A program made the position numbers and the translations under genes. A model generated the notes under the pieces. The model worked only from the letters and a program-made list of their open reading frames with translations, searched no databases and had not been told where the DNA came from. 64,000 nt of DNA from Pocillopora damicornis (taxonomy: Eukaryota): positions 558,001 through 622,000 of the forward strand of contig NW_020844266.1 in the NCBI RefSeq assembly GCF_003704095.1, given 5' to 3'. Below are positions 1 to 64,000 of the stretch, in pieces. Each line of letters opens with the position of its first letter. The stretch's first letter is position 1.

Positions 1-964
1 CCACGCGAACACCTCGTGATGTTTAGAGGAAGATTTTATCCACAACACTCAGTGTCAAAATTAAAAATTGTTTCTATGAAACAGCTTATTTTTTACGACA
101 CATTTTACAATGTTATTTGAGCATACCATGTTCACTAAGCTGAGAATAGACTATTTTACAGCCTTCTCCTGATTCATTTTGTTTGTTTGATCGTTCAAAA
201 CTTAAAATTTTATCTCGACAGAAGTGCAAAAAGGACTTGAGGTGGGTTGTTGAGGGGAAGTGGGGAGAAGGGGGGAGGGGGGGGGAAACAAACGCTTCGT
301 CTTCATCCACACCAGCCCCTCGTAAAACCAGCCTTGATCACTCCCAGAAGGAGGTGAGAGTTTTGGAACAAGTACTGCTCATAGGCTGACGAAGATTTCA
401 AACAATAGTTTGATAACGATCTTTAAACAACCTACACAGAAGGGCAGAGCGGTTCATGCGTGGAAAGAAGATTAACGATGATGACCTGTTGCCCCCTTAC
501 AGCAACGAATGCCGGTCTTCATGATGCTACAGGTGCAGTTGTTGTAATAGGATTCCCGAGTGTATTTCGCTGAAAAAGAAAATGATTTAGGATGGTTGCA
601 ACCCCTGGCAATTATGAATTGTGATCACTTACCCTTTTTTTTGGTTAAGATCTTTGAGGGTAAGGTGGTGGAAATGGCTTAAGCCGGGGGAAATAATCCC
701 GCTCCTTGTCTGAGTACCCGTACCCCAGGCACCTATCTTTCAATAAATGCCTTCCTTGTTGTGACCGCGCGAGAAATCTTTCAATGTGACGTGGAATAAC
801 ATAAAACTTCACTCAAGCTTACTGTATCTTTTCCGCGCCTGGCGAAAATTTGACTCGCAATGTCCTCTGGGAATGGCTTGTGGCTTCCAGGCCTCTTGAG
901 ACCCTTCGTCTTGCAAATCCAAGCACGATAAACCTATTTGCAGATTGACAAATCTGAAGCAATA

Positions 965-2502
965 ATGAAAGTTCGAGTTGCAGATGATCTTCCGATTGTG
1001 CCCCTTGGCAGTAGTGAGATACAGGGAAAGATTTTAGTTTCCCTTGAAGACGGAGTGGGATGTGCAATGTACGAATTTTACGCTCAAGCTGGCGACGAGG
1101 TCACGCTCATCGCATTTCACCGTAATCACAATCACATATACTACTGTGTTGAAGGTATGAGTAAATATTTCCATGCAACGAATGACTATCGCCCCTATGG
1201 CAAATTATATCAGTAGAGTGAAGACCTTGTCAAATGAAACCCTTAGCTTTCACACACACAAAAAACAAGATAAAACCCAAATTACTATATATCTACATAG
1301 GAGAATCATGCTACCGTGCCCTGCGTGTCGGAGCCTTCCTGAATTATTGATAGAATTATACCGCAAGACAGAAAACAGCATATTCGACTTTTTTAGTTAG
1401 CTGGTGCTAAGTATTTCCGTAGCGAAAATTGTGGCCGCCATCTTTTAATTAAATGGCGGTGAAAGACAGGGGAGAGAAGAAAATACGTACTAAGGGGGTA
1501 GTCATCGGTCAAGAATAAGGAGAGGCGCAGGGGTGGGGGAGTGAAGATTTTCGCCCTTCCCCCGGCCCCTACCCTCACCGTCCACTCTAACTCCAAATCA
1601 AACATGGCCCGTCGGATAAACGACTGCGAGTTTATATCGGTAGCTCGCTCTAATAGGACGCCTGTACCATCACGGGACGATAGAAGTCCATGGAGTATTG
1701 TTAGTGTGGTAAATTTGTAGTATTTGCGTCAATCATACACTCGAAGTTTTGTAGTTGAAAATAGGACCTGAAAAAAATTTAGGCCCGTACGGGATTTAAA
1801 CCCATGACCTCTGCGATACCGGTGCAGCGCGCTACCAACTGAGCTAACAAGCCAACTGGGATGTATATGAATATACAAATATATGAATTTCATATATCTA
1901 AAATCATAACTTTCATGTTGCTAAACACCTCATCCATTTTAACAGGGCGATGTGTCATACACGACGGTGCAACCAAACAGCTGCCTTTCACCGCTGACCA
2001 TCTCCTTGCTCTCACAACTGACAAAAACGTTCACATTCGTATTCAGGAGCCAATGAGAATAGTTGCTGTTTCCGTCCCACATGACACAAGCGTATCTCCC
2101 CCACCTTTGCTAATGAAGAGCCTGGACGAAGTAACTGATTCAGATCGCAATGTTCCCTTTGAAGATGGATTAAGTCGAAGGTTTCTTGCCGCCCCTGATG
2201 GCTACAACATCTCAGTTCACAACACGTTTTGTTCGAGTAGTTTTAGCAAGCATCTCCAATATCTAAATAACAAAGAATTAGTCTATGTTATCAAAGGTCA
2301 AGGTGAATACGTATGGGAAAACGGGCAATGTCGACACGATTTTGACTCTGAAAAGCATCATGGGACTATGTTTCTTGTAGGAAACAACGCCCACAAGATG
2401 ACAATCGGCGCTAGAGATACCATTGCTATCTGCCTGTTCTATCCACCACTCATGGGAAACGAACGGCTGAAAACTGGTAAAGAGGGTGGTTCCTCTTATT
2501 AG
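965..2502 (+). CDS. Tandem (two-domain) ectoine synthase EctC-like cupin protein, ~248 aa; exons 965-1154 and 1946-2502
   Basis: Phase-1 GT-AG intron (G|gtatga at 1155; tttaacag|GG at 1945) joins YCVE-G-RCVIH in frame (747 nt). Domain 2 (LMKSLDEVTDSDRNV...SRRFLAAPDGYNISVH...QYLNNKELVYVIKGQG...GTMF...AH...ICLFYPPLMGNE...SSY*) parallels the EctC consensus as I recall it (MIVRxLDEI..T.R.V..SRRLLL..DG.G.SFH..HYKNHLEAVYCIEGEG..GT.YAL..H..CVFNPPLTG.E..GSY). Domain 1 (MKVRVADDL...LVSLEDGVGCAMYE...NHNHIYYCVEG...MRIVAV) is a more diverged copy. An acceptor-like site at 943 allows an additional upstream exon. Confidence 0.8.
1720..1860 (-). mobile_element. tRNA-derived SINE inside the intron of the EctC-like gene
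   Basis: The reverse complement of 1781-1860 reads CCCAGTTGGCTTGTTAGCTCAGTTGGTAGCGCGCTGCACCGGTATCGCAGAGGTCATGGGTTTAAATCCCGTACGGGCCT. It has an A-box (TAGCTCAGTTGG) and a degenerate B-box (GGTTTAAATCC) but no proper acceptor stem, and is followed by a T-run and a non-tRNA body. Confidence 0.7.
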
Positions 2503-3149
2503 CTCCATGCTCTTTTCATACCTGCTAGCTAGTGTAGGCCTCAAGGGTTGATACGGTTTTAGCAACACACTTTTGTGAAACATCTGTATCATATTTGCCA
2601 TTATTTAACTTTGAAAGTGAAAATCGGGCTCTCGCGAATTATTCGGTAGGATTTCGGTAATTATTTGAAGTTCCCTGGCATTTTCCAAATATTTTTTAAA
2701 GGTTGCACAATCACGCAAGTCTTTAGGATGTCCTTGCTACAGGAATTGGACCACGTATATGCTAAGGAATGAGAAAGGTTTTCTGATGCGTTTATTTCGT
2801 AAATTAACCTATAGTTAATCATTAATCAAGTGGTAGTGTTGCCTTGAAGTCTGTTGAAGGCGAAATAAAATTTCTATACGATTACCTTGGACGGAATAGG
2901 AGGTCAGTTGTCTATAAACCGATCCAGCAGTGATGTTTATTATTCTTCGAGGCCTCTTGGTACGATAAATGACATGTTCTTTCACTTTGTGGTAATCGTC
3001 ACCCTTTGCTACAATGTGCGACTAGTATTTGACAAAGTGCAATGTTTTATTTTTTTTTAATTACAAAATGTGACGTGTTATTCAGCTTTTTTTTTATTGT
3101 TATTAAAAAAAAAATAAATTACTGTATGTTAGCGTGAGGAGTTGTATGT

Positions 3150-3395
3150 TCTACTACAAGACCTGAAGTTGTTTACAATTTGTTAAGAAAGCTAAAAACG
3201 AACAAAGCTACTGGACTAGACAATACTCCTGCACGCTTGCCTAAGGACGGAGTTCCGGTTATTTCGGAGTGCTTGACTCGCATAATTAACCGTTCCTATT
3301 TCTCTGGAGTGATACCAGCCGGCTGGAAGACTTCAAGAGTTGTGCCGTTATTCAAGTGCGGTAACAGGGAAGAAATGGATAAATATCGTGTGTGA
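3150..3395 (+). mobile_element. Short CR1/L2-type LINE reverse transcriptase fragment
   Basis: LRKLKTNKATGLDNTPARL...IPAGWKTSRVVPLFKCGNREEMDKYR matches the KAxGxD / W K xxxV xPxxK / YRP pre-RT region of non-LTR retrotransposons; truncated. Confidence 0.8.
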
Positions 3396-3889
3396 CGAGA
3401 CCAAACAACGGCTGCGAAAGAGACAACAATCAGCGTGGTACCGATGCATTTCATTTTTGCTTAGAAGTATTGACATTAGCGACAATAGACCGCAAAATAC
3501 CTGTGCGAGTTCAGATAAAATTTGTCTTTTTTTCTGTTAAGGTGAAGTAACGCGATATTTTCGTTATTTTGAAAGTTATGCTTTTTTCCGTTACAGAAAT
3601 GAGAACATTAGGCACATAGTATACCATCTCAACCCACCGGGCCAAAAAGAATAAATCTTGCATGCTATGCATGCCTATGTTTCAAAATGGTCGCACTTTG
3701 TAGTAACACGTGTATTAAAATACAAACTGCGACAAGTATTACATAGTGATAAGGATAACACCTAAGCTGCGTTTTCACGGCGAGTAAACTGCTCTAATTC
3801 CTGTTGCTTCGTCTCTCAAGAGACCACAATGAGTATGATCCAGCCGCTCGAGTAAGTTAAAGAGTTGCCGAACATTTCGGTGTCAAGCT

Positions 3890-4461
3890 ATTAAGTGTGC
3901 GTGCATGAATCTAAGTGCCGGTCATGACCGCATCTGTCGATCCCTTCCCCTGTATTACAACAAGGAAACAACTCCTTGCTCGTCAGTCAGTCTGTCCAAA
4001 TTGTTCTCTCTGTAAAATTGCTCAATGACAATTACCCCTGAATCTGATCAACGGAACACACTCATAGTTTTGGGCAACTTCTTTAAGACACTGCCTAGCT
4101 CATACGTACCTGGAAACTGATCTTAATAATATTTTTAGAGCTACAAGAGCACGTCCTGTCATTTTCATTAAGTGTACGTGCATGAATCGACGTGCCGGTC
4201 ACGACCCCATCTGTCGATCCCTTCCCCTGTATTACAACGAGGAAACAACTCCTTGCTCGTCAGCCAGTCAGTCCAAATTGTTCTCTCTCTCTTGACTCCA
4301 TTCGATTTATACAATTACCAATGAATCTGATCAACGGGACACACTCAAAGTTTTGAGCAACTTCGTCAGTTATGACACTGTCTAACCCATACTTACCTTA
4401 AAACTGAGAAGATTATTAAAATAATCCTCTCAAAGCAGCAAGAGCACGTCCCGTCATTTTC
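3890..4461. repeat. Two-copy direct tandem duplication (units ~277 and ~295 bp)
   Basis: Units start attaagtgt(g/a)cgtgcatgaatc at 3890 and 4167, share catctgtcgatcccttcccctgtattacaac...tgaatctgatcaacgg, and both end caagagcacgtcc(t/c)gtcattttc. Confidence 0.9.
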
Positions 4462-4774
4462 TAACCTTATTTGGCGTCATTTTCAACTGCTACGTGATCT
4501 TCAAGCCTAGGGCCAAATATTTCAAAAACATAAATTCGACGTCTCGTAGTGTAAAAAGTGTTCCTCGCCTGTTATTGATACAACGAAGAGAAGTCGTATC
4601 TTCTGGAAGTCTCAGTAAGAATTTTCTTACGGTCGGAAGGCTGCAGTTTCATATTGAGCAATCGACGGTATTTAGTGGTATCAAACTCGTGTGTATATAT
4701 ATATAAAGACTGTGATGTCATCTTAAAAGTTGTTATCATTAACTGCCGGGATTTTCATATCATGAAAGGCTTTT

Positions 4775-4874
4775 NNNNNNNNNNNNNNNNNNNNNNNNNN
4801 NNNNNNNNNNNNNNNNNNNNNNNNNNNNNNNNNNNNNNNNNNNNNNNNNNNNNNNNNNNNNNNNNNNNNNNNNN
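4775..4874. other. Assembly gap (100 N)
   Basis: Run of N. Confidence 1.
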
Positions 4875-7807
4875 GCTTACATGATAACCTAAGATGTTTT
4901 TTTCTTTTTGGGTCTTTTCTTTCACAGCTGGAGACGTGAGAAATGGCAGACGATGAACCTTGAGCAGAAACTCTGCCTCATTATCACAAGATAGAAATGG
5001 TGACGTCATCACGATACAGATCCTGCTGTAACAGTAATACCTGCAGCCAGAAAAGTACCCAAATATCAGCCTACATAATCGGCAAATCTACTTCACATAC
5101 TAGACCCCTTCCAACAGATCACAGCTTGAATCGCCGGCTGGATATTGCACTCCAATCTAACATCAAATGCAAACGAGTCAAAGGAGAGATTTTGCCAGAC
5201 ATTAGTCCTCTTACAGCAATAAATGACAAGTTAGTTATCACAGCAAAGATCTCTCCAAAAAAAATCCCTCCAAGTTCAACGCTGCAAAATGGAACGATCA
5301 TATCAAAACCATACGTCAAACGTCTACAGATCCAGCTGTTACGATAAAAAAAAAAAGAAGCGTACCAAGAGATCAGTTTAAACCCTACTCTTCAACCTTA
5401 GACCTCGTCCAGATAAAAGCAGGAGTCACTCCAGGAGAAAGCAGCTCGAAGCGGAGGAAGGCTATGAACTTCAATCTATTGTATTATGTGGTGCTATCTT
5501 TCATTCGGTACACGCACGGTATACACACGTCTTTAATACATTTTAATATACAGAAAGACATATCAAAAGGATTGGTGAGATTGGAAGAATAACAAAAGCA
5601 AAGAAAAGGGTAGTTTTTCTAAAGATCATTTCTTTTAGCTTGGATTTAATAGTAAGTAAGTTTTATCGTTCATTGTATTTTTATTTTTTAACGGAATTTT
5701 AAGTACAAAACAATTTGAGTAGTTACACGCTTGAAATTTTATCCACAAAAATTTCGTCCTTTACGGAGTTGGTAAACTCACTATAATTTAAAGAATCGAA
5801 TAACGTCAGCGTTCGCCCCGTTACAGAAGTTAACGGAGATAATATGCCAGAAGTTACTCCCCCATCACCAAAAAATGACAAGGACAAAACAGTTCTCATT
5901 AATGAGAACCCTCCAGAACCTGCTGTAGAGGTAGATCACAGAGATCTTCACTGACCGCAAGAAACTAATCTTGGACCCTGGATGATGGCTTAGTGACAGA
6001 AGTGGAGGCTACACAAAACCTCTTGAAAATGAAGTTTTCCCAAATTGATGGCTTGGAAGACCCAACCATAAAAAAAAAACCTTGTGCTGTGGTAAAAAAA
6101 ACACCTGTTTACGGTTATTTCTTCTCTCGAACATTTCAATATTTAGCCACAAAATAATCTTGATACTTAAGATCATTCATCCTATCATAAAAAAATTTGC
6201 CTCTGATTGCTTCGTCAACTTGAATGTGTGATTTAATATAGCTTGTGATTTGTAGAATTTAGGTTGAGAGACGTTTTTGAAGCAACATCCATAATGAATT
6301 ATCTTCCAAAATGGAATGTTTCAATAACTTTTTTCATTTCTCTTTGATGCATCATCTGGCGTTTCTGGGACACAATTGAAGGAAGCAGGTGGAAAAAAAA
6401 ATTATCAATTTTCATTCAGTTCAGTTTTTGATTATGAGTAACATTTTATGTTTTCACATGCCAGACGATGGTCCAGCTGAAGATGGCCCCGAAAAGAAAT
6501 GAAATCTACTGAAACAAAAGTGAATTTTTGAGAAACTTGCACACTTAATTGGTAAGTACGTCTCGGCTTGTAATTCTGATGATAACAGTCTGCTGGCAGA
6601 GTTAATTGAAATGTCAGTCCCTCTACAGGAATGTACTTTTCATATGACCCGACAGAGATAACTGAAAAGATGTATTTGTGCTTGGCGTTTGAGGACACAC
6701 CGGCATGCGCAGTCAGTTAGAAATTAACTCGTCATGGGTCAACTGAACATGCTTTTGTAGAGCGGGTTTTTGATACGAGCAGAGAAAAGAGGAGTCTGCA
6801 CATTTTTTTAAGCTGTATCATTTTAAGCTATATTAATTTTAACCATACATTAATACGTAATTATTAGTTCCTACTATATATTTTTCTTTTTAAATCTATA
6901 TTTGAATTATGTACGTAGAAAAATAATAAATAGATCCTGTAAATGGAAGGGAGAGACTTTTATTTATTAATAGTTGTAATTTTGTAATAACTTTTCTAAT
7001 AATTTCCATTTCACTAATGAGCTGTTCAAGTTAATGCTCAAGTTTTTTTTTATTATGAAACCCTACACTAAATGTAAGTTAGCAATGTCACCAAGGTAAC
7101 CGTGTTACATGCAACATTCCAAGATAAAAGGCATATCCACTATTGGCCATGTGATATCAGTATGTTTTTTTTTTAAATGCAAGGAGTGCATTGCTTTGCA
7201 CTATTTGTTAGACAATGAAAGGAAAGAAAATCAGACCAGGAAAAAAAATTATTGTTGTGGGTTGTCACCAGGAAGGGACCCCTACAGGACAATACAAATG
7301 CAATCCTGAACCTTCCTTCTGACGATACAGCGGCCATGTTAAGCAAGTCTTACAAACCTGAAACAAAGGGACCAACATGCAACCAGTAAGGATCTCCAAA
7401 GGCCTGTAATGTGGAAATGTTACCTGTCTCACCGACTGGTGAGGATCTCAGAAGTCTGTAATGTAGACAAGTCACCCAACTCACCCATTCATTTTGGGTT
7501 CATAGACAACCTTTTTTATGATAACTTACCAAAGGGGCACAAATATTCTGAAACAATAGCGGAAAAGCTTAACAACGTGCTAGAAAACCAGTAGACATGT
7601 TTTTCTAATCAGGAAGTTATGCACAGCATGACTTTAAACTCGAAGTTCACAGTAGCAACCCCACGTGTAGGCCTAGTTGTTCAATAGACAGGTTAAACAA
7701 CCTCAGGTTAGGGCTCACCAAACGCTATATTTCTTGACTGCAGGTTTGTTAACTTGGCTAAACTCATATTAGCCACAGCTAAACTGAGGTTAGAAACCCA
7801 TAACTTA

Positions 7808-8302
7808 CCGAGATGCCGTTAAGAATTGCAGCGACATCGACTGGGTGTGCATTCCGTGTACCGCTCAAGTTCGTGATTTGTCTTTTGAACCTGCCGTCGA
7901 GAGCACGCGGCGGGATAGCTGGGAAGATGTTGGACGGAAAGACCAGTCCTTAAGAACTGTAGAAAGACTAATCAAGCCATCGCAAAGAAAGAGACACGTC
8001 ATCGGCACCAAGAAGAAAATAGAATTGGGCTGGAGAAGATGTAGTCGACGACACGAAATGGCCAGGAACAGTGACATGTTGCGGAACCATTTTTCCCCGC
8101 GCTGGTGCGTTTAAGTACCACGTAGAAAAAAAACACGTGAACTGTCGTCGATATCGTCTTGGGGCGGATTAGCAAGTTTTTGGTATACTGTTACCACTGC
8201 AGGCAAGTCATAAGCAATACAGTGGCTTCCCCACACTGTTTCAGTCACAGCAAAACAGCATTTCAGCACATCAGAAATGTCCATTTAGACAGAAAAACTT
8301 GA
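7808..8302 (+). pseudogene. Decayed zinc-finger-containing (probably transposon-derived) coding relic
   Basis: Fragments in shifting frames: RDAVKNCSDIDWVCIPC (PHD-finger-like end), TCCGTIF..GAFKYHVEKKH and VYCYHCRQ...TAFQHIRNVH (C2H2/BED-like), interrupted by stops and frameshifts. Confidence 0.35.
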
Positions 8303-9759
8303 GGAAAAACCTTTCTCAAATGCCAAAGTAAGTTAAAAATAGTGTCATCGATCAAAAATTGAAGTAAATGTATAAAGAAAATTCCTAGATATCGTAAACA
8401 CTGTTTGAGCCAAGCCAGGGACTACAGCCAGAGTCTACAAAAAAGTGGAAAACTTTGCATGGTCAGGAAAAGACGGAGTTAAAAAAACTTACAAAGAAAC
8501 AGAAGAAAACTGGTGGAAGATGGCCACAAAGATGCCATCAGCATTAATTGCATAACAGGCCCCCAAGCTTATTTTGTCAAAAAGTTGCCTTTTGGTATCT
8601 TTTTCAGTCATTAGTCACTTTGAACCATTTAGTTGAAACAAAATGTGGAGATTGTATGTTTCCATAAATCTAAGTCCAAAAATGTTAAATAGAGAAATCT
8701 AATTTGTGTATTATAATTGAAGATATGTTTTGTGGACATGTGAACAAATTAATGCACTTTTTGATCATTTATATGCATGAATGTCACCATAATATATGAT
8801 ATTAAACAATGTAATAACATATAATTATAAGATATAATTAATCAAAAATGATTGTGCAATAAAGTTTTGTGAGCTACTTTAATTAAATAAACATCAAGTG
8901 ATTGACTCATATCAGACCATGTGTAATGTACACTCTTTTTCCAGTGAAAATTTCTCATCATCTCTCACCATCTTGGAAGTGTTTTCAGCACCATGAGGTG
9001 GATGAAATATAGTGCATTATACATTATTGCAAATTTTCTTAATCAAATACACTACAAGAGCATAATAGTGCAATATCAAATACACATAAAAGTGATGTAA
9101 GAAATGTAAAAACAAAGAATCCATAGACTGAAAATAAAGAAAAAAAGAGAGAGTGTTGTTCTCTAAGGAAGTTATTGCTTGTCAGGTGCAACATCTCTTT
9201 CAAAACAATTAGCCAATCCAACGTCCTCCTCTGGAAACCAGATAGTAAATTGTGGGTGAGACAAACAAGTAAACAATGCTTTCCTGATTATTAAAATCTT
9301 GTTTGACAATGCCCCTAAGAGTGTTTTGATGGCATAACATTTTAGGAAAATATCAACTCAGAGTTTTAAAGCTGTGTTGTTGGTTGGAAGAAAAAAGAAA
9401 CAATATCCAACTAGAAGTCAATGTATACAATGCAATTTCTTACAGGTGGTTCAATGCAAAAACAAGATTTGTGCTTTTAAAAGTTACATGCTGCTCTGCA
9501 AACTTACATGTAATTAGCCTTGTATACAAGGAGGACCCCATAAAGCATCAACCAACAAAATTATATAGTAGATCAAGATACTAAAATGCACAGTCAGCCA
9601 AAAGGGCTTCATTTCCTTAGGTCTTGGGATTAAGTGATCATGCCCATGATTTATGGTACTGTGAATAATAAGGTCAATTACCCCTCTAAAATTCTCTTGT
9701 GAAGAAGTTACACAAAACTGGATGAAGAAGTCTTTAGGAACAACCTAGTTACTGCACCA

Positions 9760-12066
9760 TGGTATGTTATGGACATACTTGAATCTCTTGAAGAAAACTG
9801 TGATTATTGTTCTTGTCAACTACGTTACTGATGAACACATCCAGTAAAAAAAAAGTGTGCCATCTAAAGATGTCCCTTTCATGACCAAGAACTGGAAGAA
9901 AGCAATCAGGGACAAGAGAAAGGCAGCAAAAACATATGCAAACAACAGTACTGAGGAGAATGGGAAATGAAAAGGAAGACCAGAAATGCAGCTTCAAAAC
10001 AATGACACACTGCCATTAAAAAAAATTTCTTAACATAAAATCTGAGGAGTTGAACTATAAACCACAGGGATTCTTCAAAATGTTCAAACCTCTTCTGGCA
10101 AACAGAAATGGATCCTTTGGTAGCAATTGTATGTTATTGAATGTGAATGGAACTGTGGCTAAAGACCAAAACGTAGTTGTCAAAGAATTTGCTGGTTATT
10201 TTTCTACCTTGGCTAACAATATTGGTGATGAATCCAGCTTATCTTCAACAGAACACAATTTTACAGCCCCTCCAAGTGTAACAAACATTGAAAACAACTG
10301 GCCCACTGCTGATATGTTCACATTTACAGAGATCTCTTATGGTGAAACTGCTAAAGCCTTAGATGGTCTTAATCCCTCAAAGTCCACTTGTCCTGACTTA
10401 ATACCGCCAAGAATCTTGAAGCTAGCCGCAAAGGAACTTGCACTCTCACCAACAAAAATCTTTAATCTATCAATAACATCTGGGTGTTATCCCAAGAGAT
10501 GGAAGAGAGGGGATGGGGTACCTATTTTCAAGAAAGATGCCAAAATGGAGAAGGACTATTGGCCAGTGACAGTCTTAAATGCTTTAAACAAAAATCTTTC
10601 AACAGCTGCTAAGCAAGCAAGTAGTAACCAAAGTGGATTCGCATCTTTCCCGAAACATGTCAGCCTACAGAAAAGGTCACCACTGTCAGAGGACCTCAAT
10701 GAAACTCATAGAAGATTGGAGACTGGCCATTGACAAAGGAAAGTTTGTGAGAGTCATCCCTACTGACACTGGCAAAGCATTTGAGTTTCTCCTTCTATTG
10801 CACATGGTCAGGAAACTACAAGCCTATAATTTCTCTGATGAGTCTGTCACTATGTCTCTTAAGATCATATTTCCAAGACTAGTAAAGAAGGGTTAAGCTT
10901 GAAACAGTCAACAGCTCTTGGCACAATATAAGAAAAGGCTGCCCTCAAGGGTCATGTTTCAGACCATTGCTGTGGAACATGTTTCAGAATGACTTAAGTT
11001 ATAGTATTAAGAACAGTGATTTTTCTACATAGAAAAATGGCAACCTTTCAATCAGCTGATTGAAAGGTTGCCACCCTGTTAAACAACGAGGCTAAGATTG
11101 TATCCAACTGGTATAAAAATAATTTCTTGCTGGCAAACAAAGACAAATTCTAGGAAATGTCTCCAGCAAAAAAGCAAAGAATACACAAGAGGCACAGATT
11201 GTCATTGACAATGAAGAAATTGAATGCACAAGTTCATTAACGCCATGAGGAGTCCATATAGATATTAAACTTAGCTCTGGTGCACACATTCAAGAAGTCT
11301 GTCAGAAAGATAATTGCAAAATTGGTGTCCTCTTGAGAATGAAAAACCTAATTCCTGAAAAGAAGAAATTACATCTGCTTAAAGAGGTAATTCTCCCTTA
11401 GCTAAATTATTGCTCACTTGTTTTGCTATTCCTTAGAGCATCTGATCAGCAGAAACTAGAGAGGATAAAGGAAAAAGGGATTGAGAGTGGTTTTCAATTA
11501 CAGTGCATCAACATACAAAAACCTGTTAAAGAAAGCATGACCTGATGGTGTTGATGTTCAATGTTAAAAATGGACTGTCCAAAGTACATCCTTGAATTAT
11601 TCCAACAAAGGAGAGTAATTATAATTTACCAGCATCAGACCTTGTTATACTGATATATAATACAGTAACCTATGGAAAACATTCTATCAGATATCTAGGG
11701 CCTTATTTATGGCGCAAATTACTGGGAAATGTACAACACAGTGCAATTTGAACAGTTTTAAAAGACAAATTAAGAAGATGGACCTGGAAAATTTTTTGCT
11801 CTCAAGATGTCCCACTAGCTGTTTTTTTTTTGTCATTCTTAAAATATAATCCTACAACTCTATAACACAAAACTCTATATTTCTATTATTTATAATATTT
11901 CTATATTAGGTTTTTTCTGTTTTAATTCACACACATCTAAGAGTATATCTGTTATTTATGTTATGGTGTTCCCAATTAGCAACAACATACTTAAGTTACA
12001 TGACAATTGGAAAAAGTTTATTATCATCATCATCATCATCATCATCATCATCGTCATCGTCATCAT
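9760..12066 (+). mobile_element. Degenerate 5'-truncated CR1/L2-type LINE ending in an (ATC)n tail
   Basis: ORFs 10050-10733 and 10633-10896 (KSTCPDLIPPRILK, PKRWKRG..VPIFKK, SAYRKGH, DTGKAF) and GCPQGS (~10937) are RT motifs; many frameshifts and stops; 3' end runs into a trinucleotide repeat. Confidence 0.85.
12023..12066. repeat. (ATC)n microsatellite
   Basis: atcatcatc... run with a few gtc variants. Confidence 0.95.
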
Positions 12067-13627
12067 TAGGTTCTTCTGACAGGTTTGTCCATTAAAAAAT
12101 ACATGAATACAAACATGTACGATGCTCACCCAAGTGTAAAAATTATCTGAATATAAATCAACATGTAGATTACTTGCTATAAAATTTTCCATAAAGTTTA
12201 GGTAAGTGGTTAGCTTAAGCAGTACGCCATTTGCAAAGGGGAAAATTCTTGCCATGCCCTTTCACCCCTACATATTAAGTTTTTGGATCCGAAAATCCTC
12301 AAATTGAATAATATGATTCGTAAAAAACTGTAATTCCACATTTCAAATAGAAAGAGAATCATTTATAAAGCTAGATATCAAATAAAGATATCAATCCTTA
12401 ATAAATTTAAAACAAAACTAGCGCAGTGCTGGTTCCCGCCGTTGTGTGCCTTGCACTTCAGCGTCATTTCTCTGCTCTCAAGAAGCGGTTTAAACGAGAA
12501 TGCAGCGGTGTAAAAGGAATAGAAACGAGATACACACTTCCTGAAGTAATTAAAAGTGGTGTTGGAGCGAACAAAACAACTCAAACTTACCTAAATGAAG
12601 GAAGAAAGCAGAGTCTGATGCTCCGTGAGATGACAGGTAAACGAATTGCCGCAAAATACTGACGACGGCCCTATTCTCCTGGTCAGGTAAGCATATACCA
12701 TTTATACTGCGCTAGTACCCAGGGTCCCTCTCCTTTCAGAGCACAAATGCCACATGTTTATTCTTGGGCAACTATCGGGGAATGGTTTAGGGAGATTTTT
12801 AGGGGCTTCATGCAATACTGCCACAGCTAACGATAGGGAGTCAATCGATCGTGTAGTCTGATTTCTTAGGGAGGGAAGTCCCAATTATGCAGACGGGAGT
12901 AATCAACAAATTAAATTCGCCTTTAATCATTCAGAATTGCTCTGTTAACTTTTGCCAAGAGTCAGTTTTTGGCCACTGTTGCTTCCTCATACAATCATTG
13001 GTATCATTTAGAATTGGAAATTAGCTTTAAACATAACAGCCACTTCGATAAATCTATTCTCAACATATTTTCACCATGAAAAACTTTGGAAAATATATTT
13101 CTTCACACATACCATCTTACAACGATTAGGTTATGACACACCTATCTTGTTACATTTATAAGAGTGTGTTTGGAATGGGTAGGCAAACATCGTTTGGCTC
13201 ATTACACTCAGTACTTTTTACAATAACTGGATATGAGCTGGCACATCTCATTCGCAAATCGATGCCTCCTTTAAATAGATAACCTGATGGCATTTTTAGG
13301 TGGGAACATGCTTTAAGGTTACCTGGTACTCATATAACCATGGTTAGATGACACCCGTCCCTTGGGAAAAGACACCACTCAAGGTTTCACTACATTCTTA
13401 ATACTGAGGTGGAGCACTCTCCCTTAATTCTGCTACCCCCATAAACCTAACAATACACCTGAAGGTCAACTAGAGTAATGGCTTCGACTGCTAAACACAA
13501 ATACACGTTTTTCAACACTTTCTCAAGATCAAAACATGAAAAATTGAACCATTGATCGAAAAATAAATATAGCATTTATTACATAGTATTTCATATTTCT
13601 CTGCCGTAATATTTCCTCAATTAAGTC

Positions 13628-16600
13628 TCATCTGAACCTAATTAGTTCTTGAGTGGCAAATTTTCGCAAACTGTTAAACTCTACGTCCAAATGTTTCCTC
13701 CAAAAACGGCGATCACGACCCCAGACCTCGGCTGGATAACACGGGCTATCAATACCGTGAAATATTCGCGCAACAGCACGACCTGTAAAAGAGTGATCGT
13801 GGTGGACTCCTAGCAAGGCTCTAATATCACGTGCAATACCGTCCCAATTCACGTGATCTTCACGCGTGATACTGGAACGGATAACCCTTGAGGCTTTTCT
13901 GGCTTCTGCCAAAGTTGCAAGCTCCTCTTTTGTTTTGTCGTTGCAATCCTCAAAATAGCTTTTGACGATTCGTTTTAGCTGGTTATCAGCTTCATCGTCT
14001 ACGGCGTCAGCGCATTGCCAAAACTCCGAGAACGAAACGCTTTTCAGTGAGTCATAGACGAACTGGAGCTGTTGCAGTTGAGTTCTCTCTTCGGCCAGTA
14101 TGCGATCCTCGAGGAAATCGCAAATACTGTCACGCTCTGAGTCTGAGAGGTCCCCAGGCGCTCTAACATGTATGGACAAATCCGAGAACTCCACTAAGAT
14201 CCCGGATTGCCCCATGTTTGAAAGAGAATGTTCACGTGACAATGATGTGTTCCACTGAAGTGCTCTCAATTCACGACAAACTGGCGCCAGGTCCCAGCCC
14301 ATCTTGTCAGCCAACTCTACCACCGGGAAAGTTAATGTTCCTGATTTTTTGAAATTAGCAAGCGTTGTACTGGTGTGCGACACAGCAGCAGCAATTGGTG
14401 GAATTTTCTGCGCCACTTCCCTCAACTGTGCATGACCTCCGTAAAACTTCACCGTGCAGGTTGATTTGACGGGCTGCAGTACTTCTAGCCAGCGGGAAGG
14501 GTGCAACTCCAGGTAGCAGAGTAAAGTGGCAATGCTCTCTTCACGGAGGTCGAGCTCCTGAACAATGACATCTGTTACCATAGCGACCGGGTGACCACCA
14601 CATACACGATGAGCATTCACTTGATCAGCCGGCTGTAGATTATTGTCAGCGAATTCTGTGGATTTCGCGCTTGTATTGGATTCACTAGGAGGATTTGAGT
14701 CTAAAGTTCCTTTGACACTATTTTCAAGGCTGGGATGCTCGATATTGTTGTCTCCTAGAGGATCAATATCAGGCTCATCTAACTTCAGATTTAATTCACT
14801 TCCTTCTTCTCTTTCTATTTTTTGCCTCTCATCAGTATCCTCCCGCACTTCCAGCTCCCTCTGGTACTTTTGCTCAAAAGCTTGTAATTCAGCCTCCATG
14901 TTAGTATCTATGATGTTGTCATAATCTCCTTCTAGATCCAAATAGTCATTAGAATCACTCTTTACAGCAACCTGCTGCCGTTCTTTTTGTTGTCTCTGAA
15001 GTTCTCTACAATCACAACGTGGAAATGTCCTTTGGACCAGCTTCTTAAGAGAAGAGCGGTCCACTGTGTTGGCGTAAACGTGCCGACGAAGTTCGCACAT
15101 GTCTTTACCCTGTTGATTAAAGATAGGTTAAGACACAAATAGGTACAACCAAGTTATAAAAGTCCATTGCAGCTCCTACATCTTGCAAGCCCGAGGCTTC
15201 AGGCGACAAAAGTAACATTTTCTTCGGCCAGGCTCGTGATTACAGAAATAAGGCCCTTTAAGAACTTTGAGTCCAAAGACAAACACCACCCTTATAATAA
15301 AAGACGAGCAAAGACACTGGAAATTGATGTTAACTGGTAAAACAACACTCTGAGACAGATGGTTAACCGTCTGTCCAAGTGTTCAATTCCACGCTCTACT
15401 CACCTCGGGATCCAAAAACACGTGACAGTGCGACGGATTCCCGTCCCGTCCCGCACGGCCAATCTCCTGCACATAACTCTCAAAGCTGCGCGGTAAGTTA
15501 TAATGGATTATAGCTCGAACATCTGATTTATCCAGACCCATGCCAAATGCTACAGTCGCCACCACAATACGCAGCTGACCTGTCATGAAGCGCTTCTGGA
15601 CACGACGTCTTTGGGCGGCAGATAGTCCGGCATGGTAGCATTCGGCATCCCATTTGGGGACGGTCGCTTTGGCTGTCTTCTTCTTGCGTTTTCTAGGGTA
15701 AAGAAAATGCATGCCTGTTTGTAAAAAAAGATATCCTTACAAAGCCTTGAAAAGTTAACTCCACAAGCTACATAATTTGGAATTGACCACGAACCTTTGA
15801 AAGTACCTTTGAAAACCAAAAGTACGGTCCAAAACCAATAACAACGATTGATGGAAAAACCGTGTCAGTACCTATCGTTTCTTGTGGACACACTCCTTAA
15901 TTTCAACTGCAGAAGAAAAATCCTCACCCTTTGGATTTCGTTTTGGTCTTCCCAGGCTCCTCTGCATCTCCTTCGTCTACTGATTCTTCCAAGCCATTCC
16001 AGCCGGAAGCCAGCCTGGTGCTCTGTAAGCACGTGCGTAAGGTCGACGCCAGCTTCTCGGTCTGTTCTCGTCTAGTGCAGTAGATTATAATTGAATCACA
16101 GTGTAAAAAGCGGCGGCCTTGAAGCAACTGCAACAATGCCTGGAGGAATGCACATTAAGGGTCAAGAACGAACTCATGAGAAATCGAAGTAAAAGCACAC
16201 AACTGACTTTCAGGGCGGGCAAAAAGGAATAATCAAGTCACGATTGATTCTAGTCATGCAATCTTAGTGGTTGAGATGACAGACTAAGCCATCTAACACA
16301 ATGAGAGATCGCAGTCAAGAAAAACCAATGTAATTCTGGATCACTTCTAAAACAAAACTGGAAGAAGCTTTATCACTCTTTGGCATTCTTGGCTCCCATG
16401 CACGTTTGTAAATCATGTATTTGAGCTGTTTGTTTTTAGAAAAAATTCTCGGACATGGGGGGAGGGGGGATACACTTAAACGTCCACATTTAGCCCTTGA
16501 TTGACATGGCACACGCCTATTGAAGACTTCCTTTCAAGTCTTGGGTAAAAAAATGAAAGCAATTATTCTCTCTAAAAAAAAAGTTGATCAGAAACTCGAT

Positions 16601-19600
16601 TACAGAAAAGGTTCGAGTAGTATAAGAAAAGAAACTTCCGATATAGTTTGACGATAAAGATGTTCCTTTTGCACATGTCAAACATTTGTTACCTGGGTCT
16701 TATCAGTGTCGCATGACACAGACAAGAACAAGTTAGGTGGTACAGCTCCACCTCTGATCACAGCCTCAGGATCGTGTGCAATCCCAAGGTGCTCAGCGAC
16801 CGAGGCAGCCGTTGCACGTGTGGCAGTGGCTGTCAATCCCAGAAAACAACGCACACCGAACTTCTCCCGAAGGACCTTTGAAGTAAGGAACAATAAAATT
16901 ACTGCCGCAGTACAAACCCCTCACTTGGAAAGCTTTCCCGACCCTTAATAAAAATCATTATTTTCATCTTCCTATTACGATTACTAAATGGGGTCATGTT
17001 TGGGACTGGAGACTAAGAGCCAAAATAAATTTTCCCTCTGAAATGTTGCCCAGACTTAGTGAGCATTGTGCACACAGCAATAACATTTCTTTGACTGAAA
17101 CTGACTATACTTAAAATAGAAATAAGTACAAGCTAACAAAAGTAAATTTTGTACTGAGGTGTTACCTAGCCCAAAAAGAGTGACAGCAGAACCATCTCTT
17201 TTTTAAGTTTTTGATTTGGGATGAAGGAAAGGCTGGATTGAAGGGTGTGGGAAAGGGCAGATGAGAAGAGTGTTTACAACATGTCAGGCATGCCAAAACC
17301 ATGAAGGAAAATAACTGTTTACGATTTTATAGTACATGTACCCGCTAGAGCAAATTCATCTATTCAGACACATCCCATCTTTAACTCCCTCACATAAAAA
17401 GCCATTTAAGTTTTATTTCAGAAACTAAATGGAGAACGAAAAAGTACTGAACAGTTTTCCAGGGTGAAAGTTACATTTGGCACAGTGAAAAACCACATCA
17501 CAAGAATACCATGAACTTGATCTTACCTATTAAGTGCAAGATCATGAACATAGTACATTTGTGAAGTGGCAATATATTGCAATGAAGTTCCCACCAGGAC
17601 TCTGCTATGGACCGCAAGTTGCTTAGTTTCCTTTTAAAGAATAAAGTACTTCTGGTGCTAACTTCAAACATCCACACGTTTGTTCAACTTAAACCTTTAA
17701 CTCCCAAAATTTGATTGTTAATTCTCCTCTCTGGCTACTACATATTTCCTTGTAAATTAGTTACAAGAGTTTGATGTGTGATCAAGATAACAGCCTCTAA
17801 CTGATAAATTTTAGCATTTTCATTATTTTCCTGTTTGCTGGATAATGTATGAATATTATGGGGAGAAGTTACTTATTGATCACTTCTGAGAGTTAAGGGT
17901 TCACATGCTCGAGGCTACATGTTCAAGGTTACTAGATTCTCAGGATGAACCAAACATAGCAATTGACAAAAAAGTTATAACTAATTAAATCAACGAAATG
18001 ACAAGAATTCAACCCAATAATAATAATAATTATCACAAGCAAGTTCAGATTGTGGCTGATCTTTTTAAAACACACCTTGCAAACTCTAAGGTAAGAAGGC
18101 CGAAAGTTGTGTGACCACTCAGAAACACAGTGAGCTTCATCTATGCAAGCGAAAGCAATCTGTGGTAGCTGTGAAACAGAAGGAAGGCACCCATTTCCCG
18201 AACCCCCTCCTACCAGGGCCTCAGGGGAGAGAAGTAGGACAGACACCTTACCAGAGCACAGGTCTTCTACTACCTTCTGACGTTGGGCTTTAGTGAGGTT
18301 TGTGTGAAGGCAGGCACCTTTTAATCCATGAGGAAGACCAGTAATCTGATAATTAAAAAATGTTTTTATTGTAGTATCCAATCAATGTCAGTATCTGGGC
18401 AACTGCACATAATTGACAACTGTTGGGTTTGGGTAGGGGTAGATGCCCAGTTGCTCAGATACTTACACTGATCTGTAGTATCATCAGTAAAAACTAAAAT
18501 CGTCATCCTTATCTATATTGACAGTCACAGAGATTTACCTGTAATACTATCAAGTGTGGACAAATTTTTGATAAGTTAACATATCTTGATTAAAAAAAAA
18601 AACAATTAATGACTAGATTTTAATTAGAATTTAATAGGATGATGTGTGGAATCAATACCTGATCTTCCATAAGAGAGACAAGAGGTGAAATAACTAGTGT
18701 TAAACATGATGAGCGTTGGGCATACATAAAAGCAGGAAGTTGATAACAAAGAGATTTTCCAGCTCCAGTTGAGAGCACCACAAGAGACGACATCCCTGGA
18801 ATAACAACAAAAGATATCATAACATATAATCAACATCAAGATTCAACCATGTAATAAATGTTAAATAAAATATTGTACACACATTAAAGTACTGTACATT
18901 AAAAACTAAGTAAAAATAGAATTAATAACAAAAATAAGTAATTTAAGAGAAAAGGTTCATTGCAATCTATTGTGCATCACTACCATGACAAGAAATTAGA
19001 AGGAGCTCTAAACTTACCGCATAGGATTCTCATGACAGCTTCCTGTTGTCCTGATCGGAATGATGAAAATCCCAATTTCTCCAAAGAAGACAACACTTCA
19101 TTTGTTGTATCTGAAATGAAAATCATAGTGTTGACACAATATCATTTGGTCAATAGTCAAACTGTTTGGCTTTCTAGAGCTGATCAAAGGCTAATACTAA
19201 GTGTAGGGTTAAGTGAATTTAGGATAGTTAGGAAATAAGTTACTTGAACTTAAACTGCAGCTTTGTGGCAGCAATTTTTGAGGCTACTGAATTCCTTACT
19301 ATCTTTTCATAAAACAAATGGATCTAACTAGTCAAGTTCTACTTACCAACAGGTTTTCCATCCACTGGCTGATAGAATGGCTCCACTGCTGGGGGAGGGG
19401 TGGGTGGCATGACCACTGGCCTTGGAAGTTTATGAGGTAAGATGGCAAGATTTTCACCCTGTGGTACATCATCCCTATGAATTCCTGCAGCCATTAAGGC
19501 AGCTTCTTCTATAGAGGGCAGTGGCTCAAATTCATCCATATCAATGCCATCATTCTCTTGATCACTTAACAAAACAAAAAACAAGATGATCAAATTAACA

Positions 19601-22600
19601 GAATAGTTTGTAACCTATCTGTGGATTTTACCTTATAATTTCCTTAAAAATCTAGCTTTACAAAATAATTCCTTCTTGCAATTCAAAGACCCTCCTTATG
19701 GCTTGAGAAGCAAATATATCGGTTTTCAGGCGGCAAATGACATGCTTTTAATTATTTACTTACTGTAGCCTTGTAGATACTTTTGCAACATTGACTACTT
19801 AGTCTAATGTTTCTGTCATCCCCTACTACAAATATTTGTTATTTCTGGTTTCAAATAGGAGGCCCCTCCTTAAGCATACTTTGTTGAACTGTCATGGAAC
19901 ACTACTTGTCTATGGATGCTATTTACTCACAGGTTTTCACAGAATACTATTTACCAACAGATACCTACATAATTAAATACATGTAACCAACAAATGATAC
20001 ATGTAATTGTAAAGCAATTAAAGAGTGATGCATAAAATTTTGGCAACAATGCAAAAAATATTGTCTTATATGCCACCTTCTCCAAGATAATATGGTTAAG
20101 GGATTTAAAACTTCTCAAAATTGGCATTTTAAGAAGTAGTGGTAAACTTTGGGTGAGGTTTGAAAAAAGGGTGTCTCCTCTGCAATTCCTTTGAGTGATC
20201 TCCCATGGTTTGGATCAGTTTGTAATACTTGAGAACAGATTTGTAAGAAATTGTTGCTTGGCAAACTTACCTATTTTCCATTTTAGGCCCTGCTTGAGAT
20301 TTCTTAGGGCCTCTGCAGTTCTTAGCCCAATGACCCTCTTGTCCACACTTGAAACAAGTTCCAGATCTTCCACCCCTTCCACTTTGTCCCTTGCTTGACC
20401 AACTTTTCTGTGGAACAAATTCACCCCGTGATTTCATGATCTGCTTCCATGCTCTTCTCTTGTGTGCAGATCCACTGATACCACCTCCACGTCGTCTATA
20501 AGAACGGTGCTTCATGTTGAGCTTCTGGAAATTGTCACTGACAAGGCCTGATGACACCCTAATAAATTATTCAAAAATTGTTATGAGACAATCTTACTTT
20601 CTTCAAACTAATTTAATATCACATGCTGACTTAAATGTTGCACTTTCTTGGAAGACAACATCACTTCTCAACAAAGCTTCGTTGTTTGACATCTTAAAAA
20701 AAACAATCCAACACAGGGGAAATGGCAGGCTTTTGCTACAAAGCATTTAAATTCCCAAAATCCATTCCTCTATCTCAACTAATGTTGCACCCCTCTTGGG
20801 AAAGAAAGAAAACTTAAAATTATCTTAAAGAAGAGCACAACCTACTTTACTTTAGCAGTTCTGAGTGGCAGCTCTGGTTCAGCTGCTATGTTTGACAGAT
20901 TCTTCTCTTCGTCTTCCCTGCAATACCAATTCATTATTCCAATTGAGTTGCTATACTACCATAGAGAGACTTATAGTAGAGAGATTTACATTTTTCTGAC
21001 CCATTGCAATATTTTCTTGCATACAAGTGTGCTTTAGGAAATCACTGACTTGTTGACAGAATTTTTCAGATGTGTAAAATCTAAATTTGCTGCAAAGCTA
21101 CAGACTTTATCTTCAATAGAAGGAATATAATAAAAAAGAAAATACAACCTTCATTGTAGATGTTGCGCATGTCAAAAAATTGTGTACAAAATTACCATTT
21201 GCTTTCTTCATGGACTTGTTCTTCATGATCATTTTCACATCTCAACTTCTTGTGAGGTTTCTCCAATTCAAAGGTTCTTTCATCAGCCTTTCTTTTATGG
21301 TTTGAAATTTCTTGAGAAGCTTCCCCAGTTATTTCTAGTGGATCAGTTTTCATTCCCATCTGATCTGACTCAAAAGGATCAGCAACAGATACAGACCCAG
21401 TCAGACATTTTTCCTGTGACGTCTGAGGCAAATCCCTGACCTTCAAATGTTGTTTTGCATTTGGGTGTGTTTTATTTTCCCTGTCTTTGTATTTTGATGC
21501 AACAGTCTTATCATCCACCTTGTTACTACTCTCCTGAACACTCCACTTCTTGTCTGCCTTAAATCCTGTTCCAGGAGACATCTTCCTTCCTATGCTATCT
21601 TTTGCAACACCCGTATTCTTTTGAGTTTCCAGATCAATCTCAGGAAGAGAACCAACATTTATTTCATTTTGTCTAGCAAAAGTACAGTTTTCTTTATCCA
21701 AGACCTTTTCTATAGCAATGTTTGCTTGCTCATTGGAGGGAATGTTTTCTGATTCAAACAAATTCTCTTGTAATTCATCCAAGTTCAACACTTGATGGTC
21801 TTCATTTGGGGGCAACTCAGGTTTACATTTTTGAAGCCATACTGAGGAAATTGCTCCCCTTTTCTTGAATCTCACATTTCTTGATTGATGATTAGGAAGC
21901 AGGAAGCTTGAACTGCACATAATAATAAATTTAAGTTCATCAACAAAACATGTGTAAATCCTGAATGTCAGTCAATTACCCAGATCAAAACTTGAAATGA
22001 GATAAACAAATTATTTACCCAGTTCTTTTCTGTGTTAAAGACTTCAAAGTATGCTCTGAGGTATCGACCACTCTAACATCTTGCAAGTTACTTTCCAAAT
22101 TTATCAATGTGGTTGCCTCTTTCTCTGTACTTTCACATTGTTTGACATCTAAAACATCCTGAAAAGTGCAAAATAATAGACCAATAAATATCTACATTAA
22201 CAAAACATCCACATAGCCAAATGCATGGAACATTTCACCTTTAAAGTTGTAATGAGGGCTGACAAGTTTCATTTGTGCAGAAATCATATTGGTAACATAA
22301 GAAACTCATTAAAATGTTGTTTAATGATTTAGTAGTACTACACATTGATTTTATGGTCAAGATGTAAAGCGATCCAACAAACCTTATCTACATTATCCTC
22401 TGTTGCTTTTTCTTTTGTTGGTGATTTATCAGCTCTTTTCTTAGGCCTCTGTCCATGACATAATCTGACAGGTGTAATGTCAGCCCATTCCTTTGCATGG
22501 AATGGAATTGTAGAAAGCTTTAAATCTGCCTTTTTCTTGTTTAAATTCTTGCCAAAAACTTCCTCACTGTCATCCTGGAATCATTCAGTCAGAGACAACA

Positions 22601-24468
22601 GATGAGAAATGAATGATGTCCTTAAAAACACAGAGAGCGAACTCCTTAGATAACATTGGGAAAAGACTTAGTAATTGTGTGTTTGCAACAGTTTGCAATG
22701 TAACTTGATAATATTTGTGCATGTATTCATTTTCACCCAAAAAGCATCTTGTTTTTGCCATAGTTAGCCTTGTAGGTCTTCTTTCTTATTGCAAAGGTCT
22801 TTCTAGGTCCCTAACATATTCTATCCTGAAGTACAGTATTTATGCTATAAACAAACATAACTTGAGCCAAGCTTAATCATTACATGTATTTCGTCACTGT
22901 GCCACTCCTAAAGCAGAAAAAGCTAAATTGACTTTGCCAACTAAAAATTATTTTTAAATTTTAAATCAAAACTATAAAAGTACTTTACATCAGGTTAACA
23001 AATCATCTAAAAAATAATATGTAACAACAAATTCTCTGAAAACAGTCTCAATAGTTAAACACCTGTTGGCATTCTACAGTCTCTCTCTTCAACAATGATT
23101 CTTTCAGTGTTCTGTATCTTTTGTAAGACTCTGCGAGAAATGAAGGTAGAGACTATATTAAGGCATCCTCTCATCACAAAGCAAGTTTATTTGGCTGCTG
23201 TTTGATGAGGATCAGGATGATTCCAAGATTTGTCAGACTCAAACTTTGTGATACATAAAGACTGGGACAGATAACACAGTCTTGACATTATATTTCTCCC
23301 CTTCATACATAAACTGCATGTAATAGAATTATTATCACCTATTCTATTTTTGAAAGGTGTGACATTACTTTTACATTGACAACATTTATGAGCTTTGTAA
23401 TTCACAGGACAAAATTACTAAATGCTGATTATCAGAGAAAGAGAGAGAGAAAAGACTTTTTGCTAATTTTGGTAAATAACAAGTGCAAAATTACTTGAAA
23501 TTGAAATAATCAAAAAAGGCTCAACTTTCGTCATTGATGACAAATATATTTTTAGCAGAGTCAGTTTCATTGCTTTTGCATAGTTGTACAAAAGTAAATT
23601 TTCATTCAGCTGATTTGCATGTTCTACAGTTCATTGACAATAACTGATCACTGAAATGGCTTCCTACAAAATTGTGCAACAATGTGACTTTTTACCTTTT
23701 TATTTAATTAAAATCGGTAATCAAAGTTTTCATGTTAAATTAAGAATGAATATCACTGGGTTTTCAGAAGTTGCAGAAATCCCTCTTGTCTAGCATTCCT
23801 ACAATTCCTGCAAACAAAAGTGATATTCATCCTTAATTTTACACAGCCCCATCCAAATACATGAACCTAAATAAATAGAAGGTTTTAAAAATAATGAGCT
23901 GGTAAAACAAAACATTCAAACAAAAAAAGAGTAGAAAGTTTTATAATACTCTTAGAGGAACTAGATTAAGGAGATATAAGTAAGAAACTCCTGTTTTGTT
24001 ACTTTTCAGAAATAACTGACTTATTTGATGAGCTTCAAAAGCTACCTCACTGTTGTCTATGGTAAAATGAAACCAACCGTACACTATACTCCCAATTAAC
24101 TGTGAGTTTATTTACATCTACAAAAGCTTAAATGTACCTCGTATTTCTTCTGAACCAGTGCTGATATCATCCTGTATAAAAGAACAAAATTGGTACTCTT
24201 AATCAAAAGGAACAAGGCAAGGAAAATGCTATAATCAAGTGAAAGTTCGTGTTGAAATAGACTGCAAAACAAACAATTGCTTTGAAATTGCCGACGCTCT
24301 CATACATAAATACCTCGCGTTCGTAAGGAAATCAGCCGATTATTTGCACAACAGTAACGAGTGTAGAAATCAAATTCATCATACCTTGCTGGGCTTACGG
24401 CCATGGGTTCGTTCAAACATATTTTCCCAGCATTTTAGCTCTTGTTTGAGCGACGACAGTTCTCTCAT
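13628..24468 (-). CDS. RECQL4: ATP-dependent DNA helicase Q4 (RECQL4), complete multi-exon gene (~16 coding exons)
   Basis: Exons 24385-24468, 24138-24171 and 23063-23130 splice to [49 protein letters not shown] (Sld2-like N-terminus). Also [11 protein letters not shown] and a CCHC knuckle [14 protein letters not shown] (~20267-20557); motif [15 protein letters not shown] (~18659-18796); [19 protein letters not shown] (~18076-18345); LGLTATAT (~16694-16877); [10 protein letters not shown]; [16 protein letters not shown] and [12 protein letters not shown] (~15405-15696). Last exon 13628-15109 has LLCYLELHP and [27 protein letters not shown]. Internal exon boundaries are approximate. Confidence 0.95.
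17689..17902. mobile_element. piggyBac-type MITE copy (degenerate) in a RECQL4 intron
   Basis: Ends ttaaacctttaactccc...gagagttaagggttca; related to the cleaner copy at 63578-63789. Confidence 0.65.
18378..18474. mobile_element. Small MITE with terminal inverted repeats (same family as 55193-55332)
   Basis: atcaatgtcagtatctgggcaactg ... cagttgctcagatacttacactgat are imperfect inverted repeats. Confidence 0.6.
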
Positions 24469-24658
24469 GGCTTCTAGATATACATGTAAGAGAAAATCCA
24501 CACCGTGTTACATGGAAGCCATGTCCAAACTTTAAATTATCATTTTACTCACTTGAACCAATCATGCCGTTGGAGTTCTACTGTCTGTAGATCTCCAAAG
24601 TCTTGGTTAAAAACGAAGGATCTATCCGAAAACACAATGGTTCGTTACTTTCACTATC

Positions 24659-24666
24659 TTCCCGCC
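24659..24666. promoter_or_regulatory. Candidate E2F site upstream of RECQL4
   Basis: TTCCCGCC in a CpG-rich patch ~190 bp upstream of the ATG, just beyond a probable 5'UTR exon (minus-strand donor |gtgagt at ~24552; acceptor tatctag| at ~24474). Confidence 0.35.
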
Positions 24667-25977
24667 ACGCTACGCGTGTAGGTACTGGGACTAGTGTCAG
24701 ACCTTCCCATTCTGAGGGAGCACCAAGAGATTGGAAACCATAGCCTGTCTAGTCTCGACAACTGTCTTGGCAAATAGGAATACCAAATTCTTATGCAAAC
24801 AATGAAGTGATGAATTTGAGGCTCTTTCTCTTTTTTTCAAATAGGAAACAAATTTATACAGATGACAGTTCAGAAAAGTTGGCGTATTCACAACAAGAGT
24901 GACTACTCAAGGCGATCTGCGTCACTGTTCTGGGACAATAACCAACTCAAACCTTCTGTTATCGTGTACTGAGTCAGTCAACTTAAACGGCCTACAGAAA
25001 TCTACACTCGCACCGGCCGTAACGTTTATCAGTTTGTTACGAAAATTAAAAATGAATCAATTTAAGATTTTTTGACGATGTAGCATCTTAAATTGATTTT
25101 CAGCCGGAGTCAGGCTCAGCACGGTACACAACCTGAGATCAAGCGTTCCTTTTTTAGAAAGTCCGCCCACTTTTTGGCGGCTGAGTTAAGCGCTCCCTTT
25201 AAAAAAAGACAAAATAAATAACGCCATATCGAAGGTTTCAAGCCATAATGAAAGCTTAGCAGATCTATCCATCATCAGTACCAGCCTATAATGAACGAGT
25301 AGATCATTGGAGGGATTTGCTCTTATCGTCACTTGAAACAGGTATGGAAGTTGAGCGATGGAGCAACATCGACCATGTAACATTACATTTAAAGGCTTCG
25401 TGATATTCTACCAAACCATTATTTGTAAGGATCACGCTAAAGATAAGTAATGAGGTGTAAGACAGAATCCTGAGTGCACTAACTCCCATGGTAGGAGTAG
25501 GGGTACCCTTCCACGAGTCTCGTAGCCAGACCTTTTAAGGCCAAGCGGTTGTTACATTTCTGTTACACTTACACGGTAGGATCTGGGTACGAGATTGCCC
25601 CCCAACTATACAGAGTATACCACAGAATGGAAACACTTGATTTTTAACTACTCTGCACAGTGCAATGACTGATAGGCCTTTGAAACGAATATTTTGCCGG
25701 AATATTTTAATTCCATACAGCTTGGTGTGGGTTAAATAGTAAATAGTTACATGTGCAAATGTGCCTAAGCTTGACACATAGAGACTATGCGACAACTAGG
25801 CTAGAGATTACACTATGGCTAGGCATTCATACAGCAATGAAAGCACCAACCACGCGGAATGTTTCTTAAATGTTATTTTAGTGCGCGTTTTTAGCTAGCT
25901 CATCGATGTATCTGGAGCAATTCGTTCTTACAACAATGGCTAAGTAATCGAACCGAATCGCTTTTTTAATCTTTAAG

Positions 25978-26952
25978 TTATGTGTATACAGAAGGTGGTC
26001 GCATCAATTCATCCAACACCTGGGCTAACTGGGCGCTCTTGTAGCTACCCTCACTTCTCTTTTCCTTCTCTGCTGCTGATTCGTTCCTTCTGGATGAGAT
26101 TTGCTCGTTGCTTTTGCCCCTGTGCGCATTTTCTTTTACACTGCCACCACTGAGATTGCGAGAGGCACCAGTTACCAAGCCTTCAGCGTACCACTTGACA
26201 GGTTCAGACCCCGTGCCTTTTTTTTCACCTGATCGAAGAAAGAAATCTCTCTTTTGGATATTGGGGTCAACTCTCTCCCTTCTTGCGGTCCGTGTTGGTA
26301 AAATGACCCCTGAGACATCAGGAATACATTCATGCCACACCTTTAGATACTTAGACGAGCTCGGAACACTCTGAAAGAATGGCGCACTTGCCTGCACATC
26401 GCAATGTTGTTGTTTTGCGCAGCGTTTCCTTATTTGGTCGGTCACATGACTTGGATCTGGGACATTTGTGTTAGGTGTAGAGGTAGATGAATCGGCAGGT
26501 GCAGAGCTGGTGCATGTCACAGAGTTACCCTTTCCCCACCGAGCTTGAGTTACTTTCACTCGTTTGCCAGGACTGCATTGTAATAACGCACGGTCGCCAA
26601 CACACATGACGGTCACGTTCTGCGAAGTCAGGTCAACAAAACTGTTATTTCTCCCACTCTTTAAAAATTTTCCGTTTTGGTTCTTTAAGAATAGACACTA
26701 GTTTATACAATTAAGCTGCCAGAGAACTTCAATTCAGTGATAAAATGGGAGTTCGGGTGCAACGTGGTCGGCACAATTTTCCAATCGAACGCTGATAAAC
26801 TTTTCATAAATTAATCTTCACCAGAATTCCCTAGACGGCTATTCACTACTGTGTTCTTAGAAACTTTATGTCTGTCATCTTAACAGCAATGCAAATATTT
26901 CGTACGTTACTGCTATATGTGAATAGAAGTACCTTAAGTGACTAAAGGGGAA

Positions 26953-26991
<39 letters not shown>

Positions 26992-28432
26992 TATAGCAGG
27001 TAATTCAGTGTTAACAACTGAGTTGAAAACGTAAATTAGCCACCGTAAAGGGTAGAAAAGCTGACGTTTCGAGCATTAGCCCTTCGTCAGAGCGATTGAT
27101 GAAGGGCTAACGCTCGAAACGTCAGCTTTTCTACCCTTTACGGTGGCTAATTTACGTTTTCAACTCAGTTGTTAACACTAAATTACCTACCTTAAGAGAC
27201 TGTCTGCCATGTCCGTAAGATTATCAATCTTGCTGCACTTACCGTTTGCACTGTATATAGCGGAGTATAAATATCCGTTGTTATCTTCCACATTGGATGC
27301 CCAGGGACTCCGGGCATTCCGACCTGTCCTGGCAAGCCTCCGAATCCCATTCCTCCTTTTGCCCCTGGGGGCCCCTGTGGCCCTGGAGGTCCGGGTGGTC
27401 CTGGTAACCCAACCTGGCCATGCTGTCCTGGGGGACCAGGCCATCCTGGCATGCCAGCTGATCCAGTGATTCCGGAACTACCAAGGGGACCTTTTGCTCC
27501 CGGAGGTCCCTGGGGGCCCGCGACTCCTCTTACAAAAAATCCCATGGAGAGTTCTTGGTTAAGAAGATCAAATGTTTGAATTGAATCCAGAATATCCTGG
27601 GTTATTTGGTCGCCAAGCCTCGGCCATTGTTCCCTCGGAATGTGAACAAGCTAAAAGATAATCATGGCGTTGACAAGATTTATCTTGGACGAGTATCAAG
27701 ATCAAATATAGATTGAAACACTGGATCACACTTTCGTTTTAAAATTTATTCTCACTGCAATTGATACAAAATAGAGTTAATTTTTGGTTCATTGGCGAGC
27801 TCCCAGTCAATCCCTTTTGGTTGAAATTAAGCTTATTTGTAGAACTGAAAATGAAATCTTAACGAGGTACACATTTTGGCACGTGGCTAGTGTAAGCATT
27901 CCACACTATTTTCCCTGGCAAAAGTGTTTTGAAAGCGCCCAAAGGAAACGAGAGGCGGGTAAGTCAGCAGGTATGAACAGGTGTAACTTGGTGAATTAAA
28001 ACCCAGCGATTTTAAGGGAAAAGTTCCCAATGCCATTTTGGCGGACAATTTTTTTCATTTAACAAAACAATTTAAGTTCTTCTATTTTGAACGTAAAGAT
28101 TGCTTTAATTTGAGATTTGGTAATGGCCCTTCCCATCTTATCATTCTAGAGATTCTCGTTCATTTTCTTCTCAATTTTTTTCTGTTTGTATCCATAATTA
28201 AGCGACACTGTTACAGGTACTTGAGTTGATGTAGGGGTAACCAAAATGTCGTTTTATGCTCGTAGTTGATTTAAGACATTTTCCTATCTGAAGCCAACGC
28301 TCAGCAAACAGAGCTTTAGTTAAAGACTTTAAAAACTTGCCTTCTCACCCAATAGAGGTTTATAGAAAACTTCAATTTTACCTTTACAACGGCAACTAGT
28401 TGCATTAACAATATGACCCTGAAATATCCCAT
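25978..28432 (-). CDS. Nematogalectin-like protein: signal peptide + Gly-X-Y collagen domain + SUEL/galactose-binding lectin domain + C-terminal extension
   Basis: Exon 28382-28432 encodes [17 protein letters not shown] (hydrophobic, |gtaaaa donor). Exon 27243-27650 has 26 uninterrupted Gly-X-Y triplets. A phase-0 intron leads to exon 25978-26619 with [11 protein letters not shown]...VTQARWGK...C...[15 protein letters not shown]...[10 protein letters not shown] (SUEL lectin pattern). Intermediate 5' exon(s), e.g. from 28287, are unresolved. Confidence 0.8.
26945..27188. repeat. Penelope-like-element-derived repeat forming a ~191-bp near-perfect palindrome (26998-27188) with hammerhead-like cores
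   Basis: Arms of ~92 bp with about 3 mismatches and a 7-nt spacer (27090-27096); contain (c/t)tga(c/t)gaagggctaa(c/t)gctcgaaacgtcagc. Confidence 0.8.
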
Positions 28433-31400
28433 GACGGTTTGATCTACAAGCTTAAGATAAAAACAAATCAAATAACCAAAGTGTTCATAGCTGAAAAGTC
28501 TCTCAGTTGACCAAGTTAAAAATAACAAATAACTCGATAACCTTTCATCACCTAACGTTCTTCAGTTATAAATTTAAGACGCCACTATGGGTTCTTATAA
28601 TTTAACCGTGTACCGCAGTATTGCGGGAGGAGTTTCGTTGCCATAAATTAATGACTTGAAAATTTAACAGACAACGAACTCGACAATGATTTCAGCTGCA
28701 TGCGTATATCCTTCTTTTAATACCTTTTTTAAGTTCCATACTAGCGGGATGCTAAATTCTGACAAATAGCAATCCTCCTTAACTTGAAAGGCGCAAAACG
28801 CTCTCTTGAAATGGGGGCGACAAATGGACTATGGCGAAAATAAATTATCCACTCTTACTTTAGAAGGCTCAGTACTCATACTTACTAGACTGTAAATAGA
28901 ATTGTCGTAACTAAACCATATTCAGTCAAGCTCCCTTTTTCTTCTCTGAAACTGGCGAGTCAACAACGATAGATGTACTGGCTGTTACCATAGGTTTGAA
29001 AGTTTGGAATGACCTGATGATCGAGATCCACAAATCACCGCGGGTGACGATTCTACCAAAGTGACGTCATCGTGTTTACAATTGGAAGAGTTAGCTCTCC
29101 TATCTCAGTCAACGCATTGTCTTTGAAAGAAAGCTCGTTATCATATTTAATTTGTGGTTTCAGCAGTTAAACACGAAATAAACGGTATTTTACTTTGCAG
29201 ATTCATTTCCAAAACTGACTTTTCTACTCTCCCACGTTCTTTCCTTTTTACAAGTGGTTTCGACGGACATTGCAAACGAGACACCCAAACCCAAACAATT
29301 AGTTTCGTTTATTTTTATCATTTAAGTTCATTTAACGCCGGTGTTCTGCTGATATTGCTTACATCAGCGTCTTAGTTTACAGCATAGCTCCATCAAAGCG
29401 GAAGTACTTCAGCCACTGATCGAGAGCAAATCAACACCTTATATGTCCTAAGGAAAGCTCGTCTCTTCCAAACGTGATATCATGAAGCGAAAGTCTTCAA
29501 ACAAAAGATATATTGCTATAATGACATCTACATGTACAACTTGTCTAACAAAGCACACTAATTATATTCCACCATGTAATTGTGCATTATAATCCAGTCA
29601 CAATAAAGCATGCATTAAAGGGAATTAAAATTTGGTAAAAAATAAATAAACGAGCATCAACGAAAGAGCGCAAATTGACTTCTCACTAAAACCTATTTTT
29701 AACAACAGCGCAAAGCGTTTTGATGAAAACTGAAAGGTCACGGAAAACTCGATGGGGAATATGGCGTGGGAAATAAGACAGGATAAAAGCGGAGAAGGAA
29801 ATTAATCAGAGTAGGAAAGCAGGAAATACTTTAAACACAATAACGTGGTCGAAGGAGGTCTGTAGCCGTCTGTTAATGACGGCGTAAAGCAAATGGGACA
29901 TCTTGTGAGACGAAGGCCTCTTAACACGAAATGGGTGCAGGAGGATTCCTAAAAACATTGTACAATCAAATAATAGCTGCTAAATCATGTTCATAGATTG
30001 CGTGCCTGTCTTGAAGCACGTTTTCTTCTGGAAGAAGAGGAGCTTTCTTGTACCAAGCCCTGAGGCAATATTGACTGTTATCGACTGACAAAATAGACAA
30101 TAATCAAATTTCTAGTACCTTCTCAAACTGATTCGCGAATTATAGAAAGCCGACCGGAAAACCACTAGATTTAAACCAAAACCAAATTTACAGGCAGAAG
30201 TTAGCATTTATGATCTCTTAAATAGCCGGAATAGCTCGCGTTAATGCTTTAGTAAAGCACATTAGTAACATCATCCAGCGCTTTGTAAATATTTGTTCCA
30301 CTTCATTTCTCTTCGATCACGTTTTTTTCTATTGCCTTTTGTTTTGCAGAGATGCAAAACGGAATTCCAGCCGACAAACACACAGGTCTCTATTTCAAGT
30401 GGCTTACAAAAGATTCAAACTCTGGAACTGCGTCAGAAAGCCAAAAACATCTTAGAAAAATTTCCTGCTCCTCAATTATCTTTTGTTAGCGGTTTTTAGT
30501 TTTCTATTTCCGACCAGAACTATAAGCTTGCAGCTCCTGGAAAATAAGGTTTACCAATGCTTATCCATTATATATCTTCTTAAATATCTCTGAAGATAAT
30601 TCATCAACAGGTAATGCTTTCTCAATGGAGCATCAACGCAGTAGAGGTACTGATTTACTAGAAATTGTGCGGATGGCATCCTGATAGCAACAGATATACT
30701 GAAAGGCCGGCAAGCCACGCACAACATTTTAAAAAAATTACTGACATCGTTTTCCACAATAATCAAATAATATATTTTTTCTATTTAACATTATTTCTTA
30801 AACCAACAAAAAATTTATTCTCGATTCCTGTCGCGCGATAGTGGTGAGGGTGAGGCCCGTATCAAATGTCACCCATAGAAATTTAGTTTCAGTGTAAATC
30901 TACTAGTCGTTCAAAATTAAACTGTTGTACAGTCTCATGGTTTTTTTAGGTAGCGTGGCCAAGCAGATTAAAGCATTTGGGTAGGACACTGGCAGATTAT
31001 TAGATAATCAAAGCTGGCATTCCAGGTTCTGCTTTGCTTCTTTGCCAAGTTTTTGTCCTCTTATGTTAATTGAAAAGAGTTCAATAACTCTAAGGTATAT
31101 TGAATCACTGAGTAGTCGACTCAAGTCGATCTTCCTCGAGAAATTCTTTTTTAACGAAAACTAACAGGAATTGTCTCTAATCGACTTCATCCGTTATTCA
31201 TTTGAAATCTAATAACCAATTCATACAAAAACTTGAGTTGATCTTTTTCCAGCCCTTTTCACCGTTACTCACAAAGTCAAATAAGACCTCGTTAGTCCAT
31301 CCAGGGCTGAACCCTTCATTAATTCTCTCAAGAATGCACTAACATCTGATATTTCCCAGACACTACCAAGAGCCGGACAGCCAATATAAGCGAAGAAACC

Positions 31401-31595
31401 GGAATAAAGGAAGCCAGGAGGGTCAGCTGTAGTAACTGGCTTTTCTTAAACGTGTTGTTATCAAGTTCGGAATCTGTGCTCAAAGGACCAGCACGATTCG
31501 GGTAAATGTAACCGTTGATTGTTGTTAAAAGAATAATTTACTGTCTCAGGGATTAGTTTCTATACGGGGAACGTTAATCTCGTCGTGCGAAAATG

Positions 31596-31620
31596 AAAAA
31601 AAAAAAAAAAAAAAAAAAAA
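31596..31620. repeat. Poly(A) run
   Basis: About 25 consecutive A. Confidence 0.9.
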
Positions 31621-33313
31621 CGCGCATCATTTTTTTGCTTTTGCGTCTCCTTTGCTAACTGGACGCCTGGAATACTTTAAATTTATAATTTAAGAAACAA
31701 ATTTTCGAAACGAGAAACGAGGAAAAAAAAACTATAACAGCAACAGCAACTGCAAAAATAAAACTGATGACCCCATTAGGTTTACGGAGAGTCATGTTGT
31801 TTCCCGTGATATTAGATCAGCACTCAGGGTCGATAAACACGAATTTCAAAGTGAACCAAATTTTCCACCATTTATAGCAAGTACTGATTCGACCGTGGAT
31901 CTGTCTTTCTCGTTTCTACAAAACAACCAAACATTTTACGTTGATTTGAATGTCAGGATTTAAAACTGAATTCATAATGAAAAGGCGTTCTGGTATGTTT
32001 AACATATAACTAATAGCCAAAAACTGACAACTAATTAATAGGAAAATAAAATCTGAAATTCATTTTTAGAGTTCTTTGATTGAGGAACGTTCATGTCCTT
32101 TTCCTCAAGTTATGTGGAACTGTGAAAAATTCAATGCAATGAGCGAAGATTTGTTTCCCTGTGTGAGATATGTGAAAATTCATTGCGAAAGATGGATTAA
32201 TTCATTTGTGGTTAACATTTTAGTACATGCCCACCCAAATTCAGCTCTTCCCTTACCTCTTATATTTATATTTCCCATGAGAGAATGTCTTTCTTGTTCA
32301 AGTCTTGACGTCAGAGGATTCATGAAACGACAAAATGACGGAATCTGGTAAATCCTACAGATTAAATAACTGATTTAGATAAAGGAAACTGTAGGTGAGG
32401 TGTAAAAATGACTCTTCGCTTTCATACTTTGAAAGGTCTGACGTGACATTCTGCGAGTCTAATTTACTTGTTTTACTTAGTATCACGTTTAATGGATATT
32501 TAGAAAATCACTTAAGACCTGGATTAAAGTAGCCTTAAAGTTCTAATCTTCTTCAAATTAGCCTTTTGTCTCGAAAATCCGGAGAGAATGAATAAGTGTA
32601 TCTCAAAACCACCTCAAATGCGAAGGACGACGCGGTGTTAATTAATTTGTGGTTGCTCTATTAAGCAATAACAACGACTTTACAAGAAAAAAATTACCGA
32701 GGAAAAAGTTAGAAAGACTATATAGGAAAGCAGCAACTGAGAACCCAAGTGTACCTGAAATCGCTCAATGTTCGTGTTATTCGTGACTCTGGTGTCAGAT
32801 ATGTCTTGATATCTGATTACTGAGGGGTTCACTATAAAAATTAGAGGAAACAATAAACATGTGACGTCTTTAGTAAACAGTAATCGCTAATTACTCACGT
32901 AGATAATGTCTTAATAAAATCTGCACCCAGGGCCATTGCTGTGAATTGATAAACCAAAATATTTAATTTCATGTTCTACATCCAGAAAAAAATTGACGAA
33001 GAGACTCAAAATGACATGCTAGAGTTCATTGGATCGGAAGTGTGGAATGAACTTTCACCATAAATAGTATCGTGGCAGCGAATGACCACCGGAAATCAAA
33101 GAGGAACCTCACTGATGTCATTGTCACACTATGCGGTGACGTTACCAGTTGCGCGGTGTTGTATAAAGGGAGAACAAGTGCCAACGAGTGTATCACAAAT
33201 ATAAAGTCGCTTGTGTCATAAAGTCGTGTGGTGTTTGGTGTCCGCTGACTCAAGTCAGGGAAGAAATATTTCTTCAGTCAAGAGCATATGTGCAACGTCA
33301 GAAAGTCTAAAAA

Positions 33314-36300
33314 ATGACAAATCATCTGGGAGCGCAGTCTTTGACCGAAGATAACCAAGTGGTTTCAATTGAGTTACCAAATGGATCAACAGAAAAGATT
33401 GAAGTTCGCGATAAACGGAATGCGACTGTCAGGGACTTAAAGGTCACCTGTGAGTTGCAATTTGGTATCCCATGTAATCTACAGCAAGTCAGCGCTTTGA
33501 AAAACCCAAACCAGGAGTTAAACGACTGGATGCCCCTCACAGAAGCTATTCAGATGATGGGGAATGATGCTGTCGTTGTCGTTAAAGTACCTGTGTGGTG
33601 GAACAAGTTTATTTGCGTTTGCTTGAACAATGATATCGAGAACGTTTGCATAAGAACTAAGCTTCCTATGCAACAGATCAGTAAAGAGGAGCGATTGTTT
33701 GTCGCTTTTTACATCGCTTGCTGCGGTGGACATGAAAAATTACTGGAGCGGCTCCAAACTATGGACATTCAGTGCGACCATCAAACAACTACTCGAGCGG
33801 GTAGGAATCTTTTTCACGCTGCTGCAGCAAGTGGAAAGGTAAACTGTGTGGAGTTTGTGGCCAAACATTTGATCAAACCATCAAAGGAGAACTTAACACT
33901 AATAGACATTAATAGAGAGACCCCGATTGATATTGCGCGACGATTAAATTATAGCGAGACGGAAAGATTACTTTATAAATACATGTACAATGAAAAGGGC
34001 GAACGAATGGAACGCAATTCCGCCGAGTCTGGAATAGATTTGAGCGAAGAAAGCGAGTCAGAGGACTCTGTGGAAGAAAAAAACCGATCAAGAGGAAACA
34101 TTTCCGTATGCGAAGGACAAGATGATGGTGACAGCAGAAGTGCAGATGTGATTAAACCAATTTGTGTCAAGGACGAAGAATTAGTGATCACCGAGTGTGA
34201 CGAAGGATTGAGTTTTGCTGTGAACTCGAAATCAGAACAGGTGACGCCCCCAAATTCACATGTTGGAGTGAATCAACAAGATGGCTTGGCAACGTGTGAG
34301 AGGAGCCCTCAACAAGCGCACAGTCCATGTTCTTCAGAAAGTTCTGACGAGTCGTCGTATATTTCCCCCAGGCCGAGTAGACCGCAAACCCTTAATGTGC
34401 AATCCAATCAACACTTGCTCCAACGGCGGTTTAAGGAAACCGATCCTTACAGGCCAAAGAGCGCGCGAACTGTGCGCTGTCCGAAAATCTACCTCGAGGA
34501 AGAGGAAGAAGCTGATGTAAATGAAAATCATCTGCCTCCTTTAGAAGGCCGAACACAGAAACCTCATGCCCTTGGAAACGTCCTGAGCTCATCCGCGTCT
34601 AACCTGCAAATTAGGAGAATGAAACAAGCTCTTGTACGAACTAACAGCGGGCCGAATTCTCCCATGTTGAATCGACGATTGAATCCGACGGAAGAGTCAC
34701 CTACCGATGATTTTGTCTCGAAAAGCGCGCCAGGTTCTCCACAGAGTCCACGATTGTTGTTCAAGCCATCGCGCAGTACCGCTCCGGTTTCGCCAAAATT
34801 TTCAAGAGCACTGCTGGATCGAAGACGCGGCTCTGAGCCGGTAGCAGCTATGAACAAGATGAATGGTGTCAGGTTTCCTCGCACGACCATTACAGCTGAT
34901 CTGCACGGAGACATCAAGGGACAACCTGCCTCTCCTATAATGTTCAGAAGAGGCAAGGCAAGGTAGGTACATACTCGTTAACTATCAATATATAAGTGGC
35001 CTCTGCCTTTCTTTATTGACCCTTTTCCAAATTGGAATTGTTGTACAGTCTCACAATCAAAGTACGAGGATGTGAACATTGCCATCCTTTAGAATGACCG
35101 ACTATATAGCTTAACAGAACAAGCTCAGTTTCCATGACTTGCAACACAGTGACTTTAATTTGTTACCTTCGCACGCTCTATAGCGTCTGCGAAGTTCTTA
35201 TCCGGACTTACTGCTGCTTCATAAATATTAATAGTTTGGCAAGTAAACAAACTCTTGCTTGTGCAATATGTCTAAAGATTATGTGTTGCCGATTGTGAAA
35301 TCTACACGAACGCAATTAAGAGAAAACAGTTATTTTTCTTTAAAAACTTTGCATGGTCGAAGAGCTTAAAAATAAAAATAAAGTTGAGAGATGTCGTAAC
35401 TTTTAATCAGTTGTAAGTTGAAACTGGTTGTGTGGAGCCACTCTACGTGACGTTTTTGGTTTCATGTATATAACACCAGTTGACCTTAACTTCTCCGCTG
35501 TCAAGAACTTTTTTCCACGAACGTGCTCTTTTGATTTAGCATATTCAAATGAATAAGAGGAAACCAGTTTATTAACATAGAGATTGATAAACGCAAAAGA
35601 ACAGAGCGTTTAAGGTTGTAATTTCGATTACACGTTCACATAATCAGTTTTATTGAAAAAACAATTCATAAGTTAATTTAACCAAACTATGTTTTAAATC
35701 GTGTAACTGGTTACATTTAAAGCTTTTCCGTTGTGTTTTGGAGTTTTCCTTAAGTGATGTTTTAATTTAACTTCTATAATTTGCCGTTGGTACTTGAAAC
35801 AACACGACCTACGATTGTAAACAAATACCAGAGCTCTATAATAAACTTATCGAGCCAGCTTTCCATTTTTTTCCCCGTTCAAAAATGCTTTTGTTGAACA
35901 AGCTATGATAGTTTTAGTTTTAAATACCTGTTTTTCTTTTATGAGGAAAAACCTTAGAGAGTTTTCTTTTCAGTCTGATGATTTGTTTTCTCTGTAATTC
36001 ACGAGTGTGAGACTATTTATCTGGACTCGTTCCTAATTAAATTTTGTGATCTCTCAAAGCACCCTATGACGACCTTTACCTACGTTTAGACCACAAATAA
36101 GTGGTTTCATTTTCACCCACAAATCGTTGTAACACAAACAAGTCAAGAATTCAAGATCTTCTTAAGTACGAATGGATCCTTGTAAACAGTTTTGATTCGA
36201 AAACGTGATTATTGATTTCATAAACGAACACAAATAATCCTATGTTCCAGTTGAAAGAACCTGAATGAACTCAAACAGATTGAAATATTGGATGTGTTAT

Positions 36301-39300
36301 TTTAGCCACGCGGGAAGCTCATTAATTTTCATGCAAAAGAAAAAAATAACTTCTCATCATCAGTTATTTTAGCCTACAGACTCCTGTCGTGAGAGTTTAC
36401 AAAGTCTTTATCAAAACACGGTTTCTTTTGCCCTAAGAGAAACTTTACTTGGTCAGTTTTTTTAATAAAATCGTTGTGCTACACCACAGCGAACAGTTCC
36501 ACAGCGCTTGCTAACTGTAGAATCAATGTCGCGCGATTTTTCTTTTTTGTAAACACTACACTGTTGGGTATTTTGGTCCTGAAGAGACGTGCACTATTGT
36601 TCCTTGGCCTGTCCTGTTTTCGTCGATCGGTGATGTTGTTAATTAATTTGCGAACAGCTTACCCGGCTTAGAATGACCCGGAAAAAATACGCTTTTTTAT
36701 GAGTTGACTTGACGCGTTTCCGACCATCCGCTGTGACATTCACAAAACTACAATCACTGAACTGTAGCTTATTGAGAACACATTCGTCAGAAATGATTAC
36801 ATTGTCAACTTGTCTCATGTCTGTCACTTGTGCAAGTCAATACTGGAGAGAAAGAAAAGAAAACTCGAGGAAAAGACCATAAATATCGTTTAAAAATAAA
36901 CATTACCTTTCAGGGTGGAAGGGAGGTGATGCCTTAAACATTATAATTTTTTCTTTTCAAACCGGCTGACTACCAAACAGACTTAAGTAAGAGAATATTC
37001 TCTTGACTTAACCAATATTTCCTTTCCGATATAAAACCGGAACTGGACCAATGAGAGAGCGTGATCAGAATAATTTTGTTTATCTCGGTTATTTTGTTAA
37101 GCGGTCGGATAAATCGACTACAATATCCGGGATTACTAAAACCTTCATTTGTTTTCTCAAGTCTTTTCTTTGACCAAACTTGTCCCCACGTTCTCCAAAT
37201 TGTGGTCACTTTGTCTAAACAAGAGAAGTCAAATGTTCTTCGGGAAAACAAAAGCACTCAAGGGGTAGTCATTTCAGATCGTTCTCAGTGCACTGAAAAC
37301 AAAACCAATGCAAGCAAAATCGAGTATTGTATGCAGAAGTATTTAAATGAATGTCACATGTGGTGTAGAATTGACTGACGGCGCCAGATTTCTGAATCCA
37401 CATTACACTTATTAAACCTTTACATGTTACTCCACTGTGTGGACAAGGATTAAGTTTGCTTTCACTTGAATGTCATTTTAACGCATCGCTTAAATTAATT
37501 GGGATACAGCGTGCAGTTAATCAGTTGACTAGCCGTTGAAGCACGGTGGATAAGCCATTGGTTCAAACGGATATATGGCAAGCACTGGTAAAAATTAGGT
37601 AAGATTTTCTTAGTGGGGGACCTTCGGATAGGTGGTCCTGTTTCAAGACGTGTCCCTAAAGGAAATTATTAATGTAAGTTAATAAGCTTTCGCGATAACC
37701 CAATGAAGGGTTTAATGAACTAATGAACTAAAAATGGATGTTAGCATTCCTGAAACAAGAAAGCTAGGACGGCGACTGATTCTTCTCAGTAGCTTGTAGA
37801 GTAACTATGGGTGTGTTTCTGACGGAGAAACGGGATTTAGGCAACACTTTTTACATGATCTGGTTCACAAGACCAAAGAGGTTGAATGTCACAGCGAGAA
37901 TTTTTGTTTTAAATATTGATGGCGTATGCACGCTCATTAGGCCTGGCTGCTCAAAGGACTGACGCAAACTTCTTTGGTCATAAATGACTGTTGCCTGCTT
38001 TCGCGAAACAGGATAGTCTCTCTCTCTGAAAAAAAAACCATCTTTCTTAGTCATTATAGTATTGCTATCGATTTCTTAGTTCTTTCGGAAAGCTCGAGTT
38101 TATCGACTTCTCCATCAAAAGCACATTGCACGATTTCATCTTGAAGTACTTTGCTGTGTTTAACAAATGTTAACAAGTACTATTCCGGATGTCCTTCAGG
38201 AAGCCCTACAGTTTTTTTTTTTGAAGCGCTAAGATCTTATCGTCTAAATCCAGCAATCTGGTCTTCAGGACAAAACTTTAAGATTACGGAAATGTTCTAA
38301 GATTTCGTGTGGCAGTCAGAACTGATATGGTAAACAAACTGTCTGAAAATTTCTGGAAATGTGCAATCAAAAACATTTCTTTCACAGAACATCAGGCACT
38401 TGTTGGTTATTTTGTGATACAGACAGGAATCTCTTGGATATATTTTCTGCACTTTTACAACTTTGAAGCAATTTCATCTTTTTTAGACATCTTTTTTTCA
38501 TTCAAAAAGAGTGTTGAATACTATGATTAGTATTATTCAAATAACAATGCTTCAGTTAGCGCCAGAAAAGTTTACCTCTAGAAATTCGCCACGCTTCCAC
38601 ACTTTGAGTGGAAAAACCGTTCAAAAATTGCTCGGAAAATATTAGCGATCCTGGAATGTTTGATATGAAGGAATTACGATGAGAAATAACCGAGGTTTTA
38701 AGGTGGAAGGGAAGGAAAGCCGTCAAATGACGTCATCAAGTAACGGAACAATTGAGGAAATGTAAAGTATAAGTTGTGTCCTCTTTAGCATTGATGCAGC
38801 AGATATGAATGGAAGCAAATTCTTCATTCAGCATCTTTGCATTCAGGAACACATTTGAAAACGTTTTCTTTCCTTTGGTTAAGTACTTATATGGTCTTGT
38901 ATCAAAGTCTTAACAGAACAGCTCGCCTTTCTTCCATGAGAGGCGACTTTAAAACCGTGGGAACTAATCAAAACTGTGTTGACATTTGCCTATTGTTGAC
39001 CACTTTTGGCGGCGCAAACATAACATCACACGATAGTGTGAGGTGTTATCGTTCATCTAATTACTTCGACTTAAGCTCTTTACTTTCCCAAGCCGCATTG
39101 CACGGCGCTGACAGAAGAAGCCAGACCTTTTTGTGACCATTTCGACGAAGGAACATTAATCTATTCGTCTGCTGTAAACTGCAAGCACAAAACTGATCTC
39201 TCTCAGACGTGCGAATAACGCGAATGTACGCTGTAAATAGAACTTAAAATGGCCGTAGCACTTTTAGAACTTAAAATAAACTTAGTGTAGTTGGAATTGA

Positions 39301-40511
39301 GACGTTTTATCTTGTAAAGTTTCATCTTGCCATACGTTCGAGTTTTCGAGGACCTTTTTAGCTACAAATATGTAAGCTTCTTTATAGCCGGACCGCCCTG
39401 AGAAAAAAAAGCTTTTTATCTCACGGAAAGCCATTGACCTTACTGGTCGTGGCTACTAATTAGAACGGTGTCTGTTCTCACAAAGCTCGCATTGGTCAAG
39501 GTTCACAAAGACACATTGATCAGCTTAAACAGAGCACATACCACTTGAGTAAATTGTTCTCAAGATATCCAAACCAAACTTGAACACTTGACAAATACTT
39601 TCTGCGGATATTCAACTAGCAATACGAGCCGGGAGGGATGCAGCTGTCTTCAAGCTACTACCCGAACACCTAGACTTCTATCTGACAAAAGGTTTTTCCT
39701 TGCTTGATGAGCATGACTGCGAGAGGGTCTCTTCCTTTGAATAGATCTCCCCCACTATTTTTGTTGTAAGTTGTAAAATCAAGTGAATGGGTATTTTTCT
39801 TGTTTTTTTTTTCTCTATGTTGTAAATAGACAGAGAGAACTGACCGCTGTTTTCTTTGTTTGTCTTAGGTCTGTTTGTGAGGTTAGTCTAGCCGATTCCT
39901 TAAAAGATCTACGCTGTTACAAAGATATGGACGAAGAGGAACGACTGGATCGACCCTGGAATGCATGGATTGCTGTCAGGAAGGAATCCTTACAAGCTGT
40001 AAGCCCTGAGCCTATATTTGATTCACGAAAGAAGTCTTTCCAACAATGGCTCAGCGAAAAGGATCTTAGTCACTTGAGGGGACTCTTTGCAAAAGCTCAA
40101 GAGGCTGCTAAGACAAACGAGAAACAAGCAAAATTGCTCAAGGGAAAATCTTTTGAAGAATGGTTAGAGGACAAGCAGCGAGAGTATGAGAGGGAAAAAG
40201 AAAAGGAGAAAGGTTTGGAAGACCAGCAGAAACAGCAAGAGGACAAGAAGAACCAGCGAAGGAGAATGTCTCAAGCCAAGTACGACAAATGGCTGCAGCA
40301 GAAGGAACGCGACGCTCTGTTGATGGAAGAAAAAAGAGAGCAAATGGCAAAACAAAAACACGAACTTTTGAAAAAGCAGTGGGAAGAAGAAGATGAAATG
40401 AAGAAAAATGGTAAACAGCCGCTAGGCCGAACTCAGAGTTTACCTGTGGAGGACCGGGCACTACCAACTCGACAAGTAATAAACAAACATAGATTTACAA
40501 GTTTAAAGTAG
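33314..40511 (+). CDS. Ubiquitin-like + ankyrin repeat + coiled-coil protein (ANKUB1/ANKRD60-like N-terminus), paralog A, ~763 aa; exons 33314-34962 and 39869-40511
   Basis: Ubl-like (TVRDLKVTCELQFGIPCNLQQV), ankyrin (GRNLFHAAAASGKVNCV...ETPIDIA) and a Ser/Pro-rich disordered region. Phase-2 intron (AG|gtaggt ... tcttag|G) joins in frame to an exon with PWNAW, SFQQWLSEK, SFEEWLEDK and KYDKWLQQK. Confidence 0.8.
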
Positions 40512-43500
40512 CTTCTAACTCACACTATAGGAATATTTTCTCCATCCTTTAGAGTAGTGTAAACATAATGTTTTCTGTTCGAAGTTTGAATGTAATTATG
40601 TATCTGTTAGGTTTTGCTGTCTCTTTTTCCTCAGCACAACTAATTCACTCACACTATGAATGATCATCAGGGAATATTTTCTAGTTTGAGATAAGGTTTC
40701 TCTCGCTTTCGCAGGTGACGGTGGTTCACTTTTGTCTTCCGATGATTTCATACGTTTAAAATAGTTACTTACAGTTACGGAAAGGGAACAGTCTGACTGT
40801 AAATTTAAAGGCACACCTGATATTCAGTAAAGTCTGTTCACTTCGAGATGATATTTAGCGATGCCACCGACATAGCACATCACAAGAGTGGTGTTGTTAC
40901 TTGTGACAAAATTAGGCCAACGACGATAATATTGCTCGTAGAACATGATTCAAGCTTCGCGAGAAATAGCTAAAAACGTTAACAAATTGTTTTTTCAATT
41001 GATAATGGTAGCTTAGACTGGTTAGGTTTCGTATGAAGCTGTTCAGCCAAGAGGAAAAGAGAAGTGTGATTGAGTTTGTGGTAAGTGTATTTATTTCTCA
41101 GCACACAATACATTTGAGGTGTCAGTTGAACATTTATGAAGACCTTAGGGTAATTGTAGTTTAGGACAAGCTTGTTATAAGTGATTTACAAAGGGTAGAT
41201 CTGAATTGATAAGGTTAATTTCAAATCGAATTAAATAAATTAATTGATTCATATCAGAGCAAAATGAAGGTTTGAATGTGTTTTTCTTTCCCTCGAATAA
41301 TCTTAAGTTGCTCAAACCACTCCTGGAAGCAGCAAATAAATAAAACTCGCACAACACCCTCAACCACGAACACACGAAACCAGGAGCCCATTTGGCTCCT
41401 CACGAAACTTGATCCTTTGCAAACTCGGTCACCCGCGTTTTCCCGCGCTTCAAACAGATTGCTTGTCTATTATTTCTCGCTCTTCTCATTGGGTCCTTGA
41501 TCTATAAATCCTCTTTGTTCTTATTGGCTGGAGTGTAACTAATTTAAGATATTTAATCTAAATAAACCTAATTGTATGACCCGCAAACTACTGTAGTTTA
41601 AATCCTTTAGTTTTGTGACAATTGTGATCCCAAATCAGTGTCAAGGATGTTTTAAGTGGCACTCATGATCAAACTAGCTGGTAAAGCGTTATATTTTCCA
41701 AAACCCCACGACTAATTGAGAGTATCCCTATTTGAACGAGCTCAAATAACATTCTCACAATCAATTTTTATTCTTGATTAATGTCATGTCACATTTGCAT
41801 TTTTACTATTCAAGGCAAAACTTGGAGACACATCAATTGTTTAGTTCGATGTGCTTCGTTGAGCCCACTATCTACCTTGTGACAAGATTCTCCTTTTGAA
41901 TCGGAGTAAAATTTTTCACCTAGATGCAAGAGAATTGCTGAGTCTATCGAATTTCTTAAAAAAGAAAAAAAATAAACAGTTTCACGCAAAGACAAATTCT
42001 TAAGTGTCGTTTCACGAGTTTTTCGAGGTTATTCTTACGTCACGACCTGGGTCACGTCAAGTTCTGTAATGGTTTATTTGATGAATACTTATGACGCGAA
42101 TTCCTATGGAGTAAAAATAACAGTTTGGGACGTGATCAGAATTCATGGGTTTCTCCTCTTGTAACTGGGTCAAGTGATGTTTTGACAGACAAAAGATGTC
42201 TAGCGAAGAAGCTACACCAAACAAAAACCGAAAAATCTAATTGATTAAGCTTTTAAGAAGCAACATCATACACTTGTTACGCAACGATACATTTGCACTT
42301 GTTCTGTAAAGAAGGCGGGAAAAATTTACGGTCATGCGCTCCTAATAATAGCGAGGGAATGAACGTTAAAACTACAGTATTCTACTTTCTTTAAGCGAAG
42401 TTAATTGTATGACCTACACTTCGTTATGAGCACAAGTGCATGTGTTGTTATGTTTGTCAAAAACCAAGAGAAGCGATAACATTTAGACACGCCATGTGCT
42501 GACTTAGCTAAAGACGTGTCGGAAACGGATTAATGAATTCTAATGAGAAAACAAAACTTAAAAATAAGGAGACGTAAATCTCTCTGATTATCATAATAGT
42601 TGAGTCTAATGGATGTTTCTGTGGGTAGGTTAGGCTCTTAATGTTGTTTACAAGATGCCCGCCCACGTTTCTGTAGCGCAATCAAGCGCTGGAGGCTCGT
42701 AATGTTTAGAGAGTATTCTTGTTTCTTTTAAGTTTGTGCGTAATCTTTACTTAATATCATAGGCGCTTGATGAGTTGAGCATAATACGCTTGTCACTTAT
42801 AGGCAGTTTCCTTGACAGGCCCTGACAAAAGGAACAATACGTTTTATATTAGCTGCTAAATTCATTTAAACTTGTGAATAAATGTCGCGGATCAGTGGAA
42901 TTACCTCTTAAGAAATTTAACGACTACCACATACATGTTAAGTGTGATAAAGGCCGGCTCATGTAACCGTACTGACGCAATATCTACTAGCTCGACAAGG
43001 AAACTTAGGTGGGTTTTTTTCAACTACTGAAGCAATATTCAGAATCAATCAGTCGAAGTCAGTGATTTCGACTGATTAAACTGAGTTTAATAAGATCTGC
43101 AGTCATTGTCTGAAAATAGAAGGGTATTTTTTTTATTACAAAGAGGGTAAAAAACAGCGTCGCACACAATTTGTTATAGCTGACTCAACGATCTACATCA
43201 AGGAAATCCTTTAATATTTCAAGGAATTTATACACACGGATGGTGGACCTGTATCTTATTATTACTTTATCTGTCATTGTTTTGAATCGATAGTGTTTAA
43301 AGTTTTATTAGAACAATTGTTAAACTGTTGTTTAGCAGACATCATCGGCTGTCAAAGACCTACATTGTGGACGGAATCTCAGATTTCAACTGGTTAACAG
43401 TTTGCACGTGTACTCCACAGGAAGACAATAGAATAGCTAGTTCTTCAGTTGACAACTTGTACCGATTAGAATTCTTTCACGGTCCTTGGTGGTGAGCGAG

Positions 43501-43534
43501 TACTTGGAGAGGTGGAATCAACTAAGCCACATCA

Positions 43535-46500
43535 ATGGTTTGCTCCAAAGTAGGCAGCCATGACCAGATGAACAACATGAACGACGACACAAACGGTGAT
43601 AACTTTGGTAGAAGCAGAGTTATTGACATTTTAACACCAGAGGGAAAGACACTGAAGATGCACATACAAGACAGCACAACGGTAGGATGTATAAAGATTG
43701 ACTGCGAACTTCTCTGCGGAATCCCATCCGACTTACAACTTGTAAAACTTCAAGACAAGGAGCTGGGCAACGATGAAACTATTGACATTTCGGACGGGTG
43801 CACTTTGAAAGTAACCGTTCAACAATGGTGGCAGAAATTCATTTCAGCGTGTTACAAAGGAGACACAAAACAAGTCAGAAAAAGAGCTTTGGTGAAAATG
43901 AGTCAGATTTCGCGCGAAGAGCGGAACTTCACTGCGGCATTCATCGGGGCAGTGAAGGGGAACCACAATTTAATGTTTGCAACGTGTGCAGGAAGGAATA
44001 TGAATCTTCGCACCAAAACTAAATTGAGTGGTAGAAATCTTCTCCATGCTGCAGTGTCCGGCGGGAGCAAAAGCTGCGTAGCGAATATTTTCATGAACGG
44101 AGGCAACGCTTTGCTAGAGGTACCGGATAACACGGGAGAAACACCAATAAAAATGGCGGAGAAATTATACGGCGATTCTGGCGAACTTGTGAACTTTTTA
44201 AACGTTTATCTTGAACTCCATCGGCGCGATGCAAAATGTTCTGGTTCGTCTAATAGCTTTTGGGACAACTTCGAGCGAAACAATGACAGCTCAGGTGGAA
44301 TTAGCGCTGATGATAAGTTTGATAATAGTGATAATAGCCGGCCACAATTTAATGAAAACATGGACAGTCAGTTGGGGGATCTGTCTTCAGACTCTGACGA
44401 ACGAACAGAGGAGAAAAAAACGACAAACTACACCGAAACAAGATTTTGTAATAACAACTCAGCCACCCCGTTGACGAAAGTAAACATTGTGGACTATGAC
44501 GCCACCGTGGGTCAAAACTCGTCACACGTCAGATTGGACGGTTTCTCAAACTCTGACAATGAACAGATTGGTGCAAACTTCAAAAACGAAGGCTCCAGCG
44601 AGCAATGTTATATACCCAAGAGTGATACGGGATATTACAGTGGTAACAATGAAAGTATACGAAAAGATACAACTCATGTCACGGAGATGCTTTGGAATGA
44701 GCATTTGTTTACACAAGCGAACACACCTCTAGTGGGATCAACAACAGGCCACGAGCTTAGTTTAGCACACAGTCGTTCAGGAGACGACAAAGAAGTTAAT
44801 AGTATGTCATTACTCTCCGCTGACCCAACCTATGCTGACTCTAATGAATCAGACAGGAGAGCTCAGCCCCGAAATCAGGGTATCGAGGAGCAAAGGAGAA
44901 AACGGACAACAACGGAGAGGCCGAATTTAGAAATGCTTTTGTCGATGAGTTCCGAAAACAGTGCCTCGCCGGTTCTTTCGGCTAGCCCTGAAAACGAACC
45001 ACACAATAGCGAAAGTGTCGTGAACGAGTCACGTGACGATCAGCAGGCCAACGAAGAAAACAAGAACGAGCCACATGACAAACAATGTTGTGCGAACACG
45101 GAGAGCGAGGTCGTTAATGCAAGGAACGACAAAGCTACCTTGCCCACGGCCACATCTTCTGAAAAGTGCAACATCGTTACTTCTCATTCTCCGAAGCCCC
45201 TCCGAAGAGCCCAACTGAGAAAAAAGTCTATCGTGGAGCAGCAGAGGAGGCGTCGATCCATGGCTGGAAGACCGAACCTGGAGGAACTTATCCGAAAACG
45301 CGAAGAGGAATCTGAGCAGGAGAACGCCTCGGAGATAGGCAAAGAGGAAGGCTCTGGTGCAATGGATTCAAACGAGACAGGACCAGTTGCTTTGGTCATC
45401 ACGACAGAAGATTCTAGTAGTCTAAAATGTAAAGAAAAATCAAATGATGCAGACTTTAAGGATGAAGGATTAATCACAATAAAAAATATGGAGAAAGAAA
45501 ACACTGGTTATGAATCGAAGGAAAAAAATTTTTCTGCTATAGACTATCAAGGAGAGGAGTCTCCTGTTTCAGCCAGGTACGTTCTGCAAATGTGGCAAAA
45601 CCAGGCCCTAGAAAATGCGTCAGGAGACGAAACGGACACAACCTGCTCCCCAAAAACGCCAAGGAGAGCCCTTCTCAGAAAACAGGTGTTCATGGAACAA
45701 AGAAGGAAACGATCCGCCACCGAAAGACCGAATCTTATCAAGCGTCTGGATCCTCACAAGAAAGATGACGATGGAGATGAAAAACTCGGCCATGAAGAAA
45801 TAGAAATTATTCGCCATGGCAAAGGCCAGGAAAAAACGAATAAAGACAGCAAAAACAATGACTTGGTTTTTCCAGTCGACCAAGGAGGAGCTCTCGAGTC
45901 AGACTTTTCATCTGCTAATTCAGGCGAGAGTGCATCAACGAAAGAACAAAATGTGGAATCTAAGAAAGCACCGACAAACCCACCATTAACAGGAACATCA
46001 CAAAAAAGGGTTCCGATAAGGGTCACACACAGACGCTCCAATGTTGGCCATTTACTGGAAGCTCGTGCCAGGAAGGACCTAAGAAGCAACTGGTCATATC
46101 TTAGTGGTGACGAATCTGACGTAAGCGAGACCGAACAGAAAGTAGTTGACGAAACGGTGATGAACATTAGAACTTCCTCAAAAATGCAAAGAAGAAGACG
46201 CCTACCAATGGTTCCAAACAAAACTATGAAACTACCTCTCATTAAAATAGAAGACAGTGGCACTTCTACTGGCTCGGACCCAGGGGATACTCACGTGCCC
46301 AAGCGAAGTCAGGTGCACTATTCTGGGTCTGTGGGTGGTGATGAGAAATCATTCGTTCTGAATGACAATTTCAAGGTTCCCTGTCCTTCTGTTGGCCGAT
46401 CCCGTTCAGGTTCAATGTGTAGTGAGGATTCAGCATCATCTGAGGAGATGCTCGGAGAGAGAAGCAGGCAAGTAAAGTATTTCGAATTAACCATTGTTTA

Positions 46501-47882
46501 TTATTAAAAGTAACGAGAGAAAAGAATGATAACCCCCAAGGTTACTTACGTTTTACTTTTGGGCTAGGGGAGGATTATAGTTTGGTTCCAACACAAAATA
46601 GCGAAATTTCAGCGAAGTGTCAGAAAGAAAAACGATTAAACGAGGAAAAACAAAAAAAAAGGGGGGGGTTTCACTTCGTTTTTACAGATAACAACATGAA
46701 ACTACAGGCCAGAGGAAGTTAACATATTCTATCATCTACAAGCTTGATACAGAAATGTATCAAGCTTGTAGTAGGCTTAGATTAGTTGTGTAAAGCTAGG
46801 CGGAGTGGACATTATATGATTGATTCTTCATTAGAAGTATACCTCAGGAACCTATTATCAAATCTCGTTTTTTAGAGGAACGTATCTTTTGCAGGGCCAA
46901 AAGTGAGGGAGAGACTTCTAGTGGTTCTCAGCCAATTTCAATTTCCTTCGTCAAAAACCTTCCAGTCAGTCAGAGAAGACAAAGTGTTCCAGACACCACG
47001 TTTGCTCCGACACAGCACATTAACCCAACCAGGACAAGAAGGTGTTCTGTTCAAGTAGAAGATCTTGACGAACAAGGGTAAGACGCTAATTATTCAAACA
47101 ACCTCACAGTTATTCTTGGCACTCGGCTAGCGTATTCGCGCAAAATCATGCATAACGCGCTCCTTAATAAAATGAAAGTAGAGGATCTCCGTAAGAGAGA
47201 GATAATCCACAAGAGAAACTCAACATTTTTTGACAATCCCCATGTTAGCTAGTCTTTTCTCTGTGGGAAGGAGTCTGATGTCATAATAAAAATTATATCA
47301 CTTATTTATTTTGATCATTGACCTCTCACTTCATTTACTGTAAAATCATATCTTTTGTTTTGTTTCAGCTATCAAATAAGCCCGCAACTTCGCGCGAGAC
47401 TAAAAATGCGCGAACGCCCTCGTGAAAATTTACCATGGAACGAATGGAGGGCAGGTAGGAGGCGGTCTAGTTCCTTACAAGACGCTAACAAGGATGAAAA
47501 CTTAGGGCCGGAAAACACAAACCAAGGAGAACTTCATAAAGACGAGCTGAGCGACAAACGCGCCGACATACGTGGTGAGACGCGCGAAGAAACACGCGTA
47601 GCGTGGAACGAAAAAAGGCGACCGGAGTCTGCTAGGTATGGAACGCACTGCCGAATGACGTTCACTGAATGGCTCGATAACAAAGAAGCGTTAGATAGGT
47701 CTAGACCAACCTCCGCGCAGAGAAGAAATGAGCATGCAAAAGACGATACTAATCACCAGAGTCAGACAGCGAAAGCGTACAAGGAATGGCTGCGGAAGAA
47801 AGACCAAGAGGCTTTGGAGAAAGAGGAGATGCTGGGAAGGAAAGGGAAGAAAAAAGTTCATAGGACATATCATAGAAAGTGA
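43535..47882 (+). CDS. Ubl-ankyrin-coiled-coil protein, paralog B, ~1209 aa; exons 43535-46467, 46895-47077, 47369-47882
   Basis: Same N-terminal motifs (TVGCIKIDCELLCGIPSDLQ, WWQKFI, KMSQISREER, GRNLLHAAVSGG). AG|gcaagt GC donor at the position homologous to the paralogs' donors, a 183-nt phase-2/2 exon, and a last exon with PWNEW, TFTEWLDNK and AYKEWLRKKDQEAL. Confidence 0.75.
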
Positions 47883-50800
47883 TTGAGTAAAACTTGGATG
47901 GTATGCCTGCAATCACAGTTCCAATGCTATTTCTTACTTGACTCGTAATGTTATACTTTCATATTTGTTTGAAGAAAAAAATGCGTTACGCCTCCAAGCG
48001 TATCAATCCAGCCGATTAAATTGAAGCAAATCTTGCCCCAGCAATTTGACTCAGTGAAATTTAGTTGTCACTCAGCTTGTCATGACATTACTAAGAACAA
48101 ATCACCCAAAAGCTTTTAGTAGAATTTGACTGGACTTTATAACAATTTATATGTAAAGTAATTTCGAGGTGGAATATGCTAATGAAGAAATTGTGACGTC
48201 TGTTGCACTTGAACCTAATTAGGAGAATTTAAGGAGAAAGTGTGCAGTGTTATGAAATATTACACTTTTTGCCATCTACTTCCATCCAATCAAACACAAA
48301 ATGATTTAGATATTGGGGCAAAAGTAAGAAAAATCAGATTTAATTTCTCCCGTTGCTGTTAATGTGATGCTTAAACTCACTGAGTGAGGTCAATACTGGA
48401 CATGTATCTGATGTTCCAGACTAATAACATAACACAAAGAGGTTGATATTTGGAAAAATCATTGGTAAAGACAAAAATTGAACGATGTACCTTGTGTTCG
48501 ATTCATTGATTCATGCGTTTACTAATAATTATTTTCCGGTTGAAGGTTTTAAATCCTCGCTATGTATTAAAAAATTGATACATATATCTATATTTATTAT
48601 CCAACTGCACCAAGTAGAGTACAAATAACGCAAGAATAGAGTACAAATATCCTGCGATATTTTACGGTTATTTAGACAGTTGGTTATTTTGTACTGTAAA
48701 AAAATCTGTTTAACTAGTCGGCAGCGCGCGCTACGCTTCTCTATCCGCTGTGCTTTTCCCACCTTTTGAGAAATGAGAAGAAATACTTAGCAGAAAAAAA
48801 GCAGCTGGATAATAAATAACTTATTAGACGTTTTGATGTGTAGTATCGCTGAATATTTTTAAGAGTTGTTCGTGTTTTGACTCGTTTTACGGGCTCGTCA
48901 AAATACGGCAGTACGTTTCATTATAGAAAATTTTCCGTTGCAATGTATATTGAGTTTAATTATTTAATTTGCTTTTCATTCGTGGCTTGCCTCTCGCGCA
49001 TTACGCAAGAAGTTGTTTACCTCAAAAAATTGTTTATTCACGTGAAAAACAACGAGGACACCTGTCCGACTATCATTTTCCTGGCCCCTAAGATGAAAAT
49101 CTCGCCTGCCAACAAGTAACACACACCCTATGAGCAAATGATTGAACTAAATTTGTTAAGTCTCAAAATATTCTGAGTTTTCGCTATCAAGCCGTTTAAT
49201 AACAATGTCAGGCGATGATTTTATGAGAAAAAATCTTTTAAGCTAAAAAACCAAGAAGACTTGACGAACATGGACAAAAATGACGGAAGCATTACTAGGC
49301 GCGGTTACTAAGGAGGTTCCCCTGAACCGAAACTGATCGGCCAGATTTGTCAACTCAAAACTATAGAGAAATTTCACCAATTTGCTGAAACGTTCATCAA
49401 GATAAGGCGGACACAGTCTAGGTGGGGTCTTTTCTGGCCAGTCATTACCAATTATAGTATCAATAGAGCAACAATTTGGACAAAGTTTTAAATCCGCGTT
49501 ACTATCTACTAGAGCTATTTATGACTAGACGTGTCTCTATCTCGCCAAAAAAATTAATTTTGTAATTTCTACCAAGTTTAAGGAAGAAGATTTAAACGAA
49601 GGAAAAAGAAAAAAAAACCCAAAAGATTAGTGGTGATGCTGCTCCATGGAAACATCCTTTTATTCTCATGGTAAACTGAAGTTAATTGTTCGTGCAAATT
49701 CAATCTCTCTTTAGTCATCTTACTTGTCATCATGTACTTCAAGGAGCCAGTGAACTGTACTTTCCTTGTCTTTTACGTCTTGGGAAACTATTATTTAGTA
49801 ATCAGATATCACAATTAATTAAGGAGGCTTTGCAATTGCTAAAAATTGGCCTTTTGCATTGATCTTTGAAACAACATGTGCTGTTTTTTTGTTTTGTTTA
49901 CATTCTGACAAGAGTTCATATTTTCTTGATAATGAGTTATCGTCAAAAATTACCCAATAAACCCAAAGCAATACTTAGCAGAATCGTGATTATGCATAAA
50001 TTCAACAATTACCACGCATCATTCTTATTTGTGCGTGATACGCTCTGCTCCTTGACGACTACTATCGGGAACAACAGCGATTTAACGCGTCAAACTGGAA
50101 GAACCCAGTGCGCAAGCTCACAGCGTGACCTAGCCCCTTGAAGGATACGTTTTCGTGACAACTATCACATATCACTTTGGCAAAGTATAATAATCGACAA
50201 GCTCTTGAATGATGTTGATAGCTTTGTTGGCAAAATTAGTAATAATTAAGTGAAACCTCGGTATGCGAGCAAACCAATTTGCAGATCTTTGCACACGACC
50301 ACTTCGTTCGACGTGATTTTGTGTCACAAACGAATGCCTTATCTTTATCATTAGCGAACAGATTTGCATTCCCAGTAATTCTTTCTTCTATTTTCTTTTT
50401 CAGCGCTGCAACACGATCGAGGAAGCCCATGGATTTTGACCCGGTGAGGGATGCGAGCTGGCGAGAGGTAAACGAGGAGTCTGGGAGGTTTTTGGAGAGA
50501 GTGCCAGTCTCGCCCGCTTGCTTCACCTGCCGCCTAGAAACGCATTGGCTCGGAATTGGACGCTTGTGCCGCCTACCTAAAGGGCTATGTCTTTTTGCAC
50601 GAATGCGATCAAGTTATGACTCCCATGATCGCTCTATTTCGCTTAAAAACAAAGAAACGTTTAAACTCTTTCATTAGCTATGTACATAAGTTAATGTTAG
50701 TGCAAATCTCAAAAATCATTTTGACCTTTACCTTTCGTGTCAGAGCTGAAAGCGCTCTCACACCATATTTTATTTTACACCTTTTTGTTAATCATATAGA

Positions 50801-51418
50801 GGATGCCGTGACGTTACACCCTAAACTTGTAACTCAACTGGTCAATATATAATCATTTTCTTAACCAACAGTGGTCATATCAACAGAACCCAATATACTG
50901 TGTATTACGTCACAATTACGCTTGGATAGCTATGCTTTGTTTGTTTCACACTTATCGCTAAGTACCTTCAATCGCTTTATTAAGACTGCACAAGTAATAA
51001 AACAAACTTGAGAGCCCCTTGGGGTTTACGATTTTTTTTTTCTACATAGCAATTATCTTTTTATTCTTGAGCCTTTGCAACTGCTTTTACGTTCGTACAC
51101 AAACGCAGACGTCAATAGTACTTTGCTGCGTGGATATTGCAGTGTTCTTTGAACCATCTTTCAACAGTAAACTAAATAAAGGCGCTGAATGACACGGCAA
51201 TATAATCTTGGACGTCCGGTATCATATTATCGGGAGATTCTTTCACCCCCTGGCTGGTAACATATCCAGACGATGTTGTTAAACGACGCCAAAGGTTTCT
51301 GATCAGCGACTGAAGGCACTGAACTAAAGAGCAAGAAACCAGCGGCGAAGTCAGTATTCGTCGGTCAGCTTGAAGGAAAGAAAATCTGTGAAACATTTTT
51401 AAAGGATAGCGAAAAAAA

Positions 51419-53991
51419 ATGGATGAACAAGAAGAAGGCAATGGAAGAGCGTCGATAGAGGAGGCCATAGATGTTTTTCAAGTTAACGTCCAGTTGCCAA
51501 CAGGTGAAACCTTAACTCTTGAAACAAAAGGCTCGTCAAGTGTGCGTGATTTGAAAATTATAGTGGAAGTGAATAGCGGAGTTCCGTCTGATTTGTTTAC
51601 TCTTGTACACAAACGAGCAGACGAGAATAACGTTACCAATCTCAGTGATGAAACTAAGATGGCGGACATCAACACTTTCATAGATTTAGAAGCTACCAGC
51701 GGATCCGTGACATTCGAACTAAGTATTATTCCGTGGTGGGAACGATTCGTACACCGATGTATGCAACTTGACAACCGCCAGATTTTGAAACGGATCTGTA
51801 TCAAGATGAACCAGATTTCCAGCGAAGATAGAGCGTTCGTGGCAGCTTTCATCGCAGCTCAAAAAGGCGATGGACAGCTGTTCCAGACCTTGTTAGGTGG
51901 AGATGTGAAGGTTGATGTTCAACGTACTGTCCAATGTAGTGGTCGCACTCTTTTGCATGCAGCAGTAGCAGGTGGGAATTTCTCGTGCGCAGCGGTTATT
52001 TTCATGAACGGTGGCTGGCCACTATTGTCTAAACCTGACCAGCAAGGTGTTACGCCGATGGACTTCGCTAAGAACACCAAACAGAAAGATCTGGTGGAGC
52101 TGCTAGGCCACTACGTCGAATTACAGTCTCGGGAAGCTGAGGCAATTGAGTCGACTGCCGATGAAACTGCGGATGTTGACGTTGATGCTGTCGAGTTACG
52201 TGACAATGAACAAGATGAAGACAACATTAGACACGAAAGAGAGAACGATCTCTCAGAAAGTCCCCCGCAAGATCTCGTCATCCAAAACGAGGTGACAGAG
52301 AACCTAGGAAAAGGAACTGCTGCCGACACTTTGAACGAAGTTGTAGCCAAACTCGAGATAGAACGAGTTGATCAAGAAAGACAACAGGACGAGGAAGTAA
52401 GCGAGAGATCTTCCGTTCACGTACGAACGGGATCCCAAAGGAGGCTATTTAGAGAGTCCAATATTGAAGGAAAGCTGCATAAGTCACTGAGAGCAAGCAA
52501 ATCAGTTGATTCCCACGATGGATCTTCAGCCGTGAACTGTGTGGTTACTCGAATAGATGAAATACGACCGCTGAGCGGCAAAGCTGTCCCAGGAACCAGA
52601 CAGCGCGAAGAAAAGCTTCCAAGGGTTAACACACCACCTTCATCACCCATGAATTCTCCTCGCATGCGTCGCAAATTAGTACCATCACTTCTGAACCCAG
52701 AAAGACCGGGAAGTCCTGTTCTCTACCCCAGGTCTCCATCATCTCCTCGACCCATGTCGCCTCTGGTATCTCGTTCAAGGTCCTCAACCCTTCCAGCAAT
52801 GAGACCTAATCTGGCTCCTACTTACAATTCACCTGATCTCAGAAGAAAAGCCATGACTCTCAGTGGAGGCGAAAATAGACGCGAGAGGTATGTAGCAAAT
52901 GGCGAAAAAGAGGATGGATGGGAAAGAAAAATAGGGTATTCCAGATTAAGTATGTTGATTGAAACCAGAATGTTTCTTATAGATCAATCCTTACCTTCTA
53001 AGTTTGATCGATGCTTAAATACTCGTTTCAGTACCTATACACTGTCGAGGAGGCAGGTTACGAGAATTCAGGTAATTATCAAGTTGGGGATAATGTTTGG
53101 ATCGAGTACCACATTCTTAAGATTAACCTGCAAAGGAAAGTTAAGGAAAACGAAAAGTTGGTCACTTTGGCGAATCATATTGTGAGAGGGTTCGTCAAAA
53201 AAAGTAATCAATCAATCAAACAGTCAATTAATCAGTTTGTCAGTCAGTCAGGCAGTCAATCAACCCATTATGCGCGCTAGTAGTCTCGTAGAGAAGTAAA
53301 TGGACTCCGGCACGTCTTTAAAATAAATTCAGCTGGGTTTGAATGTGAAATGAAAAAGACCAAACGGCTTTCGCTGATTTAGTTAACTTTTTTTTTAAAT
53401 TACAGAAAAATGAGCAAGGAAATGCAAGACTTTTTATTTTCACACTACCACGACCGTGAAAGCAAACCTTGGAACGTATGGAAGACAGTCAGGAAAAGCC
53501 AGTTAGACCAGTTTGACGTGTCCGACGATGATTCGTCTTCCGAAGAAGAAAACGAGAAGCTCGCGAAGTTTCTTAAAAACACGAAGTCGGATCGCCGGAA
53601 AACATTCGAGGTGTGGTTAACCGATAAAGAAGCACAGCAAATAAGAAGACAGACAGCATTGGCCGAAATGGCAAAACAAGAGACAATTAGGAAAAGGAAA
53701 GAAGCACAGTGGCGACAGGTAACTGGCAAAACACATCAGGAGTGGCTTGAAGAGCTAAGAAGCGACGACCTGAGAAGCCCAAAACCAACCGAGGGCGAAC
53801 AAAGCGACGAACGAAAGGCCGAAGCAATACGGAAATATCAGGAATGGTTACGGGCCAAGGACGAAGAAGCCTTGAAACGCGAGGATCAATTAAGGAAAGA
53901 GGCAGCTGCCAAGTTTACAGAATCGCAACAGAAACGAGACGAAAAATTGCAACGCGCATGGTTCAAGAAAAAACTGCTTAATACATCCTGA
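51419..53991 (+). CDS. Ubl-ankyrin-coiled-coil protein, paralog C, ~684 aa; exons 51419-52887 and 53406-53991
   Basis: VQLPTGETLTLE..SVRDLK..GVPSDL, WWERFV, KMNQISSEDR, GRTLLHAAVAGG, GVTPMDFA. Phase-2 intron (AG|gtatgt ... ttacag|A). Last exon has PWNVW, TFEVWLTDK and KYQEWLRAKDEEAL. Confidence 0.82.
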
Positions 53992-55192
53992 ACCTCATAC
54001 TCTTGTGAGGATGTAAAGCTGCAGGAGCAGAAATGACTCCTTTAAGCAAATTGAGATCATTTAGAGAATGGTCGGGGTAACGATTTCAAATTTTACTCTT
54101 AGGCAATCATTCTAATCTTCTCGGCTTTGCGAATCTAGAATCCTAAATTCTCAGTTCTTTTGTACCTTCAAAATTGACACTGCATCGTTTACTGTAAAAA
54201 ACGAGGCACTGTTCAAAAGCTTTTTGCAGAAATTTCACTTACATATAAATATACAGAGGTAATTCCAAAGCTTTCCTCGCCCGTTAGTCTTAGAAAATTA
54301 AAGGAAACACGTTCAACACACATTAGTATGTACTAAAACAGTGAATTGGGTCGAAGACGCGCTCTGATTGGCCACTCAAATCCCGAATATTTTTTACTCT
54401 TTACCTCCGCACGACGCGAGAAAACATTGTAATCGTTGCAGGATTAAATGAGTTAAAATTACCTTTTAGTGCTATATCATCTCACTGATTTTGTATATCC
54501 TTAAAGGACTGTCTTAGTAGAGGTGGCTAGCATTAGATGTTTACCTCGTCGCTTGGCAGCTTGGTAAATATCCACCACTAGCCACCTCAGCTGAGATGGA
54601 TCGTTGTTAAATATCCTTCGCAAGAAAAGAAACGTACGCAAATGACAAGAAATATTTCATTAAATGACCTTTATTACGAACTAATTACAAATTTTGTTTA
54701 GGCACTTTGCGTGCAAGTGAAAATCATCTATGCCATTTGGAATAACTGCTGATATTATTTGAATAAACAATTTCACTCAATTCGTATTTTTACCCATCAC
54801 CTTCCTCTTTCAAATTAATTGTACAAAAAAAATGTTATTTTTCCTTTCATGTGGTTCATATTTTTTGCTCATATCCAGCCATTTAATTTTATTCATGTGA
54901 ATGGTTCAAAAAGTAAATTAAGCATGATTATCAATTGAATAATTGCTACAACTACTATTACCTATCATGAAATGAGGACAATTTGAAATTCTGTCTAGGA
55001 TTACCGTTGAATTGTACGATACGAGATGCAATTATTAATTATGAAAAAGGATACGATTGCTTAATACATATTTCATCATACAAAAATCGTGCTATTTCTA
55101 AATTACAGTAATTGAATATAATAATAATAAAACTTGAATTATTGAATTTGAATTATATTGAATCAAAGTCCCTGGAATGTTAATAATTTATC

Positions 55193-55332
55193 GGATCAAT
55201 ATCGGTATCTAAGCAACTGCGTACCTATTCCACCCCTAGCCTCACCCACCCCTCCCCTTACCTAACAACAGTTAACTGATAACAAGCTAGGGTTTATGTT
55301 GGGTCAGTTTCTCAAATACTGACACCGATCCA
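55193..55332. mobile_element. MITE with terminal inverted repeats
   Basis: ggatcaatatcggtatctaagcaactg ... cagtttctcaaatactgacaccgatcc; related to the copy at ~18380. Confidence 0.6.
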
Positions 55333-55378
55333 ATCTTTCCATTTAGACTTTTGCACGACACGAATTGATCAAAAGGAG

Positions 55379-58300
55379 CTACGAGGTCTCCACGAACTTG
55401 TCTTTCAAATCTCTGTTGAAAATCTGCACAGAAACAGGATATAAGGCACCAGCGACGTCAATCTCAAAGCCTCCATCTTCTACAGTGGCATCCAGTCCCT
55501 CTCCTTCTAAGTATCCTAAACACATTGGACGATCCAGTTTGAAGCTATGACTTGCGCTTATCGTGGACCCTACCGAAGAGCCATTTCTGAGAATCGGCTC
55601 CCCTCCCCACGGGTAGTTGGTATCGTCGCGTTCTTCGAGTGCAATTTGCACAAGATGCTTCTTTGCGGGTTGTTGATCATCAGCTAAAAGAGCTTGCTTT
55701 CCAAGGAAATCGCAGTTCTAGAATAGATATGTTGGAAAATACAAACGGTTGGTTGAGCTGAACGGCACTAAAAATTTATAATTTATAATTTTTCTTCTAA
55801 ATAATTAACGTTGACCGCGCCCAGATTCGACAAAACAGCTCAGCTTTCCTCATTAATGATCCTTAGTTTTAGCACAACGTCTAGCACATAATTTCTCCTT
55901 CCAATATCACCCCTGAATCAGACATGAAGGTCACAAGAATGCAGAACATGATCACCAACTAAAGAAGCTCTTGATTGTAACAAAAATCAAAGAACCTCTT
56001 TCTCCTTGTTAGCACCTTACGAAATGTATAGTGAACAGTATGGAGAATATGCCTACTGATGTTGGGGTGCAAAGTATTCATCCCTATTCTCCTCGGTTGA
56101 CTTTCTCCCTTTATTTGGAAGAGGGACAGTCCATCATGCCTTTGAGCGTTCACGGTGTTTTCGCAAAGCGACTCATGTTTTGATTGGATCAAAATAAGAC
56201 TCCCACTGACCCCACTGGGGAGATAGCATCTGAGCTAGGATTAGAGGGGAATTGGATACTGGAACATCAGGGAAAAAGAAACGAAAAATTTTTGAAGTTA
56301 CTAATAAACGTTTACGCAAACCGTAACTTCAGTATTTCTTGGAAGAAGATAGTCTAAAAGTGGCCGGATCGGATCGTTCGTAGAGAAGAGAAAAGCAAAT
56401 CCCGGCATTATAATTAAATTTCAGAGCTGCTTGGTTTATTAATACGGTTACCATGATTACCTTATCCAGTTGCACTCTGTCCATCACCCCAGCCTCCCTT
56501 GGAGTTACAAATGACGTCATCTCTTTTCCCATCTGTGGAATCAATCTCTCAATTCGCAAGCCATCAAGTACTGAGTGACCCGCGTTCCTTATGCCCAGAT
56601 CTCTCCCGGCCTCCATCATTTCACGGTACAAAGAGACAGCAAACTGTAGTATAGAAAGACGTAAGAGAAGAATTTAACAGTGTTTGTGATAGTTGTCCTG
56701 TGCTAAAGAGGTCACTACAAAAACAGGGTTCGTAGATAGTTTTCTGGATCTTGAAGATTAGTTTAATAATATCCAAACTTCTCCAGTAATTCAATACTCT
56801 ATAGGAACCCGGTAAATAGCCTTGGAAAATTAAATATGAGTGTAAAATGCATCGGAAACCATAAGGAGACGCAAGGTGTATAAAGAGAACTTTTAATCGC
56901 ACTTTTGCATCAAAGCGGCCCTGAATCCTGTCATGTGACCTTCGGAGGCGAGAACAGAGCATACATCACGTATGCCTACTCATTACTATGAACATGCGCC
57001 AAAATTAGGAATTCCCAAATTCACAGAATATACAAATAGGAGCCTTCGAGTCCTTTGTTGGAAAATGGAAAAATGAAAATTCATTATTAGTTACTGCACG
57101 GAGTAAGGGAGGGAAAACGGACTGAGAGCTAGGCTCGCTTAAGCTTTAGATTATGGTTACAAGTGCAAATTTTTGAGAACCCTAAACCAAAAAAAGAGTT
57201 GCCTGTATCACAGATAACTAAAAAGTTAACTGAACACACAAAAGGTCTTCATATACAGGAACCCACCTCAGTAGGTACCAAAAGCTTCCAGTCGTTTTTC
57301 TGATCGCCAAAGTAGTTTGTTTTAAACGTCTTAACACCTGAGGCAAAGCCTAGGTCAATTTCCTGCGAAAAATAAAAATCCAAATGCAATTTAATGCGGA
57401 GGTCGGCTAATAAAATTCTTCTAGTTGTTTTAATTTTAATCTTTCTTGTTTTTACAGACTTCATGTTCTGTAAGAAAGGGGAAGACAATCAGTCGAAACG
57501 CGCTCTAAGGAATAAACTAAAACATGGCCATCTCCCATCACGTGGCTTTGTAGTTCAGTTGATAGAAGTGCGGTCAAAGTCTAGTGACTGCTGCTTTGTT
57601 TGTTTTTTTTGTTTTTTTTGTTTTCAGGTATACCATTATGTCCTTCTTGCCTGTGGATTATGACTTCATACGTGATTCTCTAATTAAAGTACCTTTACTT
57701 ACCTTTACAATGTTTGCCGGGAATAGGTTCTCCTTTAAGGGGGTCTGGGTCAGAGTTTGAAGCAGCTGAGTCGAGTTTGGACCCAGTACTCCCAAAATAG
57801 CATACTGTGACTGAATGTTACGCAGACTGATCGCAGAGTTGGAGGGGATGTTATGGGAAATCATTGAGTGAGCAGCAGTTACTCGCTCTGCATCGTCCAG
57901 CATAATTATAAATCTGGCGATTTAAAAATGGATGAAGAGTGAAAAGTACGGCTGAAGCACACAATGATGGAAGGATAAAGAGAAAAAAACAAAGGCATAC
58001 AATGACTCAAGGCAATTGGGGATCTAATCAGGGTAGTATCATTAGCTTTCTATTTTGAAGAAGTTTCCTTGCACAACTCCTTTTTCAAAAAGACAAAAAG
58101 ACAGCTCAAAAGTAATTAAGGGGTAAGTTTTAAAGTAACCGTGGTACCGCGTCGATTGGGAGTTTACAAGATAATTTGGTTATCAATAGAGTTATAATGT
58201 AAATTGGTCACCGTAGAGAGTTTAGCTGACGCTTCGAGCGTTAGCCCTTCTTCAGAGCGAATAGAGCAACTGAGGTTTGTGTGTAGTTTATATACCAAAA

Positions 58301-61300
58301 ACTGGAGCTACACTCTTGGTGGGAACACGGTAAGGCGAAAACAATAATAAATTATTTGAATGGAGTGCCCAGTTGAAAGTTAAATTCTGTTTGAGAGTTT
58401 TGGGGCTTTCCAAACTGCCTAGATGTAAGGAAGGCCGCAGACTGCCATATGCTTCTTAGAATTTGAGTCGAACCTCCTGCAATAATGGTTGAAAAAAAGA
58501 GGCCCACCTATTTTGTGCTTCTCGTATAACGGTGCAGCTCAGCTCTATTCCCCCGCGTTTGTTCAGTATCAGAGTACGCACAGAGCAACCGACTGGTATA
58601 GCCACATCATTAGAACACAAAAGCTGAAGGAAATGCTCCACCTCGCCATCTGCACTAGACTAAAAACACAAATACACATTAAGTGTTACCACTTAACCCC
58701 ATACTCCCTAACATCAACATTCATATTCTCCATACGGTCCTTTCTACATTGGTAATGGACAAGGAGAATTTATCTGAAAATCACGAACTCCTTAAACTGA
58801 TGATCATTTCCGTTATTATCATGGTTATTAAATCCAATGGTGATACTGCGCGTATAAATTAGAAGCCAAAGCTTGTACCTCAATTTCAAACAGACCAAGA
58901 GCAGTTAAGTCCACCACAGCTACCCCCTCGGTACAAGATTTGTACTCCACTTCTGTACAGCTTAGCCAGCCGGGCTTGCCAAACCCATTCTCACTGGGGT
59001 GGTCTAGGTAAAAACAAACAAAATTCAATGATGCATACAAACCCTGACTACTTAAAGTAGTCAGGGTTTGGTTATTGGGTTATTCAAGGAAGCGTTCAAA
59101 GCACATCCAAAAAAATCGTGAGGTTCACTAGCCTACGAGTAGCTGTACCCTCTCCCCCCTCCCCCCCCCCAAGGTGAAACGGAAGCGAGAGAACGTCTAC
59201 GCAAATCATGGCATTAATCGTGTTCCGTGACGCTACTCGAATTTATGCAAATAATGCCATTTGGTAATATTTTTTTTGCGATATTTTTTTTTACCTCGCC
59301 TCCGTTTCACCTGGGGGGAGGAGGGGGAGGGTACACCTACACGTAGGCTAGAGGTTCACCCACAACTAATAAACGCTTGTAGCTCGCATTTTTGTGCAGT
59401 GTTAGGCGGCGGAGCAGCGAGAGGTTGTTTTCCTTCCAATTTTATTCGGTTCCAAGCCTCTCGCAGCTTCGTAGCTGAGTTTCGCGGTTCGGTTCAACGC
59501 TTCGAAGTGCACACGAAACCACCAGCTACGCAAGTTCTCGCCATCAAGCACTCACGGCACAAAAGACAAAAGTTGAAATAAGAGTGAATTGCGGCGAGTA
59601 TGAAAAAGAAAGTGTCTGTCAGGTAAAAGTAGTATTAGCATTTCCGCTTGGTTTTTGTTTTGTTACCTCGAGTCAATCGGCAAGACTCAGAGGTCTAGAA
59701 GTACTTTTAAAGTACTTTTTGAAGTTAATTTCAAAACAAACGCTTGAAGCAAACAATCAAACCAAAATTTCTTCCAATCAGTTTTTTGGGCGCTTTGAAA
59801 CGCCAAGCTTCGATGCAGCGAGAGAATTGGGACCGGATACAGTAATTCGCCTAATGTCGCTTCATAGCACACACAAAAGCGCCACCTACGCAGACTAGCT
59901 TAAAATTACATTACCTTCTCCCGGAAGTGCAAACCACTTGGGAACCTCCCACCCCATCTTCTCACTCCATGATGCACCGGCGGCGTTTAGCTCTGGGAAC
60001 AATGGCGAACATCTGAGCCCGCGCGCAGCCTTTCTCTCTGAATACGGGTATCGTAGCAAGTAGTGCCAGGCGAGGGTCTCTTTCACGCACTCTCTTAAGA
60101 AGCGTTTGTTGTTGTGGTGAGGTGCAAAACGACGTATGTCTACACCTGAAAGATCCATAGTAGGTTCCCCTTCAGTGATCCAACCGGCAAGGGCCATCCC
60201 AGCTCCTCCCGCACCAGCAATACCACTAGAATTAAAGCCAGCAGCCACATAGAAATTGCGTACCTTAATAAAAAAAAGTGTTCTCAATAGACAGCAATTG
60301 ACTTTATTACTCCCAGTGACCAAATGGAAACTTCTTCCCACCAAATCGATAAGGTTTCAAACGGAAAGGAGACTGGAAGGAGAGAAATGTTAAAGAGGGA
60401 ACGATCCTTGATTTAACATGAAATTCTCCGGGTTAAAATTATTAGAAATGCGTGGCACAAAGTTGGGAGAAGTACGATTTAGATCTTCGGAGTGAAAGGG
60501 GTTACTAACAGCAAGAAAGGGTCAAGCTTGACTTCTTTAAGCTGATAATAACCTCTCACCTTACGAAACCTACAGAATAGAGGTAAACCAAGGCATCAAG
60601 AATCAAAGAAATTTATGAAAGTAACCCCATAGATGCAGATGCAGACTCTTACAGCGGAAATGCGAGTATTCATTTGTCTGAATACTCCAAACGCCCTCCC
60701 AAAGAAAATCTTATACGGAAGAACGCCAGTTACGAGAGGCAACTGAAAGTTGATTGCTTGTTGGAGGATTGTATCAAAGACCAGATCTTTCCACGAGAGA
60801 CGATTTTATTCTAATTAGAAGCAGAATTCGCTTTTAAAAACATGAAAAAATGTGTTTAAGAGACTAAAAATGAAAGAAAAACAGCACTGTGGTGGTTAAA
60901 AACACTTACTAGTGATTCCATTAGTGTGTGTGGGCTAATACGAGTGTTCACTGTAGACTGCCTGGAATCTGGTGGAAACGACTACCCCTTTGGAATTCCT
61001 GTACAAAAGCTTCCTTTTTTGTTTTAATCCGATCATAGTAATTTCCATCTAACTCTGTTCCTAAAAACCTGTAATAGAAGATCGTGCGTACCAGCTAAAC
61101 ATGATCTGTGTTCATTTGATTCCAAACCTACCTCAGGTACTTCCCCCAACAAATATCGTCCATCCGGAGTGAAGCTCTCTGGACCATTGATCATTTGACG
61201 AATCTCGGCCTTCTCCATGAACGGGAAACGGTGAAGCATGTTATTCATTAGCTCGCCTAAAACAAGAGCAGTTGGGAGAAAAAAACAGTTCGAGTCTAGT

Positions 61301-63299
61301 GCAAGACCCCAAACAGTCCAAACTGCCAAACCACATATTCCGGTTTCCAGGGAGTGAAGCGATCCTTCCCACCCGGATGGGATGCCAATCTATCGTAGTT
61401 TTCCCCCACATCCCNNNNNNNNNNNNNNNNNNNNNNNNNNNNNNNNNNNNNNNNNNNNNNNNNNNNNNNNNNNNNNNNNNNNNNNNNNNNNNNNNNNNNN
61501 NNNNNNNNNNNNNNAACTATGTCTGATTGTCCACCTGGTTGCCGTGTGAACTTTAATATATTTCACCAGTACCTGTTATTCCACTGTGTAGAAAGACGCA
61601 CCGTGAGAGTTCTGTGTCACACTTACAACAATTTTCAGTTGTTTGAGACGCGACGAAAGTTTTTGAAACCTTTTGTTGTCACAAGGAATTGGCTCCGTTT
61701 CCAATGGCAACTTGTTGTTTGACCTCTTTTGGCGGGCTTTCATGATTGACGGTTGGGATTCCGTTTCCGTTGGAAACAAGGAAGTTACCCGAGATAACGC
61801 CGTCATTTTTATGGTGACCGAACATTTTTCGCATCTCGCTCGACTGATAATCGAAGTAAGAACAGCAAATTGCGACCAGCCCTGATCTAGAACCCGGAGT
61901 CCAGTGTAAAAACCATCGTGGTACCGCTTCTCCAACACACAGCAGAGAGTGAGGTATTTCTATTCGTACAACAGTAATTTTTGAACAGTTTCACAAAATT
62001 TTTAAGTCTCTGACTCACCCTTAACTTAGTCGTTCTGCAATTATTCCAGTTGCACCAGCTATGTAGCCAATCAAAGATTAAACTACGAGCTCGAGATATC
62101 TATAGATTTAGGCCATTTGTTAGGCGCAAAACAACACCCAACGGACGAAGAGCTGCACCGTATCACGAATCAGGTTCGACTCTGAGTCAAGTTCGAGTCA
62201 CGAGTCAAGTTTTCTTCTCTGTTTTTGCTACAACGTTTTTATGTGTCTTTTTTCGATTTCGGTGTCAAAATGATGCACCAGAGAAACAACAACACCTAGT
62301 TTTAAGCTTAAAACTTGTAATTTTTCACAGCAGTTGGCGAGTGTTATTCCTGCACTAGTTCACAGCTGCGATCGAAGAAGTGAACATAGGCATCTGCGAT
62401 TTGTCATCACAGATTCCGACCTCTTTTAATTACACACACCTGAGGCAGAAGTCCCATCTCCACCAAAAACCTTCTAAACTGACTCAGAGTGTTAACAAGA
62501 ATCTCAGAATTTCTAGTACTCGGCCGCCATTTTGTTGCATCCACTGGGCTTCCATTAAAAAACAAGTTAAGACTACATGCTACCTGATTCACTCTGTTGT
62601 GGAGAGCATGTATTAGTTTCCTGTGAAAGGTTTGCCTCACCAGGATGATCATGCTTTACTTTTCTTCATTTGCTCGTGATATACAGGTTTCACTTGTCAA
62701 GATTTTCGAAGCCTCACTAAGTTTCGAGACATAACGTCTGGAGTTCACTTTGTTACCGTGCATCGATAAGACGGCGAAATTTATACGAGTCCTTATTTTT
62801 TGTAGTTAGCGCATCAGTTGAGGTTATCATCGGTCATCTAACATGTCCTAACGGAGAATAACAGCCTTTGAAACGTTTTGTAAACTTCGTGAAAATTCTT
62901 TAACACGGTTACAGCGCCGAAAGAATTTGTAATGCAGGAATTCGGACAGGGCTATTTTCTTTACCCCAAGCTCGTAAAAAATGAACAATACTAAAGAGGT
63001 TTCATTTTCAAACTTTTGATCCCTTTAATTGTCTTCTTCCCGTTATACTCACTGAAGTGATCCCAGTTCTCCGGGAGTAGCTGATATTCAAATCCTTTAG
63101 GGATTCCTTCGTGGAAGACGGGAAGAGCATTTAATTCAAAGCCTCCAGCCATCAGCCCTCCGCTCCATTCACGTATATAAATCTGGCTATCATGATCTCG
63201 AATCACCGGCAACATGGAGGTCACACCTTCAATGGGCTTTGTCACGATGTAATAGTGTTCCGTTGAATGAAGAGGAAAATTCACCTTAGGCGCACATTT
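55379..63299 (-). CDS. PDPR: Pyruvate dehydrogenase phosphatase regulatory subunit-like (GcvT/DMGDH/SARDH-family flavoprotein), 3' exons only; gene continues beyond the window
   Basis: Approximate exons: 63053-63299 (PLHSTEHYYIVTKP..IYIREWSGGLMAGGFE..ENWDHF), 61131-61257 (INGPESFTPDG..LGEVPE), 59914-60263 (VAAGFNSSGIAGAGGAG..DIRRF..EKMGWEVP), 58879-59004 (FGKPGW..EYKSC.EGVAVVD), 58508-58650 (LCSNDV.IPVG), 57702-57913 (GVLGPNS), 56461-56643 (GIRNAG..LRIER), 55379-55717 (PWGGEPILRNG..FEIDVAG). The IREWSGG, KPxW, SNDxxxPVG and PWGGEPI motifs favour PDPR over SARDH/DMGDH. Confidence 0.8.
58117..58267 (-). repeat. Second (non-palindromic) copy of the Penelope-like/hammerhead repeat
   Basis: aaggggtaagttttaaagtaaccgtggtaccgcgtcg...agctgacgcttcgagcgttagcccttcttcagagcga aligns with 26945-27095. 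Confidence 0.75.
59129..59350. mobile_element. MITE with long TIRs and a perfect 9-bp target-site duplication (Mutator-like)
   Basis: TIRs tagcctacgagtagctgtaccctc... / ...gagggtacacctacacgtaggcta; gaggttcac at both 59120-59128 and 59351-59359. Confidence 0.85.
61415..61514. other. Assembly gap (100 N)
   Basis: Run of N within a PDPR intron. Confidence 1.
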
Positions 63300-63577
63300 C
63301 TAACGATTGAAAGAGAAATTTGTGAGTCTTTGATCATAATTGCATAATTTTATACCTCAAAATCTAGGAATCTAAGAAAAACCTGGCAGACACCAAAAAC
63401 AGCTTTAAGAGACACAAAGCTTGGGAAAATTTATATCAACTCACTCCTTAAGACAAATTGCTACTCTGACATGTGCTTGTCATAAGTAAGACCCAAGCAT
63501 ATGGAAGTTCTTTTTCTGCTCACATTCAAGATATTTAACAAGTACTAGACAGAAAGGTTTCTGTCGTGGGTTCAGAT

Positions 63578-63789
63578 TTAACCCTTTAACTCCCATGAGT
63601 GACCAAGACAGAATTTCCTCCTACAATATCAATACAATATCAACCAGAAAAGTGATGAGAATAAAGAAAAATATTAATTAGGGGATTATTAGTTGATCCA
63701 ATACCAAATTCTCTAGATTAACATCACAAGAACTACATAACAGACTGTAAGGAGAATTATTAATGAGATCGTGGGAGTTAAACGGTTAA
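63578..63789. mobile_element. piggyBac-type MITE with TTAA target sites
   Basis: TTAA|CCCTTTAACTCCCA ... TGGGAGTTAAACGG|TTAA; ~204-bp non-coding body. Related fragments at ~55880-56070, 58693-58830, 60380-60505 and 63870-64000. Confidence 0.8.
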
Positions 63790-63859
63790 TATACAGCAGA
63801 GCTTTATTGGTGCATTCAGCTTTATTTAGGAAGTTAGTTCTGATATTTATGATATTTGC

Positions 63860-63935
63860 ATTTGCTCTCTCAACCCTTCACACGCTAACATCAATAAATT
63901 TGCTCTCTCAACCCTTCACACGCTAACATCAATAA
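63860..63935. repeat. Local ~39-bp direct duplication
   Basis: tttgctctctcaacccttcacacgctaacatcaataa occurs twice in tandem. Confidence 0.9.
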
Positions 63936-64000
63936 GCATATTCTCCATACTTTTCCCTATACATTCCCTAAGGTTCTGAAAAGGAGAATTTGTTTGGTGA

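What the first reader, a model, noticed from the sequence alone, without database searches (positions are those of the whole stretch)
965..2502. Intron-containing, tandem-duplicated ectoine-synthase (EctC)-like gene in an animal genome
Seen: a clean two-exon ORF whose two halves each resemble EctC, with a spliceosomal GT-AG intron carrying a host-type SINE, on a scaffold otherwise full of metazoan genes. Established: EctC is a cupin enzyme that cyclises N-gamma-acetyl-diaminobutyrate to the osmolyte ectoine. It is typically prokaryotic and encoded with ectA/ectB, though solitary 'orphan' EctC-type proteins of unclear substrate exist. Inference: a domesticated, probably horizontally acquired enzyme giving this (coral) host an undescribed small-molecule cyclisation or osmolyte step, possibly on a precursor supplied by symbionts since no ectA/ectB is in the window.
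Basis: partly seen in the sequence, partly recalled or inferred. Interest (0 to 1): 0.85.

Follow-up and report, generated by a model that had tools for sequence, protein, structure and literature searches.

The report
Coral two-domain ectoine-synthase-like gene
A stony coral carries and expresses a spliced gene for a protein made of two fused ectoine-synthase-like barrels. The gene belongs to a barely studied family already annotated in other marine invertebrates and some marine bacteria, so it is real but not a coral novelty, and its chemistry is unknown.

Summary
The gene has two exons (CDS 965-1154 and 1946-2502) and a GT-AG intron that carries a high-copy tRNA-derived SINE. RNA contigs from at least three studies confirm the splice. 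It lies on gap-free host DNA beside an animal GPCR gene, and the intron position and this neighbour are conserved in two other coral genomes.

Both halves are EctC-type cupins. The C-terminal half passes Pfam Ectoine_synth and folds like EctC crystal structures. The N-terminal half is recognisable only by profile comparison and has lost the EctC metal and substrate residues.

It is not a canonical ectoine synthase:
- It scores below NCBIfam's cut-off.
- The Tyr iron ligand is Phe and Trp-21 is Gly.
- The genome has no EctA, and its best EctB match is weak, far below that family's cut-off.

The 250-aa two-domain architecture is not a coral invention. It occurs in annelid, amphioxus, hemichordate and starfish proteins, and in marine Alpha- and Gammaproteobacteria, where it sits in siderophore-like gene clusters. 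EctC-like genes in animals were reported in 2016.

Verdict: a new member of a known but uncharacterised family, of moderate interest. The scan also noted this same stretch once before.

The parts
917..1154 (+). Exon 1: 5' UTR (transcript contigs reach at least 917, some to 850 or further upstream) plus CDS 965-1154. It encodes the first 63 residues and one base of the N-terminal degenerate EctC-like cupin.
   Evidence: L003 aligns to 917-1155. RNA contigs cover 850-1155.
1155..1945 (+). Spliceosomal GT-AG intron of 791 nt, phase 1, inside the codon for Gly64. The position is conserved in two other coral genomes.
   Evidence: The joint is seen in X1, X11 and X5 and in L003. The same exon boundary, at residue 64, is found in L036 and L037.
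1751..1861 (-). tRNA-derived SINE copy inside the intron, with a tRNA-Thr-like core at 1781-1853. It is a high-copy repeat of the host genome.
   Evidence: ARAGORN. At least 1446 candidate copies; those scored are mostly 93-97% identical. Read depth is in the thousands.
1946..2097 (+). First part of exon 2: the rest of the N-terminal EctC-like cupin and the short linker.
   Evidence: Family alignment and domain split. AlphaFold model of the orthologue P0002.
2098..2502 (+). C-terminal EctC-type cupin, the probable catalytic domain, with the stop codon at 2500-2502. It ends in the family's conserved Ser-Ser-Tyr tail.
   Evidence: Pfam Ectoine_synth 57.9 bits. PDB sequence hits are EctC, apart from one marginal unrelated hit at E 0.021. 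The domain model has pLDDT 90.1 and best matches EctC structures at rmsd 1.3-1.6 A. Residue table.
2503..3126 (+). 3' UTR. Transcript contigs end between about 3072 and 3126.
   Evidence: L003 aligns to 3126. Contigs of X11, X5 and X6 end at 3072-3085, one followed by adapter sequence.

Best explanation
This is a single-copy, host-encoded, expressed coral gene for a 248-residue bicupin built from two EctC-type (ectoine-synthase-family) barrels.

**How it probably works.**
- The C-terminal barrel is the probable active site. It keeps two of EctC's three iron ligands (Glu-57 and His-92 equivalents) and the residues that hold the amino-acid end of the substrate (Ser-23, Arg-24/25, Thr-40, Tyr-52, Phe-106).
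- It has lost the Tyr-84 ligand (Phe here; never Tyr in the coral clade) and Trp-21 (Gly).
- The N-terminal barrel has lost the metal triad and the substrate residues. It most likely plays the role that the second subunit plays in the head-to-tail EctC homodimer, giving a single-chain pseudo-dimer with one active site.
- Inferred: it is a metal-dependent enzyme that cyclo-dehydrates, or in reverse hydrolyses, an N-acylated diamino-acid-like compound other than the standard EctA product. It does not work within an ectoine pathway.

**Origin.** The fused gene is older than corals. The same architecture occurs in other marine invertebrates and in marine proteobacteria. The coral intron and its SINE came later.
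For: **Gene, splicing and host residence:**

**Copy number and pathway:** one PF06339 locus; no EctA; best EctB match far below its cut-off; no IucA/IucC.

**Both halves are EctC-type:**
- N-domain profile against canonical single-domain EctC: 99.1%, E 4.8e-19.
- C-domain profile against the same: 100%, E 1.3e-46.
- N against C: 93.3%.

**Structure:**
- The C-domain model of the window's own sequence best matches the EctC crystal structures 5onm, 5ono, 5by5 and 5bxx (E 6e-10 to 6e-9, rmsd 1.3-1.6 A over 116-120 columns). The next cupins are about 10^4 worse in E-value.
- The full-length model of P0002 has pLDDT 93.3 and pTM 0.91, with two equivalent barrels. Its best whole-chain matches are bicupins at Z 22-24.

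**Residues:** per-position tables, set against the catalytic-core definition in PMC6344544.

**Selection:** dN/dS 0.28 and 0.22 against two other coral transcripts.

**Family range:**

**Tree:** bacterial bicupins (100/99), corals (100/99) and single-domain EctC (99/91) are separate supported groups.
Against: - No activity, metal content or substrate was measured.
- Losing the Tyr-84 ligand may abolish metal binding. An Ala mutant of bacterial EctC keeps only about 15% activity (PMC6344544).
- The pseudo-dimer role of the N-domain is inferred from residue loss and the bicupin model. It was not compared in coordinates with the EctC dimer.
- The N-domain keeps a conserved His at the Glu-57 position and a conserved Tyr at the Asn-38 position, so a second ligand site is not excluded.
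- The backbone of the tree is unresolved, so the donor, the direction and the number of transfers are unknown.
- Full-length statements rest on the 96%-identical orthologue P0002, not on the window's own joined protein.
Confidence: 0.6

Rival explanations
1. It is a working ectoine synthase that makes ectoine in coral cells from N-gamma-acetyl-diaminobutyrate supplied by bacteria or algal symbionts.
For: The Pfam Ectoine_synth match and the EctC-like fold of the C-domain. Glu-57, His-92, Ser-23, Arg-25, Thr-40 and Tyr-52 equivalents are kept. The absence of EctA and of a real EctB means any substrate would have to come from outside.
Against: P0002 scores 81.5 bits against NCBIfam's 128-bit cut-off, while canonical EctC proteins score 156-198. 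The Tyr-84 iron ligand is Phe and the substrate contact Trp-21 is Gly. No report of host-made ectoine in corals turned up in the paper searches.
Confidence: 0.1
2. It runs the reaction backwards. It would be a hydrolase that opens ectoine-type cyclic amidines taken up from food or from the microbiome, as a nitrogen or carbon source or to remove them.
For: The gene stands alone without any synthesis partner. From established knowledge, EctC chemistry is a reversible water elimination. The family is confined to marine invertebrates that live among ectoine producers.
Against: There is no direct evidence. Known ectoine breakdown uses unrelated enzymes. The altered metal site applies here as well.
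Confidence: 0.12
3. It is no longer an enzyme, but a small-molecule-binding or structural bicupin.
For: One of the three metal ligands is lost in the whole coral clade. His-55 is Asn and Trp-51 is Gln. The N-domain is fully degenerate. Some relatives (P0054, P0057, Glandiceps) have also lost the Glu-57 or His-92 equivalent.
Against: Glu-57, His-92, Ser-23, Arg-24/25, Thr-40, Tyr-52, Cys-104 and Phe-106 equivalents are nearly invariant across about 90 C-domains. dN/dS is 0.22-0.28.
Confidence: 0.13
4. It is bacterial contamination or a mis-assembled contig, not a coral gene.
For: EctC is typically prokaryotic. An assembly gap lies 2.3 kb downstream, at 4775-4874.
Against: - It has a spliced GT-AG intron that holds a host SINE with at least 1446 candidate genomic copies.
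- It appears in polyA RNA.
- The 20 kb upstream is gap-free and carries an animal GPCR gene.
- The same intron position and the orthologous GPCR neighbour occur on contigs of more than 1 Mb in two other corals.
Confidence: 0.01

Closest known systems
Canonical ectoine synthase EctC (EC 4.2.1.108; structures 5ONM and 5BXX)
   Same: It is in the same Pfam family, PF06339. The C-domain has the same fold (rmsd 1.3-1.6 A, 26-27% identity). It keeps the Glu and His iron ligands, the Ser-Arg-Arg, Thr and Tyr substrate contacts, and the Phe of the C-terminal lid.
   Different: It is one chain of two barrels rather than a 130-aa homodimer. Tyr-84 is Phe, Trp-21 is Gly, Trp-51 is Gln and His-55 is Asn. 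It scores below NCBIfam's cut-off. The genome has no ectA or ectB. It is eukaryotic and contains an intron.
Animal 'L-ectoine synthase-like' proteins (Saccoglossus NP_001171779, Branchiostoma XP_066293572, Acanthaster XP_022086707, Owenia CAH1799958, Glandiceps XP_077997351)
   Same: They share the roughly 250-aa two-domain architecture, align end to end at 25-36% identity, have the same degenerate N-domain with a conserved His at the Glu-57 position, and mostly end in the same Ser-(Ser)-Tyr motif at or near the C-terminus.
   Different: Intron positions are not shared: Owenia and Saccoglossus have none, and amphioxus has two at other positions. Echinoderm and hemichordate proteins keep Tyr-84, whereas corals never do.
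Bacterial two-domain EctC-like proteins (Mesorhizobium WP_210168689, Stappia spp., Granulosicoccaceae)
   Same: They share the fused architecture, the Ser-Ser-Tyr tail, Gly at the Trp-21 position and Phe at the Tyr-84 position. Identity to the coral protein is about 27%.
   Different: They are encoded inside biosynthetic clusters: Lys/Orn N-monooxygenase, an IucA/IucC synthetase, a WelO5-like 2OG oxygenase and an MFS exporter. No IucA/IucC was found in the coral genome, and a single-protein search found no homologue of the partner oxygenase. They also just reach NCBIfam's cut-off, at 129.5 bits.
Solitary ('orphan') bacterial EctC-type proteins
   Same: They stand alone without ectA or ectB, and their function is unresolved (Czech et al. 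2018).
   Different: The orphans are single-domain. The coral protein groups with the bicupins, outside the supported single-domain clade.
(S)-ureidoglycine aminohydrolase and DUF861 bicupins (4E2Q, 1SFN, 1RC6)
   Same: They are the best whole-chain structural matches (Z 22-24, 218 residues aligned at 2.4 A). From my own knowledge, they have one metal site, in the C-terminal barrel only.
   Different: Identity is only 13% and there is no family-level sequence match. The resemblance lies in the bicupin arrangement, not in family membership.

Membership tests
Ectoine synthase EctC (canonical enzyme) | Match to Pfam PF06339 above the gathering score | tested here: met
   Window exon 2 scores 57.9 bits against a cut-off of 27. 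The orthologue P0002 scores 71.6 bits.
Ectoine synthase EctC (canonical enzyme) | Score above NCBIfam NF009806's curated cut-off of 128 bits | tested here: not met
   P0002 scores 81.5, P0003 80.2 and P0014 79.0 bits. Nine single-domain EctC proteins score 156-198 bits.
Ectoine synthase EctC (canonical enzyme) | Iron-binding triad Glu-57, Tyr-84, His-92 (PMC6344544) | tested here: not met
   In the C-domain, Glu and His are kept but Tyr-84 is Phe. The coral clade has F, L, I or V at this position, never Y. In the N-domain the three positions are His, Leu and Val.
Ectoine synthase EctC (canonical enzyme) | Substrate contacts Trp-21, Arg-25, Asn-38, Thr-40, Tyr-52 | tested here: inconclusive
   Arg-25, Thr-40 and Tyr-52 are kept. 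Trp-21 is Gly. Asn-38 is His, but His is also common there in canonical proteins.
Ectoine synthase EctC (canonical enzyme) | Encoded with, or in a genome that has, ectA and ectB | tested here: not met
   No EctA match. The best EctB match is 37 bits against a cut-off of 552. Neither lies in the window.
Ectoine synthase EctC (canonical enzyme) | Single cupin of about 130 aa that forms a head-to-tail homodimer | tested here: not met
   It is a 248-aa chain with two barrels.
Ectoine synthase EctC (canonical enzyme) | EctC-type three-dimensional fold | tested here: met
   The window's C-domain model (pLDDT 90.1) has EctC structures as its eight best PDB matches, with TM 0.77-0.93 and rmsd 1.3-1.6 A for most.
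Ectoine synthase EctC (canonical enzyme) | Converts N-gamma-acetyl-L-2,4-diaminobutyrate to ectoine | not testable with these tools
   This needs an enzyme assay.
Two-domain EctC-like proteins of marine invertebrates ('L-ectoine synthase-like') | End-to-end alignment of a roughly 250-aa protein with both barrels | tested here: met
   phmmer gives single stretches covering residues 1-248 for the Owenia, Branchiostoma, Saccoglossus and Acanthaster proteins, with E 1e-24 to 1e-35. Alignment.
Two-domain EctC-like proteins of marine invertebrates ('L-ectoine synthase-like') | Degenerate N-domain (no Ser-Arg-Arg; His at the Glu-57 position) together with a conserved C-domain core and a Ser-Tyr C-terminal motif | tested here: met
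Bicupins of the ureidoglycine aminohydrolase / DUF861 type | Sequence-family membership | tested here: not met
   No Pfam match to those families. Only 13% identity despite Z 22-24.

The most novel reading that the evidence does not exclude
The two-domain EctC-like proteins are a distinct enzyme class that makes or opens a cyclic amidine or hydroxamate-type ring in a metal-chelating or protective small molecule. Marine invertebrates, this coral included, would then use a bacterial-origin copy to produce or process such a compound themselves. The lead is the bacterial relatives, which sit in conserved siderophore-like clusters next to an N-hydroxylating monooxygenase, an IucA/IucC synthetase and a 2OG oxygenase.
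Probability: 0.12. Interest if true: 0.8.

Novelty: new member of a known kind. Interest (0 to 1): 0.45.

Why it matters
If characterised, this family would add an enzyme of probable bacterial ancestry to the metabolism of corals and several other marine invertebrate phyla. That bears on osmolyte or metal-handling chemistry in the coral holobiont.

The report gives a bench study four practical starting points:
- a verified gene model;
- a clear assignment of which barrel is likely to be active;
- the specific residues that differ from true ectoine synthase;
- a bacterial genomic context (siderophore-like clusters in Stappia and Mesorhizobium) that offers a tractable way to find the family's substrate.

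It also corrects the impression that this is a coral-specific novelty.

Tried and rejected
**Ideas tested and dropped**
- Ligand swap. I proposed that a His at the Asn-38 position replaces the lost Tyr-84 ligand. This is rejected: 19 sequences in the table, nearly all single-domain, carry both His and Tyr.
- Contamination or mis-assembly. Rejected.

**Searches that gave nothing**
- Pfam on exon 1 alone: no hit.
- Searches of the coral genome for EctA, IucA/IucC, the bacterial partner oxygenase and EctD found nothing. The EctD search rang in no control genome, so it shows nothing. Lys/Orn-monooxygenase hits were weak and non-specific, since 12 of 14 controls rang.
- ESM Atlas returned only generic bacterial cupin clusters.
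- Five paper searches found no functional study of the animal proteins and no paper with both 'ectoine synthase' and 'bicupin'.

**Inconclusive or failed steps**
- The search for related loci with a 13-sequence alignment failed for lack of a conserved stretch. A 3-sequence bacterial alignment worked.
- The Acanthaster locus is not on record.
- Downstream synteny was not found. The collagen/CTHRC1 genes that lie beyond the gene in L036 and L037 are not in the window.
- Shared intron positions between corals and bilaterians were not found.
- The tree backbone is unresolved, so I name no donor.

Exons were searched by reference, and the natural transcript product P0002 stood in for the full length.
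- The N runs at 4775-4874 and 61415-61514 were left untouched.
Full report
**1. Is the gene there?**

Yes. The sequence has an ATG at 965, a GT donor at 1155 and an AG acceptor at 1944-1945. The open frame runs to a stop at 2500-2502, giving 190 + 557 nt, or 248 codons plus the stop. The intron is phase 1 and lies inside a Gly codon.

Contigs of public RNA runs laid on 850-3200 show one joint that skips 1155-1945 with GT..AG ends. It appears in a polyA library (X1), a cDNA library of another study (X11) and a third run (X5). In X11 a single 1486-nt contig covers 850-1152 and 1944-3072. Run X6 also carries contigs that run into the intron, so it holds unspliced RNA or DNA.

Independently, a 1426-nt contig from SRR15101688 (L003) aligns to 917-1155 and 1944-3126 at 98-99% identity. 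It carries an uninterrupted 248-codon frame whose product is P0002. P0002 is 96% identical to the exon-2 product, differs at one of the 63 exon-1 residues, and reads straight across the predicted junction.

**2. Is it the animal's own gene?**

Yes, on four lines of evidence.
- The intron holds a tRNA-Thr-like element at 1781-1853 on the minus strand. The 111 nt around it have at least 1446 candidate copies on many scaffolds of this 234-Mb, 4393-contig assembly; those scored are mostly 93-97% identical.
- The window begins 558 kb into a 722-kb scaffold. The 20 kb upstream has no gap and encodes a rhodopsin-family GPCR at 100 bits.
- Two other coral-like assemblies carry orthologues at 58% and 66% identity across exon 2, on contigs of 1.03 and 1.20 Mb. 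In both, the exon boundary falls at the same residue 64, and the orthologous GPCR (66% and 72% identical) lies upstream on the same strand.
- dN/dS against two other coral transcripts is 0.28 and 0.22.

The assembly size and contig count recall a published pocilloporid assembly. That is my memory, not a test.

**3. What are the two halves?**

*C-terminal half.* The exon-2 product matches Pfam Ectoine_synth at 57.9 bits, cut-off 27, over residues 56-172. Its only significant solved-structure relatives are ectoine synthases, at E 2e-8 to 2e-7. A model of the window's own C-terminal 134 residues (pLDDT 90.1) has EctC crystal structures as its eight best PDB matches. Most align at rmsd 1.3-1.6 A over 116-120 columns with 26-27% identity. 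Their E-values are about four orders of magnitude better than the next cupins.

*N-terminal half.* Exon 1 alone matches nothing. The natural full-length product P0002 gives two Ectoine_synth stretches. With 22 full-length family members split at the linker:
- the N-domain profile matches a profile of single-domain EctC proteins at 99.1% probability, E 4.8e-19, over 107 of 112 columns;
- the C-domain profile matches at 100%, E 1.3e-46;
- N against C gives 93.3%.

Nine of those single-domain proteins score 156-198 bits on NCBIfam's ectoine-synthase model, above its cut-off of 128, so they are canonical-type.

*Whole chain.* The full-length model of P0002 has pLDDT 93.3 and pTM 0.91 and shows two barrels with the same strand order. 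Its best whole-chain matches are bicupins: DR1152, ureidoglycine aminohydrolase, EF2996 and YlbA, at Z 22-24 with 218 residues aligned at 2.4-2.7 A and 13% identity.

**4. Active-site reading**

Czech et al. 2019 (PMC6344544) define the EctC core as follows:
- substrate contacts Trp-21, Arg-25, Asn-38, Thr-40 and Tyr-52;
- product contacts that include Ser-23 and Phe-106.

| EctC position | Coral C-domain | Coral N-domain |
|---|---|---|
| Trp-21 | Gly | Ile |
| Ser-23, Arg-24, Arg-25 | kept | Gly-Lys-x |
| Thr-40 | kept | Phe |
| Trp-51 | Gln | Ile |
| Tyr-52 | kept | Ala |
| His-55 | Asn | His |
| Glu-57 | kept | His |
| Tyr-84 | Phe | Leu |
| His-92 | kept | Val |
| Cys-104, Phe-106 | kept | Ala, Ser |

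Across about 119 aligned C-type domains, the Glu, His, Ser-Arg-Arg, Thr, Tyr and Phe positions are nearly invariant. The Tyr-84 position is Y only in some lineages, such as the hemichordate and the starfish, and is never Y in the coral clade.

The N-domain therefore has no EctC-type site. Only a conserved His at the Glu-57 position and a conserved Tyr at the Asn-38 position remain.

My own idea that a His at position 38 replaces the lost Tyr failed. In one search's table, 19 sequences carry both residues, and nearly all of them are single-domain.

**5. Pathway context**

- The genome has one PF06339 locus.
- It has no EctA match.
- Its best EctB match is a generic aminotransferase at 37 bits against a cut-off of 552.
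- P0002 scores 81.5 bits on NCBIfam's ectoine-synthase model, below the cut-off.

So this is not a canonical ectoine synthase within an ectoine pathway.

**6. The family**

A full scan of 1.84 billion representative proteins found 101 relatives. Many are about 250 aa long and align end to end. The named ones are:
- Owenia fusiformis (annelid);
- Branchiostoma lanceolatum;
- Saccoglossus kowalevskii and Glandiceps talaboti (hemichordates);
- Acanthaster planci (starfish).

Source databases mostly label these 'L-ectoine synthase(-like)'.

The literature already covers part of this. Harding et al. 2016 reported ectC-related genes in Branchiostoma and Saccoglossus (PMC4987115). Czech et al. 2018 repeated it (PMC5924519). 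A 2024 comparison listed PF06339 among domains found in Seriatopora and Favites but not in Acropora or Montipora (PMC11639872). No paper in the library discusses the two-domain architecture.

Introns are not shared across phyla. The Owenia and Saccoglossus genes are intronless, and amphioxus has two introns at other positions. This is what one would expect of an originally intronless gene that gained introns lineage by lineage. It is not proof of that history.

**7. Bacterial cousins**

The same fused architecture, with the same Ser-Ser-Tyr C-terminus, occurs in Mesorhizobium, eight Stappia genomes, a Hyphomicrobiales MAG and a Granulosicoccaceae MAG.

In the Alphaproteobacteria the gene heads a conserved block: bicupin, Lys/Orn N-monooxygenase, IucA/IucC synthetase, WelO5-like 2OG oxygenase, and an MFS transporter on the opposite strand.

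In the gammaproteobacterium it lies among a B12-radical-SAM enzyme, an acyl-CoA dehydrogenase, an adenylating enzyme, a dihydroxy-acid-dehydratase-like protein and the same type of 2OG oxygenase.

These are specialised-metabolite contexts, and the first is siderophore-like. No IucA/IucC was found in the coral genome, and that oxygenase was not found with a single-protein query.

**8. Tree**

I built a careful maximum-likelihood tree of 64 C-type domains. Three groups are supported:
- single-domain EctC proteins (99/91);
- bacterial bicupins (100/99);
- the coral clade (100/99).

The branches joining the animal groups and the bacterial bicupins are unresolved. The fusion therefore predates the coral lineage and is shared with bacteria. 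Donor, direction and number of transfers cannot be stated.

**9. Verdict**

It is not a coral novelty and probably not a true ectoine synthase.

The most likely mechanism is a metal-dependent cyclo-dehydration or ring-opening of an N-acyl diamino-acid-type compound in the C-terminal barrel, with the N-terminal barrel acting as a built-in partner subunit. The anatomy is shown here. The chemistry is inferred.

Noticed in passing
L004 8001-15063; L012-L021 (about 8001-15000 in each): In Mesorhizobium, eight Stappia genomes and a Hyphomicrobiales MAG, the two-domain EctC-like gene heads a conserved block. The block contains a Lys/Orn N-monooxygenase, an IucA/IucC synthetase, a WelO5-like 2OG oxygenase and an MFS transporter. 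This looks like an undescribed siderophore-type cluster.
   Followed up: partly
L020 2930-11695: In a Granulosicoccaceae MAG the bicupin has different neighbours: a B12-radical-SAM enzyme, an acyl-CoA dehydrogenase, an AMP-binding enzyme and an ILVD-like dehydratase. It still has the same WelO5-like oxygenase, which is the one constant partner.
   Followed up: partly
L036 8386-8577 and L035 93-809: A transcript from another coral (P0014, 238 aa) uses a donor site 33 nt further upstream in exon 1. It therefore lacks 11 residues, including the strand with the conserved His and Tyr-Tyr-Cys of the N-domain. This may be an alternative isoform.
   Followed up: partly
P0018 and P0023: Two different EctC-like products are recorded on one 826,962-nt contig of a coral-like assembly, so some corals may carry two copies. 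This genome has one.
   Followed up: no
P0045: A 972-residue predicted protein on a 13.9-kb ENA contig matches the query in 14 separate stretches. It may be an array of repeated EctC-like units or a read-through of tandem copies.
   Followed up: no
window 3180-3395 (+): A short ORF just past the 3' UTR resembles the N-terminal part of a retrotransposon reverse transcriptase by eye. Pfam gave no match at E 0.001.
   Followed up: partly
window 3893-4130 and 4172-4420: Two adjacent copies of a repeat of about 240 nt lie between the gene and the assembly gap. A loose contig end at 2263 in run X6 continues into the same repeat, so the repeat is dispersed.
   Followed up: no
L032 6798-7616 and 9597-9998 (scaffold 554798-557998, just upstream of the window): A rhodopsin-family GPCR gene lies directly upstream on the same strand. 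Its orthologue keeps this position in two other coral genomes.
   Followed up: yes
window 25981-26616 (-), 33314-34963 (+), 51419-53182 (+): There is an ORF with a SUEL-type lectin domain and two long paralogous-looking ORFs with ankyrin repeats. Several other long ORFs (13631-15100, 43535-46504) have no Pfam match.
   Followed up: partly
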